A stretch of DNA of 64,000 nucleotides, taken from the NCBI GenBank assembly GCA_963727485.1, contig CAVSGM010000002.1, forward strand, positions 1,248,001-1,312,000, in the 5' to 3' direction. The notes under the pieces were generated by a model. The model had not been told where the DNA came from, did not search any database, and worked only from the letters and a program-made list of their open reading frames with translations. Both the position numbers and the translations under genes were made by a program. Origin of the DNA: an uncultured delta proteobacterium. Lineage in GTDB: Bacteria; Myxococcota; Myxococcia; SLRQ01. Shown here piece by piece: positions 1 to 64,000 of this stretch (its first letter is position 1; every line of letters starts with the position of its first letter).

Positions 1-3000
1 GATGGTCGGGGGCGTGGTGTCGGCGCCGCCGGTGATGTGGGCGATGCAGGTGTCGGTGGCGGTGGCCCCGTCGTTGTCGGTGACCGTGAGCGTCGCCGTG
101 TAGTCCCCGCCACTCTGGTACTGGTGGCTGACGATCTTCCCCGAGGCGGCGGCGCCGTCGCCGAAGTCCCAGTGGTAGCCGGCGAGGGTGCCGTCGGGGT
201 CGCTGGAGCCCGAGGCGTCGAAGGTCACGGCGATGCCGGGGTTCTCGTACTTGTCGGGGCCGGCGGCGGCCACCGGCGCGAGGTCGACCTTCACCGCCAT
301 GGTGGCGGTGCCGGTGGCGCCCTGGTTGTCGGTGACCACCAGGGTCACCGTGCGGTCGGTGCCCCCGGTGAAGGTGTGGGTGACCTTGGCGCCGGTGCCG
401 GTGGTCCCGTCCCCGAAGTCCCAGGCGTAGGCGGCGAGGGTGCCGTCGGGATCATAGGAGCCCGAGCCGTCGAAGGCGGTCGCCACCCCGGCGACCACCG
501 TGCGGTCGGGGCCCGGGTTGGCGATGGGCCACTTGTTCGCCGAGGGGTTGTACTCGTAGGCGCCCAGGTCCACCACCGCGGTCCCGGTGCCGATGCCGGT
601 CACCGGCCGGGTCGCCCCGTCGGCGTCGGTGGTCAGGGGGCTTGCGGGATCGCCGGCGTCGACGCAGGTCGAGCTCGCCAGCAGGTGGTAGTTGTGGCCG
701 GCAGCGTCGACGAAGAGGGGGTTGGCGCTGATGGAGTGGCTGCCGGCGCTGGTCCCCGAGTAGTCGGTGGTGTTGCCCCAGAGGTCGTCGTAGTCGCTGG
801 ACACCGTGGGGTAGGAGTTGCTCACGTAGATCCCGCGGCTGGCCCCGGTGATGATGGACCCGCGCACCGAGACGGTGAGCTCGCTGTAGTAGCTGGCGCT
901 GGCGGCGATGCCGTAGGTCGCGGTGCCGGCGATGGTGGCACCCCGAACCGTGACCTTGTGCCCGGTGGCGCTGCTGTGGACGTAGAGCCCACCGGAGGGG
1001 TTGCCGTAGAGCACCGCGTTGTCGAGCTCGAGGTCGGCGGTTTCCACCCGGACCCCGTAGCCAGCGTTGTCGTGGGAGACCACCCCGTCGACCGTCGGCG
1101 CGCCGCCGCTGACCTGGATCCCGGTGCTGCTCGCCGTGACCTCGCCGCCGGTGAGGTGCACCGTGCCCGTGGACTGGAGGGTGTAGCCGTTGACGGCATG
1201 GGAGACGTGGGCGCCGGCGATCTGGGCGGTGCCCGCCTGGAGGAGCTCCACGCCCTGCCAGTCCTTCGCCGCCTTGCTCGCCGCGGCCGAGTCGAGGACC
1301 ACGGGCTTGGGCGTGGTGCCGTTGACCACCAGGTGGCCGAGGACGCGCAGCTCGGTCTTGCCGAGGGAGGTGTTGCCGCCCATGTCGTCGGTGGTGGCCA
1401 TCTTCAGGGTGGTCCCGGCCCCGAGGGTGAGGGTCACCCCGGGCTCGACGGTGAGGTCACCGAGCACCTGGTAGGGCCCGGAGGCGGCGTCGAGGGTGAG
1501 GTCGCTGTAGAGGTGACCCTCGAGGCCCGCGGTGGGCACCCCGTCGAAGGGCAGGGCGCCCATGTCGCCGCCACCGGAGGCGTGGAGGCGCGCCGGGGAG
1601 CGGCTGGTGATGCGCAGGTCGTGGCCCGCGAGGTCGACGAAGAGGGGCTTCTCCGACATGCACCCACTGCCCGCCGTGGCCCCGCTCCAGTTGGTCGTCT
1701 GCCCCCACACCAGGTCGTAGGTGGCGTTCACGGTGGGGTAGGAGTTGGAGACGTAGATGCCCCGGCTGCCGTTGTCGGCGACGATGCTGTCGGTGAGGGT
1801 GAGGGTCAGCTCGCTGTAGTAGGTGGCGCTGACCGAGAGACCGTAGGTGGTGTTGTCGGCCACGGTGGATCCGGTCACCGCCACCTTGTGGCCGGCGGCG
1901 CTGCTGCGCAGGTAGAGACCGTAGCTGCCGTTGCCGTAGACCAGACCCTTGTCGAAGGTGAGGTCCGCGGTGTCCACCCGCACCCCGTCCGCCGAGCCGT
2001 CCTTCACCGTCACCTGGGAGGCGTCGAAGCTCCCGGCGTCGACGAGGAGGCCCTGGAGCTTGGACCCGGTGAGGACCGAGCGCTGGATCCGGCTCCCGGC
2101 CGCGGTCTGGGCGTGGAGGGCCACGTTGGCGTCGGAGATGGTCACGTAGTCGAAGAAGGAGCTGGTGGACCCGGGGAGCAGCTCCACCCCGCCCCAGTCG
2201 CCGGCGGCGGGGGTGGTGGCGTCCGACTCGAGGTGGATGCCGTCGGTGGCGGTGCCGTCGGCGACCAGGGTCCCGAGGACCCGCAGCTCGGTGAGGGCCT
2301 GGTCGTAGGCGACCATCACGTCGCTCCCGTGGGCGAAGCGGACCACCGCCCCGGGGGCGATGGTGAGGGTGACGCCGGGCTCGACGGTGAGGTCCCCCTT
2401 GACGTCGTAGGGCCCTCCGGCCGCGGTCCAGGTGGTGTTGGCGTAGAGGTGGCCGGCGATGAAGGGCGTGGCGGTCCCGTCGTAGGCCAGGGCGCCCAGG
2501 TCGGTGCCGTCGTGGGCGTGCTTGCGCGCGGGCGACATGGAGGTGATGCGCAGGTCCCGGCCGGCCTGGTCGACGAAGAGGGGGTTCTCGGCCTCACAGC
2601 CGGTGCCCGTGGAGACGCCGCTCCAGTCGGTGGTGTTGCTCCACACCAGGTCGTAGGTGGCGACGACCGTGGGGTAGGAGTTGCTGGCGTAGACCCCGTA
2701 GCGGTTGCCCACCACGATGTCGTCGGTGACCGTGAGGGTGAGCTGGCTGTAGTAGGTGGCGTAGGCAGAGAGGCCGTAGCTCTGGTTGCCGACGACGGTG
2801 GACCTGGTGACCTTCACCGAGATGCCGTTCACCGAGCTGCGCGCGTAGACGCCGGTGGCGTTGTCGACGATGCGGCTGCCGTCGACCGTCCCCGAGCTGC
2901 TGTCGAGGTAGAGGCCGTAGCTGCCGTTGTCGTGGACGTTCAGGCCGCTGAAGGTGAACCCGGTGCCGCCGACGAGGTGCGCCCCGTCGCTGGTCATCCC

Positions 3001-3534
3001 GGTGATCTCGGTGCCGGTGGCGGTGATGCTGCCGCTGCTGCCGACGATCCCCTCCCGCCCGTTCTCCAGGAGCCCCCCGTCGAGGGTGACGGTGCCCCCG
3101 CCGAGGCTGATGGCCTCGTCGGCGTTGGAGAGGGTGGTGCCGGCCAGGGTCACCGTGCCCCCGGGGAGGGCCACGATGCCCAGGTAGTCGGAGGCCGCCG
3201 GGGTGGTGGCGCCGGAGACCAGGTGCACGGGGCTCGCGGCGGTGCCCTGGGTGATCAGGGTGCCCGCCGCGCGCAGCTCGGTGAGGTTCGAGTTCGAGCC
3301 CGATCCCAGGGTGTCGCCAGGGCCGAGCTTCACGGTGACGCCCGCCTGGATGGTGAGGGTCACGCCGCTGGGGACGGTGACGTCGCCGGCGAGCACATAG
3401 GGCGACCCGGCGGCGGTCCAGGTGGTGTCCCCGGTCAGGTTGCCGGGGGAGACGGGGGTGGCGGCGTGGGCGGCGGCGGGCGCGGCGCAGACGGCGGCCA
3501 GGGCCACCGCGAGGGCGGGGAGTCGACGGGTCAT
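1..3534 (-). CDS. Large secreted surface protein: signal peptide, three tandem right-handed beta-helix modules, choice-of-anchor-Q-like segment and at least 2 PKD domains; C-terminus runs off the window
   Basis: Not in the ORF track because it has no stop in the window. Manual translation from ATG 3534 gives MTRRLPALAVALAAVCAAPAAAHAA-TPVSPGNLTGDTTWTAAGSPY. Three repeats contain GD(V/L)TVxxGVTLT, A(T/S)YYS(Q/E)LT, SNSYPTV and PLFVD, followed by DLGAYEY and two WDFGDG PKD motifs. The frame is open to base 1. Confidence 0.85.
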   Translation of the reverse strand, partial: MTRRLPALAVALAAVCAAPAAAHAATPVSPGNLTGDTTWTAAGSPYVLAGDVTVPSGVTLTIQAGVTVKLGPGDTLGSGSNSNLTELRAAGTLITQGTAASPVHLVSGATTPAASDYLGIVALPGGTVTLAGTTLSNADEAISLGGGTVTLDGGLLENGREGIVGSSGSITATGTEITGMTSDGAHLVGGTGFTFSGLNVHDNGSYGLYLDSSSGTVDGSRIVDNATGVYARSSVNGISVKVTRSTVVGNQSYGLSAYATYYSQLTLTVTDDIVVGNRYGVYASNSYPTVVATYDLVWSNTTDWSGVSTGTGCEAENPLFVDQAGRDLRITSMSPARKHAHDGTDLGALAYDGTATPFIAGHLYANTTWTAAGGPYDVKGDLTVEPGVTLTIAPGAVVRFAHGSDVMVAYDQALTELRVLGTLVADGTATDGIHLESDATTPAAGDWGGVELLPGSTSSFFDYVTISDANVALHAQTAAGSRIQRSVLTGSKLQGLLVDAGSFDASQVTVKDGSADGVRVDTADLTFDKGLVYGNGSYGLYLRSSAAGHKVAVTGSTVADNTTYGLSVSATYYSELTLTLTDSIVADNGSRGIYVSNSYPTVNATYDLVWGQTTNWSGATAGSGCMSEKPLFVDLAGHDLRITSRSPARLHASGGGDMGALPFDGVPTAGLEGHLYSDLTLDAASGPYQVLGDLTVEPGVTLTLGAGTTLKMATTDDMGGNTSLGKTELRVLGHLVVNGTTPKPVVLDSAAASKAAKDWQGVELLQAGTAQIAGAHVSHAVNGYTLQSTGTVHLTGGEVTASSTGIQVSGGAPTVDGVVSHDNAGYGVRVETADLELDNAVLYGNPSGGLYVHSSATGHKVTVRGATIAGTATYGIAASASYYSELTVSVRGSIITGASRGIYVSNSYPTVSSDYDDLWGNTTDYSGTSAGSHSISANPLFVDAAGHNYHLLASSTCVDAGDPASPLTTDADGATRPVTGIGTGTAVVDLGAYEYNPSANKWPIANPGPDRTVVAGVATAFDGSGSYDPDGTLAAYAWDFGDGTTGTGAKVTHTFTGGTDRTVTLVVTDNQGATGTATMAVKVDLAPVAAAGPDKYENPGIAVTFDASGSSDPDGTLAGYHWDFGDGAAASGKIVSHQYQSGGDYTATLTVTDNDGATATDTCIAHITGGADTTPPTI

Positions 3535-3761
3535 CGTGGGTCCTCCGAGCACGATGTGGGGGGAAAGCGTACGCCCACGTACATGATCGCACCTCCCCCG
3601 ACAATGACGGGGATCACACGGGCCCGCCGGGGGCGCCGGGTGGCACGGCCCTTGGACTTCCCCCCCGGCGCGGGCCGTCCCAGGCCCGCCGGCGGGGCAA
3701 TCCGTGTCCCCGCCGCCACCCGGGCGCGTCCGCGCGCCCACGATCCGCACGGGAGGGGAAG

Positions 3762-4871
3762 ATGATCGAGCACGTGGATCTCGCCGTCGTCGGCGCCGGC
3801 TTCGCGGGGCTGGCCTGCGCCCAGGCCGCCGCGGCCCGGGGCCTGTCCACCGTGGTCCTCGAGCGCCAGCCCGGCCCCGGGGCCCGGGTGCGCACCACCG
3901 GGATCCTGGTCCAGGAGGTCGCCGACGCCTGGGACGTGCCGCGGTCGCTCACCCGGCGCATCCCCGGGGTGCGCCTCCACGCGCCGAGCGGGAAGACCCT
4001 GGACCTCGCCCGCCCGGGCTACGGGTTCTACGCGACCGACACCAAGGCGCTGATGCGCTGGCTGGCCACCGAGGCCTGGCGCGCCGGGGCGCAGGTCCGC
4101 TACGGCGTGCCCTACGCCGGGGCGCGGCGCGTCGGGGACCGGTGGCACCTCGCAGGCACGGGCCTGGCCGCCCGGTACCTGGTGGGTGCCGACGGGGCGC
4201 GCTCCCAGGTGGCCCGGGACCTTCGCCTGGGCCGCGTCGGTGAGCACCTCGTCGGCCTGGAGGTCCACCTCGCCGGCGCCGGCGCCCAGTCGGGCGAGCG
4301 CCTCGAGTGCTTCCTCGACCGCGAGCTCGCCCCCGGCTACCTCGGGTGGGCGGTCCCGGGCACCGACCACCTCCAGGTGGGCCTCGCCTTCCGCCCCCCG
4401 CACCGCGCTCGCCTCGCGCCGCTTGTCGCCCGGGTGCGCCGGGTCCTCGACCTCGAGGGCGCGGAGGTCGTCGGCCGCCGCGCCGGGATCATCCCCTGCG
4501 GGGGCCCGGTGGCGCCCTCTGCCACCGAGGGGGCGATGCTCCTGGGCGACGCCGCGGGCCTGGTCTCGCCGCTGACCGCCGGCGGCATCCACCCGGCCCT
4601 GGACCTCGGGCGCCTCGCCGGGCGCCTGGTCGCCGGCCACCTCGCCGAGGGGGGCCCCGATCCGGCCCGGCAGCTCGCCCGGGCCCGCCCCCGGTGGCCG
4701 GTGAAGCGGGCGATGCGCCTCGCCCTCGACCACCCGCCCCCGAATGCGGTGATCGACGCCGCCTTCGGCACCGCCGCCTTCCGCCGCCTCGCCGAGCTCG
4801 TCTACTTCCACCACCGGGGCCTGCTCACCGCCGAGGGCTGGAAGGCCCTGCTCCTGCCGGCGCGGTCCTAG
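3762..4871 (+). CDS. Geranylgeranyl reductase-family FAD-dependent oxidoreductase
   Basis: N-terminal VVGAGFAG Rossmann motif, LVGADGARS, APGYLGWAVP, LLGDAAGLVSPLTAGGI; GGAGGGG RBS upstream. Confidence 0.75.
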   Translation: MIEHVDLAVVGAGFAGLACAQAAAARGLSTVVLERQPGPGARVRTTGILVQEVADAWDVPRSLTRRIPGVRLHAPSGKTLDLARPGYGFYATDTKALMRWLATEAWRAGAQVRYGVPYAGARRVGDRWHLAGTGLAARYLVGADGARSQVARDLRLGRVGEHLVGLEVHLAGAGAQSGERLECFLDRELAPGYLGWAVPGTDHLQVGLAFRPPHRARLAPLVARVRRVLDLEGAEVVGRRAGIIPCGGPVAPSATEGAMLLGDAAGLVSPLTAGGIHPALDLGRLAGRLVAGHLAEGGPDPARQLARARPRWPVKRAMRLALDHPPPNAVIDAAFGTAAFRRLAELVYFHHRGLLTAEGWKALLLPARS

Positions 4872-5761
4872 TCGCCGAAGGTCTCGATCACCAGGTCCCG
4901 GAAGGCCGTGACCTTCCGGGGCAGCAGGCGCCGCGCCGGGATCACCAGGTAGAGGTGGGTGCCGCTCAGGGTGTACCGGGGGAGCACGGGCACCAGGGTG
5001 CCGGCGGCCACGGCCGCGGCGGCGGTCTCCCGGGGCATCAGGCCCACGCCCCCGCCGGCGATCAGGGCCGCCCGGAGAAAGAGGAAGTCGTTGGCCGCCA
5101 CCCGCCGCTCGAAGGACACCTCCACGATGCGCCCGCCGGGGCCGTCGAGGCGCAGCGTCGTGGGGAAGCCCCGGAGGGTGAGCCACCGGTGGCCTGCGAG
5201 CTCCTTGGGGCGCTTCGGGGTCCCCGCGGCCTCGAGGTAGCCCGGCGCCGCGTAGATCCCCACCACCGAGGTGCGGAGCTTCCGCGCCACCAGCGACGAG
5301 TCGGCCAGCTGCCCGGCGCTGGCGCGCAGGGCCGCGTCGAAGCCCTCGGCCACGAGATCCACCACCCGGTCGGTGAGCTCCACCTCCACGTCGAGCTGCG
5401 GGTGCCGGGAGACCAGGGTCGCCACCACCTGCCCCAGGTCGTCGCCGAGGTCCACCGGCGCGGTCACCCGCAGGCGCCCCGAGGGGGCGTCCTGGCCCTC
5501 GGGGAGCGCCTCCAGGGTCGCCTCCAGGGAGGCGAGGATCGGCGCCAGCCGGGCGAGGAGGCTCTCGCCGGCGGTGGAGAGGGCCACCTGGCGGGTGGTG
5601 CGGTGGAAGAGCGGCGTGCCGACGGCCTCCTCCAGGCGCGCCACCTGCCGGCTCACGGTGCTCTTGGCGACGCCCAGGCGCTTGGCGGCGCCGGAGAAGC
5701 TCCCGGTCTCGGCGACCATGGCGAAGACGGGCAGGAGGCTGACGTCCACGGGCTCATGCAT
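4868..5761 (-). CDS. LysR-family transcriptional regulator (CrgA/DmlR-like)
   Basis: HTH GSFSGAAKRLGVAKSTVSRQVARLE...LFHRTTR; VDLVAEGFDAALR effector domain; exact start uncertain. Confidence 0.9.
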   Translation of the reverse strand: MHEPVDVSLLPVFAMVAETGSFSGAAKRLGVAKSTVSRQVARLEEAVGTPLFHRTTRQVALSTAGESLLARLAPILASLEATLEALPEGQDAPSGRLRVTAPVDLGDDLGQVVATLVSRHPQLDVEVELTDRVVDLVAEGFDAALRASAGQLADSSLVARKLRTSVVGIYAAPGYLEAAGTPKRPKELAGHRWLTLRGFPTTLRLDGPGGRIVEVSFERRVAANDFLFLRAALIAGGGVGLMPRETAAAAVAAGTLVPVLPRYTLSGTHLYLVIPARRLLPRKVTAFRDLVIETFGD

Positions 5762-5876
5762 GACCGGAGAGGTTGGGCCCACCGCGGCCAGATGGCCAGC
5801 GCCCCGGCCGACGGACGAAAAACGGGGGCCGCGGCACCCACAAGGCCGCGACCCCCGCCCCCCCGGCTTCGTCGCC

Positions 5877-8800
5877 CTACCGCCGCGCCGCCGCCCGCGT
5901 CCGGCGACGCTTGCCGCTCACACCCAGGGCGCCGAGCACCAGGAAGACCAGGGCGGTCGCCGGAGCGCCGGCGTTCCCCTCGGTGGTGGCGTCGCAGCTG
6001 CAGCCGGTGGCGCTGGGCGCGCCGGTGCCGGTCTGCGAGGCGCCGCCGTCGGTGCCGCCGGTCGACCCGCCGTCGCTGCCGCCGGTGGAGCCGCCGTCGC
6101 CGCCGCCGATGGTCCCGCCGTCACTGCCGCCGGCGGTGCCGGTGACGGTCACGGTGAAGGTCACCTGGTCCGACAGGCCCGTGTCGTCGGTCACCTTCAC
6201 GGTCACCGGGTAGTCGCCGTCGGCCACGCTCGCCTCCGGGGCGTAGGCGTAGCTCCCGTCGGCGGCCACCGATCCGGGGCCGCTCACCAGGGTGAAGGTG
6301 AGGCCGGCGTGGGTGTCGGTGTCGGTCGCCGTGAGCGCCAGGGTCAAGGTGCCGCCGTGGGCCACGGTCTGGGGCCCGGGGTCGTCCATGGCCGGCCCCA
6401 CCGCGTTGACCCCGATGATCGCCGTCCGGCTCGCCGTCCCGCCCTCGCCGTCGTCGACGGTGAGGGTCACGGTGTACTGCCCGTGGCCGGGGTAGGCGTG
6501 CGACGCGTCGGCGCCGCTCGCCGCCGCAGACCCGTCGCCGAAGTCCCAGGTGTAGGTCAGGGCGGTGGCGCCGGGGTCGGTGGCCTCGCCGTGGACCTGG
6601 ATGGCCGTCCCCACCTTGGTCACCGCGGGCACGTCCAGGGCGGTGATGGTGGGCGGCACGTTGGCGATGACCACCTGCACGGTCTGGGTCGCGGTCTCGC
6701 CCTGGGCGTCGGCCACGGTCACGGTCACCGCGTAGGTCCCGGCGGGGGCGAAGACGTGGTCCACCTCGGGACCGTCTGCGGGGGCGGTGCCGTCGCCGAA
6801 GTCCCAGGTGTAGGTCAGGGTGCCGATCCCCGGGTCGCTGGCGGTCGCCGAGAGGTGCACCGAGCTCCCCTCGTCGCCGCCGGGGGCGGTCACCGAGGTG
6901 AGGGTCGGGGGTACGTCGGCGATGGTCACCGTCTTGGTGAGGCTGTCGGTGCCGCCGAAGCCGTCGGTCACGGTCAGGGTCACCTGGTAGCTCCCCGGGA
7001 GCGCGAAGGCGTGGGTCACGGTGGCCCCGATGCTGGCGGCGGTGCCGTCCCCGAAGTCCCAGGAGAGCAGCAGCGGCTCGTGGCCGGCGTCGGCGCCGGC
7101 GCCGGTGAAGGTCAGGGTCTCTGCCTCGTTCCCGTCAGGGGCGGTCATGGCCGAGACCACCGGCGGCACGTTGGTGACGGTGATCTGCCGGGTCGCGTGC
7201 ACCACCCCACCCTGGTGGTCGTCGGCGGTGACGGTGACGGTGTAGGTGCCGGGGACGAAGTAGACGTAGCTGCTGCTGCTGCCGAGGCTCGGCTTCCCGC
7301 CGTCCCCGAAGTCCCAGGAGAAGCTCGGCTTGTCGGCGCCGGGGTCGGTGCCCGTGGCGGCGACGTCGACGACCTGGCCCTCGGCCACGGTGCCCGGGAC
7401 GGTGACGCTGGTGAGGGTGGGCGGCACGTTGGCGATGGTGACGCTGGCGGCCTGGGTGGCCGTCCCGCCGTGGCCGTCGTCCACGGTGACCCGCACCGTG
7501 TAGGTCCCCGGCCACATGAAGGTGTGGGTGGCATCGGCGCCGGTCGCCGTGGCGGTCGAGTCGCCGAAGTCCCAGGTGTAGGTGAGCGCGTCGCTGCCCG
7601 CGTCGGTGGCCGTCGCGGAGAAGGCGAGCTGCGTCCCCTCGTCCCCGCCGGGGGCGGTCATGGCGGCGATCTGCGGCGCCACGTTGGCGATGGTGACCTG
7701 GGCGGTCTTCGAGTCGGTGCCCCCGTTCCCGTCGTCCACGGTCACGGTCACCGTGTAGGTGCCGGGCAGCATGAAGGTGTGGCTGGGGGTGGCGCCGGTG
7801 GCGGTGCCCCCGTCGCCGAAGTCCCAGGCGTAGGTCAGGGTGTCGCTGCCGGCGTCGGCGGCGGTGACCCCGAAGGTCAGGGCCGTGCCCTCGTCGCCGC
7901 TGGGCGCGGTGACCGCGGAGATGGTCGGCGCCACGTTGGCGATGGTGACCTGGGCGGTCTTCGAGTCGGTCCCGCCGTGGCCGTCGTTCACGGTCACGGT
8001 CACCGTGTAGGTGCCCGGAGCCATGAAGGTGTGGCTCGGGGCGGCGCCGGTGCCGGTGCCCCCGTCGCCGAAGTCCCAGGCGTAGGTCAGGGTGTCGCTC
8101 CCCGGATCACTGGCGGTGACCCCGAAGGTGAGCGCCGTCCCCTCGTCGCCGTTCGGCGCGGTCATCGCCGAGATGGTCGGCGCCACGTTGGCGATGGTGA
8201 CCTGGGCGGTCTTCGAGTCGGTGCCCCCGTTGCCGTCGCTCACGGTCACGGTCACCGTGTAGGTGCCCGGGGCCATGAAGGCGTGGCTCGGGGCCGCGCC
8301 GGTGCCGGTGCCCCCGTCGCCGAAGTCCCAGGCGTAGGTCAGGGTGTCGCTGCCAGGGTCGCTGGCGGTGACCCCGAAGGTCAGGCTCTGGCCCTCGTTG
8401 CCGCCCGGGGCGGTCATGGCGGAGATCGCCGGCGGGAGGTTGGCGATGCTGATGGTGCCGGTCTGGCTCGCGGACATCCCCTCCTTGTCGGTGACGGTGA
8501 GCTTCACCATGTAGCTGCCGGGGGTGCCGTAGCTGTGGGTGGCGGTCTGGCCGCTGCCCTGGGTGCCGTCGCCGAAGTCCCAGGCGTAGGTGAGGGTGTC
8601 ACCGGCGCCGTCGGTGGCGGTGCCCGAGAAGGTCAGGGTCTGGCCCTGGTTCCCGTTGGGGGCGGTGACCATCCCGATGACCGGGGGCACGTCGGCGATG
8701 GTGACGGTCTTCGCCTGGGTGGCGGACCCGCCATACGGGTCGGTCACGGTGAGCTTGACGGCATAGCTGCCGGGCATCTGGTAGGCGTGGGTCGCCGACT

Positions 8801-10676
8801 GGCCCGCACCCGTCGCCGAGCCGTCACCGAAGTCCCAGGCGTACGCGAGGGCCTCGGTCCCAGGATCGGTGGCGGTGCCCGAGAAGGTCAGGCTCTGGAG
8901 CTGGTCGCCGTTCGGAGCGGTCATCCCGGTGATGGTCGGCGCCACGTTGGCGATGGTGATCGACGCGGTCTTGCTGGTGGACCCCCCGGTGGTGTTGGTC
9001 GCGGTGCCGGTCACCGTGTAGGTGCCCGGGAGGCCGTAGGTGTGGGTGGTGGTCTGGCCGGTGCCGGTGCCGCCGTCGCCGAAGTCCCAGGTGTAGGTCA
9101 CCGTGTCGGCGCCCGCGTAGGTGGCGGTCATGCCCATCTGCACGCTGGTGCCCTCGTCGGCGCTCGCGGGCACGGTGACCGCGGTGACCTGGGGGGCGTT
9201 GGGGCTGATGGTGACCGTCGCGGTCTGCTGGCTGGTGCCGCCGCTGGTGTCGGCGGCGGTCACGGTCACCGTGTAGGTGCCGGCGCTGGCGTAGGTGTGG
9301 GTCACCGAGGCGCCGCTCGCGGTGGCCGTGCCGTCGCCGAAGTCCCAGGTGAAGGTGATGGGGGTGTCGGTGCCGGGGTCGGTCGCGGTGGCGGAGAAGG
9401 TGAGCGCCTGGGTGGCCATCCCGTCGGGGGCGGTCATGCCGGTGATCGTCGGGGCCACGTTGTTCACGGTGACGGTGGTGCTCGAGGTGACGATGGCGGT
9501 CCCGTCGTCGGCCTTCACCTTGACCGTGTTGACCCCGACCTGGGCGGTGTAGGGGTAGGCGACGGTGGCGCCGGTGGCATCCCCGAAGACGCCATCGTTG
9601 TTCAGGTCCCAGCTGAAGGTCACCGGGTTGCCCTTGGCGCTGGTGCCGGTGGCGGTGAGGGTGAGGGTCCCGCCCTCGGTGACCGTGTAGGGGCCGCCTG
9701 CGCTCGCCACCAGGCCCACGGGGAAGTAGGTGTGGCTGTCGAGGAAGCCGGTGGAGTTGTAGCCCCCGAAGACCCGGAGCATCCCCGCGGCGACGGCGGC
9801 GGTGGGCGCCCGGCGGACGACGAGGTCCGAGGGACCGGTGGTCCAGGCGCCGGTCTGCGAGTCGTAGATCATCACATCGCCGTAGAACGGGCCGCCCATG
9901 TTCCCGTAGGAGTCGCTGCCGTCGAGGGCGTAGATCTTGTCACCGTTGGCCGGCGCGGCGGCCAGACTGCTCCGGGCCAGGGGCATGGCGGCACCGGGCG
10001 TCCAGGTGTCGGTGGCCGGGTCGTAGACGTCCATGGTGGTGGTCGCGGTGAACGACGTCGACAGGCCGCCAAAGACGTAGATCTTCCCGTCGGAGAGGAC
10101 GACGGCCTGGTGGAGCAGTCGTCCCTGGGGCAGGGCCGAGCCGGTGGTCCAGGTGTTGGTGGCGGGATCGTAGATGCTCAGGTTGGTCATCCCGGACTCG
10201 CCGCCGAACACGTAGATGCGTCCGTCGACGCCGGTGGCGGCGGCGCAGCCCCAGCCATTGCCCTGGGGATCGGTCACGCCCATGGTCCAGGTGTCGGTGG
10301 CCGGGTCGTAGACCTGGGTGCTCCCGGCGGTGCCCCCGATGACCACCAGCTTCCCCGAGGGCGCCAGGGCCCCGCAGGCCATCCGGGTGGCCTGGGGCAG
10401 CGACGCCGCGGTGGACCAGCCGTCGGTCGCCGGGTCAAAGACCTCATGGGTCGACATCTGGGAGGAGCTGGCCTGGTTGTAGCCCCCGAAGACGTGGATC
10501 TTCCCGTTGGCGTCGGTGAGGGCGAGCGCCTGGGCCCGGGCGGTGGGCAGGGGAACGTCGGTCTGCCAGGTCTGGGCGAGGGCCACGTGGCCGGCGACCG
10601 TGGCGGCCACCAGGGCAAGGAAGGCGCCGGTCCAGGTGACCTGGCGGCTGGGGGTTCGAGGCGGGTGCGGGTGCAT
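5877..10676 (-). CDS. Cell-surface protein: six Kelch repeats, about 13 PKD domains, an Ig-like domain and a MYXO-CTERM-like sorting signal
   Basis: Signal peptide ending VALA; six ...(I/L)xVxGG-type Kelch blades; 13 WD(F/L)xx motifs; Gly/Ser/Thr/Asp linker; C-terminal GCSC...hydrophobic helix...KRRR. Confidence 0.9.
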   Translation of the reverse strand: MHPHPPRTPSRQVTWTGAFLALVAATVAGHVALAQTWQTDVPLPTARAQALALTDANGKIHVFGGYNQASSSQMSTHEVFDPATDGWSTAASLPQATRMACGALAPSGKLVVIGGTAGSTQVYDPATDTWTMGVTDPQGNGWGCAAATGVDGRIYVFGGESGMTNLSIYDPATNTWTTGSALPQGRLLHQAVVLSDGKIYVFGGLSTSFTATTTMDVYDPATDTWTPGAAMPLARSSLAAAPANGDKIYALDGSDSYGNMGGPFYGDVMIYDSQTGAWTTGPSDLVVRRAPTAAVAAGMLRVFGGYNSTGFLDSHTYFPVGLVASAGGPYTVTEGGTLTLTATGTSAKGNPVTFSWDLNNDGVFGDATGATVAYPYTAQVGVNTVKVKADDGTAIVTSSTTVTVNNVAPTITGMTAPDGMATQALTFSATATDPGTDTPITFTWDFGDGTATASGASVTHTYASAGTYTVTVTAADTSGGTSQQTATVTISPNAPQVTAVTVPASADEGTSVQMGMTATYAGADTVTYTWDFGDGGTGTGQTTTHTYGLPGTYTVTGTATNTTGGSTSKTASITIANVAPTITGMTAPNGDQLQSLTFSGTATDPGTEALAYAWDFGDGSATGAGQSATHAYQMPGSYAVKLTVTDPYGGSATQAKTVTIADVPPVIGMVTAPNGNQGQTLTFSGTATDGAGDTLTYAWDFGDGTQGSGQTATHSYGTPGSYMVKLTVTDKEGMSASQTGTISIANLPPAISAMTAPGGNEGQSLTFGVTASDPGSDTLTYAWDFGDGGTGTGAAPSHAFMAPGTYTVTVTVSDGNGGTDSKTAQVTIANVAPTISAMTAPNGDEGTALTFGVTASDPGSDTLTYAWDFGDGGTGTGAAPSHTFMAPGTYTVTVTVNDGHGGTDSKTAQVTIANVAPTISAVTAPSGDEGTALTFGVTAADAGSDTLTYAWDFGDGGTATGATPSHTFMLPGTYTVTVTVDDGNGGTDSKTAQVTIANVAPQIAAMTAPGGDEGTQLAFSATATDAGSDALTYTWDFGDSTATATGADATHTFMWPGTYTVRVTVDDGHGGTATQAASVTIANVPPTLTSVTVPGTVAEGQVVDVAATGTDPGADKPSFSWDFGDGGKPSLGSSSSYVYFVPGTYTVTVTADDHQGGVVHATRQITVTNVPPVVSAMTAPDGNEAETLTFTGAGADAGHEPLLLSWDFGDGTAASIGATVTHAFALPGSYQVTLTVTDGFGGTDSLTKTVTIADVPPTLTSVTAPGGDEGSSVHLSATASDPGIGTLTYTWDFGDGTAPADGPEVDHVFAPAGTYAVTVTVADAQGETATQTVQVVIANVPPTITALDVPAVTKVGTAIQVHGEATDPGATALTYTWDFGDGSAAASGADASHAYPGHGQYTVTLTVDDGEGGTASRTAIIGVNAVGPAMDDPGPQTVAHGGTLTLALTATDTDTHAGLTFTLVSGPGSVAADGSYAYAPEASVADGDYPVTVKVTDDTGLSDQVTFTVTVTGTAGGSDGGTIGGGDGGSTGGSDGGSTGGTDGGASQTGTGAPSATGCSCDATTEGNAGAPATALVFLVLGALGVSGKRRRTRAAARR
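7681..8436. repeat. Three near-identical 252-bp tandem repeats (84-aa PKD units) inside the Kelch-PKD gene
   Basis: ACGTTGGCGATGGTGACCTGGGCGGTCTTCGAGTCGGT recurs at 7681, 7933 and 8185. Confidence 0.85.
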
Positions 10677-10726
10677 GTCTGGGATCTCCCGAGTGACGAC
10701 GGGTTGCGGGTGTTCCCGGACGCTTG

Positions 10727-10742
10727 TTCACGCCCCGTGCCG
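10727..10742 (-). promoter_or_regulatory. Possible sigma54-like promoter for the Kelch-PKD gene
   Basis: CGGCACGGGGCGTGAA (GG-N10-GA; non-canonical -12) about 50 nt upstream of the ATG, with an AT-richer tract upstream. Confidence 0.3.
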
Positions 10743-10899
10743 GAAAATTCCCCAAGGATTCCAGCCCTCGCAGCGGGTCATCCCGGACGACCCGGGTTCC
10801 CGGTGACCCGGCCCGGGTCGCCGGGGATCCCCCGCCGGCGCGGTTTGCCCACCTTGCCCCACGCCGGCCCCATGCCCAGCCTGCCCTGGGGTTCACCCG

Positions 10900-11880
10900 G
10901 TGGCATCGTCGTCCCGCACCCGCCGCTTCGTCTTCGTCCCCGACGTCTGGGAGGGACGCGGGCGCGCCATCTCCTGCGACGGCCGGGTCCCGGGCGCCGA
11001 CCTCGAGCTCTCCCACTGGCCCGGGAACACCACCCCGGCGCCGCTCAAGGCGGACACCTCCACGGAGATCGCCCTGAACTTCGTGGCGAGCCCGGTCGCC
11101 GGCGAGTGGGCCGACGCGGTGGTCGTGAACAACCACTACGACACCGACGGGGTCCTCTCGGTGTGGACCCTGCTCCACCCGGACCTCGCCCTCGCCCGCC
11201 GGGACCTCCTGGTCGCCGCCGCCGAGGCCGGGGACTTCGAGTGCTGGCCCGACGACCGCCGGGGGCTCCTCGTGGACCTGGCCCTCTGCCGCCTCGCCGA
11301 GTCGTCCACCGACGACGCCGACGCCTACCAGATCGCCCTGCGCGAGCTCCCCGCCCTCCTCGACGGCATCGAGGGCCGGGACGACCTCTGGGGCGAGGCG
11401 TGGCTGGCGCTGCGCCGGGCCGACCGGGAGGTGGCCTGCGACGCGGTGCGGGTGCGCCGCGACGGGCCGGTGGGCGTGGTCATCCACCCGCCGGGGACGC
11501 CGCCGGTCCCGGGCCCGGTCCTCGACCGGCACCTCCGGGGCTGCCGGGGCGTGCTCCTCGCCTTCGCCGAGGGCACCCCGGGCGCCGGACCGGTCACCGG
11601 CCGCTACGCCTACCGCTACGAGCGGCCCCGGTACAGCTGGGCCGACACCCCGGACCGGCCGCGCTACGAGGGCCCGGCCCCGGACCGCCTCGCCCAGCGC
11701 CTCGGCGACGCCTGGACCGCGAAGCGGGTCCCGGGGATGACCGGCCTGGTGCGCACCACGCGGCCCATCCGCAAGCCCCCGGCCGCCGTGGCCGCCGACC
11801 TCGAGGCCCTCGACGTGGCGCCGGCCCGCGCTACTCCGCCACCAGAGCCGCCGCCGCCGCGTCCAGGGCCGCCCGCCTAG
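10900..11880 (+). CDS. DUF6687-like protein (DHH-phosphoesterase-like N-terminus)
   Basis: SCDG...LSHWPGNTTP...ADTSTEIAL...NNHYDTDGVLSVW...AAEAGDF motifs. Confidence 0.6.
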   Translation: MASSSRTRRFVFVPDVWEGRGRAISCDGRVPGADLELSHWPGNTTPAPLKADTSTEIALNFVASPVAGEWADAVVVNNHYDTDGVLSVWTLLHPDLALARRDLLVAAAEAGDFECWPDDRRGLLVDLALCRLAESSTDDADAYQIALRELPALLDGIEGRDDLWGEAWLALRRADREVACDAVRVRRDGPVGVVIHPPGTPPVPGPVLDRHLRGCRGVLLAFAEGTPGAGPVTGRYAYRYERPRYSWADTPDRPRYEGPAPDRLAQRLGDAWTAKRVPGMTGLVRTTRPIRKPPAAVAADLEALDVAPARATPPPEPPPPRPGPPA

Positions 11881-14800
11881 CCTCGGCGGCGTCGGCGTCG
11901 TCCTCGTCGTCGGCGAAGGCCTCGGCACCCGCCTCCAGCAGCCCGGTGAGCTCGGTCAGCGACAGGCTCGCCGCCGCCTCGGCGCCGTCGAGGATCCCCG
12001 AGAGCAGCGAGCGCTTGTGCCGGTGAAGCTCGAGGATCGCCTCCTCGATGGTCCCCCGGGCCACCAGGCGCAGCACCGTCACCGAGCGCTTCTGGCCCAT
12101 GCGGTGGGCCCGGTCGGTGGCCTGGTCCTCCAGGGCCGGGTTCCACCAGGGGTCGAGGTGGATCACGTGGTCGGCGGCGGTGAGGTTGAGGCCCGTGCCC
12201 CCGGCCTTCAGCGACACCAGGAACACCGTCCCCCGCCCGCGCTGGAACGCCTCCACCAGCTGGCCGCGCTTCGCCGGGGCGGTGGCGCCGTCGAGGTAGA
12301 GGTAGTCGAGGCCCTTGGCGTCGAGGGCCTCGCGCACCAGCTTCAGGTGCCGGGTGAACTGGGAGAACACCAGCGCCCGGTGCCCCGCCTCGGTGAGCTC
12401 GTCGACGATCTCCATGAGCCGGGCGAGCTTGGACGAAGGCAGGTCGTTGCGCGGGTCGTGGAGGCGCGGGTGACAGGCGATGAGCCGCAGCCGGGTGATC
12501 GCCGAGAGGATCTCGAAGCGGTTCTGCTCGTCCCCGGGCCGGGCCTTCACCAGCCCCGAGATCCGCGCCACCGCCGCCAGGCGCGTCTCCTCGTAGAGGC
12601 GCCGCTCCGGGGCCGAGAGGCGGATCGGGACCTCCACGTCGACCCTCGGCGGGAGCTCGGTGAGGACCTCGGCCTTGGTGCGCCGGAGCACGAAGGGCCG
12701 GACCAGCCGCGCCAAGGCCTCGCGCCGCGCCCAGCTCTGCCCCCGCTCGATGGGGAGGACGAAGCGATCCCGGAACCGCCGGTAGCTCCCGAAGAGCCCC
12801 GGGAGGACCACCGAGAACAGGCTCCACAGCTCGCCGAGGTGGTTCTCCACCGGGGTGCCGGTGAGCGCCAGGCGGAAGCCGGCGTCGAGGCGGCGGGCGG
12901 CCCGGGCCCGGGCGGCCGTGGGATTCTTCACCGCCTGGGCCTCGTCGAGGACCACGGTGGCGAAGCGGGTGGCGGCGAAGCGATCGGCGTCCCGGGCCAT
13001 CAGCCCGTAGCTGACGATGACCACGTCGCCCGGGCCCGCCTGGGCGAGGAGCGCCTCCCGGTCCTTGGCCGCGCCGTAGATCACCGGGGTGAGCCCGGGG
13101 GCGAAGCGACCGCACTCCCGCACCCAGTTGGGGCACACGCTGGTGGGCGCCAGGACCAGGGTCGGGCCTTCGTCCTTCCGGTGGAGCATCAGGGCCAGGG
13201 TCTGCACCGTCTTCCCCAGGCCCATGTCGTCGGCGAGCACCGCCCCGGCGCCCCACTCGGCCAGCCGCGCCATCCACCGGAAGCCCTCGAGCTGGTAGGG
13301 GCGCAGGGTGGCCTCGAGGCCCGGGGGGGCCGGGGGATCCTTGCGCCCGGCCCGGCGGACCTTCCCGGCGAGCTCGGTCCAGGCGGCGGGGGCCTCGGCG
13401 GCCCGGGCGTCGTCGAGGAGCTCGGCGAGCTCCGGGGCGGCGGCGGCGCTGACCCGCAGCTTCTCGTCGGCGTGCTCGGCCAGGGCCGCCAGGCGCTCCT
13501 GGAGGTCCTCGGCGATGGCCAGCCACAGGCCCCCGCGCACCGGCACGTAGCGGCGGCGGTTGCGGACCGCGTCGAGGAGCAGCGCCAGGGCCACCTCCTC
13601 GCCGTCGATCTGGACGCCCCCCTGAAGCCCGAACCAGTCCCGGTGGGCGCTGACCCCGAGCGTCAGCGCCGCGACCGGGGGCGAGAGGACCCGCCAGGCG
13701 CTCATCCCCCGGGGCCACTCGACCTTCAGCGCCGGCTCGTCCCCGCGCCGCTCCAGGTGGTGCACCAGGGTGAGCGCCGGGTCGGCGCCCTCGAGGTGGT
13801 AGTCGAAGGGCCCGGCCGCCGCCAGGGGCGGGAGCGGGAGGGTGGCCAGCAGCGCCCGGACGCCTTCGGCCTCGGCCTCGAGGTCCCGGTGGGCCCACAC
13901 CCGCTGCTGGCCCACGAAGCCGGTGGCCTCCACCGGGCCGGCGCCGGGGGTGAGCACCGGGCCGCCGGGGACCGGCCGCACCCGCGCCTCGACCCGCAGC
14001 TGCTCGCCCACCGGCGCCAGGCGGAGGATGGGGGTGGCGTCGGCGACCATCTCCTCGCCCTTGAGGCTCGCAGGGAGGCGCACCGGCATCACCTCCTGGA
14101 GCGCCGGGACCCGGGCGAGGAGGGCGTCGTGGCTCTCGGAGGGGAAGAGGGCCCCGTGCTGGTGGAGGACCTGGAGCACCCGGCGCACCCCGCCGTCGAG
14201 GTCGAAGCGGGTGACGGTGGTGCCCGCGGCGTCGAGGGCCAAGAGCCCCCCGCCGGTCCCCGCGGCCTCGAGGCGGGCCATGAGGGTGTCCAGGGGGACG
14301 GTGGCGTCGTCGAGGGCGGGCTGAAGGGCGAAGGCGCCGCCGGGGCGGGGGACGGCCACCAGGCTGGCCCGCCCCTCGCGGACGGTGACCGGGCCGCCGC
14401 CGGCGAGGCGCACCCGCGGGTGGCCCACCAGGTGGCCCAGCGCCCGGTGCACCCGGCCCGGGGGGACGGTCCCGTCGGGGTCCGGGAGGAGGGCCTCGGC
14501 GGCGTGGCGGTCCGCGGGCCAGGCGGCGTCGCCGAGGGCCAGGGCGTCGCCGTCGCAGGACAGGTGCACCGCCTCGCCGTCGAGGCGCACCGTCCAGGCC
14601 AGGGGGCCCGCGGGGGGAGCCTCGGGGCCGTCGCCGAGGGCGTCGAGGAGGCGCCGCCACGGCGGCGTGCGCAGGACCGCCTCCAGGGGCGCCGCCGGGT
14701 CGCCGGAGCCGTCGCCGCCGCCGCCGGCCCGGGCGCCGTCGAGGGCCCGGAGCCGATCCAGCCAGGCGTCCACCGCCGTGAGGGCGCAGGGGCAGCCCCC

Positions 14801-15376
14801 GTCGCCACAGCGGTCGCACCGGGCGGCGAGGGGCGAGGTGTCCCAGGTGGCCAGCGGGAGGCGCACCCGGGTGATCCCGGCGCCGAGGCCCGCGTCGTGG
14901 GCGAGGGCCGGGGCGTCGGCGTCGAGGTGGAGGCGCGGGGCCCCTCGGGGATCCACCGGCCGGGGCGTCACGACCGCCCGGAGCCGGCCCCGGAGCGCGA
15001 GGAGGCGCCCGTGGAGATCGGCGAGGAGGGGATCCGCGGGCGGGGGGGCCTCGAGGCGGTCGGCCTCCTCGGCCAGCGCCGCCCGGAGCCCCGCCGCCGC
15101 CTCGGCGAGGAGCCGGCGCACCGCCGCCACCACCGTCGCGGTGCCCTCGGCCCCGAGCCGGGGCCCGAGGGTGGCCCGGGTCCACCGGTCGCCGGTGGCG
15201 AGGTCGGCGACGGTCACCGCCCCGCCGAAGGGCGCCACCTGCGCCGCCAGCGCCTCGGGGAGGTGGGGCGCCAGGGTCTGGGCGCTCCAGGCGAGGTGGC
15301 CCTCGATCCCCGCCGCCTGGGCCCACTCGAGGAGGGCGTCCCGATCCGTCGGGGGCAGCTCGGTGTCGGGGATCAC
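11831..15376 (-). CDS. SNF2/SWI2-family DEAD/H helicase-like ATPase with a SWIM-like Cys cluster
   Basis: LRPYQLEG, LADDMGLGKT, LDEAQAVKN, LTGTPVEN, LVFSQF, SLKAGGTGLNLT, DPWWNP, QATDRAHRMGQ; N-terminal CDRC...CPC. Confidence 0.93.
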   Translation of the reverse strand: MIPDTELPPTDRDALLEWAQAAGIEGHLAWSAQTLAPHLPEALAAQVAPFGGAVTVADLATGDRWTRATLGPRLGAEGTATVVAAVRRLLAEAAAGLRAALAEEADRLEAPPPADPLLADLHGRLLALRGRLRAVVTPRPVDPRGAPRLHLDADAPALAHDAGLGAGITRVRLPLATWDTSPLAARCDRCGDGGCPCALTAVDAWLDRLRALDGARAGGGGDGSGDPAAPLEAVLRTPPWRRLLDALGDGPEAPPAGPLAWTVRLDGEAVHLSCDGDALALGDAAWPADRHAAEALLPDPDGTVPPGRVHRALGHLVGHPRVRLAGGGPVTVREGRASLVAVPRPGGAFALQPALDDATVPLDTLMARLEAAGTGGGLLALDAAGTTVTRFDLDGGVRRVLQVLHQHGALFPSESHDALLARVPALQEVMPVRLPASLKGEEMVADATPILRLAPVGEQLRVEARVRPVPGGPVLTPGAGPVEATGFVGQQRVWAHRDLEAEAEGVRALLATLPLPPLAAAGPFDYHLEGADPALTLVHHLERRGDEPALKVEWPRGMSAWRVLSPPVAALTLGVSAHRDWFGLQGGVQIDGEEVALALLLDAVRNRRRYVPVRGGLWLAIAEDLQERLAALAEHADEKLRVSAAAAPELAELLDDARAAEAPAAWTELAGKVRRAGRKDPPAPPGLEATLRPYQLEGFRWMARLAEWGAGAVLADDMGLGKTVQTLALMLHRKDEGPTLVLAPTSVCPNWVRECGRFAPGLTPVIYGAAKDREALLAQAGPGDVVIVSYGLMARDADRFAATRFATVVLDEAQAVKNPTAARARAARRLDAGFRLALTGTPVENHLGELWSLFSVVLPGLFGSYRRFRDRFVLPIERGQSWARREALARLVRPFVLRRTKAEVLTELPPRVDVEVPIRLSAPERRLYEETRLAAVARISGLVKARPGDEQNRFEILSAITRLRLIACHPRLHDPRNDLPSSKLARLMEIVDELTEAGHRALVFSQFTRHLKLVREALDAKGLDYLYLDGATAPAKRGQLVEAFQRGRGTVFLVSLKAGGTGLNLTAADHVIHLDPWWNPALEDQATDRAHRMGQKRSVTVLRLVARGTIEEAILELHRHKRSLLSGILDGAEAAASLSLTELTGLLEAGAEAFADDEDDADAAEARRAALDAAAAALVAE

Positions 15377-15521
15377 CGCGGCAGCCTAGCCAGCAGCCCC
15401 GGGGCACTTCAACCGGGGGCGCCTTTGCCGCGCCGAATGGGGCCGAGACGTGCCCCCCGCCGCGCCCCCGGGAGCTCGGCGCGCCGGCGCCCCGGCGTGA
15501 ACGATCCGTCCCCCAGCGGTC

Positions 15522-16214
15522 CTAGGGGTGGGCGCTGCCACCATCGGCGGCGGGCGTGGGCGACGCCGCCGTCCCGCCATCGGCGGCGGGCCGGGCCAGG
15601 GCCGCGGGGGTCTTGGGCTCGACCTTCGGCCGGGGCCACACGCCGGGGGTGCCGTCGGGATCCACCGGCGTCAGCTTCGCCCCGCTCTCGACCATCTGCT
15701 TGAGGCGCGCCAGCCCCAGGTCGAACTGCTGGGCGAGGCTGTGCTCGAGGGTGGCCACGAAGTAGCGGCCGATGAAGTTGCCGCCGACGCTCCCGGTGTC
15801 GTGCCAGGTGACCCGCGTGCCCCCGTCGGCCTGGGCGTAGGTGATGTCGCCGTGGTCGGTGTAGCTGCTGTTCTCGAGCTTGAGGACGTACCACAGGCCC
15901 TTGGCCGGGTCGGCGCGGGTGACCTCGAGGCGCCCGGCGCCCGAGCGCTTGCCGGTCCAGGAGAAGCTCCCGCCCTGGCCCGCGTGGTCCTTGCCGAACT
16001 CGAACTTCATGGTGGCGTCCCGGTGGCTCGCCCAGGGGGCCCAGGCGGGCCAGCGCTCCAGCTGGCTCACCCAGGGATCGATCTGGGCCGCCGGCGCGTG
16101 GATCACCACCGACTGGGACACGTCCCAGGTGGTGGGCAGGAAGAAGCCGATCCCGATGGCGAGGGCGACGCCGAGGCCGAAGAGAACGAGGACGTAGCGA
16201 AGCCAGGTGGACAT
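15522..16214 (-). CDS. Membrane-anchored SRPBCC/START-fold ligand-binding protein
   Basis: N-terminal TM helix, VSQSVVIHAP...WPAWAPW...GTRVTW...FDLGLARLKQMVE. Confidence 0.8.
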   Translation of the reverse strand: MSTWLRYVLVLFGLGVALAIGIGFFLPTTWDVSQSVVIHAPAAQIDPWVSQLERWPAWAPWASHRDATMKFEFGKDHAGQGGSFSWTGKRSGAGRLEVTRADPAKGLWYVLKLENSSYTDHGDITYAQADGGTRVTWHDTGSVGGNFIGRYFVATLEHSLAQQFDLGLARLKQMVESGAKLTPVDPDGTPGVWPRPKVEPKTPAALARPAADGGTAASPTPAADGGSAHP

Positions 16215-16266
16215 GGGGTCTCCGGAGGCGCGGGGAGGCGCATCGTCCTCGCCCAGGGGCCTGGGG

Positions 16267-17345
16267 TCAAGGCGCCTCGGGGCCGAGGCCGAGGCCCGGG
16301 GCGTCGCCGGGGATCACCGCCGGGCCGCGCACCCGGACGGGCCCCGCGCCGGGCCAGTCCACGAGGCCCGGGTGGGCCGAGAGGCCCGAGGCCAGCGGCG
16401 GCGGATCGAGGGCCAGGGCCAGCTCGGCGGCGGCGGCGAGGCCCGCCTTTCCGTCGAGGGCGTGGGTCACCACCACGGCGAGGCCGGCGTCCCGGGCCCG
16501 GCGGGCGAGGGCCCGGGCGGCGAGGAGGCCCCCGAGGAACGCGGGCTTGAGGATCGCCACCGAGAAGATCCCGGCGGCGAGGACCGCCTCGAGGCCGCCC
16601 GGTCGCTCCAGGGGGGCGTCGGCGGCCAGCGGCACGCGGCGGCGTCCGGGGCGGCGCCCGGGGCGGCCAGGGCCCGGGCGAGGGCGGGCAGATCCGCCGG
16701 CGCGACCGGGTCCTCGACGTAGGCGAGCCCGAGGTCCGAGAGGGCCGCCAGGTGCCCGGGGGCGTCGGCGACCGGCCAGGCGCCGCCCACGTCGAGGCGC
16801 AGGGCCAGCGCCGCCCCCCCGGCGGCCCGGGCGGCGGCGAGGCCGGCGCGGACCGCGGCGAGGGTCGCCCCGGCGCCCTTCACCTTCAGGGCCCGGTAGC
16901 CCGCGGCCCGGGCGGCCGCCGCCGCCGCCCCCGCCGACGCGGGATCCGGCGCCAGGGCGTTGACCGCCACCGGCGCCGGCGCCGGCGCGTCCGGGTCCCG
17001 GAGCAGCGCCCACACCGGCCGCCCCAGGCGCCGGCCCAGCAGATCGAGGAGCGCCGTCTCCAGGGCGAAGGTCGCCGAGGGCACCCGCGCCGGGACCAGG
17101 CCCGCGGCGCCGAGGCCGGCGAGGGCCGCGGCGACCCCGGCCACCGAGGGCGCGACCTCGAAGGCCCCACCGGCGCGCACCGCCGCCAGGGCCGCCCGGG
17201 CGGCGGGGAGGTCGTCGGCGGTGCGGCCGGCCAGCGGCGCCGCGTCCCCGACCCCGAGGTGGCCGGCGTCGTCGGCGAGGCGGACCACCAGCCCCGGCCG
17301 GCTCGCCGGGCCGGCGGCGTCGAGGCTGGCGAGGCGTACCCGCAC
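16267..17345 (-). CDS. menC: o-succinylbenzoate synthase (enolase superfamily), with one frameshift near 16635
   Basis: GVGDAAPL, LKVK, LRLD, YVEDP in one frame; PLAAD...ILKPAFLGG...PGLG in the next frame; last gene of the men operon. Confidence 0.75.
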
Positions 17346-17349
17346 CGGG

Positions 17350-18260
<911 letters not shown>

Positions 18261-18264
<4 letters not shown>

Positions 18265-19037
18265 GGGCGCGGGGCCTCCACCCTTGCCCCGGGGGCGCCG
18301 GCGTCGTCGGCGAGGAGGGCGGCGAGGCGCGCCGGGGCCTCCACCAGGGGGTTGTGGCCGAGGCCCGGGAGGGTCACCGCCTCGGCGCCGGGGATCGCGG
18401 CGGCCAGGGGCCCGGCCAGGCGCCGGAACTTCTCGTCCTCGCCCCCGGCGACCAGGCGCACCGGCACCCGGATGCCTGCGAGGGCGGGCCGGTAGTCGGG
18501 CTGGGCCGAGAGGCCGAGGACGGCCAGGGCCCGGGCCAGCCCGGCGGGATCGTGGCCCCGGCGGATCGCCGACTGGGCGGCGAGGACCTCCGGCGCGGCG
18601 GCGCGCTGGGTGTCGAAGAGGGGCAGGGCCTCCCAGGCGGCGAGGAAGGCCTCGAGGCCCTCGTGGCGCAAGAGCGCGATCCACCGCCCCTCCCACTGGG
18701 CCCGCGCCCACCGCTCGGGCCCCTCGGGGAGGCCCGGGTGGACGCCGATGAGGGTGGCCCGGGCGAAGCGCTTCGGGTGGCGCAGGAGCAGCCCCAGGGC
18801 CACCCGGCTCCCCATGGAGTAGCCGACCAGGTGCGCCGGGCGGTCGAGGGTGCCGGCGATCTGCTCGGCGAGGGCGTCGACCGCGGCCTCGAAGTCCGCC
18901 GCCTCCGGGGCGTCGGGGTGGTGACCGGGGAGGTTCAGGGCCACGGCGGTGCGCCCCGGACGCAGGTGCTCGAGGACCGGGGCGAAGGACTCGGCGCGGC
19001 CGGTGAAGCCGTGGAGGAGGACGAGGGGCAGTTCCAT
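18261..19037 (-). CDS. menH: SHCHC synthase (alpha/beta hydrolase)
   Basis: LLHGFTG, GYSMGSR, GGEDEKF, GHNP; directly downstream of menD. Confidence 0.88.
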
Positions 19038-20881
19038 CAGCGGTCTCCCAGGGCCCGGTCGGTCTCGGGGCCGAGGCGGGCGAAGAGGTCCCGGGCGCCC
19101 TGGTCGGGGACCCGGACCTCGAGGATCGTGGCGCCGGTGGAGGACAGGGCCGCGGCCAGGGCCGCGGCCAGGGCGGCGCCGTCCTCGACCCGGACGTGGG
19201 CGAGGCCGAAGAGCGCGGCGGCGGCGTCGAAGTGGCGGCCGTGGGGCATGATCAGGTGGGGGCCGAGGGCGGCGGCGGCCTCGGGGCGGCCGGCGACCGG
19301 GAGCTGCTCGAAGATCCGCCCGCCGTCGTTGTGGACGACCACGAGGGCCAGGGCCGCCGGAAGGTCGGCGCAGCAGGCGAGGCCCCCGAGATCGTGGAGG
19401 AGGCTCTGGTCCCCGAGGAGCAGCGCGGTGGGCCGGCCGGTGGCCCGGGCCACCCCGGCGGCGCCGGCGACCAGGCCGTCGATGCCGTTGGCCCCGCGCT
19501 GGTGGAGGACCTGGATCGCCTCGCCCTCGAAGGCGAAGGCGTCGAGGGTGCGGATGGGGAGGCTGTTGCCCACCACCAGGCGCCCGCCGGCGGGGACGGC
19601 GCGGGCGGTGGCCCGAGCCACGGCGGCCTCGGTGAGGGGGCCGGCGGTCGCGGTGTCGGGATCGTCGGCGGCGAGGGCCCCGGCGACCGCCCGGGCGGCG
19701 GCGCCGGCCTCGGCCCAGGCCCGCGCCCAGGGATCGCCCTCGGGGCCGGCGGCCAGCCCCATCGTCTCCAGGGCCCGGGCCACGGCCCGGGCGGTGAGGG
19801 CGAGGTCCCCGTGGAGCACCGCCTCGGCGGTGTTCTCCGGGTCGGGCCACCCGGCGCGGGTGAGGACCCACCGAGACGCCCCCGGGTGCCGCGCCAGGTA
19901 GCGCGACCAGGTGCTCGAGACCGGCGGGGCCCCGAGCTGGATCACCAGGTCGGGCCCGTGGGCCGCGGAAAAGCCCGGGGCCCGGAGCAGCGCCTCGGCG
20001 GCGTCCACCCGGCCGGGGATCTCCACCCCGAAGCGCAGCTGGCTGGTGGCGTCGGCGAGGAGGGGGAAGCCGGTGGCCCGGGCGAGGGCGGCGGCGGCCT
20101 CCTGGAGCTCGGCGACCGCGGGCCCGGCGTCGCCGCCGGGGGCCAGGGCCCAGGGCCCCACCGGCCCGGCGACGATGAGGCCCCGCTCGGCCCGGCGGCA
20201 GGCGGCGGCGAGGGCGGCCACCCCCTCGGGGGCGGGCATCCGCCGGGCGGGGAAGGCCCAGGGCAGCCCGGCGTCGAGGATGGCGGCGGCCCGGGCGGCC
20301 ACCGCGGCGTCGTCGGCCCGGTCGGCCTCGGGGACGTCCACCGGCTCCAGGGGCTTGGCGAAGGGCGCGTCGAGGTGCACGGGACCGGGGACCTCGCCTC
20401 TGGCGGCGAACACCGCCCGGGCGATCCCGTGGCGCAGGCCCGTCAGGCCCGCCTCGCTCCCGTCGGGGAGGCCGAGGTCGAGGTAGAGGCGCACCGCCGA
20501 CCCGAAGAGCTTCTCCTGGTCGATGGTCTGGGGCGCCCCCCGCGCCCGCAGGGCGTAGGGCCGGTCGGCGGTGAGGACCACCAGGGGGATGGCGGCGAGG
20601 TCCGCCTCGATCACCGCCGGGTGGTAGTGGGCGGCGGCGGTCCCGGAGGTGCACACCACCGCCGCGGGCCTGCCGGTGGCCCGGGCCAGCCCCAGGGCGA
20701 GAAACCCGGCGGCGCGCTCGTCGAGGACGTCGTGGAGGAGAAGCCCCTCGGTCTCGGCGGCGGCGAGGACCAGGGGCGTCGACCGGCTCCCGGCGCTGAC
20801 CACCAGGTGGTGCACCCCGGCGTCGGCGAGGCACTGGAGCATCAGGCGCGACCAGGCCAGGTGGACGTTTGGCGCGGTCAC
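19037..20881 (-). CDS. menD: SEPHCHC synthase (ThDP-dependent)
   Basis: [40 protein letters not shown]...HDLGGL...NDGGRIF. Confidence 0.95.
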
Positions 20882-22257
20882 GCGACGATCCCCAGCGCCC
20901 GGAGGATGGAGCGCTGCTTCACCGAGGTCTCGGCGTACTCGGCGGCGGGGTCGGACGCGGCGACGATCCCGGCGCCGGCGTAGACGTGGGCGCGCCGGGC
21001 CTCGAGGACCCCGGACCGGATGGCCACGGCGAACTCCCCGTCGCCCCCGGCGTCGAACCACCCCACCGGCCCGGCGTACCACCCCCGGGGGTCGGGCTCG
21101 TGGGCGGCGATCCAGGCCACCGAGTCCTTCCGGGGCACCCCCCCCACCGCCGGGGTCGGGTGGACCGCGGCGACGAGGTCGAGGACGTGGACCGCCTCCC
21201 GGAGCACCCCGGTGAGCGGGGTGTGCAGGTGCATCACGTGGCGCAAGGTGAGCACCCGCGGGGCCCGCGGGACGGTGAGCGCCGTGCACCGGGCCCCGAG
21301 GACCTCGGCCAGGGCGTCGACGACGATGCGCTGCTCGCCCCGGTCCTTCTCGCTGCCGAGGAGGGCGGCCATGGCCTGCTCCTTGGCCCCGGGGCTCCCG
21401 GGGGGCACGGCGATGGAGCCGGCCAACGCGTCGGCGTCGACCCGGCTCCCCTGGCGGGCGATGAGGCGCTCGGGGGTGGCGCCGAGGAAGGTCGCGCCGC
21501 CCTGGCGGAAGGCGAAGCGGAAGCAGTCCGGGTGCTCGGCGGCGAGCCGCCCCAGGACGTCGGCGGGGGCCACCTCCACCGGGAGCGCCACCTCGCCCTT
21601 GAGGGCGGCGACGATCTTGGTGAAGCGCCCGGCGGCGATCTCGGCGCGGATGCCCTCGACCAGCTCGGCGAAGACCTCGGGGCCCGGGCGCCTCACCTCG
21701 GCCTCCCAGATCCCGTGGGGGGGCACCGGGCGGTCGGCCTCGAGGGCGGCGAGGAGGGCGTCCGCCTCGGCGAGGATCGCCGCCCGGTCCACGGTGGCGT
21801 CGAAGGCGAGCGAGAGGAAGGCGTGGCTGCGGGTGCGGTGGTAGCGCCACCTTGGGAGGACGAAGAGCCCGTCGCCGAAGCCGGTCCAGGGGGCGGCGTC
21901 GGCGCTCCCCGGGGCGAAGGCGAGGCCCCCGAAGAGGCGCGGGGCCGGGGCGTCGCCGAGGCGCCAGAGCTCGAGGCGGTCGAAGAGGGCCGCCGCCTGG
22001 GCCCGGAGGTCGTCGATGCGGCCTTTGCCGGAGACGGTGAGCCGCGCCGCCTCCCCGAGGCCCGCCGACGCCGGGCCCGACGGCGGATCCCAGAGGATCG
22101 CCGGGGCGCCGGGGCGCAGGTGGAGCAGGGTCTCGAGGTGGGCGAGCGGCGCCGGGACGCTCACCACCCGCAGGGCCCCCTGGGGAAGCGGCGCCTCGAG
22201 GGCCCGGGCGAGAACGCCCAGGGGCGCCTCGTCGCGGCGGGGCTCGGGGGCGGTCAT
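20878..22257 (-). CDS. menF: Isochorismate synthase
   Basis: FLGATPERL, ALAGS, HPTPAVGG, RGWYAGPVGW, AIRSG, YAGAGIV. Confidence 0.92.
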   Translation of the reverse strand: MTAPEPRRDEAPLGVLARALEAPLPQGALRVVSVPAPLAHLETLLHLRPGAPAILWDPPSGPASAGLGEAARLTVSGKGRIDDLRAQAAALFDRLELWRLGDAPAPRLFGGLAFAPGSADAAPWTGFGDGLFVLPRWRYHRTRSHAFLSLAFDATVDRAAILAEADALLAALEADRPVPPHGIWEAEVRRPGPEVFAELVEGIRAEIAAGRFTKIVAALKGEVALPVEVAPADVLGRLAAEHPDCFRFAFRQGGATFLGATPERLIARQGSRVDADALAGSIAVPPGSPGAKEQAMAALLGSEKDRGEQRIVVDALAEVLGARCTALTVPRAPRVLTLRHVMHLHTPLTGVLREAVHVLDLVAAVHPTPAVGGVPRKDSVAWIAAHEPDPRGWYAGPVGWFDAGGDGEFAVAIRSGVLEARRAHVYAGAGIVAASDPAAEYAETSVKQRSILRALGIVA

Positions 22258-23006
22258 GCCGGCGCCCCCCCGGCGGCCGGCGTCCCCACGTAGAGGGTGC
22301 AGGCGCCGAAGGTCAGGGGCCGCACCGCCAACACCTCGAGCCCCGCCTCGGCCATGATCCCGGCGAAGGTCTCGGGGGCGGGGAAGCGGGCGATGGAGTC
22401 CTGGAGGTACTGGTACTCCCGGCGGCTGACCAGCAGCCCCCCGATCCGCGGGACCACCGAGTGGACCCAGAGGCGCGCCAGCGGCCCGAGGATCCCGGCC
22501 CGGGGCTCCCCGAGCTCGAGGATCGCCACCCGGCCGCCAGGACGGCACACCCGCGCCATCTCCCGGAGGGCGGCGGGGCGGTCGGGGACGTTGCGGATCC
22601 CGAAGGCGATGGTGACCCCGTCGAAGCGATCGGCGTCGTAGGGGAGCTTCTGGGCGTCGCCCTCGACGAGGCGCACCCGGCCGGCGAGGCCCGCGGCCTC
22701 GACCTTGCGCCGGCCCACCGCGAGCATCCCCCCCGAGGGATCGAGGCCCTCGACCCGCGACGACGGTTGACGGCGGGCGATGTCCAGGGCGAGGTCGCCG
22801 GTGCCGGTGGCGAGGTCGAGGACCTCGGCGCCGTCCTTGAGCTCCAGGGCGGCCACCGCGCGCCGGCGCCACCCCTTGTCGATCCCGAAGGAGAGGATGC
22901 GGTTGAGCAGGTCGTAGCGGTGGGCGATGCGGTCGAACATCTGGCCGCTCCCCGGCGCGGGGAGAGCGGCCTCCCGGCGATCGAGGGCCTTCTGGTCGCT
23001 GGTCAT
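22254..23006 (-). CDS. menG: Demethylmenaquinone methyltransferase (UbiE/MenG)
   Basis: MFDRIAHRYDLLNRILSFGID, LDLATGTGD, FGIRNV, YQYLQDSI. Confidence 0.93.
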   Translation of the reverse strand: MTSDQKALDRREAALPAPGSGQMFDRIAHRYDLLNRILSFGIDKGWRRRAVAALELKDGAEVLDLATGTGDLALDIARRQPSSRVEGLDPSGGMLAVGRRKVEAAGLAGRVRLVEGDAQKLPYDADRFDGVTIAFGIRNVPDRPAALREMARVCRPGGRVAILELGEPRAGILGPLARLWVHSVVPRIGGLLVSRREYQYLQDSIARFPAPETFAGIMAEAGLEVLAVRPLTFGACTLYVGTPAAGGAPA

Positions 23007-24025
23007 CGGGCGCCTCCGGCGGCCTGCCGCGGGGTGGCGGGGGCGGGGTCGAGGCTCCCCACCAGGGCCTCGAAGGCGTCGAGGGTCAGCGCCTGGGGGC
23101 CGTCGGAGAGGGCGGCGCCCGGGTCGGCGTGGACCTCGATGAGCAGGCCCGCGGCCCCGGCGGCGACGGCGGCCCGGGCCAGCGGCGCCACCAGGTCCCG
23201 GCGCCCGGCGCCGTGGGAGGGATTGGCGACGACCGGGAGGCCGTGGACCTCGGAGAGCAGCGCCACCGCCCCGAGATCGAGGACGTTCCGGGTCTCGGGG
23301 TCGAAGGAGCGGATGCCCCGCTCGCAGAAGATCACCGCCGGGCACCCGTGGAGGCGCAGGTACTCGCCGGCGAGCAGCCACTCCTCGACGGTGGCGCTCA
23401 TCCCCCGCTTGAGGAGGACGGGCCTGCCCGCGGCGCCGGCGGCGCGCAGCAGCGGGAAGCTCTGCATGCTCCTCGAGCCAATCTGGATCAGGTCGGCGTG
23501 CTCGGCGACCACCGGGACCTCCTCGGGGCTCATGGCCTCGGTGACCACCCCCAGGCCGTGGCGCAGGGCCGCGCGCTTCATCCACAGGAGGGCCTCGGCC
23601 CCGTGGCCCTGGAAGGCGTAGGGCGAGCTCCTGGGCTTGAAGGCGCCCCCGCGCAGGAGGCCCACCCCGAGGCGGGCGAGCCTGCCGGCGAGGGCGTCCA
23701 CCGAGGCCTCGGACTCCACCGAGCAGGGCCCGGCGAGGAGCACCGGGCGCTCGCCGGCGCCGATCTTCACCGGCCCCACCTCGACCACCTTCGGCTGGGC
23801 GTCGACCAGGGGATGCTGGGAGCCGGGCTGGGCCAGGTCCTCGACCCCGGGGATGGCGAGGACCTTCTCGGGGCTCACCGCGGCGGCGTGGGGCTCGACG
23901 CGGATCTGGGTGCGGTGGAGGCCGTCGGCGCGGACGGTCCACAGGCCCAGCGCCGAGAGGGCCCGGCGGACCGCGTCGGCGTCGGCGCCGGCCTCGACGG
24001 TGACGATCCAGCCGCCGGCGCTCAT
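23003..24025 (-). CDS. aroF: DAHP synthase, type I-beta, with a short N-terminal regulatory-like domain
   Basis: AGPCSVES, RGGAFKPRSSPYAFQG, LLKRG, CERGIR, PSHG, IEVH...ALSDGPQ. Confidence 0.88.
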   Translation of the reverse strand: MSAGGWIVTVEAGADADAVRRALSALGLWTVRADGLHRTQIRVEPHAAAVSPEKVLAIPGVEDLAQPGSQHPLVDAQPKVVEVGPVKIGAGERPVLLAGPCSVESEASVDALAGRLARLGVGLLRGGAFKPRSSPYAFQGHGAEALLWMKRAALRHGLGVVTEAMSPEEVPVVAEHADLIQIGSRSMQSFPLLRAAGAAGRPVLLKRGMSATVEEWLLAGEYLRLHGCPAVIFCERGIRSFDPETRNVLDLGAVALLSEVHGLPVVANPSHGAGRRDLVAPLARAAVAAGAAGLLIEVHADPGAALSDGPQALTLDAFEALVGSLDPAPATPRQAAGGAR

Positions 24026-24987
24026 GACAGCCGCTCCACGGCGAGGTCGGCGACGGCGTGGAGCTGCGCGACCGCCTCGCCCTCCGGGAGGGCGCCCAGG
24101 GCCTCGTGGGCCCGGAGGACCAGGCGCCGGGCGGTGGCGGTGGCGGGCTCGGCGCCGTGGCGCTGGACCAGGAGGAGGGCCTCGGCGAGGTCGCCCTCGG
24201 CCTTGCGGGTGCCGAGGAGCACGTCCTGGAGCATGGCCCCGTCCCGCTGCTCCCGCAGCGCCCCGAGGGCGAGGAGCACCGGGAGGCTGGGGATGCCGGC
24301 GCGCAGGTCGGCGCCGGGCTCCTTGCCCAGGCGGACCTCGGTGGACAGGACGTCGAGGACGTCGTCGGCGACCTGGAAGGCGGTGCCCACCGCCTCGCCG
24401 TAGTCGGCCAGCGCCTTGCGGGTCTGGCGGTCGCCGCCGGCGGTCAGGGCCCCGAGCTCGGCGGCGGCGGAGAAGAGCGCCGCGGTCTTGGCCCGGGCGT
24501 AGACGAAGTAGGCGTCCTCGGTGACGTCGTCGCGCCGGGCGAGCTCGACCTCCATGGCCTCGCCCACCGCCACCCGCTCGGCGGCCGCGGCGAGGACCGC
24601 CATGGCGTCGACCCGCTCGCCCCCGGCGACCAGCGACAGGCACCGCGCCAGGAGCAGGTCCCCGCCGAGGACGGCCTCCTTGGGGCCGAAGCGCTTGTGG
24701 GCGGTGGTCTCGCCCCGGCGGAGGCTGGCGCCGTCGATGAGGTCGTCGTGGAGGAGCGTCGCGGTGTGGAGGTACTCGAGGGCCACCGCGTACCGGCGCC
24801 AGGCGTCGCTCGCCGGGTCCCCGCCGCAGGCGAGCCAGGAGAGGTAGACGATCTGAGGGCGCATCCGCTTGCCCCCGGCCTCGAGGGCGGTGCGGGCGAC
24901 CTCCCGGAGGACGCCCGGGGCGGGGCCGATATCGTCGAGGAGGCCCGACTCGAAGTCGTGGAGCGCGGTCTCTTGGGTTCCGTTCAC
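24022..24987 (-). CDS. Long-chain polyprenyl diphosphate synthase (menaquinone side chain)
   Basis: GGKRMRP, ATLLHDDLID (small residue five positions before the first DDxxD motif), RRG, KTAALF, FQVADDVLD. Confidence 0.88.
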   Translation of the reverse strand: MNGTQETALHDFESGLLDDIGPAPGVLREVARTALEAGGKRMRPQIVYLSWLACGGDPASDAWRRYAVALEYLHTATLLHDDLIDGASLRRGETTAHKRFGPKEAVLGGDLLLARCLSLVAGGERVDAMAVLAAAAERVAVGEAMEVELARRDDVTEDAYFVYARAKTAALFSAAAELGALTAGGDRQTRKALADYGEAVGTAFQVADDVLDVLSTEVRLGKEPGADLRAGIPSLPVLLALGALREQRDGAMLQDVLLGTRKAEGDLAEALLLVQRHGAEPATATARRLVLRAHEALGALPEGEAVAQLHAVADLAVERLS

Positions 24988-25027
24988 GGCTCGGTACTCG
25001 CTGGCTGGAGGGTTCGCCGAGGGCCCA

Positions 25028-25043
25028 AGCAATGCCTGCGCCA
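25028..25043 (-). promoter_or_regulatory. sigma54 (-24/-12) promoter of the menaquinone operon
   Basis: TGGCGCAGGCATTGCT matches TGGCAC-N5-TTGCW with exact GG-N10-GC spacing, 40 nt upstream of the GTG start. Confidence 0.7.
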
Positions 25044-25129
25044 GCCCGGGCGCAAGGCCGCGCTGGCCGCCTGGGGGGCGGATGCAGCGCGTCATCGCTC
25101 CGTCCGGGCCCGGTGGCCAGGGGCTTGGG

Positions 25130-25169
25130 TGTCAACGTGGGTGACAATCGGCCGTCAACGGCGTGGACA
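25130..25169. promoter_or_regulatory. Tandem enhancer-like palindromes (putative bEBP binding sites)
   Basis: TGTCA-N7-TGACA (25130-25146) and CGTCA-N7-GGACA (25153-25169), about 90-125 bp upstream of the sigma54 element. Confidence 0.55.
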
Positions 25170-25444
25170 GCTGGCGGCCACGCGCCCGGTCGCGCTCAGC
25201 CCTGGAAGGTCACCTTCGCCCCGTGATAGCCGGCGCGGGCGACGATCCGGGTGCTGCCGCCGGGCCCCCGGGTGAGGCGGACCTCGGCGAGGGCCCCGGC
25301 GGGCGCCCGGGCCAGCCGGAAGAGGAGCGCCGCCCTCCTCCAGGGTGCGATCGATGCCTACGATCCAACCCGGGGGAGACGCGCCTGGATGCCGGGCGGT
25401 CGCGAGCCAGGGGGGGCGGCGCGGGGGAATCGTGTTCGACCCGG

Positions 25445-25495
25445 TTGCATCCATGGGTCGGCGTCCTATAGTCTTTGCACAACGTTCTAAACACA
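25445..25495 (+). promoter_or_regulatory. Putative sigma70 promoter of crtI followed by CarH-like TnnACA boxes
   Basis: TTGCAT-N16-TATAGT, then TGCACA (25476) and TAAACA (25488) in an AT-rich island. Confidence 0.45.
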
Positions 25496-25518
25496 TAGAA
25501 CCAACCCAGGAGCAGACC

Positions 25519-27105
25519 ATGACCGCGCCCCGCGCCACCGTCCCCGCCCCCTCCGGGACCGCCCGTCCCCAGGCGGGGCCCACCCCCGTGCCCGGTGGCG
25601 GCGATCCGCGCCCCCACGCCGTGGTCATCGGCAGCGGCTTCGGGGGACTGGCCGCGGCGGTGCGCCTCGGGGCCCGGGGCTACCGGGTCACCGTCCTCGA
25701 GGCCCGGGACGCCCCCGGGGGCCGGGCCTACGTCTACAAGCAGGACGGGTTCACCTTCGACGGCGGCCCCACGGTGCTCACCGCCCCGTTCCTCTTCGAG
25801 GAGCTGTGGCAGCTCGCCGGCCGGCGCCTCGCCGACGACGTCACCCTCCTCCCGGTGGACCCCTTCTACCGGGTGCGCTTCCACGACGGCGCGGTCTTCG
25901 ACTACGTCGCCGACGACGACGGGCTGCGCCGGGAGATCGCCCGCTTCGCCCCCGGCGACGTCGACGGCTGGACCGACCTGGTGGAGATGAGCCGGCGCAT
26001 CTTCGACGTGGGCTTCACCAGGCTCGCCGACGCGCCCTTCTCCAAGGTCTCCGACATGCTGCGCATCGTCCCGACGATGATGCGCCTGAAGAGCTACCGC
26101 ACCGTCCACGGGCTGGTGTCGAGCTACGTGAAGGACGCGCGCCTGCGACAGGTGCTCTCCTTCCATCCCCTGCTCATCGGCGGGAACCCCTTCACCACCA
26201 CCTCCATCTACGCCCTCATCGAGTTCCTCGAGCGCCACTGGGGCGTCTGGTACCCCAAGGGGGGCACCGGGGCGCTCGTCGACGGCCTGGTGGACCTCGT
26301 CCGCGGCCAGGGGGGCGAGGTGCGCCTCGACGCGCCGGTGGCCCGCATCCTCACCCAGGGCGGCCGGGCCATCGGGGTGCGCCTGGACAGCGGCACCGAG
26401 CTCGCCGCCGAGGTGGTGGTCTCCAACGCCGACTCGGCCTTCACCTACACCCGCCTCCTCGGCCCCGAGGCGCGCCGCCGGTGGACCGACGCCCGCCTTC
26501 AGAAGGCCCGGTACTCCATGAGCCTCTTCGTCTGGTACTTCGGGACGAAGCGCCGCTACGAGGACGTGGCCCACCACACCATCCTCCTCGGGCCCCGCTA
26601 CCGGGGCCTCCTCGACGACATCTTCGAGAAGAAGGTCCTCGCCGACGACTTCAGCCTCTACCTCCACCGGCCCACCGCCACCGACCCGGCGCTGGCCCCC
26701 GACGGCTGCGACGGCTTCTACGTCCTCTCGCCGGTGCCCCACCTCGGCGGCGGCCAGGACTGGACGACACTCGCCGAGCCCTACCGCCGGAGGATCGCCC
26801 GCTACCTCTCGGAGACCGTGCTCCCGGGCCTCGAGGACGAGGTGGTCACCTCGCGTCTGCTCACCCCCCTGGGGTTCCGGGACGAGCTGCGCAGCGTGAA
26901 CGGCGCCGCCTTCGGCCTGGAGCCGGTGCTCACCCAGAGCGCCTGGTTCCGTCCCCACAACGTCTCCGAGGAGGTGGAGGGCCTCTACCTGGTGGGCGCC
27001 GGGACCCACCCCGGCGCCGGGATGCCCGGCGTCCTCTCCTCGGCCAAGATCCTCGACCGGGTGGTGCCCCATGCACGCGACCTCCCTCGTACCCGCGCCC
27101 TCTGA
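25519..27105 (+). CDS. crtI: Phytoene desaturase
   Basis: VIGSGFGGLAAA, GGRAYVY...FTFDGGPTV, SFHPLLIGGNPF, TQSAWFRPHN, VGAGTHPGAGMPGV; AGGAG RBS. Confidence 0.95.
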   Translation: MTAPRATVPAPSGTARPQAGPTPVPGGGDPRPHAVVIGSGFGGLAAAVRLGARGYRVTVLEARDAPGGRAYVYKQDGFTFDGGPTVLTAPFLFEELWQLAGRRLADDVTLLPVDPFYRVRFHDGAVFDYVADDDGLRREIARFAPGDVDGWTDLVEMSRRIFDVGFTRLADAPFSKVSDMLRIVPTMMRLKSYRTVHGLVSSYVKDARLRQVLSFHPLLIGGNPFTTTSIYALIEFLERHWGVWYPKGGTGALVDGLVDLVRGQGGEVRLDAPVARILTQGGRAIGVRLDSGTELAAEVVVSNADSAFTYTRLLGPEARRRWTDARLQKARYSMSLFVWYFGTKRRYEDVAHHTILLGPRYRGLLDDIFEKKVLADDFSLYLHRPTATDPALAPDGCDGFYVLSPVPHLGGGQDWTTLAEPYRRRIARYLSETVLPGLEDEVVTSRLLTPLGFRDELRSVNGAAFGLEPVLTQSAWFRPHNVSEEVEGLYLVGAGTHPGAGMPGVLSSAKILDRVVPHARDLPRTRAL

Positions 27106-28102
27106 GGCGCTCGTCCGCCCGGACGCCGACGACCTGGTCGCCTGCCGGGAGATCCTCCGGGTCGGCTCCAAGAGCTTCTCGGCGGCCGCAAGGCTCCTGC
27201 CCAGGCGGCTGCGGGCCCCGGCGGCGGCGATCTACGCCTTCTGCCGGGTCGCCGACGACGCGGTGGACGCCGACGTCCACGGGGCCCTCGGGGGCGCCGG
27301 CCAGACCTTCGGCCCCGCCCCCGCCGCCCCGGCCCTGCCCCCGCTCTCGGCCCGGGCGCGCCTGGCCCTCCTCGACCGGCGCCTCGACGCCATCTTCGCG
27401 GGCACCCCCCGCCCGGACCCGGTGGACCGGGCCTTCGCCGAGGTGGTCGCCGCCACCTCGCTCCCCCGGGCGGTCCCCGACGCCCTCCTCGAGGGCTTCC
27501 TCTGGGACGTCGAGGGCCGGCGCTACGACGAGCTGACCCAGGTGGTCGCCTACGCGGTGCGCGCCGCCGGCACCGTGGGGGTGATGATCGCCCGGCTCCT
27601 CGGCGTCACCGACCCGGTGGTCCTGGCCCGGGCGGTGGACCTGGGCGTCGCCATGCAGCTGACCAACATCGCCCGGGACGTGGGCGAGGACGCCCGGGCC
27701 GGGCGGCTCTACCTGCCCCGGGCGTGGCTGGTCGCCGAGGGGGTCTGTCCCGAGGCCTTCCTCGCCGATCCCCGCCCGGACCCGGGGGTGGCCCGGGTGG
27801 TCCTCGCCCTCCTCGACGTCGCCGACGGCCTCTACGCCCGGGCCGACGCCGGGCTCGCCGCCCTCCCGGGGGACGCCCGCCCGGCGATGCGCGCGGCGCG
27901 CCTGGTCTACGCCGACATCGGCACCGTGATCCGCCGCCGGGGCGGGGAGACGGTGGCCCGCCGGGCCATGACCTCGGCGCCCCGGAAGCTCTGGCGCCTC
28001 CTCCAGGCCCTGGGGTCTCGGTTCTGGTCGCCCCGGCCCCTCGGCGACGCGGTGCTCCCCGAGGCGCGGTCGCTGGTGATCGCCGCCGGGACCGCCCGAT
28101 GA
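27071..28102 (+). CDS. crtB: Phytoene synthase
   Basis: GSKSF, YAFCRVADDAVD, AGTVG, LGVAMQLTNIARDVGEDA..GRLYLP. Confidence 0.95.
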   Translation: MHATSLVPAPSEALVRPDADDLVACREILRVGSKSFSAAARLLPRRLRAPAAAIYAFCRVADDAVDADVHGALGGAGQTFGPAPAAPALPPLSARARLALLDRRLDAIFAGTPRPDPVDRAFAEVVAATSLPRAVPDALLEGFLWDVEGRRYDELTQVVAYAVRAAGTVGVMIARLLGVTDPVVLARAVDLGVAMQLTNIARDVGEDARAGRLYLPRAWLVAEGVCPEAFLADPRPDPGVARVVLALLDVADGLYARADAGLAALPGDARPAMRAARLVYADIGTVIRRRGGETVARRAMTSAPRKLWRLLQALGSRFWSPRPLGDAVLPEARSLVIAAGTAR

Positions 28103-29526
28103 TGCCCGGCCGCCACGCCGGCGATCCCCTCGACCGGGCCCGGGCGCGGGTCCGGGAGAGCGGGGGTGCCGAGCTCCTCGAGCGCCTCGAGCACCTGGAG
28201 GCGAGCCGGGGCCCGCGCCCGGCCCCCGAGCCCCCGGCCCCCCCGGCCCCGGGCACCCGTCCCGACTACGACGTGGTCCTCGCCGGCGGGGGCCTGTCGA
28301 TCCTCCTGGCACCGGTGCTCGCCGACGCCGGCCTCTCGGTGGCGGTGCTGGAGCGGGGCCGGGCCGGGGTGGTCCACCGGGAGTGGAACGCCAGCCGCCC
28401 CGAGCTCGAGGCCCTCACCCGCGCGGGCCTGTTCACCGAAGCCGAGGTCGACGCGCTGGTGATCGCCCGCTACGACCACGGCGTCTGCCGGTGGCACGGC
28501 GGCGGCGCCTACCCGGTCCGCGGGGTCCTCGACCACGCGGTGGACGCCGGCCGCCTCCTCCCCGAGGTACGGCGCCGGGCCGAGGCCCGGGGGGTCACCT
28601 TCCTCGATCACCACCCGGTGGTCGGCGAGGCCGCCGGGAGGGACGCCCTCGCCGTCTCCGTGGACCTTGGCGGGCGCCGGGAGACGGTCGTCGCCCGGAT
28701 CCTCGTCGACGGCCGGGGCGCGGCGAGCCCCTATGCCACCGCCGACCTCCTCTGCCCCACCGTGGGCGGGGTCCTCGGGTCGGTGGACCAGGACCCGCAG
28801 GTGGGCGACATCCTCGCCACCACCGAGGACGTGGAGGACGGCCGCCAGCACATCTGGGAGGCCTTCCCCGGGCGCCCCGGCGAGACCGCCGTGTACCTGT
28901 TCTACTACGCCCCGGCGGCCCGGGTGCGGCCCGGCGCGCTCCTCTCGCTCTACGCCCGGTTCTTCGAGCGGCGCCCCGGCTACCTCGCCGGCGAGGGGCG
29001 GCTGCTCCGGCCGACCTTCGGCTACATCCCCGGGTGGTCGCGGCTCACCCCGGCGCCGCGGGCCCCGGGCCGCCGGGTGGTCCTGGTGGGCGACGCCGCC
29101 GCCCGCCACTCGCCCCTGACCTACTGCGGCTTCGGGGCCATGCTCCGCTCGCTGGCGCCGGCGTCCGAGGGCATCGCCCGGGCGGTGGACGGCGGGGCGC
29201 GGGGATCGGTGGTCGACGACCGGTCGATCCACGCGGGCACCGGCGCCCTCTCGGCCCTGATGGCCCGGCCCGACCCCGACCCGGCCCGGGCCGCCGACCT
29301 CAACCGCCTCCTCGACGCCGCCTTCGCCACCCTCCACGACGACCTCGGCCAGGCCGACTACGCGGCGCTCCTCCAGGACCGGATGGACCCGAGGACCTTC
29401 CTGCGCTTCCTCCGCCTCACCGCGGCGAAGCGCCCGGAGGTCTACCGGCAGGTGTTCCGGCGCCTGGGGGCGGCGAAGGTCGCGCGGTGGGGCGCGGGGC
29501 TCGCCCGGGCGGGGATCCGTGGCTGA
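28099..29526 (+). CDS. CruA/CruP-type (FixC-like FAD-dependent) lycopene cyclase
   Basis: DYDVVLAGGG, REWNAS, CPTVG, IWEAFP, YLFYY, FGYIP, GDAAARHSPLTYCGFG; ATG overlaps the crtB stop. Confidence 0.7.
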   Translation: MMPGRHAGDPLDRARARVRESGGAELLERLEHLEASRGPRPAPEPPAPPAPGTRPDYDVVLAGGGLSILLAPVLADAGLSVAVLERGRAGVVHREWNASRPELEALTRAGLFTEAEVDALVIARYDHGVCRWHGGGAYPVRGVLDHAVDAGRLLPEVRRRAEARGVTFLDHHPVVGEAAGRDALAVSVDLGGRRETVVARILVDGRGAASPYATADLLCPTVGGVLGSVDQDPQVGDILATTEDVEDGRQHIWEAFPGRPGETAVYLFYYAPAARVRPGALLSLYARFFERRPGYLAGEGRLLRPTFGYIPGWSRLTPAPRAPGRRVVLVGDAAARHSPLTYCGFGAMLRSLAPASEGIARAVDGGARGSVVDDRSIHAGTGALSALMARPDPDPARAADLNRLLDAAFATLHDDLGQADYAALLQDRMDPRTFLRFLRLTAAKRPEVYRQVFRRLGAAKVARWGAGLARAGIRG

Positions 29527-30004
29527 CCCCGTCCTCCGCCGGCACCTCGCCCGGCGGCCACCCGAGCTCCGCCGGGCCCCGGAACAGGCCATAGGGCGCC
29601 CCCGCGCGCCGGTGGTGCACCAGGTGGGCGGCGCGGATCCGCGCCAGGGACGGCACGTGGGCGAGGGAGCCCACCTTGAGCCGCCCGTGGACCAGCCCGT
29701 CGTGGACCACCACGTAGGCCAGCCCGAAGGCGGTCATCCCCAGGCCCACGGCGAAGGCCACCTCCCGGAGCACCCCCACCGGCCCCAGGCACCCGTAGAG
29801 GATGAGGGCGATGGCCGGGGGCGCGTGGAGCACCGAGAACACGTCGTTGGCCTCGAAGCGGCCGAGGCGGCGCCGGTGGTGGCTCCGGTGGATGCGCCAC
29901 AGGGCCCCATGCCACACCTTGCGGTGGAGGAAGGCGGCCCAGGGCTCCATGAGCACCGCCACCGCCGCGCCGACACCGATCCAGATCGCGAGCTTCAGCC
30001 ACAT
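29417..30004 (-). CDS. crtZ: Beta-carotene hydroxylase (non-heme di-iron)
   Basis: MEPW..FLHRKVWHG, IHRSHH, FEAND, VVHDGLVHGR, AHLVHH His boxes. Confidence 0.85.
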   Translation of the reverse strand: MWLKLAIWIGVGAAVAVLMEPWAAFLHRKVWHGALWRIHRSHHRRRLGRFEANDVFSVLHAPPAIALILYGCLGPVGVLREVAFAVGLGMTAFGLAYVVVHDGLVHGRLKVGSLAHVPSLARIRAAHLVHHRRAGAPYGLFRGPAELGWPPGEVPAEDGVSHGSPPGRAPRPTARPSPPPGAGTPAGRPPGASPR

Positions 30005-30030
30005 CTCCACACCTCGCTTGGAGGCAGAGC

Positions 30031-30780
30031 ATGATCCCGGCGAACAAGGGCCGCCTCTTCGACGCCGTCTTCGCCGGCCACGCCGAGCGGCGCCTGCGCC
30101 GGACCTTCGCCCGGGCGCGGATCCAGGGCCTCGGGGTCGCGGCGGCGGCCCGGGACCGCGCGCCGCTGCTGTTGGTCTCCAACCATGTCTCCTGGTGGGA
30201 CCCGCTGGTGGCCCTGTGGCTCTCCCGCCGGGTGCTCCACCTCGACGGCCACGCCCTGATGGACGCGGCGAACCTCCGGCGGCTCCCCTTCTTCCGCCGG
30301 GTGGGCGCCTTCGGGGTCGACCTCACCGATCCCCGGGACGGGGCCCGGGCCCTGCGCTACGGGGCGCGGCTCCTCGACCGGCCCGGGCGCATGGTCTGGG
30401 TGTTCCCGGAGGGACGCGAGCGGCCCGGCGGGGGACGCCCCCTGCCGTTCTTGCCCGGGGCGGCGGCCATGGCGCGCCTGGCCCCGGACGCGGTGGTGCT
30501 CCCGGTGGGCCTCGCCTACGTCTTCGCCGGCACCGAGCGGCCGGACCTCTACGTCTCCGTCGGCGCCGCCCTCCCGGCGGTGATCGATCCGGCCGAAGGG
30601 GCCCGGGCCCAGGCCGAGGCGGTGGCCGCCGAGCTCGACCGGATCGCCGGCGCCGTCGCCGGCCGGGACGCGGGCTTCGAGACCCGGCTGGCCCACGGCC
30701 GGCGCCTGGCCTCGGCGGCCGAGGGCACCCTGGCGAGGCTCACGGCGCCCCATGGAGCCCACCTGCGCGATCGAGGGTGA
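30031..30780 (+). CDS. PlsC-like acyltransferase (probable carotenoid-glycoside acyltransferase)
   Basis: SNHVSWWD (HxxxxD), VGAFGVD, WVFPEG; inside the crt cluster. Confidence 0.8.
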   Translation: MIPANKGRLFDAVFAGHAERRLRRTFARARIQGLGVAAAARDRAPLLLVSNHVSWWDPLVALWLSRRVLHLDGHALMDAANLRRLPFFRRVGAFGVDLTDPRDGARALRYGARLLDRPGRMVWVFPEGRERPGGGRPLPFLPGAAAMARLAPDAVVLPVGLAYVFAGTERPDLYVSVGAALPAVIDPAEGARAQAEAVAAELDRIAGAVAGRDAGFETRLAHGRRLASAAEGTLARLTAPHGAHLRDRG

Positions 30781-31963
30781 GGACCCGGCCCCGCCACACC
30801 ACCCGGCGCCGGCCGAGGACCCGGACGAAGGCGAGGCCGAGGAGGGTGTCGGCGAGGACCGCGTCGACGGCGGTGGCGAGCAGGCCCCGGGGGCGGCCGG
30901 CGAGGCGCCCCCCGAGGCGGGCGACGCCGAGGCGGGCGGCGGCGGCCACGAGGGCGGCGAGGCCGGCGACGGCGGCGGCCAGGGGCGCCCCGCCGGCGAG
31001 CCCCGCCGGGACGACGATTGCCGCGGCGAGGGCGATGAGGGCCGGGGCGAGGAAGAGCCCGGGGTAGCCGGCGAGGCGCCCGGGGCGCTGGGCCCGGATG
31101 ACGAAGAGCCACCGGGCGAGGCGCGCGACGCTCTCCTTGAGGCTGCGGCCCCCGGCCATGGACCGCGCCACCTCGGGGACCATCGCCACCCGGTAGCCCG
31201 CCGCCCGCAGGGATCGGGCCAGGGCCATGTCCTCGCCGAGGACGGTGGCCAGACGCCCGAAGCCCCCGGCGGCCCCAAGCGCCGCCGGCCGGACCGCGAA
31301 GACCTTGCCCACCATCCCCCCGGGGTCGAGGCCGGCCAGCAGGGGGAAGGCGTGGAGGGAGGCGCCGAGGAGGGCCTGGGAGGCCCGGTCGCCGAGGGTC
31401 CTTGCGGGCGCCGCCTCCACCGGCGGGGCCCAGGTGGCGCCCACCCGGGGATTGGCGAAGGGCGCGAGGAGGGCGGCGAGGTCGAAGCCGGTGAGGTCCA
31501 CGTCGCTGTCGACACAGGCGAGCGGGGCGTCGCCGGCGCCGGCGGCGTCGAGGACGGTGGCCAGCTGGGCGGCCTTGCGGTTGGGGCCCGGGGCGAAGGT
31601 GACCACCACCCGGGCGGCGTGGCCCCGCGCCCGGAGGGTGGCGCAGGCGCGCTCGGCCGCCGCGCGCCCCGGGTCCCCGGGATCGGCGACGAGGACGGTG
31701 AGGCGGAAGGCGCCCCGGGCGGCGGCGGTGGCGACGAGGCGGGCCTCGAGGCCGTCCTCGTCGCCGGCGCAGGGGCGGAGGAGCTCGACGGGGGCGGTCG
31801 GCGCGGCGGACGCGACCGCTTCGGCGGGATCGGCGCCGCGGTGGCCGGTGCCGGACACGGGCGCGCCGCCGAAGCGCCGGCGGGCCCGGGCCGCGGCGAT
31901 CCCCGCCGCCCCGGCGACGCCGAGGGCCCAGAGGAGGAGCAGCGCCGAGGCCCAGGCGAGCAT
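30740..31963 (-). CDS. GT-A glycosyltransferase (GT2/GT21-like; probable carotenoid 1'-OH glycosyltransferase)
   Basis: LLRPCAG, NRKAAQL, VDSDV, LGEDMAL, RLARW; TM helices; coupled to the crtC stop. Confidence 0.75.
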   Translation of the reverse strand: MLAWASALLLLWALGVAGAAGIAAARARRRFGGAPVSGTGHRGADPAEAVASAAPTAPVELLRPCAGDEDGLEARLVATAAARGAFRLTVLVADPGDPGRAAAERACATLRARGHAARVVVTFAPGPNRKAAQLATVLDAAGAGDAPLACVDSDVDLTGFDLAALLAPFANPRVGATWAPPVEAAPARTLGDRASQALLGASLHAFPLLAGLDPGGMVGKVFAVRPAALGAAGGFGRLATVLGEDMALARSLRAAGYRVAMVPEVARSMAGGRSLKESVARLARWLFVIRAQRPGRLAGYPGLFLAPALIALAAAIVVPAGLAGGAPLAAAVAGLAALVAAAARLGVARLGGRLAGRPRGLLATAVDAVLADTLLGLAFVRVLGRRRVVWRGRVLTLDRAGGLHGAP

Positions 31964-33171
31964 CACGCCGCCTCCCGTCGCATCCGGAACCCCAGGAGGA
32001 AGCGCACCCACCGGGCCCGGAACCTCGCCAGGTCCACGGTCTCGGCCACCACCGGCCCCCGGTCCCCGGCGCCGTCCACCGCCAGGAGGCTCCGGGCGTA
32101 GAAGGGCGTGTCCTCGAGGGTGCGCACCAGCCGGGCCGGCCGGTCGGCGTCGACGCGCTGGGAGCGGTCGAGGCCCCAGGCGCTCGGGGGCAGGCGCGAG
32201 ACCGGCGCGGCCCGCGGGGTGGCGATGCCCCGGCGGGGGTCGAAGGTGGCGGCGAAGAGCCTTGGGGCGCCCTCCCGGGGCAGGGTGTCGTAGACCACCG
32301 CGGTCCGCCCCGAGGCCAGGCGCCGGCGCTGCCACCGCCAGCCGTCGAGGTCCGCCTCCAGGGCCCGGGTGCCCAGGTTCAGGTCGTGGTAGGCGCTCCC
32401 GGTGAAGCGCAGGGCGGGCGCCGAGAGGTCGACCTCGGCCCGGGCCACCGGCGCCACCGGGTGCCAGAGGTGCCGGGCCGCCGGGTCGAGGGCCACCGCC
32501 CCGGCGAAGCGGGCCTCGGGGTGGAGGCGCACCGTCCCCGCGAGGCGCCCGCCGAAGGGCGCCCGGGTCTCGTCGAAGGCGAGGACCAGGGTGTCGCCCT
32601 CCCAGACGAGGCGGGTGGGCCCCACGGCGAGGTGGTCCGGGCCCCGGGACACCGCCTGCCGGGGCCGCTCGTTGAAGGCCCAGGCGTGGCGCCGGTCGTA
32701 GAGGCAGAGGTTCACCGCCGCGTGGTCCAGGGGATCGGCGGCGCCGAGGGCCCGGGCCTTCGCGTAGCGCGGGGAGAACACGCTGCCCAGGAACACGATG
32801 GCGGTCAGACCGAGGGCGCCGTCGTCGGTGACGACGTCGAGGTACCACCAGGCGTAGGCACCGTCACCGAGGGGGAGATCGAAGGCAGGTCCGCGATCAC
32901 CGCCTCCGAGGCCCGCCGCCCCGAGAGGGCCACCATCGGCACCCCCGGCCCCGGGTGGGCGCTCCCCCCGACGAGGTAGAGGCCCGGCAGCCGGCTGCGC
33001 GCCGGCGCCCGGTGGAACACCGAGGTCGCCCCGTGGGTCAGGGGCCCGTAGAGGGCGCCCCCGCTCCCCGGGAACCGCGCCTCGAAGGCCACCGGATCCT
33101 GGCGCCAGAGGTCCCGGATCGTCAGCTGCAGGCCCCGGCGGGCCATCGACTCGAAGACGTGTCGCTCGCAT
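31963..33171 (-). CDS. crtC: Carotenoid 1,2-hydratase; 5' end overlaps crtD by 367 nt
   Basis: YAWWYLD, FLGSVFSPRY, HLWHPVAP, AYHDLNLG, LEDTPFYARS. The nearest canonical start upstream of WWY is ATG 33171, with GGAGG 7 nt before it. Confidence 0.85.
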   Translation of the reverse strand: MRATRLRVDGPPGPAADDPGPLAPGSGGLRGAVPGERGRPLRAPDPRGDLGVPPGAGAQPAAGPLPRRGERPPGAGGADGGPLGAAGLGGGDRGPAFDLPLGDGAYAWWYLDVVTDDGALGLTAIVFLGSVFSPRYAKARALGAADPLDHAAVNLCLYDRRHAWAFNERPRQAVSRGPDHLAVGPTRLVWEGDTLVLAFDETRAPFGGRLAGTVRLHPEARFAGAVALDPAARHLWHPVAPVARAEVDLSAPALRFTGSAYHDLNLGTRALEADLDGWRWQRRRLASGRTAVVYDTLPREGAPRLFAATFDPRRGIATPRAAPVSRLPPSAWGLDRSQRVDADRPARLVRTLEDTPFYARSLLAVDGAGDRGPVVAETVDLARFRARWVRFLLGFRMRREAA

Positions 33172-34379
33172 GCGTCGACCTCCCCGGGCGTCGGGCGCCC
33201 GGTGTCCCCGAGGGCCGGGGCGTTGACCAGGAGGAGGAGCCGCTCGGGGCCCCCCGCCTCCTCGGTGTCGCCCCGATCCTGGGCACAGACATAGACGGTG
33301 GGATTGGCCGGGAGCCGGCCGTCCTGGAAGATTGCCCGGAACTCCTCGGCGGGCTTCCCGGAGAAGAGGACGGTGTGGCGCAAGAGCGGCAGGCCCCGGG
33401 CCTCCGCCACCACCCCCCAGGTGACCGCCGACAGGGACCGGGCCTGGCGCCCCAGGCCCGCCGCCCGGCCGAGGCCGTCGCCGAGGTCGCCGCGGACCAG
33501 CGCCCCGGCGTCGACGCCCACCACCACCACCTCGGCCTCGAGGACCTCCCCGGACGCGGTGCGCACCCCTCTGGCCCGGCCCCCCCGGCGGAGGACCTCG
33601 GCGACCGGGGTGCCGCAGCGGATTTGGGCGCCGAGGGAGGTGGCGAGGCCGGCGAGGGCCTCGGCGAGGCGGTGCATCCCGCCGTCGACGTACCACACCC
33701 CCGCGCGCTCCACGTGGGCCACCAGGTTGAGGGTCGCCGGGACCCCGGTGGGGGCGGCGCCGGTGTAGGTGGCGTAGCGGCCGAAGAGCTCGAGGAGGCG
33801 CGCGTCGCGGAAGAAGCGGCGCAGGGCCCGGTCCATGGTGCGCAGGCCGTCGATGGCGCGCAGGCGCGCCGGGGCGGCGAGGCCGGTCTCCCGGAGGACG
33901 GTGGCGAAGGTGGGGCGCTGGGCGTCGAGGAACGGCCCCTCGACCGCCTCGTAGATCTTCCGGGTGTACTCGGCGAAGGCCCGGTAGCCCTCACCCTCGG
34001 CGGGGCCGGCGAGGGCGGCGATGGCCTCGGCGTTGGCGTCGAGGTCGGGGGTGAGGTCGAGGCGGCTGCCGTCGGGCCACTCGTGGCGGGCGAGGACGGC
34101 GGCGCGCCGGAGGGTCACCCAGTCGTCGAGGTGGCTCCCGGCGTCCTCGAAGATCGCGTCGAAGACCCGGCGGAGGGTGAGGACGGTGGGCCCGACGTCG
34201 AGCCACTGGCCCCCCACGTTCCGGCTGCGCATCTTTCCCCCGACGGCGGGGTGCTGCTCGAGGACGGTCACCTCGAGACCGGCGCGGGCGAGGAGGACGG
34301 CGGCGCAGAGGCCACCGACGCCGGCGCCGACGACCACGGCGCGGGGGGCGCTCCGGGGAGGGGTGGGGTTCTCTCTCAT
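32805..34379 (-). CDS. crtD: 1-hydroxycarotenoid 3,4-desaturase
   Basis: VVGAGVGGL, GGKMR, DVGPTVLT, FGRYATYTG, PTVYVCAQDR, FPGSGGALYG, GGSAHPGPGVPM. Confidence 0.92.
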   Translation of the reverse strand: MRENPTPPRSAPRAVVVGAGVGGLCAAVLLARAGLEVTVLEQHPAVGGKMRSRNVGGQWLDVGPTVLTLRRVFDAIFEDAGSHLDDWVTLRRAAVLARHEWPDGSRLDLTPDLDANAEAIAALAGPAEGEGYRAFAEYTRKIYEAVEGPFLDAQRPTFATVLRETGLAAPARLRAIDGLRTMDRALRRFFRDARLLELFGRYATYTGAAPTGVPATLNLVAHVERAGVWYVDGGMHRLAEALAGLATSLGAQIRCGTPVAEVLRRGGRARGVRTASGEVLEAEVVVVGVDAGALVRGDLGDGLGRAAGLGRQARSLSAVTWGVVAEARGLPLLRHTVLFSGKPAEEFRAIFQDGRLPANPTVYVCAQDRGDTEEAGGPERLLLLVNAPALGDTGRPTPGEVDACERHVFESMARRGLQLTIRDLWRQDPVAFEARFPGSGGALYGPLTHGATSVFHRAPARSRLPGLYLVGGSAHPGPGVPMVALSGRRASEAVIADLPSISPSVTVPTPGGTSTSSPTTAPSV

Positions 34380-34381
34380 TG

Positions 34382-34436
34382 TTTGTCCAGACAAATATGT
34401 AGCCTTGACAATCATTATGCAAGCCCCCATTGTCCA
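34382..34436. promoter_or_regulatory. Divergent crtD/crtE promoter region with possible CarH boxes
   Basis: Plus strand TTGACA-N17-CATTGT (34405-34433); minus strand TTGCAT-N17-CATATT; TTTGTC-CA-GACAAA palindrome; TTGACA and TATGCA 11 bp apart. Confidence 0.55.
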
Positions 34437-34452
34437 CGAGGTGGAGGTAGCC

Positions 34453-35334
34453 ATGAATCGCCAGCACCGCATCGCCGCCGCAGTGGCCCGGGCCCTCGAG
34501 GGGCTCGAGGGCCCCACCTGCCCGCCGACCCTCGCCACCGCCATGCGCTGGGCGGTCCTCCCTGGGGGGAGCCGCCTGCGCCCGGGGCTGTGCCTGGCGG
34601 TGGCCGAGGCCTGCGGCGACGACGACCCCGGGCTCGCCGACGCCGCCGCCGCGGCGGTGGAGCTGCTCCACTGCGCCTCCCTGGTCCACGACGACCTCCC
34701 GGTCTTCGACGACGCCGAGCTGCGCCGGGGCCGGGCCACGGTGCACCGCCGCTTCGGCGAGCCGGTGGCCCTCCTCGCCGGGGACGGGCTCATCGTCCGG
34801 GCCTTCGAGGTCCTCGGCGCCGCGGGCACCCGGTACCCCGAGCGCCTCCCGGCGGTCCTCGCCGAGGTCGCCCGGGGCGTCGGCGCCCCCCACGGGATTG
34901 TCGCCGGCCAGGCCTGGGAGAGCGAGCCCCGGGTCGACCTCTCCGCCTACCACCGGGCCAAGACCGGGGCCCTCTTCGAGGCCGCCGCCGCCGCCGGCGC
35001 CGCCGCCGCCGGCCACGACCCCCACCCCTGGCGCACCCTCGGGAGCCACCTCGGCGAGGCCTACCAGGTCGCCGACGATCTCTTCGACGCCGGCCTCTCG
35101 GGCACCGTCCCCGGCGCCAAGGCCCCGGGGCGCGACGCCGCCCTCGGTCGGCCCAACGCCACCGCCACCCTCGGCGTCGACGGGGCCCGGGCCCGCCTCG
35201 GCCGGCTCACCCGCCTCGCCCGGGAGGCCATCCCCGAGGTCCCGGGCCGCGACGCGGTGGACGCCTGGCTGGTCCAGCTCGCCGGCCGCCTCGCCCCCGA
35301 CCCCGGGGGGGCCTCGGCACCGGCGCGGGCCTAG
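34453..35334 (+). CDS. crtE: Geranylgeranyl diphosphate synthase
   Basis: GGSRLRP, CASLVHDDLPVFD..LRRG, GQAWESE, KTGALF, YQVADD; GGAGG RBS. Confidence 0.92.
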   Translation: MNRQHRIAAAVARALEGLEGPTCPPTLATAMRWAVLPGGSRLRPGLCLAVAEACGDDDPGLADAAAAAVELLHCASLVHDDLPVFDDAELRRGRATVHRRFGEPVALLAGDGLIVRAFEVLGAAGTRYPERLPAVLAEVARGVGAPHGIVAGQAWESEPRVDLSAYHRAKTGALFEAAAAAGAAAAGHDPHPWRTLGSHLGEAYQVADDLFDAGLSGTVPGAKAPGRDAALGRPNATATLGVDGARARLGRLTRLAREAIPEVPGRDAVDAWLVQLAGRLAPDPGGASAPARA

Positions 35335-35439
35335 ACTCCCCTGGGGAGCAGGGGCCAGGCCCCGGGTGGGTTCACCGACTGGCCGACCGCCCGCTGCCCA
35401 TTGCACAATGGAGGTCGCAGGGAGTCGCCGGGGGGTCCG

Positions 35440-37419
35440 ATGCCGACCATTGAGGGTGCGCCCGACGCGCACGAGATCCTGGAGCAGATCCGAGAGGGCG
35501 TGGTCACCCTCGATGGCGGGTGGCGCTACGTCTACGCGAACCGCCGCGCCGCCGAGCTCCTGGACGCCGAGCCCGGCACCCTCCTCGGCCAGGTGATCTG
35601 GGAGCTGTTCCCGGAGGTGGCCGCCGAGCCCTTCGGCCCGGCGATCCGCCGGAGCCGGGCCCAGGGCCGGTCCACCCACGCCGAGGGCTACTTCCACCCC
35701 CTGGGGCGGTGGTTCGACATCGAGGCCCACCCCAGCAACGGCGGGGTGACCGTCGTCTTCCGGGACGCCGACGCCCGGCACCGCACCGAGGCCGACCTCG
35801 AGGCCCGGGCCCGGCAGCAGGCGGCGGTGGCCACCGTCTCCCGGGCGATCCTCGCCGGGCTGCCCCTCCCGGAGATCTACGAGCTGGCCTGCGACGCGGT
35901 CGCCGAGTCCCTGGGGGTGCCCCTGGCGAAGGTCCTGGTCCTCGAGGGCGACGCCCTGCGCCTGGTGGCCGGCCGCGGCTGGGACGACGCCGAGCTCGGC
36001 CGGGCCACCGTCCCCACCAGCCGCGAGAGCCAGGGCGGCTTCACCCTGGTCCACGGCGAGCCGGTGGCCGTCACCGACTTCGCCTTCGAGACCCGCTTCT
36101 CCCGCCCGCAGCTCCTCTCGCGCCACGGGGTGCGCAGCGGGGTGAGCGTGGTGATCCGGGCCGACGGGGCCCCCTTCGGGGTCCTCGGGGCCCACGACCG
36201 TGCGCCCCGGCAGTTCAGCGACGACGACACCCGCTTCCTCGCCAGCGTCGGCAACGTCCTGGGCCTGGCGGTGGAGCGCCACCGCGACCGCGCCCGCCTC
36301 GCCGAGAGCGAGACCCTCTTCCGCCAGCTCGCCGAGCACATCGACGCGGTGCTCTTCATGACCAGCGTCGGCACCGACCAGGTGATCTACGCCAACCCCG
36401 CCTACGACCGGATCTTCGGCCGGCCCCGCAGCGAGCTGGCCTCCACCCCCGGGGCCTGGCTGGAGGCGGTGCACCCCGACGACCGACAAGAGGTCGAGGC
36501 GGCGCTGGCCGCCGACCGGCTCCACTTCGACCGGACCTTCCGCATCGTGCGCCCCGACGGCGAGGTGCGGTGGATCCACGACCGGGTGTTCCCGGTCCCC
36601 GACGGTGAGCGCTCGGTGGGCCGGGTGGTGGGGGTGGCCGAGGACGTCACCGAGCAGCGTGCCGCCGCCCGGGCCGCCCGCCACCTCACCCAGGAGCGCC
36701 TCGCCCGGGCCAGCGCCGAGGCGGCGGTGAAGGCCCGGGACGAGGTCCTCGCCTACGTCTCCCACGAGCTGCGCAGCCCCCTGGGGAGCATCGGGCTGAC
36801 CATCGACCTCCTCCGGCGCCGGGGGGCGACGGAGCTCGACACCTCCCTCGAGATCCTCGAGCGGTCGGTGGGCCAGATGGAGCGCCTCATCCGCGACCTC
36901 CTCGACGTGGCCCGCCTCGAGGCCGGGCGCCTGGCGGTGGAGACCTTGCCCGCGGACCTCGCCGGCCTCCTCGAGGAGGTCGCCGCCGACGCCGGCTCCC
37001 GCCTCGGGGACCGGGCGGTGCGGGTGGTGGTCGACCTCGACCCGCGGCTCCCCCGGGTCCTCGCCGATCCGGCCCGGCTGCGCCAGGTCCTCGACAACCT
37101 GGTCACCAACGCCCTGAAGTTCACCCGGGAGGGCCGCATCACCCTCAAGGCCACCCCCGACCGGGAGCAGGTGGTGGTCTCGGTGGCCGACACCGGGGTG
37201 GGCCTCTCCGCCGAGGACGTCCCCCGGCTCTTCGACCGGTTCTGGCAGGGCCGCCGGGGCGACCGCCGGGGCGCGGGGCTGGGGCTCGCCATCGTCAAGG
37301 GGCTCATCGAGGCCCAGGGCGGCGAGGTCTGGGCCGAGAGCCGCGAGGGGGTGGGCACCACGGTGAGCTTCTCGCTCCCGGTGGCCCCCGAGAGCCGCTC
37401 CGGCGCCGAGCGGCGGTAG
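35440..37419 (+). CDS. Cytoplasmic PAS-GAF-PAS sensor histidine kinase
   Basis: Two PAS domains (YVYAN, IYANPAY...VHPDD), a GAF domain, SHELRSPL H-box, NLVTNALKF, DTGVG, GAGLGL. Confidence 0.9.
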   Translation: MPTIEGAPDAHEILEQIREGVVTLDGGWRYVYANRRAAELLDAEPGTLLGQVIWELFPEVAAEPFGPAIRRSRAQGRSTHAEGYFHPLGRWFDIEAHPSNGGVTVVFRDADARHRTEADLEARARQQAAVATVSRAILAGLPLPEIYELACDAVAESLGVPLAKVLVLEGDALRLVAGRGWDDAELGRATVPTSRESQGGFTLVHGEPVAVTDFAFETRFSRPQLLSRHGVRSGVSVVIRADGAPFGVLGAHDRAPRQFSDDDTRFLASVGNVLGLAVERHRDRARLAESETLFRQLAEHIDAVLFMTSVGTDQVIYANPAYDRIFGRPRSELASTPGAWLEAVHPDDRQEVEAALAADRLHFDRTFRIVRPDGEVRWIHDRVFPVPDGERSVGRVVGVAEDVTEQRAAARAARHLTQERLARASAEAAVKARDEVLAYVSHELRSPLGSIGLTIDLLRRRGATELDTSLEILERSVGQMERLIRDLLDVARLEAGRLAVETLPADLAGLLEEVAADAGSRLGDRAVRVVVDLDPRLPRVLADPARLRQVLDNLVTNALKFTREGRITLKATPDREQVVVSVADTGVGLSAEDVPRLFDRFWQGRRGDRRGAGLGLAIVKGLIEAQGGEVWAESREGVGTTVSFSLPVAPESRSGAERR

Positions 37420-37435
37420 GCGCCGGGCCCCGGGC

Positions 37436-38359
37436 TCAGCGGCGGCGGCTGGCGGCGAGGTGGCGCTCGAGCTGGGGCTTGAGGGCCTCGAGATCCTCCC
37501 CCGGCGGCGGGGCCAGGAGGCCCCCGTGCTTCTCCACCCGCCGCCGCAGGGCCTCGGCCCCGGCGCCGCCGACGACCCAGGGCACCTCCCCCACCGCCTT
37601 GGCGTAGGCGTCCACCAGCTTGCGCGCCGCCTCCGGCGCCGGGGCCACGCTCACCGAGAGCCCCACCAGCGCCGGCTCGAGGACCTTGACCGCGTGGCCC
37701 AGGGCCTCGGGCGGGGTGCGGGCCCCGAGGACCAGGGTCCCGAAGCCCCACTGCACCAGGTGGAAGGCGACCCCGTAGAGGGGCAGGGCGTGGGTCTCGT
37801 CGGCGAAGCAGGCGAGCAGCGCCATCCGCTCGGCGTCCTCGGGCTGCACCAGGCGCAGGAGCTGGCGGCAGGTGCGCCCGAGGAGCTCGCTGGCCAGGTG
37901 CTCCTGGGCCACGCTCACCTCGCCCTCGTGCCACTTGTCGCCCACCTCGCGCATCGCCGGCCCCAGGGCCCGGGAGAACACGGCGCTCGCCGAGCCCAGG
38001 GTGGTGGCCCACTGGATCGCCTGCTCCAGCCCCGTGGGGTCGAAGCGGGTCACCGCGGCGACGATGCGCGCCCGGGCCTGGTCGAAGGCGTCCTCCCCGG
38101 GGGCCACCGGCACCGCCTCCAGGGCCGCCTCGGCCTTCTGGATCAGGGCCGCCGCCTCCGCGGGGGCGGTCCCCTGGTCGATGAGATCGCGCAGGCGCTT
38201 GATCACCTCGAGGTCGTGCTCGGAGTAGAGCCGGTAGGCGCTCTTGGTGCGGCTCGGCGCCGGGATCCCGTAGCGCCGCTCCCAGGCCCGCAGCGTGGGG
38301 GCGGGGATCCCGGTGAGCTCGGAGACGGCCTGGATGCGGTATCGCCCGGTGTCGTTCAT
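37436..38359 (-). CDS. carH: CarH/LitR-type MerR regulator with a cobalamin-binding domain (B12 photoreceptor)
   Basis: LRAWERRYG; W-x9-EH (WHEGEVSVAQEH); ExHxxP (ETHALP)...LSVS...VVGG; adjacent to the crt genes. Confidence 0.85.
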   Translation of the reverse strand: MNDTGRYRIQAVSELTGIPAPTLRAWERRYGIPAPSRTKSAYRLYSEHDLEVIKRLRDLIDQGTAPAEAAALIQKAEAALEAVPVAPGEDAFDQARARIVAAVTRFDPTGLEQAIQWATTLGSASAVFSRALGPAMREVGDKWHEGEVSVAQEHLASELLGRTCRQLLRLVQPEDAERMALLACFADETHALPLYGVAFHLVQWGFGTLVLGARTPPEALGHAVKVLEPALVGLSVSVAPAPEAARKLVDAYAKAVGEVPWVVGGAGAEALRRRVEKHGGLLAPPPGEDLEALKPQLERHLAASRRR

Positions 38360-38373
38360 GTGTGTTCCTTCTT

Positions 38374-38422
38374 TGAACAAAGATTCCACATGTCTTGTAG
38401 TCCCCGGCGGAGGCCGTGTCCA
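38374..38422 (-). promoter_or_regulatory. Putative carH promoter/operator
   Basis: TGAACA (38374) and TCCACA (38385) are TnnACA repeats exactly 11 bp apart; minus-strand TGGACA-N17-TACAAG. Confidence 0.45.
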
Positions 38423-38467
38423 TGGGGGAGCGTTGCCGACCCCCAGGGGGGGTGCTAGCGTCCGCCC

Positions 38468-39631
38468 ATGGTTGCCACCTTCGACTTTCCCACCCGGATC
38501 CGCTTCGGCGAGGGGGCCGTCCGGGTCCTCGCCGAGGAGCTCACCGACCGAGGCCTCGAGCACGTCCTCGTGGTCACCGACCCCGGGGTGGTCGCCGCGG
38601 GCCTCCTGAAGATCGTCGAGGGGGTCCTCGACGACGCCGGCATCGCCCACACCGCCTTCGACGGGGTGCAGACCAACCCCGAGGAGAAGGACCTCCACGC
38701 CGGGGTCAGCGCCTGGCGCGACGCCGGGGCCGACGCGGTGGTGGCGCTGGGCGGCGGGGCGGCGATGGACACCGCCAAGGGCGTGCGGCTCCTCGCCACC
38801 CACCCCGGGCCGCTGGCCCAGTACGACGACGCCAAGGGCGGGGCGCGGTTCATCTCCGCCGACCTCCCGCCACTCATCGCCATCCCCACCACCGCCGGGA
38901 CCGGCAGCGAGGTGGGCCGCAGCCTGGTGGTGACCCTCGAGGAGACCCGGAAGAAGACGGTCATCTTCTCGCCCCACCTCATGCCCACCGTGGCGCTGTG
39001 CGACCCGGACCTCACCCGGGGGCTCCCCCCGAAGGTCACCGCCGCCACCGGGATGGACGCCCTCACCCACAACCTCGAGGCCTACCTGGCCAAGGGCTTC
39101 CACCCGCTGGCCGACGCCATCGGCATCCGCGGGGTGTCCCTGGTCCAGCGCTACCTCGCCCGGGCCGTCGAGTACGGCGAGGACATGGAGGCGCGCACCG
39201 GGATGATGAGCGCCGCGCTCATGGGCGCGGTGGCCTTCCAGAAGGGCCTGGGCGTCTCCCACTCCCTGGCCCACGCCCTGGGGGCCGTGTGCGGGCTCCA
39301 CCACGGGCTCGCCAACGCCCTGGTGCTCCCGGCGGTGCTCCGCTTCGACGCCGGGGCGGTCCCGGAGCGGGTGGCCGACGTGGCCACCGCGCTCGGCGCC
39401 TCGGGGGCGGGCTACGGCGACGCCCCCGGGGACCGGGCCGCCAACCGGGTGATCGAGCTGCGCGCCGACGCCGGCCTCCCGGCGTCGCTCACCGAGGCCG
39501 GGGTCGACCCCGGGCGCCTCCCGGACCTGGTGGCCGCGGCCCAGGCCGACGCCTGCCACCTCTCGGGCCCGCGGCCGGTGACCGCCAAGGACCTCACGGG
39601 CCTCTTCCAGGCGAGCTTCGGCGCCGACTGA
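38468..39631 (+). CDS. Iron-containing alcohol dehydrogenase family protein
   Basis: FPTRIRFGEG, GGGAAMDTAK, IPTTAGTGSE, GMDALTHNLE, HSLAH..HHG. Confidence 0.92.
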   Translation: MVATFDFPTRIRFGEGAVRVLAEELTDRGLEHVLVVTDPGVVAAGLLKIVEGVLDDAGIAHTAFDGVQTNPEEKDLHAGVSAWRDAGADAVVALGGGAAMDTAKGVRLLATHPGPLAQYDDAKGGARFISADLPPLIAIPTTAGTGSEVGRSLVVTLEETRKKTVIFSPHLMPTVALCDPDLTRGLPPKVTAATGMDALTHNLEAYLAKGFHPLADAIGIRGVSLVQRYLARAVEYGEDMEARTGMMSAALMGAVAFQKGLGVSHSLAHALGAVCGLHHGLANALVLPAVLRFDAGAVPERVADVATALGASGAGYGDAPGDRAANRVIELRADAGLPASLTEAGVDPGRLPDLVAAAQADACHLSGPRPVTAKDLTGLFQASFGAD

Positions 39632-39693
39632 CGCCGGCGGGCGCCGACGGGCGTGACCGGCGGGCGCAACGGGCCGGACGCGACCGGCGGGGG

Positions 39694-40122
39694 CTACCGG
39701 CGCCGGGGCTGCGTCGGCGGCGCGGCGCCGGGGATGAGCGGGCTGCGCGGCGCCGGGGCATCCTCGCCGAGCGCTTCGAGCTCGGTCTCGACGTCGGCGA
39801 GCGCCGCGTCCAGGTCCCGGAGCGCCTGGCGCCGCTGGCGGATCAGGCGCCGGAACCTCCGGGCCCGGGCCCGGGCCTCGCTCACGGGCAGCCCGCCCCG
39901 CGCGAGCTCCAGCAGCTCCCGGATCTCGGCCAGCGAGAAGCCCAGGGTCTCGGCCCGCTGGATGAAGCGCACCCGGTCCACAATCCCGGTCCCGAAGAGG
40001 CGATGGCCCCCGACGGTGCGCCGGGCGTGGACCAGCCCCCGGGCCTCGTAGTAGCGAAGCGCCTGGGTGGTCAGCCCGGTCCGGGCGGCGACCTCGCCAA
40101 TCTTGTAGGGCCCCCCCCGCAT
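39694..40122 (-). CDS. MerR-family transcriptional regulator (no Cys)
   Basis: YKIGEVAARTGLTTQALRYYEARGL...RFIQRAETLGFSLAEIRELL. Confidence 0.85.
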   Translation of the reverse strand: MRGGPYKIGEVAARTGLTTQALRYYEARGLVHARRTVGGHRLFGTGIVDRVRFIQRAETLGFSLAEIRELLELARGGLPVSEARARARRFRRLIRQRRQALRDLDAALADVETELEALGEDAPAPRSPLIPGAAPPTQPRRR

Positions 40123-40304
40123 GGCGATGCGGCGGGACCGGGGACGAGTCCCCGGGGGGGAGGACGCGATCGCCCCGGCCCGCCACCCGTCCCTTCGCCC
40201 GCACGGCCCGCGACGTTTCACCGGGGCCGAGGCGACCGCCTCCGCGGGGCCCCGCGCCGCCGGCCGCCGCGCCGATGCTATGGTCGCGGCCAGGAGGATC
40301 CCCG

Positions 40305-40925
40305 ATGCCCCGCCGCCTCGCCGCTGCCCTCGTCTGCGCCCTCGCCGGTGTCGCCACCCCCGCCCTCGCCGCCGCGCCCCCGAGCCTGATGTCGCTGCTG
40401 AAGGAGGGCCCGGTGGTGGTGGTGAAGCACAACGCCAAGGGCCGCTTCGCCGCCTGCACCGGCATCACCCACGTCCACGCGTCGGTGGACGCGGTGTGGC
40501 AGGTGATCTCCCACCCGGGTGCCTGGCACACCTTCATGCCCAAGATGGAGCGCTCCCACGTGGAGCACGCCGGGAAGGGCTGGGCCATGGTCACCTTCGA
40601 GCTCGACGTCCCGGGCCCCGACCCCGAGTACACCCAGCGCTTCGACTTCGACGCCAAGACGCACACGGTGAAGGTCACCTGGATGCGCGGGGACCTCAAG
40701 GGCACCCACACCACCTGGAGGGTGGTGCCCCTCTCGGATCACGACGTGCTCCTCTACGAGACCAACGACACCGAGCACTACTCGGGCCTCGCCGAGTCCC
40801 TCGAGGACAAGCAGCAGACCATCACCATCGGGGTGAACGTCACCGCGGTCCTCGCCGGGCTCAAGGCGGTGCGGGTGCGCGCCGAGGCCGCCGGGCCCGC
40901 CCGGGGCGCGGCGAAGGCGCCGTGA
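40305..40925 (+). CDS. Secreted SRPBCC/Coq10-like START-fold protein
   Basis: Signal peptide ending ALA; VHASVDAVWQVI...FMPKM...GDLK; AGGAGG RBS. Confidence 0.65.
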   Translation: MPRRLAAALVCALAGVATPALAAAPPSLMSLLKEGPVVVVKHNAKGRFAACTGITHVHASVDAVWQVISHPGAWHTFMPKMERSHVEHAGKGWAMVTFELDVPGPDPEYTQRFDFDAKTHTVKVTWMRGDLKGTHTTWRVVPLSDHDVLLYETNDTEHYSGLAESLEDKQQTITIGVNVTAVLAGLKAVRVRAEAAGPARGAAKAP

Positions 40926-40959
40926 TCCGGGACACATTCTAGTGTGATAGTCCTGGGCC

Positions 40960-42128
40960 ATGTCCCCGGCCCGCTCCCCGACCCTCGTCGCCGCCCTCCT
41001 CCTCGTCGCCGGCTGCGGCGCCTCCGCCACCCACCCCGGCGGGGCCTCGACGTCGACGCCACCGACCTGGCCACCGACGCGAACCTCCTGGCCCTGCCCC
41101 TGCCCTACTTCCCCGTCCCCTGGATGGGGCACCTGCCCTTCCAGCCGCCGCCCACCGAGTCCCCGAACTTCGTGGCCGAGCGGGAGAAGATGGCGGCGAT
41201 GGCGACCCAGCTCGGCCTCCCGGTGCTCCTCGAGCTCTCGCCCACGGCGATGAGCGGCGATCGCTACCTCGCCGAGGTCAAGCCGCCCACCGGCCCCCTC
41301 TACAACATGACCAACTACGTGCCGGTCTGCGGGGACCACCCGGGACCGGACGCCGCCAGCGTGAAGACCGCCTACCTCGCCTTCGTCGAGGAGATGATCG
41401 ACGCCCTCCACCCGAAGTACCTCGCCATCGGCTGGCGGGTGAACGTGTTCGCCGACGACTGCCCGACCCAGTGGCCGACCCTGAAGGCCCTGCTCAACGC
41501 CACCTACGCGGCGGTGAAGCAGGCGCACCCGAAGCTCACCGTCTTCGACACCTTCGACGCCGACGCCCTGTGGGCGGCGACCCCGGGCGGGGCCTGCGGC
41601 AAGGTCGATCGGGACTGCCTGACCAGGCGGCTGGCCGCCTACGGCGATCTGCGGACCGACCTCTTCGCCCTCTCGGCCCACCCCCTGGCCCTCCTCGACG
41701 CCGGCACCCTCCCCGACGACTACCTGACGATCTTCGGGAAGGTCACGGGCCTGCCGGTGGCGATCACCGACACCGACCTGCCCGGCGCCCCCCTCGCCGA
41801 GACCCTGAACACCACCCGCTGCGCCCCGGCGCTGGCCGCCACCGACGCCACCCGCACCAGCTGGGTGGAGCGGGTCATCGCCGACGGAACCGCGGCGAAG
41901 ATGCCCTTCGTGGTCTGGTCCACGGACCGGGCGCTCGTCCCCGCGGCGGACGCCGCGCCCTGCGCCTGCGGGAGCGCCACCAACGCCTGCCAGCGCCTGG
42001 GCGACATGGACCCCTTCTTCCGGGGGCCGGTGCGCGCCCTCGCCCTCTCGTCGCTTCGGGCGGCGGAGGGGAGCCCGACCCCGGCCCTGGCGAAGTGGCA
42101 GGCGGGGGTCAAGGCGGCGGCGCCCTGA
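40960..42128 (+). CDS. Hypothetical lipoprotein (possible glycoside-hydrolase-like barrel), with a frameshift near 41040
   Basis: Lipobox LVAG-C in one frame; the body with good codon bias (PKYLAIG, DLFALSAHP, PVAITDT) is in the adjacent frame. Confidence 0.55.
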
Positions 42129-42156
42129 GGCTTGGGCGCGACGGGGCCGGGGGCCT

Positions 42157-42732
42157 TCAGCGCACGAAGGGCACCAGCGCCGGCGTGGTCTTCCGGTACT
42201 CGGCGTAGGCCTCGCCGAAGGTCTCGGTCATCCACCGCTCCTCGAGGCGCAGCTTGCGCCACAGGGCCACGAAGATGAGCCCCAGGGCCACCAGCGCCCG
42301 CCACTGCCCCACACACAGCGTCGTCCCCGCGAAGGCGGTGAGCATCCCGGTGTAGATGGGGTGGCGGACCAGGGCGTAGGGCCCCCGGCGCACCAGGGCG
42401 TGGTCCTCCTTGACGGTGACGGTGCCGCTCCAGTTGCCCGCGAGGATCGCCCGGGCCCAGATCGCAAAGGCGATGCCCAGGGCCGTCAGCGCCACGCCGA
42501 TCCCGTAGCCCACCCAGCTCACCGGGACGAAGGTCCCCTCGAGGAGGCCGCCGGGGAGGTGCGGCAGGGCGCAGAGGGCCGCGGCGGCGCCCAGCGGCAC
42601 GATGTGGCCGAGGCGCGAGGCGAAGGTCTCCACCCGGCGCACCGGCTTGGTGCCCAGCGACATCGCCCACCAGATCATCGCCCAGGCGATCCACAGGCCG
42701 TAGACCACGTCGCGCGCGAGGTGCGTCGCCAT
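42157..42732 (-). CDS. Isoprenylcysteine carboxyl methyltransferase-family membrane protein
   Basis: LAGNWS, HALVRRGPYALVRHPIYTG, EERW..FGEAYAEY. Confidence 0.88.
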   Translation of the reverse strand: MATHLARDVVYGLWIAWAMIWWAMSLGTKPVRRVETFASRLGHIVPLGAAAALCALPHLPGGLLEGTFVPVSWVGYGIGVALTALGIAFAIWARAILAGNWSGTVTVKEDHALVRRGPYALVRHPIYTGMLTAFAGTTLCVGQWRALVALGLIFVALWRKLRLEERWMTETFGEAYAEYRKTTPALVPFVR

Positions 42733-42846
42733 GGGGACAGCCTAGCGCGCCCGGGGGGTCGGCGCTCGGGCGCCACCCGGGAGCCCCTGGAGCACGTCCA
42801 CCCGGCCAGGATGGACGGCGGCACCCGTCGCAGGAAGGGCCCGGAC

Positions 42847-43638
42847 CTACGCGGTGAGGCGGCCCTCGACCACGATCACCGCCTGACCCACCAGGTCCAC
42901 CCGCTCGCCCCGGAGGACCACGTGCACCCGGCCCCCGCGCGCGCTGGCCTGCAGCCCGGTGACCGCGTCCTTCCCCAGCCGCGCGCCCCAGAAGGGCCCG
43001 AGGGCGCAGTGGGCCGAGCCGGTGACCGGGTCCTCGTCGACGCCGGCCCCCGGGGCGAAGTACCGGGAGACGAAGTCCACGCCGGCGTCGCCTTCGCCCG
43101 CGGGCGCGGTGATCATCACCCCCCGGGCGGCGAGGGATCGGAGGGCGGCGAGGTCCGGGGTCGCCTGGCGCACCGCCGCCGCGTCCGGCACCTCCACCAG
43201 GTAGTCGAGGCGGTTCTTGTAGACGCCGAGCGCCTCGACCCCGAGGGCCTCGAGCATCCCCGCCGGCGCCTCGGCCGCGGCCACCGGCTCGCCGGGGAAG
43301 TCCAGGGCGAGGCCGCCGTCCACCTCCCGGGCGCCGAGCTCGCCGCTCCGGGTGAAGAAGCGCACCTGGCCCTTCGCCCGGCCGGTGGCGAAGAGCACCT
43401 GGCTCGACGCCAGCGTCGCGTGCCCGCACAGATCGACCTCCACCGCCGGGGTGAACCAGCGCAGGCCGAAGCCCCCCGCCTCGGGGACCAGGAACGCGGT
43501 CTCCGAGTGGCGCATCTCCCGGGCCACCTGCTGCATCCAGGTCTCGCTCGCCGGGGCGTCGAGGAGGACCACCGCCGCGGGGTTGCCGGCGAAGGGCACG
43601 TCGGTGAAGGCGTCGACGACGAAGAGGGGCGCGTCCAT
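42847..43638 (-). CDS. PhzF-family isomerase/epimerase
   Basis: VDAFTDVPFAGNPAAV, SETAF, LRWFTPAVEVDLCGHATLA, EDPVTGSAH. Confidence 0.92.
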   Translation of the reverse strand: MDAPLFVVDAFTDVPFAGNPAAVVLLDAPASETWMQQVAREMRHSETAFLVPEAGGFGLRWFTPAVEVDLCGHATLASSQVLFATGRAKGQVRFFTRSGELGAREVDGGLALDFPGEPVAAAEAPAGMLEALGVEALGVYKNRLDYLVEVPDAAAVRQATPDLAALRSLAARGVMITAPAGEGDAGVDFVSRYFAPGAGVDEDPVTGSAHCALGPFWGARLGKDAVTGLQASARGGRVHVVLRGERVDLVGQAVIVVEGRLTA

Positions 43639-43838
43639 GGGCCGAGGGATACGCCGCGCCGCCCCGACGCGCCACCCCGCCGACGGACGGAAACGCCCCG
43701 ACCCCCTGCGGGGGACCGCCGGGGCCGGGGCCTGGGTCCGCCCGGGTGTCATGCGAAGCGAAGGAGGGGCACCGCGGAACCCCATGTCCCGCGGGGAGGA
43801 ACCGCCCTTCCGCCTGCACCGGACGGATATGCGTCTGG

Positions 43839-44375
43839 CTACACGAAGATGATCTGCGCGCCTTCGGCCTTGTCGAGGAAATCCATGGCGGAGATGACGC
43901 CCTTGACCTCGGGGATCAGCTCCTCCTTCTTGCGCTTGAACATGTCCATCGCCATCTGGCAGGCGTAGAGCTCGGCGCCGGCGGCGTCGAGGATCTCGAG
44001 CATCTCGCGCACCGTGGGGATCTCGGCCTCCTCCATGCCCTTGATCATCCGGGTGGTGGCGAACCGCTGCAGCCCCGGGAGCCCCCCGAGCATCGTCGGG
44101 ATGTGCATCGAGGGGTTGCCCACGGTGGCGACCTGCAGGTGATCGAGCTGGTCGGTGGTGATGATGTCGAGCCCCCAGAAGGTGAAGAAGAGCATGGCGT
44201 CGATGCCCTCCATCCGCGCCGCGTTGGCGAGGATGAGGCCCGGGTACGCCATGTCCAAGGTGCCCTTGGAGCAGACGATGGCCAGCTTGCGCGCGGGGGC
44301 CTCGGTGGGCGCCTCGGTGGCGCCTCGGGTCCCCTCGGGGAACTGGCTTCGCACTGGCAACGTGGTCTCGGTCAT
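43839..44375 (-). CDS. DsrE/DrsH-like (DsrE2-type) sulfurtransferase
   Basis: SKGTLDMAYP, LFFTFWGL, LYACQMAMD. Confidence 0.85.
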   Translation of the reverse strand: MTETTLPVRSQFPEGTRGATEAPTEAPARKLAIVCSKGTLDMAYPGLILANAARMEGIDAMLFFTFWGLDIITTDQLDHLQVATVGNPSMHIPTMLGGLPGLQRFATTRMIKGMEEAEIPTVREMLEILDAAGAELYACQMAMDMFKRKKEELIPEVKGVISAMDFLDKAEGAQIIFV

Positions 44376-44438
44376 TTCTCGCTCCCCCCATCGGCCGGCA
44401 CGCCGCCGGCTTCAATGATCTCGATCAGCGCTCCGCGA

Positions 44439-44756
44439 TCAGAGGCAGCTCTTGGGCTTGGGCACCCCGGCGATCTTCGCGGCGAGCTTCCCGGGCCCCT
44501 TGGGGAAGAGCTGGTAGAGCGCCTTCATCCCCACCCCCGAGTGCATGGAGATCCGCCGCAGCCCCGGGGCCTCGCCCTTCTCGGCGAAGTCGGCGCGCAT
44601 GAAGTCGATGACCTTCCAGTGGTCGTCGGTGAGCGCGCCGATCCCGACCTCCTGGGCGATGGCCTTCGCCACCTCCGGGGTCCAGGCATCGGCGGAGAGC
44701 AGGAAGCCCTCGTCGTTGAGCTCCACCTGCTTGCCGGCGTAGGTCTGGGTACTCAT
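44439..44756 (-). CDS. TusE/DsrC-family sulfur carrier with a single C-terminal Cys
   Basis: DEGFL...W, LTDDHWKVI, LYQLFPKGP..AAKIAGVPKPKSCL. Confidence 0.9.
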   Translation of the reverse strand: MSTQTYAGKQVELNDEGFLLSADAWTPEVAKAIAQEVGIGALTDDHWKVIDFMRADFAEKGEAPGLRRISMHSGVGMKALYQLFPKGPGKLAAKIAGVPKPKSCL

Positions 44757-44777
44757 CTCGTTCTCCTCTCGTCGCCC

Positions 44778-46025
44778 CTAGGCGGTGGCCGGGGCGGGGC
44801 GGTGCTTGCCCTTCATCGACATCTGCACCGGCACCGGCATCGGCCGGCCCGGCAACAACGCGTGCCAGTAGAGCCAGCGGAAGCCGAGCTTCCCCAGGTG
44901 GTTCATCCGGCTCTCCTCGAGCAGCGCGAACGGCCCGATCCCCGGCAGCGGGTAGTGGCCCGGCAGGGGCTCGACCTCGTAGTTGAAGTCGATGAGCAGG
45001 CCCTTCTTGTGACCGGTCTCCACGAAGCAGTTGGCGTGGCCGTCGAAGCCCGGGTCCAGGCTCTCGCCGCGCATGGCGTGGAGGAGGTTCTCGGCGAGGA
45101 CCTCGCTCTGGAAATGGGCCACCGAGCCGGCCTTGGAGCTCGGGAGATCGGTGGCGTCGCCGAGGACGAAGATGTGCTCGTGGTCCTTCGCCGCCAGGGT
45201 GTGGGGCTCGGTGGGCACGAAGCCCATGTCGTCCCCGAGGCCCGAGTGGCCGATGACCTCGACCCCCGAGTGGGTGGGGATGGAGACCAGCAGGTCGTAG
45301 GGCACCTCGCGCTCGTCGTAGGAGCGGATCACCTGGCGCTTGGGGTCCACCTCGCCCACCGCGAACTCGGCGGCGGTGTGGATCCCCTTCTCGCCCAGGA
45401 GGTGCGAGAGGGTGCGCGCCGCCACCGGCCGGGTGAAGCAGCCCTCCAGGGGCGTGGCGTAGGTGAGCTCGACCTTGTCGCGGATCCCCTTCTTGGTGAA
45501 GAAGTCGTCGGCGAGGAAGATGAACTCCAGCGGCGCCACCGGGCACTTGATGGGCATCTCGGCGATGTTCACCACCAGCTTGCCGCCCTCGAAGGTCTCG
45601 AGGGCCGCCCGGAGCCGCTGGGCCCCCTCCAGGGTGTAGAAGGTGTGCTCCCGGGGGCCCCAGTGGCCCTCGTCGGTGAGCCCCGGCATCAGGTCCGGGC
45701 GCACCCGGGTGCCGGTGGCGATCACCAGCAGGTCGTAGGGGAGCACCACCCCGCTGGCGAGGTGGACCGTCCGGTGGTCCGGGTCGATGGCGTCCACCGC
45801 GGCGCCGAGCCACTGGATCCCCTCGTGGAGGGTCCTCGCCCGGGGCCGGATCATCTTGTCCTCGTTCTGGGCCCCGAAGGGCAGGAAGAGCAGGCCCGGC
45901 TGGTAGAGGTGGTCGACCTCGGGATCGACGATCACCATCGACCAGTCGTCCGGCAGCTGCCGGAACATCCGGTTGGCGACGACGGTGCCGCCGGTACCCG
46001 CACCGACGATGACCAGGTTCTTCAT
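44778..46025 (-). CDS. sqr: Sulfide:quinone oxidoreductase-like flavoprotein (type III-like)
   Basis: IVGAGTGG, HLYQPG, IKCPVAPLEF, LGDATDLPSSKAGSVAH, FDGHANCF. Confidence 0.8.
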   Translation of the reverse strand: MKNLVIVGAGTGGTVVANRMFRQLPDDWSMVIVDPEVDHLYQPGLLFLPFGAQNEDKMIRPRARTLHEGIQWLGAAVDAIDPDHRTVHLASGVVLPYDLLVIATGTRVRPDLMPGLTDEGHWGPREHTFYTLEGAQRLRAALETFEGGKLVVNIAEMPIKCPVAPLEFIFLADDFFTKKGIRDKVELTYATPLEGCFTRPVAARTLSHLLGEKGIHTAAEFAVGEVDPKRQVIRSYDEREVPYDLLVSIPTHSGVEVIGHSGLGDDMGFVPTEPHTLAAKDHEHIFVLGDATDLPSSKAGSVAHFQSEVLAENLLHAMRGESLDPGFDGHANCFVETGHKKGLLIDFNYEVEPLPGHYPLPGIGPFALLEESRMNHLGKLGFRWLYWHALLPGRPMPVPVQMSMKGKHRPAPATA

Positions 46026-46074
46026 GGCCCATCCCCCTTGCGCGGCCGCCCGCCGCGCGCTGCACCGAGGAGGA

Positions 46075-46090
46075 TGCGAGGGGTGTGCCA
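46075..46090 (-). promoter_or_regulatory. sigma54 promoter of sqr-tusE-dsrE
   Basis: TGGCACACCCCTCGCA, exact GG-N10-GC spacing, 50 nt upstream of the sqr ATG. Confidence 0.65.
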
Positions 46091-46237
46091 CGGGCCGGCG
46101 CGCGCAGGTGGCTGCAATCGCCCGGGTTTCCGTCGGCGCGCCCGGCGGGCCCTCGCAACCGCGGCGTCGGCCGCGCCGGGGTGCGCAGATCGTGCGATCG
46201 GTGCAGGGATCGCGTGGGGGTGGGCCCCCCGGCGCGG

Positions 46238-46858
46238 CTAGCGCTCGACCCGGCGGGGCGCGGGCCGGGCCCGGCGCTGGCGGAAGGCCTCGTCCCGGGC
46301 CTCCTCCTCGATGGCGTCGGTGATGGCCCGGATCTCGGCGGCGAGGTCGGGGATCACCACCTGCTCCAGGGCGCCCAGGCGCCGCGCGGTGCGGGCGAGG
46401 CCCTCCCGGAGCCGGGCCAGCCCGGTGCGCGCCTCGGCGAGGCGCACCAGGTCCGGCAGCGCGGCGGCGAAGGCGGCCCCGGCGCGGTCGAGGCGGGCGC
46501 TGGTCCCCGCCGGGGCGTAGGCGGGGACGAACGGCGGCACCGTCACCGCCAGCCGCGGCAGGGACACGCCCACCAGCCCCACCCGCTGGCGGCGCACCGT
46601 CACCGCGGGGGGCTGGGCCAGGGCGGCGGCATCCACCGCGGCGCCCCCGAGCTCCACCCGGGCCTCGGCGAGGCGGGCCCGGGCCTCGGCCAGGGCCCCC
46701 GCCGCCTTGGCCTCCAGGGCCCGCGCCTCCTCCCGGCGCTCGCGGATCGCCCGGAGGAGGACCTCGCGCTTGCGGTCGAGGAGCGCGTGGCCCCGGCGCG
46801 CCGCCCCGACCTGCTCCCGGAGCTGGAGGAGCCGGGAGCGGATCGCCCGGCCGCTCAT
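46238..46858 (-). CDS. A/V-type ATP synthase subunit D
   Basis: ARRGHALLDRKREVL, TARRLGALEQVVIP, EEEARDE. Confidence 0.88.
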   Translation of the reverse strand: MSGRAIRSRLLQLREQVGAARRGHALLDRKREVLLRAIRERREEARALEAKAAGALAEARARLAEARVELGGAAVDAAALAQPPAVTVRRQRVGLVGVSLPRLAVTVPPFVPAYAPAGTSARLDRAGAAFAAALPDLVRLAEARTGLARLREGLARTARRLGALEQVVIPDLAAEIRAITDAIEEEARDEAFRQRRARPAPRRVER

Positions 46859-48393
46859 CGCGGCGCCTCGGCGGCGGACGCCGCCTCCGGTTCCTCGGCC
46901 GCCGCGTCGGGCGCCTCCGCCGCCTCCTCCGGACTCCCGGCCGCCGCCTCGGGCGCCTCGGCCCCCGCCTCCGGACCGCCGGGCGCCGGCTCGGGGCCCT
47001 CCGCCGCCCCCTCTGGACCCCCGCGCCCGTAGCGGGCGAGGATCTCGTCGGGGATCCGCGAGAGCTCCGAGTCGGGGAGCCGGCGGAGCACCGCCCACGC
47101 CCGGTCCAGGGTCTCGTCGATGGACCGGTGCTCGCTGCGGCCCTGGGAGAGGAAGCCCTCCTCGAAGGCGTCGCCGAGCTGGAGGTAGGTGCGCTCGAGG
47201 CCGGAGAGCTCCTCCCGGCCGATGATCGCCTCCAGGGCCCGCGCCCGCTCCACCTGCGCCACCGCCGCGTAGAGCTGCCGGGCCACCGCCGGGTGGTCCC
47301 CCCGGGTGCGGCCCTCGCCGATGCCGTCCTCCATCAGGCGCGAGAGCGACGGCAGCACCATCACCGGCGGGTAGACGCCCCGGCGGTCGAGCTCCCGCCC
47401 CAGGACCACCTGCCCCTCGGTGACGTAGCCGGTGAGGTCGGGGATGGGGTGGGTGAGGTCGCCGGAGGGCAGGGTCACCACCGGCACCAGGGTCAGGGAC
47501 CCCGGGCGGTCGAGGATCCGCCCGGCGCGCTCGAAGATCGACGCCAGGTCCGAGTAGAGGTAGCCGGGGTAGCCCTTGCGGCTGGGCATCTCGCCCCTCG
47601 CCGCGGCCACCTCCCGGAGCGCCTCGCCGTAGCTGGTGATGTCGTGGAGGACCACCAGCACGTGCATCCCCCGGTCGAAGGCGAGGTGCTCGGCGGCGGT
47701 GAGCGCCGTCCGCGGGGTGATGAGGCGCTCGGCGGCGGGATCGTCGGCCAGGTTGAGGAAGAGGATCGACCGGGCGAGCGCCCCGCTGCGGCGCAGGTCC
47801 GCCTCGTAGGCCCGCGCCGTCTCCCGGGGGAGCCCCAGGGCCGCGAACACCACCGCGAAGTCCTCGACCCCGGGGGCCCGCGCCTGGCGGAGGAGCTGCA
47901 TCACCATCGCGTCGTGGGGCAGCCCGCTCTCGGTGAACACCGGGAGCTTCTGGCCCAGCACCAGGCTGTCGAGGGCGTCGATGGCGCTGATGCCGGTCTC
48001 CAGGAAGGCCCGGGGGTAGGCCCGGCGCACCGGGTTGATGGGCGCGCCCTCGATGGGCCTCGCGTCGACGCCCAGCGGCCGCGGCAGCCCGTCCCGGGGA
48101 CGGCCCACCCCGTCGAGGACCCGGCCGAGGAGCTCGGGGCCCACGTCCACGGTCAGGGGCCGGCCGGAGAAGCGCACCCGGGTCCCGCCGAGGTCGAGGC
48201 CCGCGGTCTCGCCGAACACCTCCACCACCGCCCGGTCGCCGGTCACCTGGAGCACCCGGCCGATGCGCACCTCGCCGTCGGCGCCCACCACCTCCACGTG
48301 CTCGTGGTAGCCCGCGCCGGCGACGCCCTCGACGAAGGCCAGCGGGCCCTTGAGCCCGGCGAGGCCCTGGTACTCGAGGCCCGCGGTGGTCAT
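46855..48393 (-). CDS. A/V-type ATP synthase subunit B, with an acidic Ala/Pro/Glu C-terminal tail
   Basis: GQKLPVF, ERLITPRTALTAAE, YLYSDLASIFERAG, THPIPDLTGYVTEGQ, LPSLSRLM. Confidence 0.95.
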   Translation of the reverse strand: MTTAGLEYQGLAGLKGPLAFVEGVAGAGYHEHVEVVGADGEVRIGRVLQVTGDRAVVEVFGETAGLDLGGTRVRFSGRPLTVDVGPELLGRVLDGVGRPRDGLPRPLGVDARPIEGAPINPVRRAYPRAFLETGISAIDALDSLVLGQKLPVFTESGLPHDAMVMQLLRQARAPGVEDFAVVFAALGLPRETARAYEADLRRSGALARSILFLNLADDPAAERLITPRTALTAAEHLAFDRGMHVLVVLHDITSYGEALREVAAARGEMPSRKGYPGYLYSDLASIFERAGRILDRPGSLTLVPVVTLPSGDLTHPIPDLTGYVTEGQVVLGRELDRRGVYPPVMVLPSLSRLMEDGIGEGRTRGDHPAVARQLYAAVAQVERARALEAIIGREELSGLERTYLQLGDAFEEGFLSQGRSEHRSIDETLDRAWAVLRRLPDSELSRIPDEILARYGRGGPEGAAEGPEPAPGGPEAGAEAPEAAAGSPEEAAEAPDAAAEEPEAASAAEAPR

Positions 48394-50216
48394 GGGCGGA
48401 CCTCGGCGGGGGGCGGCGCGGCCCCGGGGATGGTCGCGGTCACCTCGGCGTCGATCTGCCGGGTCAACGCCTGGAAGCCCGACAGGGCGTCGTCCCCGAG
48501 GGTCGACCGCGCCCGCTCGATCTTCGCCACCACCGCAAGGGCCGCCAGATCGGTGGCCATCGCCCCGGCCTCGATGGCCGCCATCCCCGCGTCGTGGAAG
48601 TGGAGGAGGAGCTCGAGGAGGGCGAGCTGCCGGGCCGGGGCGCAGTAGCTGTCCACCGGGTCGTAGGCGTTCTGGCGGAGGAAGCCCTCGTCGAAGAGGG
48701 CGGCGAGGCGCAGCAGGAAGCGCTGGCGATCGGGGAGCCCCTCGGCGCCGATGAGCCGGGCGGTGCGCTCCACCTGGGCCGCCGCCTCGAGGAGCGAGAG
48801 CGCCTGCTGGCGGCGCGCCGGCCAGCTCGGCCCCACCTCGCCGACCCACCAGTCCACCAGGGCGTCGGGGATCTGGGCGTAGCTGGCGGTGATCGACACC
48901 GCCGGGAACACCCGCGCCTCGGCCCGGGCCTTGTCCAGGGTCCAGAAGGTCGGGGTGAAGGCCTGGGTGTGGCGGGTCACCGGCTCGGTGAGGTCGCCGC
49001 CCGGCGGGGAGATGGCGGAGATGAGGCTCACCGATCCGGTGTCGCCGGCCAGCGTGGTCACCCGCCCGGCGCGCTCGTAGAAGGCGGCCAGCCGGCTCTG
49101 GAGGTAGGGCGGGTAGCCCTCCTCGGCGGGCATCTCCTCGAGGCGCCCGCTGATCTCCCGCAGCGCCTCGGCCCACCTCGAGGTGGAGTCGGAGAGCATC
49201 GCCACCCGGTAGCCCATGTCCCGGAAGTACTCGGCGAGGGTGACCCCGGTGTAGATCGACGCCTCCCGGGCCGAGACCGGCATGTTGGAGGTGTTGGCCA
49301 CGAGGACGGTGCGCTCGGCCAGCGGCCTCCCGGTGCGGGGATCGGCGAGCCCGGGGAGCTCCCGGAGCATCCTCGTCATCTCGTTGCCGCGCTCGCCGCA
49401 GCCCACGAAGACGATGACGTCGGCGTCGGCCCACTTCACCAGCTGGTGCTGGAGCACGGTCTTGCCGGTGCCGAAGCCCCCCGGGAGCCCGGCGGCGCCG
49501 CCCTCGGGGATGGGGAAGAAGGTGTCGAGGACCCGCTGGCCGGTGACCAGGGGCAGCCCCGGGCGCAGGTGCGCGGCCACCGGGCGGGCGCGCCGGACCC
49601 GCCAGGTCTGGCGCATGGGGACCGCCACCTCGCCGCCGGGGCCGGCGCCGTCGTCGCCCTCCGCGCCGACGCGCAGGCGGATGACCGGCTCGGCGACGGT
49701 GTAGGGCCCGGCCGCGGCCACGAAGGTCACCGTCCCCGAGAGCCCCGGGGGGAGGAGCACCTTGTGGGTCAGGGTCTCGGTCTCGGGGACGGTGCCGAGG
49801 ACGGCGCCGCCTTCGAGGCGATCCCCCACGGCGACCGCCGGGGTGAACGCCCAGCGCCGCTCGGGATCGAGGGCCGCCACGTGGCTCCCCCGGCCCAGCA
49901 GGTCCCCCTCGAGGGCGGCGAGGCGCGCCAGGGGCCGCTGCACCCCGTCGTAGACCGTGCCCAGGAGCCCCGGCCCCAGCTCCACGGTCAGCGGCTCGCC
50001 GGTGGCCACGAAGGGCGCCCCCGGGGCGAGGCCGCTGGTGTCCTCGTAGATCTGGGCGACGACCTGGTCGCCCTCGAGGGCGATGGCCTCCCCGAGGAGC
50101 GAGTCCTCGCCCACCCGCACCACCTCGCCGAGGGCCACCGCCCGGGTACAGCGGGCCCGGACCACGGCGCCGTTGACCTCGACCACGGTGCCGGCGATGT
50201 CGGCCCTGGGGCTCAT
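48390..50216 (-). CDS. A/V-type ATP synthase catalytic subunit A
   Basis: Walker A PGGFGTGKT, GCGERGNEM, NTSNMPV.AREASIYTG, DSTSRWAEALREISGRLEEMP. Confidence 0.96.
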   Translation of the reverse strand: MSPRADIAGTVVEVNGAVVRARCTRAVALGEVVRVGEDSLLGEAIALEGDQVVAQIYEDTSGLAPGAPFVATGEPLTVELGPGLLGTVYDGVQRPLARLAALEGDLLGRGSHVAALDPERRWAFTPAVAVGDRLEGGAVLGTVPETETLTHKVLLPPGLSGTVTFVAAAGPYTVAEPVIRLRVGAEGDDGAGPGGEVAVPMRQTWRVRRARPVAAHLRPGLPLVTGQRVLDTFFPIPEGGAAGLPGGFGTGKTVLQHQLVKWADADVIVFVGCGERGNEMTRMLRELPGLADPRTGRPLAERTVLVANTSNMPVSAREASIYTGVTLAEYFRDMGYRVAMLSDSTSRWAEALREISGRLEEMPAEEGYPPYLQSRLAAFYERAGRVTTLAGDTGSVSLISAISPPGGDLTEPVTRHTQAFTPTFWTLDKARAEARVFPAVSITASYAQIPDALVDWWVGEVGPSWPARRQQALSLLEAAAQVERTARLIGAEGLPDRQRFLLRLAALFDEGFLRQNAYDPVDSYCAPARQLALLELLLHFHDAGMAAIEAGAMATDLAALAVVAKIERARSTLGDDALSGFQALTRQIDAEVTATIPGAAPPPAEVRP

Positions 50217-50809
50217 CGGGCGTAGCGCTCCACCAGGGCGGTGCGCCACACCGGCTCCAGGCGCTTGGCCCGGGCGGCGAAGGTGTTGTCGAAGGTGATG
50301 CGCCCCCCGGCGACCCGGACCCGGCACCCGCCGTCGGCCTCGCCCTCGACGATGCGCACCGCCCGCTTCCCGGTGGCGGCGGCGAGGCGGGCGGCGAAGG
50401 CGGCGTCGAGGGCGGCGGCGTCCTCCTCTCGGACCACCACCTCGGCCTCGTCCCCGGGCAGCCGCGGGAGGGCCTCGGCGGCGAGGCGGAAGATGCGCTC
50501 GGGGGCCGGGTCCAGCATCCCCGCGAGGCGCGCCCAGCCGGCGGCGACGGCGCGCTCGATCCACGCCGCCCGGGCCTCGATCCCCTCGCGGACGTCGAGC
50601 CAGTCCTCGTGGGCGAGGCGCTCGGTGGCGGCGCGGTGGGCGGCCTCGAGGCGGGCCCGCCTCACCTCGCCGCCGGCCCCGGGCGCCGGGACCGCGGCGT
50701 CGGCCCGGGCCAGCGCCGCGGCGGCCTCGGCCTCGACGGCGGCGACCTTCGCCTCCGCCTCGGCGCCGATGGCGGCGAGCACCGCGGGCACGCTCCCCAG
50801 CTCCCTCAC
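50213..50809 (-). CDS. A/V-type ATP synthase subunit E
   Basis: Coiled-coil N-terminus, GGCRV...ITFDNTF; position upstream of subunit A. Confidence 0.75.
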   Translation of the reverse strand: MRELGSVPAVLAAIGAEAEAKVAAVEAEAAAALARADAAVPAPGAGGEVRRARLEAAHRAATERLAHEDWLDVREGIEARAAWIERAVAAGWARLAGMLDPAPERIFRLAAEALPRLPGDEAEVVVREEDAAALDAAFAARLAAATGKRAVRIVEGEADGGCRVRVAGGRITFDNTFAARAKRLEPVWRTALVERYAR

Positions 50810-51066
50810 GGCACCCCCCCGGCCCCGAGCTCGGGGAGCACCAGGAGCACCGGGCCCTCGGCGCGGTCGAGGAGGGCGGCGAGGCGCGCGGGGACGAGCG
50901 CCGCCACCGGGGCGGAGATCAGCACCAGGGCGAGGTCCTCGGCCTCGGCCTCCACCTGGTCGAACGCGGCCTCGGCCTCGGCGCGGGTCCGGCACACCGT
51001 CCCCTCGACCCCGGCGAGGCGGCCGCCGCGGACGTCCCCCTCGGTGCCGACGATGCGCGCCCTCAT
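50806..51066 (-). CDS. A/V-type ATP synthase subunit F
   Basis: IVG..D..G.RLAGVEG...LVLIS...P.LLVLP. Confidence 0.8.
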   Translation of the reverse strand: MRARIVGTEGDVRGGRLAGVEGTVCRTRAEAEAAFDQVEAEAEDLALVLISAPVAALVPARLAALLDRAEGPVLLVLPELGAGGVP

Positions 51067-51436
51067 CCGACCCGCCCCAGGATCATGATGGCGATGATGA
51101 GGCCGTAGATGGCGATGCCCTCGGCCAGCCCCACGAAGACGATGGCCCGGCCCGCGGTCTCGGGCTTCTCGGCCACCGCCCCCATGGCGGCGCCGCCGAC
51201 CACCGCCACCGCGTAGGCGGCGCCCACCGCCGAGAGCCCGGCGACCAGGGCCGCGGCGAGAAACGCCCACTTCACCACCTCGGGGTTCGAGGTGACGCTC
51301 GCCGCCGCGCCGCCGCGGCCGCCGTGGGCGCGGCGTGCTGGGCCAGGGCCGGGAAGGCCACCACGACCAGCACCAGCGGCGAGAGCACCACCAGCGCGAG
51401 GAGCGCGAGGCGAACGGGATGGACGGGCCGGGTCAT
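51063..51436 (-). CDS. A/V-type ATP synthase subunit K/c (proteolipid), with a frameshift near 51300-51325
   Basis: GAVAEKPE..GRAIVFVGLAEGIAIYGL; ATG overlapping the subunit I stop gives 374 nt, so one base appears missing. Confidence 0.85.
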
Positions 51437-53430
51437 GGCGATTCCCCCTTGGGCGGAGCTTCGCGGCGCAGGGCCAGGGGCCGATAGGCCTCGCCCCCGC
51501 CGTGGAAGAACTTGCTGAAGAACTCGTAGTACTCGAGGCGCAGCACCTGGACCGACACCGTGAGGCCCTCGAGGAAGATGACCACCGCGTTGCCGATGAT
51601 CAGCACCAGGACCTTCAGGGGCCCGGAGAAGGGCACGTTCGCCAGGGTGTCGGCGACGGCGAAGAGGGCGATGAAGATCCCGGCGTGGACCGCGGCGAAG
51701 GCGGCGATGCGCACGAAGCTCACGGTGTTGGCGAGGAAGCCGAAGAGGGTGTCGACGATCTCCACCGACCCCTCCAGGGCCCGGAGCCACAGGGGGCCGG
51801 CGACCTTCTCCGGGCGGCGGCGGTCGCGGTCGAGGTGGCGGACCAACAGCGGCCGGAGCAGGAGCAGCGCCACCGGCACCGAGAGCAGCGCCACCAGCGC
51901 CCAGGGCGGCAGGGTGAGGGTCCCGGGCATCATCGCCCGCACCACCAGGAGCAGCCCCACCCAGTAGAGGGTGGCGCCGAGGAGGCCGTGGGGGCCGAAG
52001 AGGGCGCTCGCCTTCTCCCCCCGGCGCCAGGTGTTGATCACCCCGAGGATGAGGCCGCCGCTGACCAGCACCACCCCGAAGATCACCGCGATGATCATGA
52101 AGCTGTTGAGGTCGCGCAGCGGCTCCATCCAGATCACCGGGAGCAGCCCCTCGATGCCGAACAAGCTCCCGTAGAGGAAGCCGAAGACCACCGAGGCCGC
52201 CGCCGCCTCCATGAGCAGGATCCCGTAGTCGAGGAAGCGCGGGAAGTAGCGGAAGAGGAGGAAGCCGGCGCTGAAGATCACCGCCCCGTGGCCCACGTCC
52301 CCGAACATCAGGCCGAACATGATGAGGAAGGTGAGGGCGAAGAACGCCGTGGGCTCCATCTCCTGGTAGCTGGGGGTGCCGTAGAGGCGGACCAGGCGCT
52401 GGAAGGGCCGGAGCAGGAGGGGGTTTCGGTGGAGGATGGGGACCTTGAGGACGCCGGAGGTGACCTCGGGGAGCTGCTCGGGGGCCTCGAGATCGACCAC
52501 CGCGCGCCCCTCGGTGGCCCGCTCGAGGAGGCGGCGCATCCGCTCGGCGCTCTCCTCGGGGATCCAGCCGGAGATCACGGTGAACCGCCCGGAGGTGGCG
52601 AAGAGGGTCTGGGCCTGGAGCAGGAGCACCGCGGTGTCGCCCCGGGCGAGGAGGCTGGTGAGGGTGTCGGCGTGGGCGGCGCGCTGGGACGCGAGGGCGT
52701 CGGCGGCGTCGGCGGCCTCTTGCTCGGCGGCCTCGAGGCGACCCTTCAGGACCTGGGGATCCCAGCCGGTGGCGGCGTCGGGGAGCGGCACCGTCTCGAA
52801 GGGGACCACCCGCAACGCGTCGTCGAGGCGGGCCTGCCCCGAGGTGGGGACGCAGACCGCGGCCAGCACCGGGGGGCCGGCCTCGTCGAGGGGGAGGAGG
52901 GCGAAGGGCGCCGGCTGGAGGAGCGAGGCGAGGCCCTCGAGGGCCTCCTCCTCGGCGAGGCCGAGGCGCACGGTGGTGAAGGCGAGGCCCGCGAGGCGCG
53001 CCGGGTCGAGGCGCACCGAGGCCAGGCGCCGGGCCTGGGTGAGGAGGGTCCGGGTGCGGTCCATGGTCTCCCGGGCGTCGCTGTGGCGGTGCCAGGCGGC
53101 GTCCACCGCGTGCTCGATGGGCGCGAGCACCGCCTCCAGGCGATCGCGCTCGGCGGCGAGGTCGGCGGCGGCCTGGGGCTCGAGGCGCCCCACCGGCTCC
53201 GGGGGCGGCACCGAGAGGCGGGCGGCCACCTGGCGCAGGCGCCGGGTGAGGTCGCGGAAGGCGGCGAGGAGCTCCCGGGTCCCCGGGGGCGCGGCGTCGC
53301 CGGTGACCCGGCCGTGGGCGATGTCGACCAGGTGGAGGAGGCCCTCGTCGGCGATGGAGCGCGCCGCCCGGGTGGCGTCGGCGTTGGGGACCTGCACCCG
53401 CATGTGGATCATGGGGACCGGGCGGAACAT
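51433..53430 (-). CDS. A/V-type ATP synthase subunit I/a
   Basis: GWIP, FGLMFGDVGHG, GFLYGS.FG, NTVSFVRIAAF, LRLEYYEFFSKFF. Confidence 0.95.
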   Translation of the reverse strand: MFRPVPMIHMRVQVPNADATRAARSIADEGLLHLVDIAHGRVTGDAAPPGTRELLAAFRDLTRRLRQVAARLSVPPPEPVGRLEPQAAADLAAERDRLEAVLAPIEHAVDAAWHRHSDARETMDRTRTLLTQARRLASVRLDPARLAGLAFTTVRLGLAEEEALEGLASLLQPAPFALLPLDEAGPPVLAAVCVPTSGQARLDDALRVVPFETVPLPDAATGWDPQVLKGRLEAAEQEAADAADALASQRAAHADTLTSLLARGDTAVLLLQAQTLFATSGRFTVISGWIPEESAERMRRLLERATEGRAVVDLEAPEQLPEVTSGVLKVPILHRNPLLLRPFQRLVRLYGTPSYQEMEPTAFFALTFLIMFGLMFGDVGHGAVIFSAGFLLFRYFPRFLDYGILLMEAAAASVVFGFLYGSLFGIEGLLPVIWMEPLRDLNSFMIIAVIFGVVLVSGGLILGVINTWRRGEKASALFGPHGLLGATLYWVGLLLVVRAMMPGTLTLPPWALVALLSVPVALLLLRPLLVRHLDRDRRRPEKVAGPLWLRALEGSVEIVDTLFGFLANTVSFVRIAAFAAVHAGIFIALFAVADTLANVPFSGPLKVLVLIIGNAVVIFLEGLTVSVQVLRLEYYEFFSKFFHGGGEAYRPLALRREAPPKGESP

Positions 53431-53434
53431 CGGA

Positions 53435-54442
53435 TCAGGCCTCCATCGCCGAGGCGGCGAGGACGTCCTCGACCACCGGGGTGACCGCCGCGTCGCCCCC
53501 GGCCTCGGCGATCGCGGTCAGCCCCCGGACCTCGGCGGCGGCGAGGAGGGCGAAGGCGACGGGGGGCCCGAGGGTGAAGCCGCCGACCCGCAGGGCCCGG
53601 AGGCAGGCGGCCCGGCGCAGCTCGCGGCGGGCGGCGAGGAGGTCGTCGAAGGTGCCGACGCCCGCGGCGTCCCGGAGGATCGCCCGGGGGACCTTGGGGG
53701 CCAGGAGCCCCGGTTGCCCTGGGTGCTCGGCGAGGGCGCGCAGGGCCGCGGGGCGGACGCGCTCGGGGAGGTAGGCCAGCGCCCCCACCGCCGCCTCGGG
53801 GCCGAGGCCGTGGCGGCGGGCCCGGGCGAGGACCTCGAGATCCCGGTCGACCACCGCCTCGAGGGCGAGGCCGGCGGCGAGGTGCTCGGCGGCGGGGAGC
53901 GCCCGGGCGGCGTCGACCACCCGCCGGCCCGCCGCCTGGTCGAAGGCCAGCGCCGCCGCCGGGAGGTCCGCCTCGTGGGTGCGCCACGCGGTCCTGGCCA
54001 CCTCGCCCCAGGGGGTCCGCGACACCGCGTCGCGGACCTCGTGGAGCGCGCCGAGCCCCTGGAAGTGCTCGGGGTGGAGGGTGGCCGCCGGGCCGAGGTC
54101 CCGGAAGTCCGGGCGCCAGCGGGGCGCCGGGATCCGCCGGGCCACCGCCCGCCACCCCAGCTTGAGGTTCTCCACCTCCTCGAGGCCGGCGAGGGCCTGG
54201 AAGAGGGCGGCGGCGTCGGGGTAGAGGCGGGCGAGCTTGTGGAGCCGGGCGCCGAGGCGGGCGTCGAGGATCCGCCTGGTGGCGGCGGCGTCGGCGGCGT
54301 CGAGGCCCAGGGCCTCGAAGGCGCTCGCCACGCCCCGCGCGCCCCCGGCGCCCCGGAGCACCAGGGCGGTCTCCGGGGCGACCAGCCGCCCCCGCATCGC
54401 CCGGACCCGGGCCAGGGCGTAGGCGCGCCAGCCGAGGCTCAA
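53435..54442 (-). CDS. A/V-type ATP synthase subunit C/d
   Basis: YALARVRAMRGRL N-terminus, EVENLK, EVRGLT; TTG start coupled to the upstream stop. Confidence 0.75.
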   Translation of the reverse strand: MSLGWRAYALARVRAMRGRLVAPETALVLRGAGGARGVASAFEALGLDAADAAATRRILDARLGARLHKLARLYPDAAALFQALAGLEEVENLKLGWRAVARRIPAPRWRPDFRDLGPAATLHPEHFQGLGALHEVRDAVSRTPWGEVARTAWRTHEADLPAAALAFDQAAGRRVVDAARALPAAEHLAAGLALEAVVDRDLEVLARARRHGLGPEAAVGALAYLPERVRPAALRALAEHPGQPGLLAPKVPRAILRDAAGVGTFDDLLAARRELRRAACLRALRVGGFTLGPPVAFALLAAAEVRGLTAIAEAGGDAAVTPVVEDVLAASAMEA

Positions 54443-54804
54443 GGCTCGCCCTCCCCGGCCGGGGCGACCCGCGCCTCGGCCCCGTCGCCGGCCTCGAGGC
54501 CGAGGACGATGGCGGCGAAGCGCGCCGCGGCGTCGTCGAGGACCGCCTCGGCGGCGGCCTCCCGCTCGGCGAGACGCAGCTTCCGGGCGGCCCGCTTCTG
54601 CGCCGCCGCCTGCTCCCCCGCGGCCTCGATCGCCGCCACCTCGTCCTCGAGGTCGGTGGCGGCCTGGTCGTCAGCGCGGGCCCGTGCCGCCTCCCGCTCG
54701 ACCTGGGCCTGCGCCAGACGCGACCGGGCCTGGGCCTCGGCCGCCGCCAGGCGACTGCGCCACACCTCGTCCTCGGAGAGGATTGCCTCGAGCTCGGACG
54801 TCAT
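54439..54804 (-). CDS. Probable A/V-type ATP synthase peripheral-stalk subunit G/H
   Basis: Ala/Glu-rich coiled coil of 121 aa at the head of the ATPase genes. Confidence 0.6.
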   Translation of the reverse strand: MTSELEAILSEDEVWRSRLAAAEAQARSRLAQAQVEREAARARADDQAATDLEDEVAAIEAAGEQAAAQKRAARKLRLAEREAAAEAVLDDAAARFAAIVLGLEAGDGAEARVAPAGEGEP

Positions 54805-54807
54805 GGC

Positions 54808-55521
54808 TCATCCCGTCTGCCCCGCCGCCACCGGCAGGGCCTCCGGCCGTCTCCCCCGGAGCCAGTCTAGCCACGCCTCGAGCCCCTCGCCGGTCTTCGC
54901 CGAGATCCGGATCACCTTGGGATCGGGCATCACCGTGGCGAGCCCCTGCTCGAGGGCCTCGAGGTCGGTGCCCAGGTAGGGCACCAGGTCGATCTTGGTC
55001 AGGAGCACCAGGTCGGCCTTCTGGAACATCACCGGGTACTTCACCGGCTTGTCCTCGCCCTCGGTCACCGAGAGGGCGACCACGTTGGCGTGCTGCCCCA
55101 GATCGTAGATCGCCGGGCACACCAGGTTGCCCACGTTCTCGATGAAGAACAGGTCGGTGCCCTCGAGGGGCAGGTCGTGGAGGGCGTGGTGGACCATCTC
55201 CGCGTCGAGGTGGCACGCCGAGCCGGTGGTGATCGAGCGCGCGGTGATCCCCGCGGCCTCGAGGCGGCTGGCGTCGTGGTCGGTGGCGAGGTCCCCGCTG
55301 ACCCCCGAGAGGCGCCACTGGCCGGCCAGCGCCTTCGCCGTCGCCTCCAGGACCGCGGTCTTCCCGGCGCCGGGGGAGCCCATGAGGTTGAGGGCCAGCA
55401 CCCCGTGCCCCTGGAAGTGGGCCCGGTTGTGGGCCGCGGTGCGGTCGTTGACCGCGAGGATCCGCTCGTGGACCTCCACCGGCACCAGCTCGGTGTCGCC
55501 ACAGCCACAGGTGTCACACAT
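54808..55521 (-). CDS. hypB: Hydrogenase nickel-insertion GTPase
   Basis: MCDTCGC, GSPGAGKT, CHLDA, ENVGNLVCP, TEGEDKP.KYP, TKID. Confidence 0.95.
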   Translation of the reverse strand: MCDTCGCGDTELVPVEVHERILAVNDRTAAHNRAHFQGHGVLALNLMGSPGAGKTAVLEATAKALAGQWRLSGVSGDLATDHDASRLEAAGITARSITTGSACHLDAEMVHHALHDLPLEGTDLFFIENVGNLVCPAIYDLGQHANVVALSVTEGEDKPVKYPVMFQKADLVLLTKIDLVPYLGTDLEALEQGLATVMPDPKVIRISAKTGEGLEAWLDWLRGRRPEALPVAAGQTG

Positions 55522-55864
55522 GATCGGGTGCCTCCATCTCGATGCGATCGAGGAAGATGTCGTCGCCCTCGGCGAGGCTCGCCGGGATCGCGCACTCGGG
55601 GCAGCGCAGGATCTGGCCCCGGGGAATTGCCAGATGGCATCTCGGGCACTGCCACTTGGCAGGCACCCGGTGCACCACCAGCTCGGCCCCCCCGCAGAGG
55701 CCGCCCACCTTGAAGGTGTCGAAGGCGGTGGTCAGCAGATCGATCTCCACCCCGCTGACCTCGCCGATGCGCACCTCGAGGCGCCGCACCTCGGTGGCCC
55801 CGACCCGCTGGGCCTCGAGGGTCACCCGCTCCATCAGCGAGGCGACGATGCTGTACTCGTGCAT
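55514..55864 (-). CDS. hypA: Hydrogenase nickel metallochaperone
   Basis: MHEYSI, CPRC...CPEC. Confidence 0.95.
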   Translation of the reverse strand: MHEYSIVASLMERVTLEAQRVGATEVRRLEVRIGEVSGVEIDLLTTAFDTFKVGGLCGGAELVVHRVPAKWQCPRCHLAIPRGQILRCPECAIPASLAEGDDIFLDRIEMEAPDHV

Positions 55865-56711
55865 CTACTTCCCCTCGAAGGTGGGGGCGCGCTTGGCGAA
55901 GAAGGCGTCGAGGCCCTCGGCGAAGTCGGCGGAGTCGGCGGAGTGCCACAGGGCCTCGAGCTCCCGGTCGAGGTGGACGTCGAGGCGCTCGCCGCCCGCC
56001 GACTCGTTCATCAGCCGCTTGGCGGCGGCGTAGGCGGCGGTGGGCCCGGCGGCGAGGCGGCGGGCCAGCGCCAGGCTCTCCGCCTCGAACTCGGCGTCGG
56101 AGAACACGGCGCTCACCAGGCCCATCTCCCGGGCCTCCCGGGCGGAGAGCCTCGGGTTGAGCAACGCGAGATCGAGGGCCCGGCGCAGCCCCACCAGCTT
56201 GGGGAGGAAGAAGGTGTTCGACTCGGCGCCGGAGAGCCCGGTCTTGAAGTAGGCGTACTCGAAGACCGAGCGCTCGCTGGCCACCACCAGGTCGCAGCAC
56301 AGGGCGAGGCCCATGCCCCCGGCGGCGCAGGCCCCGTCCACCGCGGCGATGAACGGCTTGGGGGCCCGGCGGATCTCGGAGATGGTGGCGTGGAGGTACT
56401 CGAGGATTCTGCTTGAACACCTCGCCGTAGCCCTCGGGGGTCTGGTGCGCCTCGGGGTGGAGGTAGCCGAGGTCGCCCGAGTCGCCGCCGCCGCGGATGT
56501 ACTTGAGGTCGGCGCCGCTGCAGAACACGCCCCCGGTGCCCCGGAGCACCACGCAGCGCACCTCCCGGTCCCGGGCGAAGGCGAGGCCCGCGTGGCGCAG
56601 CTCCCGGGCGGTGTCGCAGTCGAAGCTGTTGAGCCGATCGCGCCGGTCGATGGTGATGACCCCCACCGCGCCGTCCCGGGTCATGCGGATGTGGTCCATC
56701 CTGGCGGGCAT
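55865..56711 (-). CDS. Enoyl-CoA hydratase/isomerase (crotonase-fold) protein, with a frameshift near 56410
   Basis: RLNSF, FCSGADLK, PKPFIAAVDGACAAGGMGLALCCD, FAEGLDAFFAKRAPTFEG; ATG overlaps the hypE stop and the TAG abuts the hypA ATG. Confidence 0.85.
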
Positions 56712-57749
56712 CAGCAGATCCTCGGCAGGGGCTCGCCCTCGGGCTCGGTGAGGATCCGGCGGCCGAAGCCGGTGTCGAGGATCACCTGGCCCACGTGGGT
56801 CTGAAGGCAGGTGCCGACGATGGCCGCCTGCCGGCCCAGCGGGTGCTCGCGCATCGCCGCCAGCACCTTCTCGGCGGCCTCGGGCCGCACCCCGAACACC
56901 GCCTTGCCCTCGTTGGCCACGTGCAGCGGATCGATGCCCAGGATCTCCGCCACCGCCCGGACCTCCTCGGTGGTGGGCACCGCCCGCTCGTCGAGGAGGA
57001 TGCCCACGCCGCTCTTCTCCCCCATCTCGTGGAGGGCGCTGGAGAGCCCGCCCCGGGTGGGGTCCTTGAGGGCCACGATGTCCGCGCCCCCGGCGGCGAG
57101 CGCCAGGCGCACCAGGTCGTTGATGGGCGCCACGTCGCTCTCCAGATGCCCGTCGAGGTCGAGGTTCCCCCGCGCCGCCATCACCGCGAAGCCGTGGTCG
57201 CCCACGGTGCCGGTGACCAGGATCCGGTCGCCGGGCTTCAGGCCGCTGTCGGGGACCACCCGGTCGGCAAAGGCGACGCCGGCGGTGTTGATCACCAGGC
57301 CGTCGAGCTCGCCCTTGCCCATGACCTTGGTGTCGCCGGTGAGGATGGGCGCCCGCGCCGCCCGGGAGGTCTCGCGCATCGACACGTGGACCCGGGTCGA
57401 GGGTCTCGGTGTCGAAGCCCTCCTCGACGATGACCGCGCAGGTCAGCCCCAGCACCTCGGTGGCGCCCATCATCGCCAGGTCGTTCACCGTCCCCGACAC
57501 CGCCAGGCGCCCGATGTCGCCGCCGGGGAAGAAGAGCGGGTGGATGACGTGGGAGTCGGTGGTGATCACCAGGTAGCGATCGCCCACGCGGATCGCCGCG
57601 CCGTCGTCCATGGCGAGCGGCCCGATGCCGTCGACCTGAAGGTCCTGCATGTCCTCGAGGAAGACCTCCTCGATGAGGGCGCGCATGTGCCGCCCGCCGG
57701 CGCCGTACTTCATGGTCAGGCGCTTGTCCACGAAGGGTCTCGGTCTCAT
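56711..57749 (-). CDS. hypE: Carbamoyl dehydratase, with a frameshift near 57390
   Basis: TTDSHV, GGDIGRLAVSGTVNDLAMMGA, TGDTKV, DPTRGG, ANEGK, C-terminal LPRIC. Confidence 0.93.
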
Positions 57750-58900
57750 GACAGCGCCTCCAGGTCCGGGTGGCCGCCGTACAGCTGCCAGATGCGGCAG
57801 GTGCCCTCGCTACTGACCATGCAGGCGCCCACCGGGGCGTCGGGGGTGCAGGCCTTGCCGAAGAGGGCGCAGCCTTCGGGCGAGGCGATCCCCGCCATGA
57901 TGTCGCCGCAGATGCACTGCTCCACCAGCTTGGGGGCGGCGAAGTCCCAGAGCCCCTTCACGTCGATGTCGAAGCGCTTGCGGGCGTCGGCCCACTCGAA
58001 GGCGTCGCGCAGGCGCAGGTTCCCGTTGGGGACGTGGGCGATGCCGCGCCAGCGCCCGCCGGCGGGGCGGAAGACCTGCCACAGGGTCCTCTGGGCCTCG
58101 AGGTTCCCGGCGCGGTTGACGCACCGGGGGAAGAGGTTCTCCACCGCGGGCCGGCCCTCCTTGATGAGGGTCACCAGGCGCACCAGGGCGGCGAGGATGT
58201 CCAGGGGCTCGAAGCCGGCGACGACCACCGGCAGCCCGTGGCGCTTCACGAAGGGCTCGAAGACCCCGCAGCCGGTGATGGTGGCGGCGTGCCCGGCGGC
58301 GAGGAAGCCCTCGATGCGGCTGCCCGGCATCTCGCAGACGATCTCCATCACCGGCGGGATGTACTTGTGGGCCGAGAGGATGGAGAAGTTCTGCGGGGGA
58401 TCGGCGAGGAGCACCGCCGCGGTGGCCACCGCGGTGGTCTCGAAGCCGGTGGCGAAGAAGCACGATCTCCTCGTCGGTCGTTCGCGCCAGCTCCACCGCC
58501 TGGGCCACGCGAGTAGACCACGTCGATCTTCGCCCCCTCGGCCTGGGCCTGGGCGAGCGACATGCTGGTCCCCGGGCACCTGGAGCATGTCGCCATAGGT
58601 GGCCAGGCGCACCCCGGAGCGGGCCAGCGCCACCCCCTCGTCGACCTCGGGGACGTCGGTGATGCACACCGGGCAGCCCGGGCCCATGACCACGTCGAGG
58701 GCCTTGGGGAAGGCCGAGCGCAGCCCATAGCGGGCGATGGCCTGCTCGTGGCTGCCGCACACGTGCATCACGCTCACCGGGTCGCGGCCGATGGCCTCGG
58801 TCTCCCGGACCAGCTGGTCGGCCAGGGCCTTGGCCTTGCCCGGGTCCCGGAACTTCAGCTCCCGGACCTGGCGGCCGAGGACGGGCTCAGCGGGGGCCAC
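57746..58900 (-). CDS. hypD: Hydrogenase maturation scaffold; three mutually compensating frameshifts at about 58460-58575
   Basis: MHVCGSH, GPGCPVC, FFATGFETT, GACMVSSEGTC. Confidence 0.93.
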   Translation of the reverse strand: MAPAEPVLGRQVRELKFRDPGKAKALADQLVRETEAIGRDPVSVMHVCGSHEQAIARYGLRSAFPKALDVVMGPGCPVCITDVPEVDEGVALARSGVRLATYGDMLQVPGDQHVARPGPGRGGEDRRGLLAWPRRWSWRERPTRRSCFFATGFETTAVATAAVLLADPPQNFSILSAHKYIPPVMEIVCEMPGSRIEGFLAAGHAATITGCGVFEPFVKRHGLPVVVAGFEPLDILAALVRLVTLIKEGRPAVENLFPRCVNRAGNLEAQRTLWQVFRPAGGRWRGIAHVPNGNLRLRDAFEWADARKRFDIDVKGLWDFAAPKLVEQCICGDIMAGIASPEGCALFGKACTPDAPVGACMVSSEGTCRIWQLYGGHPDLEALS

Positions 58901-59216
58901 GGTCGCCTCCCGGGTCGGTGCCGGTCGCCGCCGGGCCGGCCGCGCCACCGGCGTCCATCTCCCCCCGGACGTCGGAGGCCATCAGGTCCCCCTCGGGCCC
59001 GTGGGCCAGCAGCTCCTCGTAGAGGGCGAGGGTCTCGCCGATCTCCTCCTCGGGGATCCGGCGGATGGCGAAGCCCACGTGGTTGAGGACGTAGTCGCCC
59101 TCGCTCACCGGGGCGTCGACCACGTCGAGGCGCACCCGCTTGGTGACCCCGAAGAAGTCGACGGTGGCATTCAGCCCGTCGACGGCGAGCACCTTTCCGG
59201 GAACCCCGAGACACAT
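58887..59216 (-). CDS. hypC: Hydrogenase maturation chaperone
   Basis: MCLGVPG...GDYVLNHVGFA; AAGGAG RBS. Confidence 0.93.
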   Translation of the reverse strand: MCLGVPGKVLAVDGLNATVDFFGVTKRVRLDVVDAPVSEGDYVLNHVGFAIRRIPEEEIGETLALYEELLAHGPEGDLMASDVRGEMDAGGAAGPAATGTDPGGDRGPR

Positions 59217-59220
59217 GGCC

Positions 59221-61528
59221 TCACTCCTTGGTTGGGGGGCGCGGCGCACGGCCGCGTCGGCGACGAGCACCTGGCCGAGGGCGAGGCCGCCGTCGCCGGG
59301 CGGCACCTCCCCGTGGCGAAACACGTCGAGCCCATCTCCCTGCAGGGACCGGGCCACCGAGACCGCAAGACGCGGGTTCTGGAAGCAGCCGCCGGTGAGG
59401 ACCACCGGCCGGGCCCCGTGGCGATCCGCCGCCGCCTCCACCAGCTCCACGGTGGCGTGGGCGAGCGTCTCGTGGAACCGCGCCGAGACCACCGCCGCGC
59501 CCCGGCCGGCGAGGAGGTCCGACACCGCCTGGCGCACCAGGGGCCGCAGATCGACGCGTCCAGGGGTCGGTGGTCGAGATCGAGGGCGAAGAGGTAGCGC
59601 CCGGTCTCGGTGGGGTCGGCGACCTGGTCCCAGGCCAGCGCCAGCTGCCCCTCGTAGCCGGCCCGGGGGCGCACCAGGCCCAGGGCCGCCAGGGCGTCGA
59701 AGTAGCGCCCCACCCCGTGGGCCTCGCACGGTGTAGGCGCCGTCGGCGAGCACCTGGCGCACCGCCTGGACGGTCCGGGGCGGGAGCCGGTCGAAGAGGG
59801 CGAGCGCGTCGCAGGGGCGGGGCCCCGTCGTAGGCGTCGTCGAGGAGCGAGAGGGCCAGGCGCCAGGGCTCGCGGATCGCCTGGTCGCCCCCGGCGAGAC
59901 GGATGGGGCGGAAGGTCGCCAGGCGCCGGTAGCCGTCGGCGGACGGCGAGGAGGAGCTCGCCGCCCCAGGCGGTGCCGTCGTGCCCCGGCGCCGGTGCCG
60001 TCGTAGGCGACCCCGAGGACCTCGCCGTCCAGGCGGTGCTCGGCCATGCAGCTCATCACGTGGGCGTGGTGGTGCTGCACCGGCACCCGCACGCCGCCCT
60101 GCGAGGCCCTCGGCGTAGCGGGTGGAGAGGTAGCCGGGGTGCAGATCGTGGGCGACCACCTCGGGCTCGACGCTCGAGGAAGTGCGCCAGGCGGCCGATC
60201 TGGTCCTGGAAGCTCTCGTAGGCCTCCAGCGAGTCGAGGTCGCCGATGTGGGGCCCGAGGATGGCCTGGTCCCCGGCGGCGAGGCAGAAGGTGTTCTTCA
60301 GCTGCGCCGCCCCACCGCGAGGATGGGCCGGGCCACCGGCCGGGCGAGGCGGATGGGCGAGCGGCACGTAGCCCCGGGAGCGGCGCATCACCGTGGGCGT
60401 CCCCCCGATGACCATGGCCACCGAGTCGTCGGCCCGGGCGGCGATCTCCCGGTCGTGGAGGAGGAAGAGGTCGACCACCGGGGCGAGCTCGGTGAGGGCG
60501 TCGTCGTCCCGGAACACCGTGGGCGCGCCTGTGAGGTTCCCGGAGGTCATCACCAGGGGCCGGCCCACCTCCCGGAGCAGCAGGTGGTGGAGCGGGGTGT
60601 AGGGGAGCATCAGGCCCACCCGGGCGCTGTCCGGGGCCACGCTCGGGGCCAGCCCCGCGTCCGCGCGGGCGCGGCAGAGGACGATGGGGCGCGCCGGGCT
60701 CTCGAGGAGGGCGCGCTCTTCGGGGTCGAGCTCGGCGAGGGCCTCGGCGTCGGCCACCGTCGCCACCATCACCGCGAAGGGCTTCTCCTCCCGGTGCTTG
60801 CGCAGGCGCAGGCTCCTGACCACCGCCTCGTCGGTGGCGTCGCAGGCGAGGTGGTAGCCCCCGAGGCCCTTGATCCCGACGATCCGGCCGGCCTCCAGCG
60901 CCCGGGCCGCGGTCCACAGCGGCTCGGCCCAGACCACCGGGGCCCCGGCGGCCGAGCGCACCTCCAGGGTGGGGCCGCAGGTGGGGCAGGCGTTGGGCTG
61001 GGCGTGGAACCGCCGGCTCGCCGGGTCCTCGTACTCGGCCCGGCAGGCGGGGCACATCTCGAAGGGCGCCATGGTGGTCGCCGGCCGGTCGTAGGGGACC
61101 CCCAGCGCGATGGTGAACCTGGGCCCGCAGTCGGTGCAGTTGGTGAAGGCGTAGCCGTGGCGCCGGTCCGCGGGATCGCCGACCTCGGCGAGGCAGGTGG
61201 GGCAGGTGGCGAGGTCCGGGGGGATGGCGGCGCGGACGGCGCCCCCGTGCTCGCTGTGCTCGATGACGAAGGCGGGGCGGGCCTCGACGGGGATGGGCCG
61301 CCAGGAGATCTCGGAGATCCGCGCCGCCGGCGGGGCCTCGGACATCAGGTGCCGCAGGAGCCGGTCGAGGATCCCCGCCTCGCCAAAGGCGTCGATGGTG
61401 ACCCCGGCGGCGCCGTTCTTCACCGCCCCGGTGACCCCGAGGTCCTGGGCCAGGCGCCACACCCAGGGGCGCAGGCCCACGCCCTGGACGGTGCCCCGCA
61501 CCTGGATCCTTCGGCCCTCGGCGCTCAC
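59221..61528 (-). CDS. hypF: Carbamoyltransferase with many apparent frameshifts in the 3' half
   Basis: GTVQGVG, CPTC, FTNCTDCGPR, RRFHAQPNAC, KGLGGYHL, QHHHAH, GRYFDA, PPGDGGLALGQ, spread over three frames. Confidence 0.9.
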
Positions 61529-61935
61529 GACCCGGCCTCGGGGGCCCCGGGCCCGTCGGCGGCGGCCAACGAGAGGACGTAGGCGGCGACGTCCTGGCGC
61601 TCGGCCTCGGTGAGGGTGCCCTCCCAGGCGCCCATGGCGGTCCCCGGGATCCCGTGGGTGACCACCTTCAGCACGTGGGCGGGACGCGCCTGGTCGCGCC
61701 AGGCGCCCGAGGTGAAGTCCGGGGGCCGGTGCTTGAACCCGGCGTGGCGCGCCCCGTGGCCGTCGCCGGCCGGGCCGTGGCACAGCGCGCAGTGCGCCTG
61801 GAACACCACGCGGCCCCGGGCCAGGGCGCCGGGATCGCCCACGGGCACCCGGGCGGCGGGGCCCGCGGGCGACCTACAGCCCGAAGGCGCGGTCGACATG
61901 ATCAGGCAGATCGTCGTGAGGAGGAGGCGCATCAT
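61525..61935 (-). CDS. Monoheme c-type cytochrome (possibly exported or a lipoprotein)
   Basis: CALCH heme motif, distal GIPGTAMGAW; the start may be 61935, 61932 or 61899. Confidence 0.8.
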   Translation of the reverse strand: MMRLLLTTICLIMSTAPSGCRSPAGPAARVPVGDPGALARGRVVFQAHCALCHGPAGDGHGARHAGFKHRPPDFTSGAWRDQARPAHVLKVVTHGIPGTAMGAWEGTLTEAERQDVAAYVLSLAAADGPGAPEAGS

Positions 61936-62419
61936 GGCCGTCTCGGGGCGTGAGGGGGTAGCCGAGGCGCGCCGCCTCCTGGACCACCCGCGCCACCAGG
62001 TCCGGGATCGCCGCCTCGACGTCGGGGGTCCGCTCGATGGACAGCTCCATCGACTCGGGCACCACCCCCACCAGGATCACCTCGTCGGGGACGTCGCCGA
62101 GGATCCGGGCGCCGTCGAGGAGATCGGCGACGCCCACCTGGTGGGGCGAGAGGCGGTGGAGGACGGCGTGGGCCACGTCCTCGCCGGTGAGGCGCACCGG
62201 GGATCCCGGCGGCGCCTTGGCGGCGATGGCGTCGACCAGGATCACCCGCCGGGCGTCCTGGAGGTAGGGCAGGAGCGAGAGCCCCAGGGTGCCCCCGTCC
62301 ATCATCAGCACCCCCTCGGGGGTCTGGTAGCCCTGTGCCAGTCGGGAGAGCGCGACGATGCCCACGCCGTCGTCGCAGCACAGGAGGTTCCCCAGCCCCA
62401 GGATGAGCAGGTCGATCAC
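61874..62419 (-). CDS. Hydrogenase maturation endopeptidase (HyaD/HybD family)
   Basis: GLGNLL..DDGVG, DGGTLG, ILVDA, SPHQ. Confidence 0.92.
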   Translation of the reverse strand: MIDLLILGLGNLLCCDDGVGIVALSRLAQGYQTPEGVLMMDGGTLGLSLLPYLQDARRVILVDAIAAKAPPGSPVRLTGEDVAHAVLHRLSPHQVGVADLLDGARILGDVPDEVILVGVVPESMELSIERTPDVEAAIPDLVARVVQEAARLGYPLTPRDGHDAPPPHDDLPDHVDRAFGL

Positions 62420-63195
62420 GCTTCGAGGTCCTTTTTCTTCATCCACTTCCAACCGCTGAAGATGGAGTCGAGGGTGCCGTTGCGCTCCACCACCGCGGTG
62501 AGGATGGCGCTGTAGAGGTGGTGGACGAAGAAGCCGATGAGCAGCCACATCGACACGTGGTGCCACCACCTCGCCGAGGCGGCGCCCCCGAAGAGGTCGA
62601 CGAAGGGGCGGAAGATCGACATCACCGAGCCCGGCTCGATGATCGCCGCGTAGAGGCCGAGCCCGCTGACGATCATCACCAGGTAGATGACGAACACCAC
62701 CGAGTAGGCGGCGCCGGCCACCGGGTTGTGCCCGGGGGTCGATGGCGGCTTGCGGCGCAGGAAGAGGTAGAAGGCCAGCGTCTGCCCGAAGGCCTTCCAC
62801 CGCTTGCGGGTGGTGGGGATGAACATCGTCCACCGGGCGTTCCGGCTCCCGATGAACATCCACAGGATCCGGGAGAGCACCGCCAGGGTGAAGGCGATGG
62901 CGAAGTAGAAGTGGACGACCTTCATGGTCCCCATCACGAAGTGGAACCGCGCCTCCCCGGGCACCACGATATACGGGTGCCCGATGTAGATCCCGGTGAT
63001 CGAGAGCCCGAGGATCGAGAGGGCGACGGTCCAGTGGGTGACCCGGACCACCACGTCCCAGGCGTAGACCCGGACCAGCTGGTCCTCGGCGGGCGACACC
63101 GCAGGCGGCGGCTTGGTCTCCACCGCGGGACCCTTGGCCGACGCCGTCTCGGGCGCCGCCGCGGGGCCGCGGGTGGCGATGTCTGGAGTGGTCAT
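62416..63195 (-). CDS. [NiFe]-hydrogenase b-type cytochrome subunit (HyaC-like)
   Basis: VRVTHW, VHFY, GHNPVA, WHH...HHLY, SIFSG. Confidence 0.92.
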   Translation of the reverse strand: MTTPDIATRGPAAAPETASAKGPAVETKPPPAVSPAEDQLVRVYAWDVVVRVTHWTVALSILGLSITGIYIGHPYIVVPGEARFHFVMGTMKVVHFYFAIAFTLAVLSRILWMFIGSRNARWTMFIPTTRKRWKAFGQTLAFYLFLRRKPPSTPGHNPVAGAAYSVVFVIYLVMIVSGLGLYAAIIEPGSVMSIFRPFVDLFGGAASARWWHHVSMWLLIGFFVHHLYSAILTAVVERNGTLDSIFSGWKWMKKKDLEA

Positions 63196-64000
63196 TGCAC
63201 CTTGACCTCCACGACCTGCTGGCCGTCGGGATCGAGCACGTGCACGCCACAGGCCATGCACGGGTCGAAGGAGTGGACGGTGCGCAGGATCTCCAGGGGC
63301 TGGTCGGCCTTGGCCACCGGGGTGCCGATGAGCGCGGCCTCGTAGGGGCCCATCTGGCCCTTGGCGTCCCGGGGCCCGGCGTTCCAGGTGCTGGGGACCA
63401 CCGCCTGGTAGCTCTTGATCTTGCCGTCCTCGATCTTCACCCAGTGGCCCAGCGCCCCGCGCGGCGCCTCGTGGAAGCCGGCGCCCTGGGCCACCTTCGG
63501 CCAGTCCTTGGGCTCCCACTTGGTGTTGTCGGCGATGCGCAGGTCACCCTTGCCCATGTTGGCGGTCAGGGCGTCGAGCCAGTCGCCCATCTTGTTGGCC
63601 AGCACCAGGGTCTCGACCCCGCGGGCGGCCACCCGCCCCAGGGTGGAGAACAGGGCCTCGGGGCCCACGCCCAGGTGCCCGAGCGCCATGTCGACGCCGG
63701 CCTTCACCTCCTTGTGGCCCCGGCCGTAGGCGACCAGCATCCGCGCCAGGGGCCCGACCTCCATGGGCGCCTCCTCGTAGCGCGGCGACTTGAGCCAGGA
63801 GTACTTGCCGTCGGTGTTCAGCCGCTCGAAGGGCGGCTGGGGGCCGGTGTAGTTGGGCTTGGTCTCGCCCTCGTAGGGGTTGAGGCCCACCGCGTCGCCC
63901 TTGGCGTAGTCGTACCAGGAGTGGCTGACGTACTCGCTGATCTTCGCCGGATCGACGTCCTCGACCTTGGCGAGGTTCTTGTTCCGGATGATCCCCGAGG
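63192..64000 (-). CDS. Group 1 [NiFe]-hydrogenase large subunit, C-terminal part (5' end outside the window)
   Basis: YSWLKSPRY, EVGPLAR, EAPRGALGHW, YQAVVPSTWN, SFDPCMACGVH plus a cleavable tail. Confidence 0.95.
   Translation of the reverse strand, partial: SGIIRNKNLAKVEDVDPAKISEYVSHSWYDYAKGDAVGLNPYEGETKPNYTGPQPPFERLNTDGKYSWLKSPRYEEAPMEVGPLARMLVAYGRGHKEVKAGVDMALGHLGVGPEALFSTLGRVAARGVETLVLANKMGDWLDALTANMGKGDLRIADNTKWEPKDWPKVAQGAGFHEAPRGALGHWVKIEDGKIKSYQAVVPSTWNAGPRDAKGQMGPYEAALIGTPVAKADQPLEILRTVHSFDPCMACGVHVLDPDGQQVVEVKVQ

Follow-up and report, generated by a model that had tools for sequence, protein, structure and literature searches.

A hyp-linked, free-standing crotonase as a candidate formyl-CoA decarbonylase for [NiFe]-hydrogenase maturation

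What is a crotonase-fold gene doing inside an operon for [NiFe]-hydrogenase maturation? On the minus strand of the window (the whole 64-kb stretch of DNA that was analysed), genes for a [NiFe]-hydrogenase large subunit, cytochrome b, and cytochrome c are followed by hypF, hypC, hypD, hypE, the crotonase gene, hypA, and hypB (Table 1). A preliminary description of this DNA had placed the crotonase between hypE and hypA, with its ATG overlapping the hypE TGA and its TAG abutting the hypA ATG, and these junctions were verified in the sequence: the start codon and the hypE stop have one base in common (TGATG, 56713-56709, minus strand), and the hypA ATG follows directly after the TAG (TAGATG, 55867-55862, minus strand). 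The same slot is occupied in C. necator by hypX, which lies directly after hypE. HypX is a fusion of an N-terminal N10-formyl-THF formyltransferase and a crotonase, whereas the protein family described here is about 280 amino acids long and not fused. We propose that this family acts as a formyl-CoA decarbonylase that stands on its own and provides the CO ligand of [NiFe]-hydrogenase, and we give this reading a probability of roughly two in three. It draws on the fold, the operon position, the family-wide linkage, a Tyr/Glu alignment, and a formyltransferase neighbour in a quarter of the loci.

Table 1. Features of the hyp operon and of the crotonase gene, in window positions
Feature	Position	Strand	Remark
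Crotonase-fold gene, stand-alone	55865..56711	-	about 281 aa (or 277 aa, starting at second ATG, 56699); apparently one base too many
Frameshift site in crotonase gene	56405..56410	-	probably assembly error
Oxyanion-hole motif 1, FCSGADL	56505..56525	-	S-G-A-D-L invariant in 40 homologues
Oxyanion-hole motif 2, AAGGM	56312..56326	-	no Glu at first hydratase position
Tyr at position of HypX Tyr439 (C. necator) / Tyr416 (A. aeolicus)	56249..56251	-	sequence alignment
Glu aligned with HypX Glu449 / Glu426	56222..56224	-	sequence alignment; Ala precedes, at PaaG catalytic Asp position
hypB	54808..55521	-	NCBIfam
hypA	55514..55864	-	NCBIfam; start abuts crotonase stop
hypE	56711..57749	-	NCBIfam; apparent frameshift near 57398; stop overlaps crotonase start
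hypD	57746..58900	-	NCBIfam
hypC	58887..59216	-	sequence reading only, MCLGVPG start
hypF	59220..61510 (approximate ends)	-	NCBIfam; broken by apparent frameshifts
Group 1 [NiFe]-hydrogenase large subunit, 3' part	63192..64000	-	small subunit just beyond window

At 847 bases, the crotonase gene is a whole number of codons plus one, and two frames join near 56407. The single frameshift and the absence of a formyltransferase partner from the genome would both fit a decaying remnant, broken after that partner was lost. However, a near-identical contig from run X2 matches 56226-56432 with zero mismatches over 206 bases and has one base fewer at 56407 (one contig, depth 3.6), and a single open frame crosses the match region in 79 of 80 related loci, so the frameshift is probably an assembly error. 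The hypE break is likewise missing in contigs of runs X2 and X3, and hypF and other genes are similarly broken. Because the motifs of the crotonase are intact and intact copies lacking a partner form the majority, decay is an extremely unlikely explanation. The two halves of the gene were analysed separately, and intact homologues were used for folding. Each half matches Pfam ECH_1; the C-terminal half has PaaG (TIGR02280) as its best NCBIfam match, with a score of 141 bits where the cut-off is 345, and is at most 81% identical to intact homologues of 277 to 283 amino acids. Database names for family members are PaaG or enoyl-CoA hydratase.

A search of GTDB genomes with the C-terminal half returned 252 relatives, and the best 80, at 62 to 80% identity, belong to Myxococcota, Gemmatimonadota, Acidobacteriota, Binatota, and Rokubacteria, among other groups. 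Whether the clade lies consistently within hyp operons, a check named in the preliminary description, was answered clearly, since all 80 of these best loci have hyp neighbours. The crotonase has hypE upstream in 78 of them; each of the remaining two starts where its contig does, with hypA and hypB downstream. When divergent members served as seeds in a second scan, which covered 80 loci partly overlapping the first set, hyp genes appeared in 77; two of the others likewise begin with their contig, and the third has a gene for a hydrogenase large subunit 2 kb off. At least 336 confirmed stretches carry the family. A sample of 201 genomes from the window's phylum was also drawn to avoid choosing by gene context, and it contains the family in 11 genomes and hypD in 76. 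In all 11 carriers, which are related rather than independent (the 10 besides the source genome represent five genera), hypD lies no more than about 2.5 kb away and is read from the same strand; the 125 genomes of the sample that lack hypD are all without the family.

The linkage could, in part, be explained by transfer of one block, as the surrounding hyp genes are closely related across phyla, and an ordinary PaaG-like isomerase or hydratase might then simply ride in a mobile hyp operon. Nevertheless, gene order varies among relatives (hypD-crotonase-hypE, hypD-formyltransferase-crotonase-hypE, and hypE-crotonase-hypD), so the link between the crotonase and hyp genes is more than one frozen block, and the gene has been kept through these rearrangements with tight start-stop coupling. 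Moreover, no member away from hydrogenase genes was found wherever the contig gave context, and what recurs among the neighbours of the family loci is hyp and hydrogenase genes, not paa or beta-oxidation genes. With hyp linkage in every one of the best 80 loci and absence from all 125 hypD-less genomes, a passenger gene, which had been left as an option earlier, becomes very unlikely. Clustering of neighbouring open reading frames gave no further recurrent enzyme partner among the first 110 of 125 clusters. Five hyp operons whose HypD is 58 to 62% identical to the window's pass from hypE directly to hypA with no crotonase, and the gene is therefore accessory, as HypX is, and not required by all hyp operons.

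Several further features of these loci deserve mention. At L261 (G233:C1:1939900-1944100), the crotonase is flanked by hypE and by an additional complete copy of hypD, a layout suggestive of joint arrival with a hypD. Archaeal labels occur too: a Methanomassiliicoccales-labelled crotonase lies near a hydrogenase gene (L324:440-1240; the label rests on binning), a Halobacteriales-labelled crotonase and formyltransferase point apart within a hyp cluster (L223:4078-5765), and a Halodesulfurarchaeum-labelled formyltransferase has no crotonase in view (L178:4311-5171). A membrane protein resembling NicO/DsbD_2, which may be a nickel transporter, is often encoded after hypB (L071:3678-4418 and 22 other loci). 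Within the window, a V/A-type ATPase operon (46238-54804, minus strand) begins 3 bases past the hypB stop, and a gene for V-ATPase subunit I is likewise found after hypB or hypE at several related loci from other lineages (L031, L061, L078, L151, L155, and L226). A small single-haem cytochrome c gene (61525-61935, minus strand) stands ahead of hypF and has a homologue in 29 of the 80 related loci, and a cluster at 43839-46091 (minus strand) comprises type III sulfide:quinone reductase, TusE/DsrC-like, and DsrE2 genes.

The hydrogenase itself may be exposed to oxygen. Its small subunit, encoded just beyond the window (G000:C2:1312898-1314043), reads D-C-A-G-N-S-E-S, with Asn replacing one proximal-cluster Cys, and the small subunits of several relatives read D-C-C-G-N, with one Cys extra. 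Replacement of a proximal-cluster Cys of the Asn type is recorded for group 1f, among others, in a passage of PMC5364354. The genome also contains two heme-copper oxidase subunit I matches. An excerpt of PMC12134894 describes the role of HypX as one known under air, and an O2-exposed hydrogenase here would fit that role.

What kind of crotonase is encoded? The closest sequence families are the PaaG isomerase (TIGR02280; E. coli b1394; PDB 4FZW, 3HRX, and 6SLA) and the alternative oxepin-CoA hydrolase (NF046063), which have the same scaffold, and the best-matching solved relatives are PaaG-like as well, all of which speaks for a PaaG-like passenger. The family also nests among PaaG-like proteins in trees, yet no paa genes lie nearby. 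Two intact homologues score 176 and 173 bits against the TIGR02280 cut-off of 345, which they do not reach, and the family falls under every curated cut-off shown. The catalytic Asp136 of PaaG is absent; in the alignment, the family has an Ala where the D136N mutant chain, 6SLA, carries its Asn. A classical enoyl-CoA hydratase has two catalytic glutamates (in the GGGxE and PE motifs). This PaaF/ECH pair was sought by alignment and is missing in the family, with Gly and Tyr occupying the two PaaF positions.

The motifs FCSGADL, AAGGM, and GLSGAES, which the preliminary description had read from the sequence, were all located in the crotonase translation. More telling residues are Tyr150 and Glu159 (numbering of homologue P0008), which are invariant in 40 homologues and present in 80 of 80 loci of the second scan. 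Both BLASTP and hhalign place them on Tyr439 and Glu449 of C. necator HypX, a correspondence at the level of sequence alignment. As related in passages of PMC6802093, Tyr439 and Glu449 are candidate bases for formyl-CoA decarbonylation, and their mutants are HypX-minus. Six of 13 HypX rows (cyanobacteria, streptomycetes, and Microbulbifer) have no one-residue insert and show the same 9-residue Tyr-Glu spacing as the family. As an outsider control, the best 150 profile-search hits were divided into 31 family members and 119 outsiders. Among the outsiders, the PaaG-type Asp is found at position 158 in 105, Glu at 159 in 2, and Tyr at 150 in 89, which indicates that the shift from Asp158 to Glu159 is a signature common to the family and HypX, while the Tyr is inherited background. 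The presence of Glu in 27 of the 31 insiders is partly circular, since the division used Glu-containing motifs; loci found through the formyltransferase (described below) are free of that bias, and Tyr and Glu occur in all 75 of these 77 loci from which the motif was extracted.

The family also has invariant residues of its own, namely, E100, Y101, H103, E108, and E147, which have no HypX counterparts in alignments. These residues are what might be expected of a true maturation factor with other chemistry, one that uses a different acyl-CoA or C1 donor (with CO as the product or not), acts as a formyl-CoA hydrolase, or delivers a formyl group to HypCD with no free CO. Against such a factor stands the Glu position itself, which is common to HypX and not to the PaaG-like relatives, in agreement with a formyl-CoA decarbonylase.

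How close, then, is the family to HypX? HypX's C-terminal domain (C. necator pHG1 WP_011153943.1; A. aeolicus PDB 6J0P) has the same crotonase fold, and the family differs from it in keeping the usual crotonase C-terminal helices and in having, past the first oxyanion motif, an insert specific to the family. P0008 was modelled with AlphaFold (pLDDT 88.5, about 70 over residues 151 to 160), and the model superimposes on HypX 6J0P with a Z score of 30.0, aligning 252 residues at an rmsd of 2.3 A and 19% identity. The same model matches PaaG with a Z score of 28.2 over 213 residues, and its top match is another crotonase, 3p5m (Z 34.0); the modelled fold is thus compatible with a HypX-like role but not diagnostic of it. 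Profile comparison matches the family to HypX with a probability of 99.2. The family profile scores the HypX C-terminal domain at 54 bits and outsiders at about 185 to 230, and the whole sequence is therefore nearer to PaaG-like enzymes.

A phylogeny with HypX C-terminal domains had been proposed as a check in the preliminary description, and its outcome was mixed. In a tree of the shared core (74 rows), HypX C-terminal domains and the family fall together inside the PaaG-like radiation (SH-aLRT 99). A second tree of 53 rows, from which the catalytic segment had been removed and 21 of the 74 rows dropped (8 for long branches and 13 by thinning), again groups them (98/92), with the bootstrap not fully settled. 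Nevertheless, HypX sits on a very long stem, and a tree that places it outside the group of the family plus PaaG is not rejected in an AU test (p 0.415), so grouping was obtained and a separate origin was not rejected. Shared descent of the family and the HypX crotonase domain is suggested by these sequence comparisons. The member nearest to HypX in the tree is the divergent P0135; it and P0131 are singletons without gene context. Twelve longer or divergent family hits were scanned, and no formyltransferase domain was found in them. Also, fused HypX was found in 0 of the 11 phylum-sample carriers, in 0 of 50 carriers searched (at least three genomes are common to both sets), and not in the source genome. 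HypX is rare in the phylum (1 of 76 hypD genomes of the sample, a crotonase-less one), and its absence from carriers therefore says little.

A formyl substrate is indicated by gene neighbourhood. In 20 of 80 loci, exactly those in which more than 500 bases separate hypE from the crotonase, the gap is occupied by a separate gene with the Pfam domain Formyl_trans_N; the N10-formyl-THF formyltransferase family that is fused in HypX is thus a separate adjoining gene in a quarter of the family loci. A search seeded with this formyltransferase returned 88 relatives, and a crotonase is adjacent in 77 of the best 80 (at least 18 of these loci lie on contigs already present in the first crotonase set). 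Of the other three, two are on contigs that end just past the gene, and one is haloarchaeal with no hyp gene or crotonase. Such near-exclusive pairing points to a formyl substrate for the crotonase and argues against other chemistry.

The partner is best matched among NCBIfam models by the PurN GAR transformylase, at 55 to 76 bits against a cut-off of 150. It shares the Asn-x-His and Asp-x-Gly-Pro motifs with PurN and retains the formyl-transfer site's His and Asp, but its N-terminal loop reads S-x-R-A-P-G instead of S-G-x-G-x-N, and, unlike PurN, it has an extra C-terminal AYA-x-A-x-x-EWM helix and is encoded in hyp operons. It matches the HypX N-terminal domain weakly (probability 41) and is without the Fmt-type second subdomain. 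Because the partner is PurN-like and is not a HypX N-terminal domain, the two-gene form is a separate assembly, whatever the origin of the crotonase. The proposal of a split or analogous decarbonylase in the preliminary description therefore stands in its second sense: an analogous module is supported by the Tyr/Glu match and by the separate formyltransferase in 20 of 80 loci, and the gene is not a broken hypX. A predicted complex of formyltransferase, crotonase, and CoA from one relative scored 0.00, but its controls did not fold, and it was given no weight on either side.

The partner is missing, however, from 60 of the 80 loci, and this counts against the decarbonylase reading. The window's locus is among them: the preliminary description had seen no formyltransferase domain here, and on checking, none was found in the 64 kb. 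The source genome likewise has no dedicated formyltransferase, and the only matches in it are a PurN gene that adjoins purM and an Fmt-like gene. Among 48 partner-less genomes searched (of the 60), none has a dedicated formyltransferase elsewhere, as evidenced by a best score of 84 bits against 271 and 339 bits for positive controls. On the family tree, the presence or absence of the partner changes 11 times while the crotonase stays, with at least three changes forced by well-supported branches (three partial loci were left out). Also, HypX holds CoA bound and channels formyl-CoA internally, as described in passages of PMC6802093; a lone domain could not copy this channelling, which counts against HypX-like CO release. 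The inconstant partner favours a maturation factor with other chemistry, which, weighed against the pairing of formyltransferase and crotonase and the Glu position, we regard as unlikely though far from negligible.

If the family is a decarbonylase, the thioester carbonyl of formyl-CoA would bind in the oxyanion hole, and the Glu, helped by the Tyr or by water, would act as the base that takes the formyl proton. CO and CoA would then be released, with CO passing to the iron on HypCD. Where the partner is present, it may make formyl-CoA from N10-formyl-THF; partner-less genomes might, as a guess, obtain formyl-CoA from housekeeping PurN or from a ThDP enzyme resembling 2-hydroxyacyl-CoA lyase. 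In the source genome, which is 93% complete, neither formyl-CoA transferase nor oxalyl-CoA decarboxylase nor formyl-THF synthetase was found at family cut-off.

A lead on the lyase comes from a PRK05858-type ThDP gene in the source genome (G000:C2:163918-165537), which scores 531 of 587 bits on its own family and 379 of 600 on NF058623. The enzyme resembles actinobacterial 2-hydroxyacyl-CoA lyase and is common in the window's class. Lyases of this kind yield formyl-CoA. ThDP lyase-like genes, none at cut-off, occur in 22 of 48 partner-less genomes versus 2 of 32 partner-bearing ones, and in 9 of 11 crotonase-carrying versus 23 of 65 crotonase-less hypD genomes. The pattern tracks taxonomy and none of the genes reaches the cut-off, and the enzyme was therefore not accepted as the formyl-CoA source and is kept as a lead.

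Taken as a whole, the sequence comparisons indicate that the hyp-linked crotonase family is real and undescribed and probably works like the decarbonylase half of HypX without being HypX. No description of a stand-alone or split HypX-like gene was found in the full-text literature among the matches listed, and supplementary gene tables could mention the family. More tentatively, the family could be the surviving free-standing ancestor of the HypX decarbonylase domain, which in such genomes would make the CO ligand from the free cellular pool of formyl-CoA without a dedicated formyltransferase. This possible, if doubtful, scenario would amount to a one-gene third route to CO, spread over phyla from soil and sediment as well as a few archaea.

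The source of CO in E. coli-type anaerobic maturation is not settled by this family. What the family offers is a candidate enzyme that is small and open to direct assay, that is currently annotated as a phenylacetate isomerase, and that is present in hundreds of genomes, largely from uncultured lineages. If active, it could aid the maturation of O2-exposed hydrogenases in foreign hosts, and it would represent a natural separation of the two half-reactions of HypX, with formyl-CoA supplied in trans.
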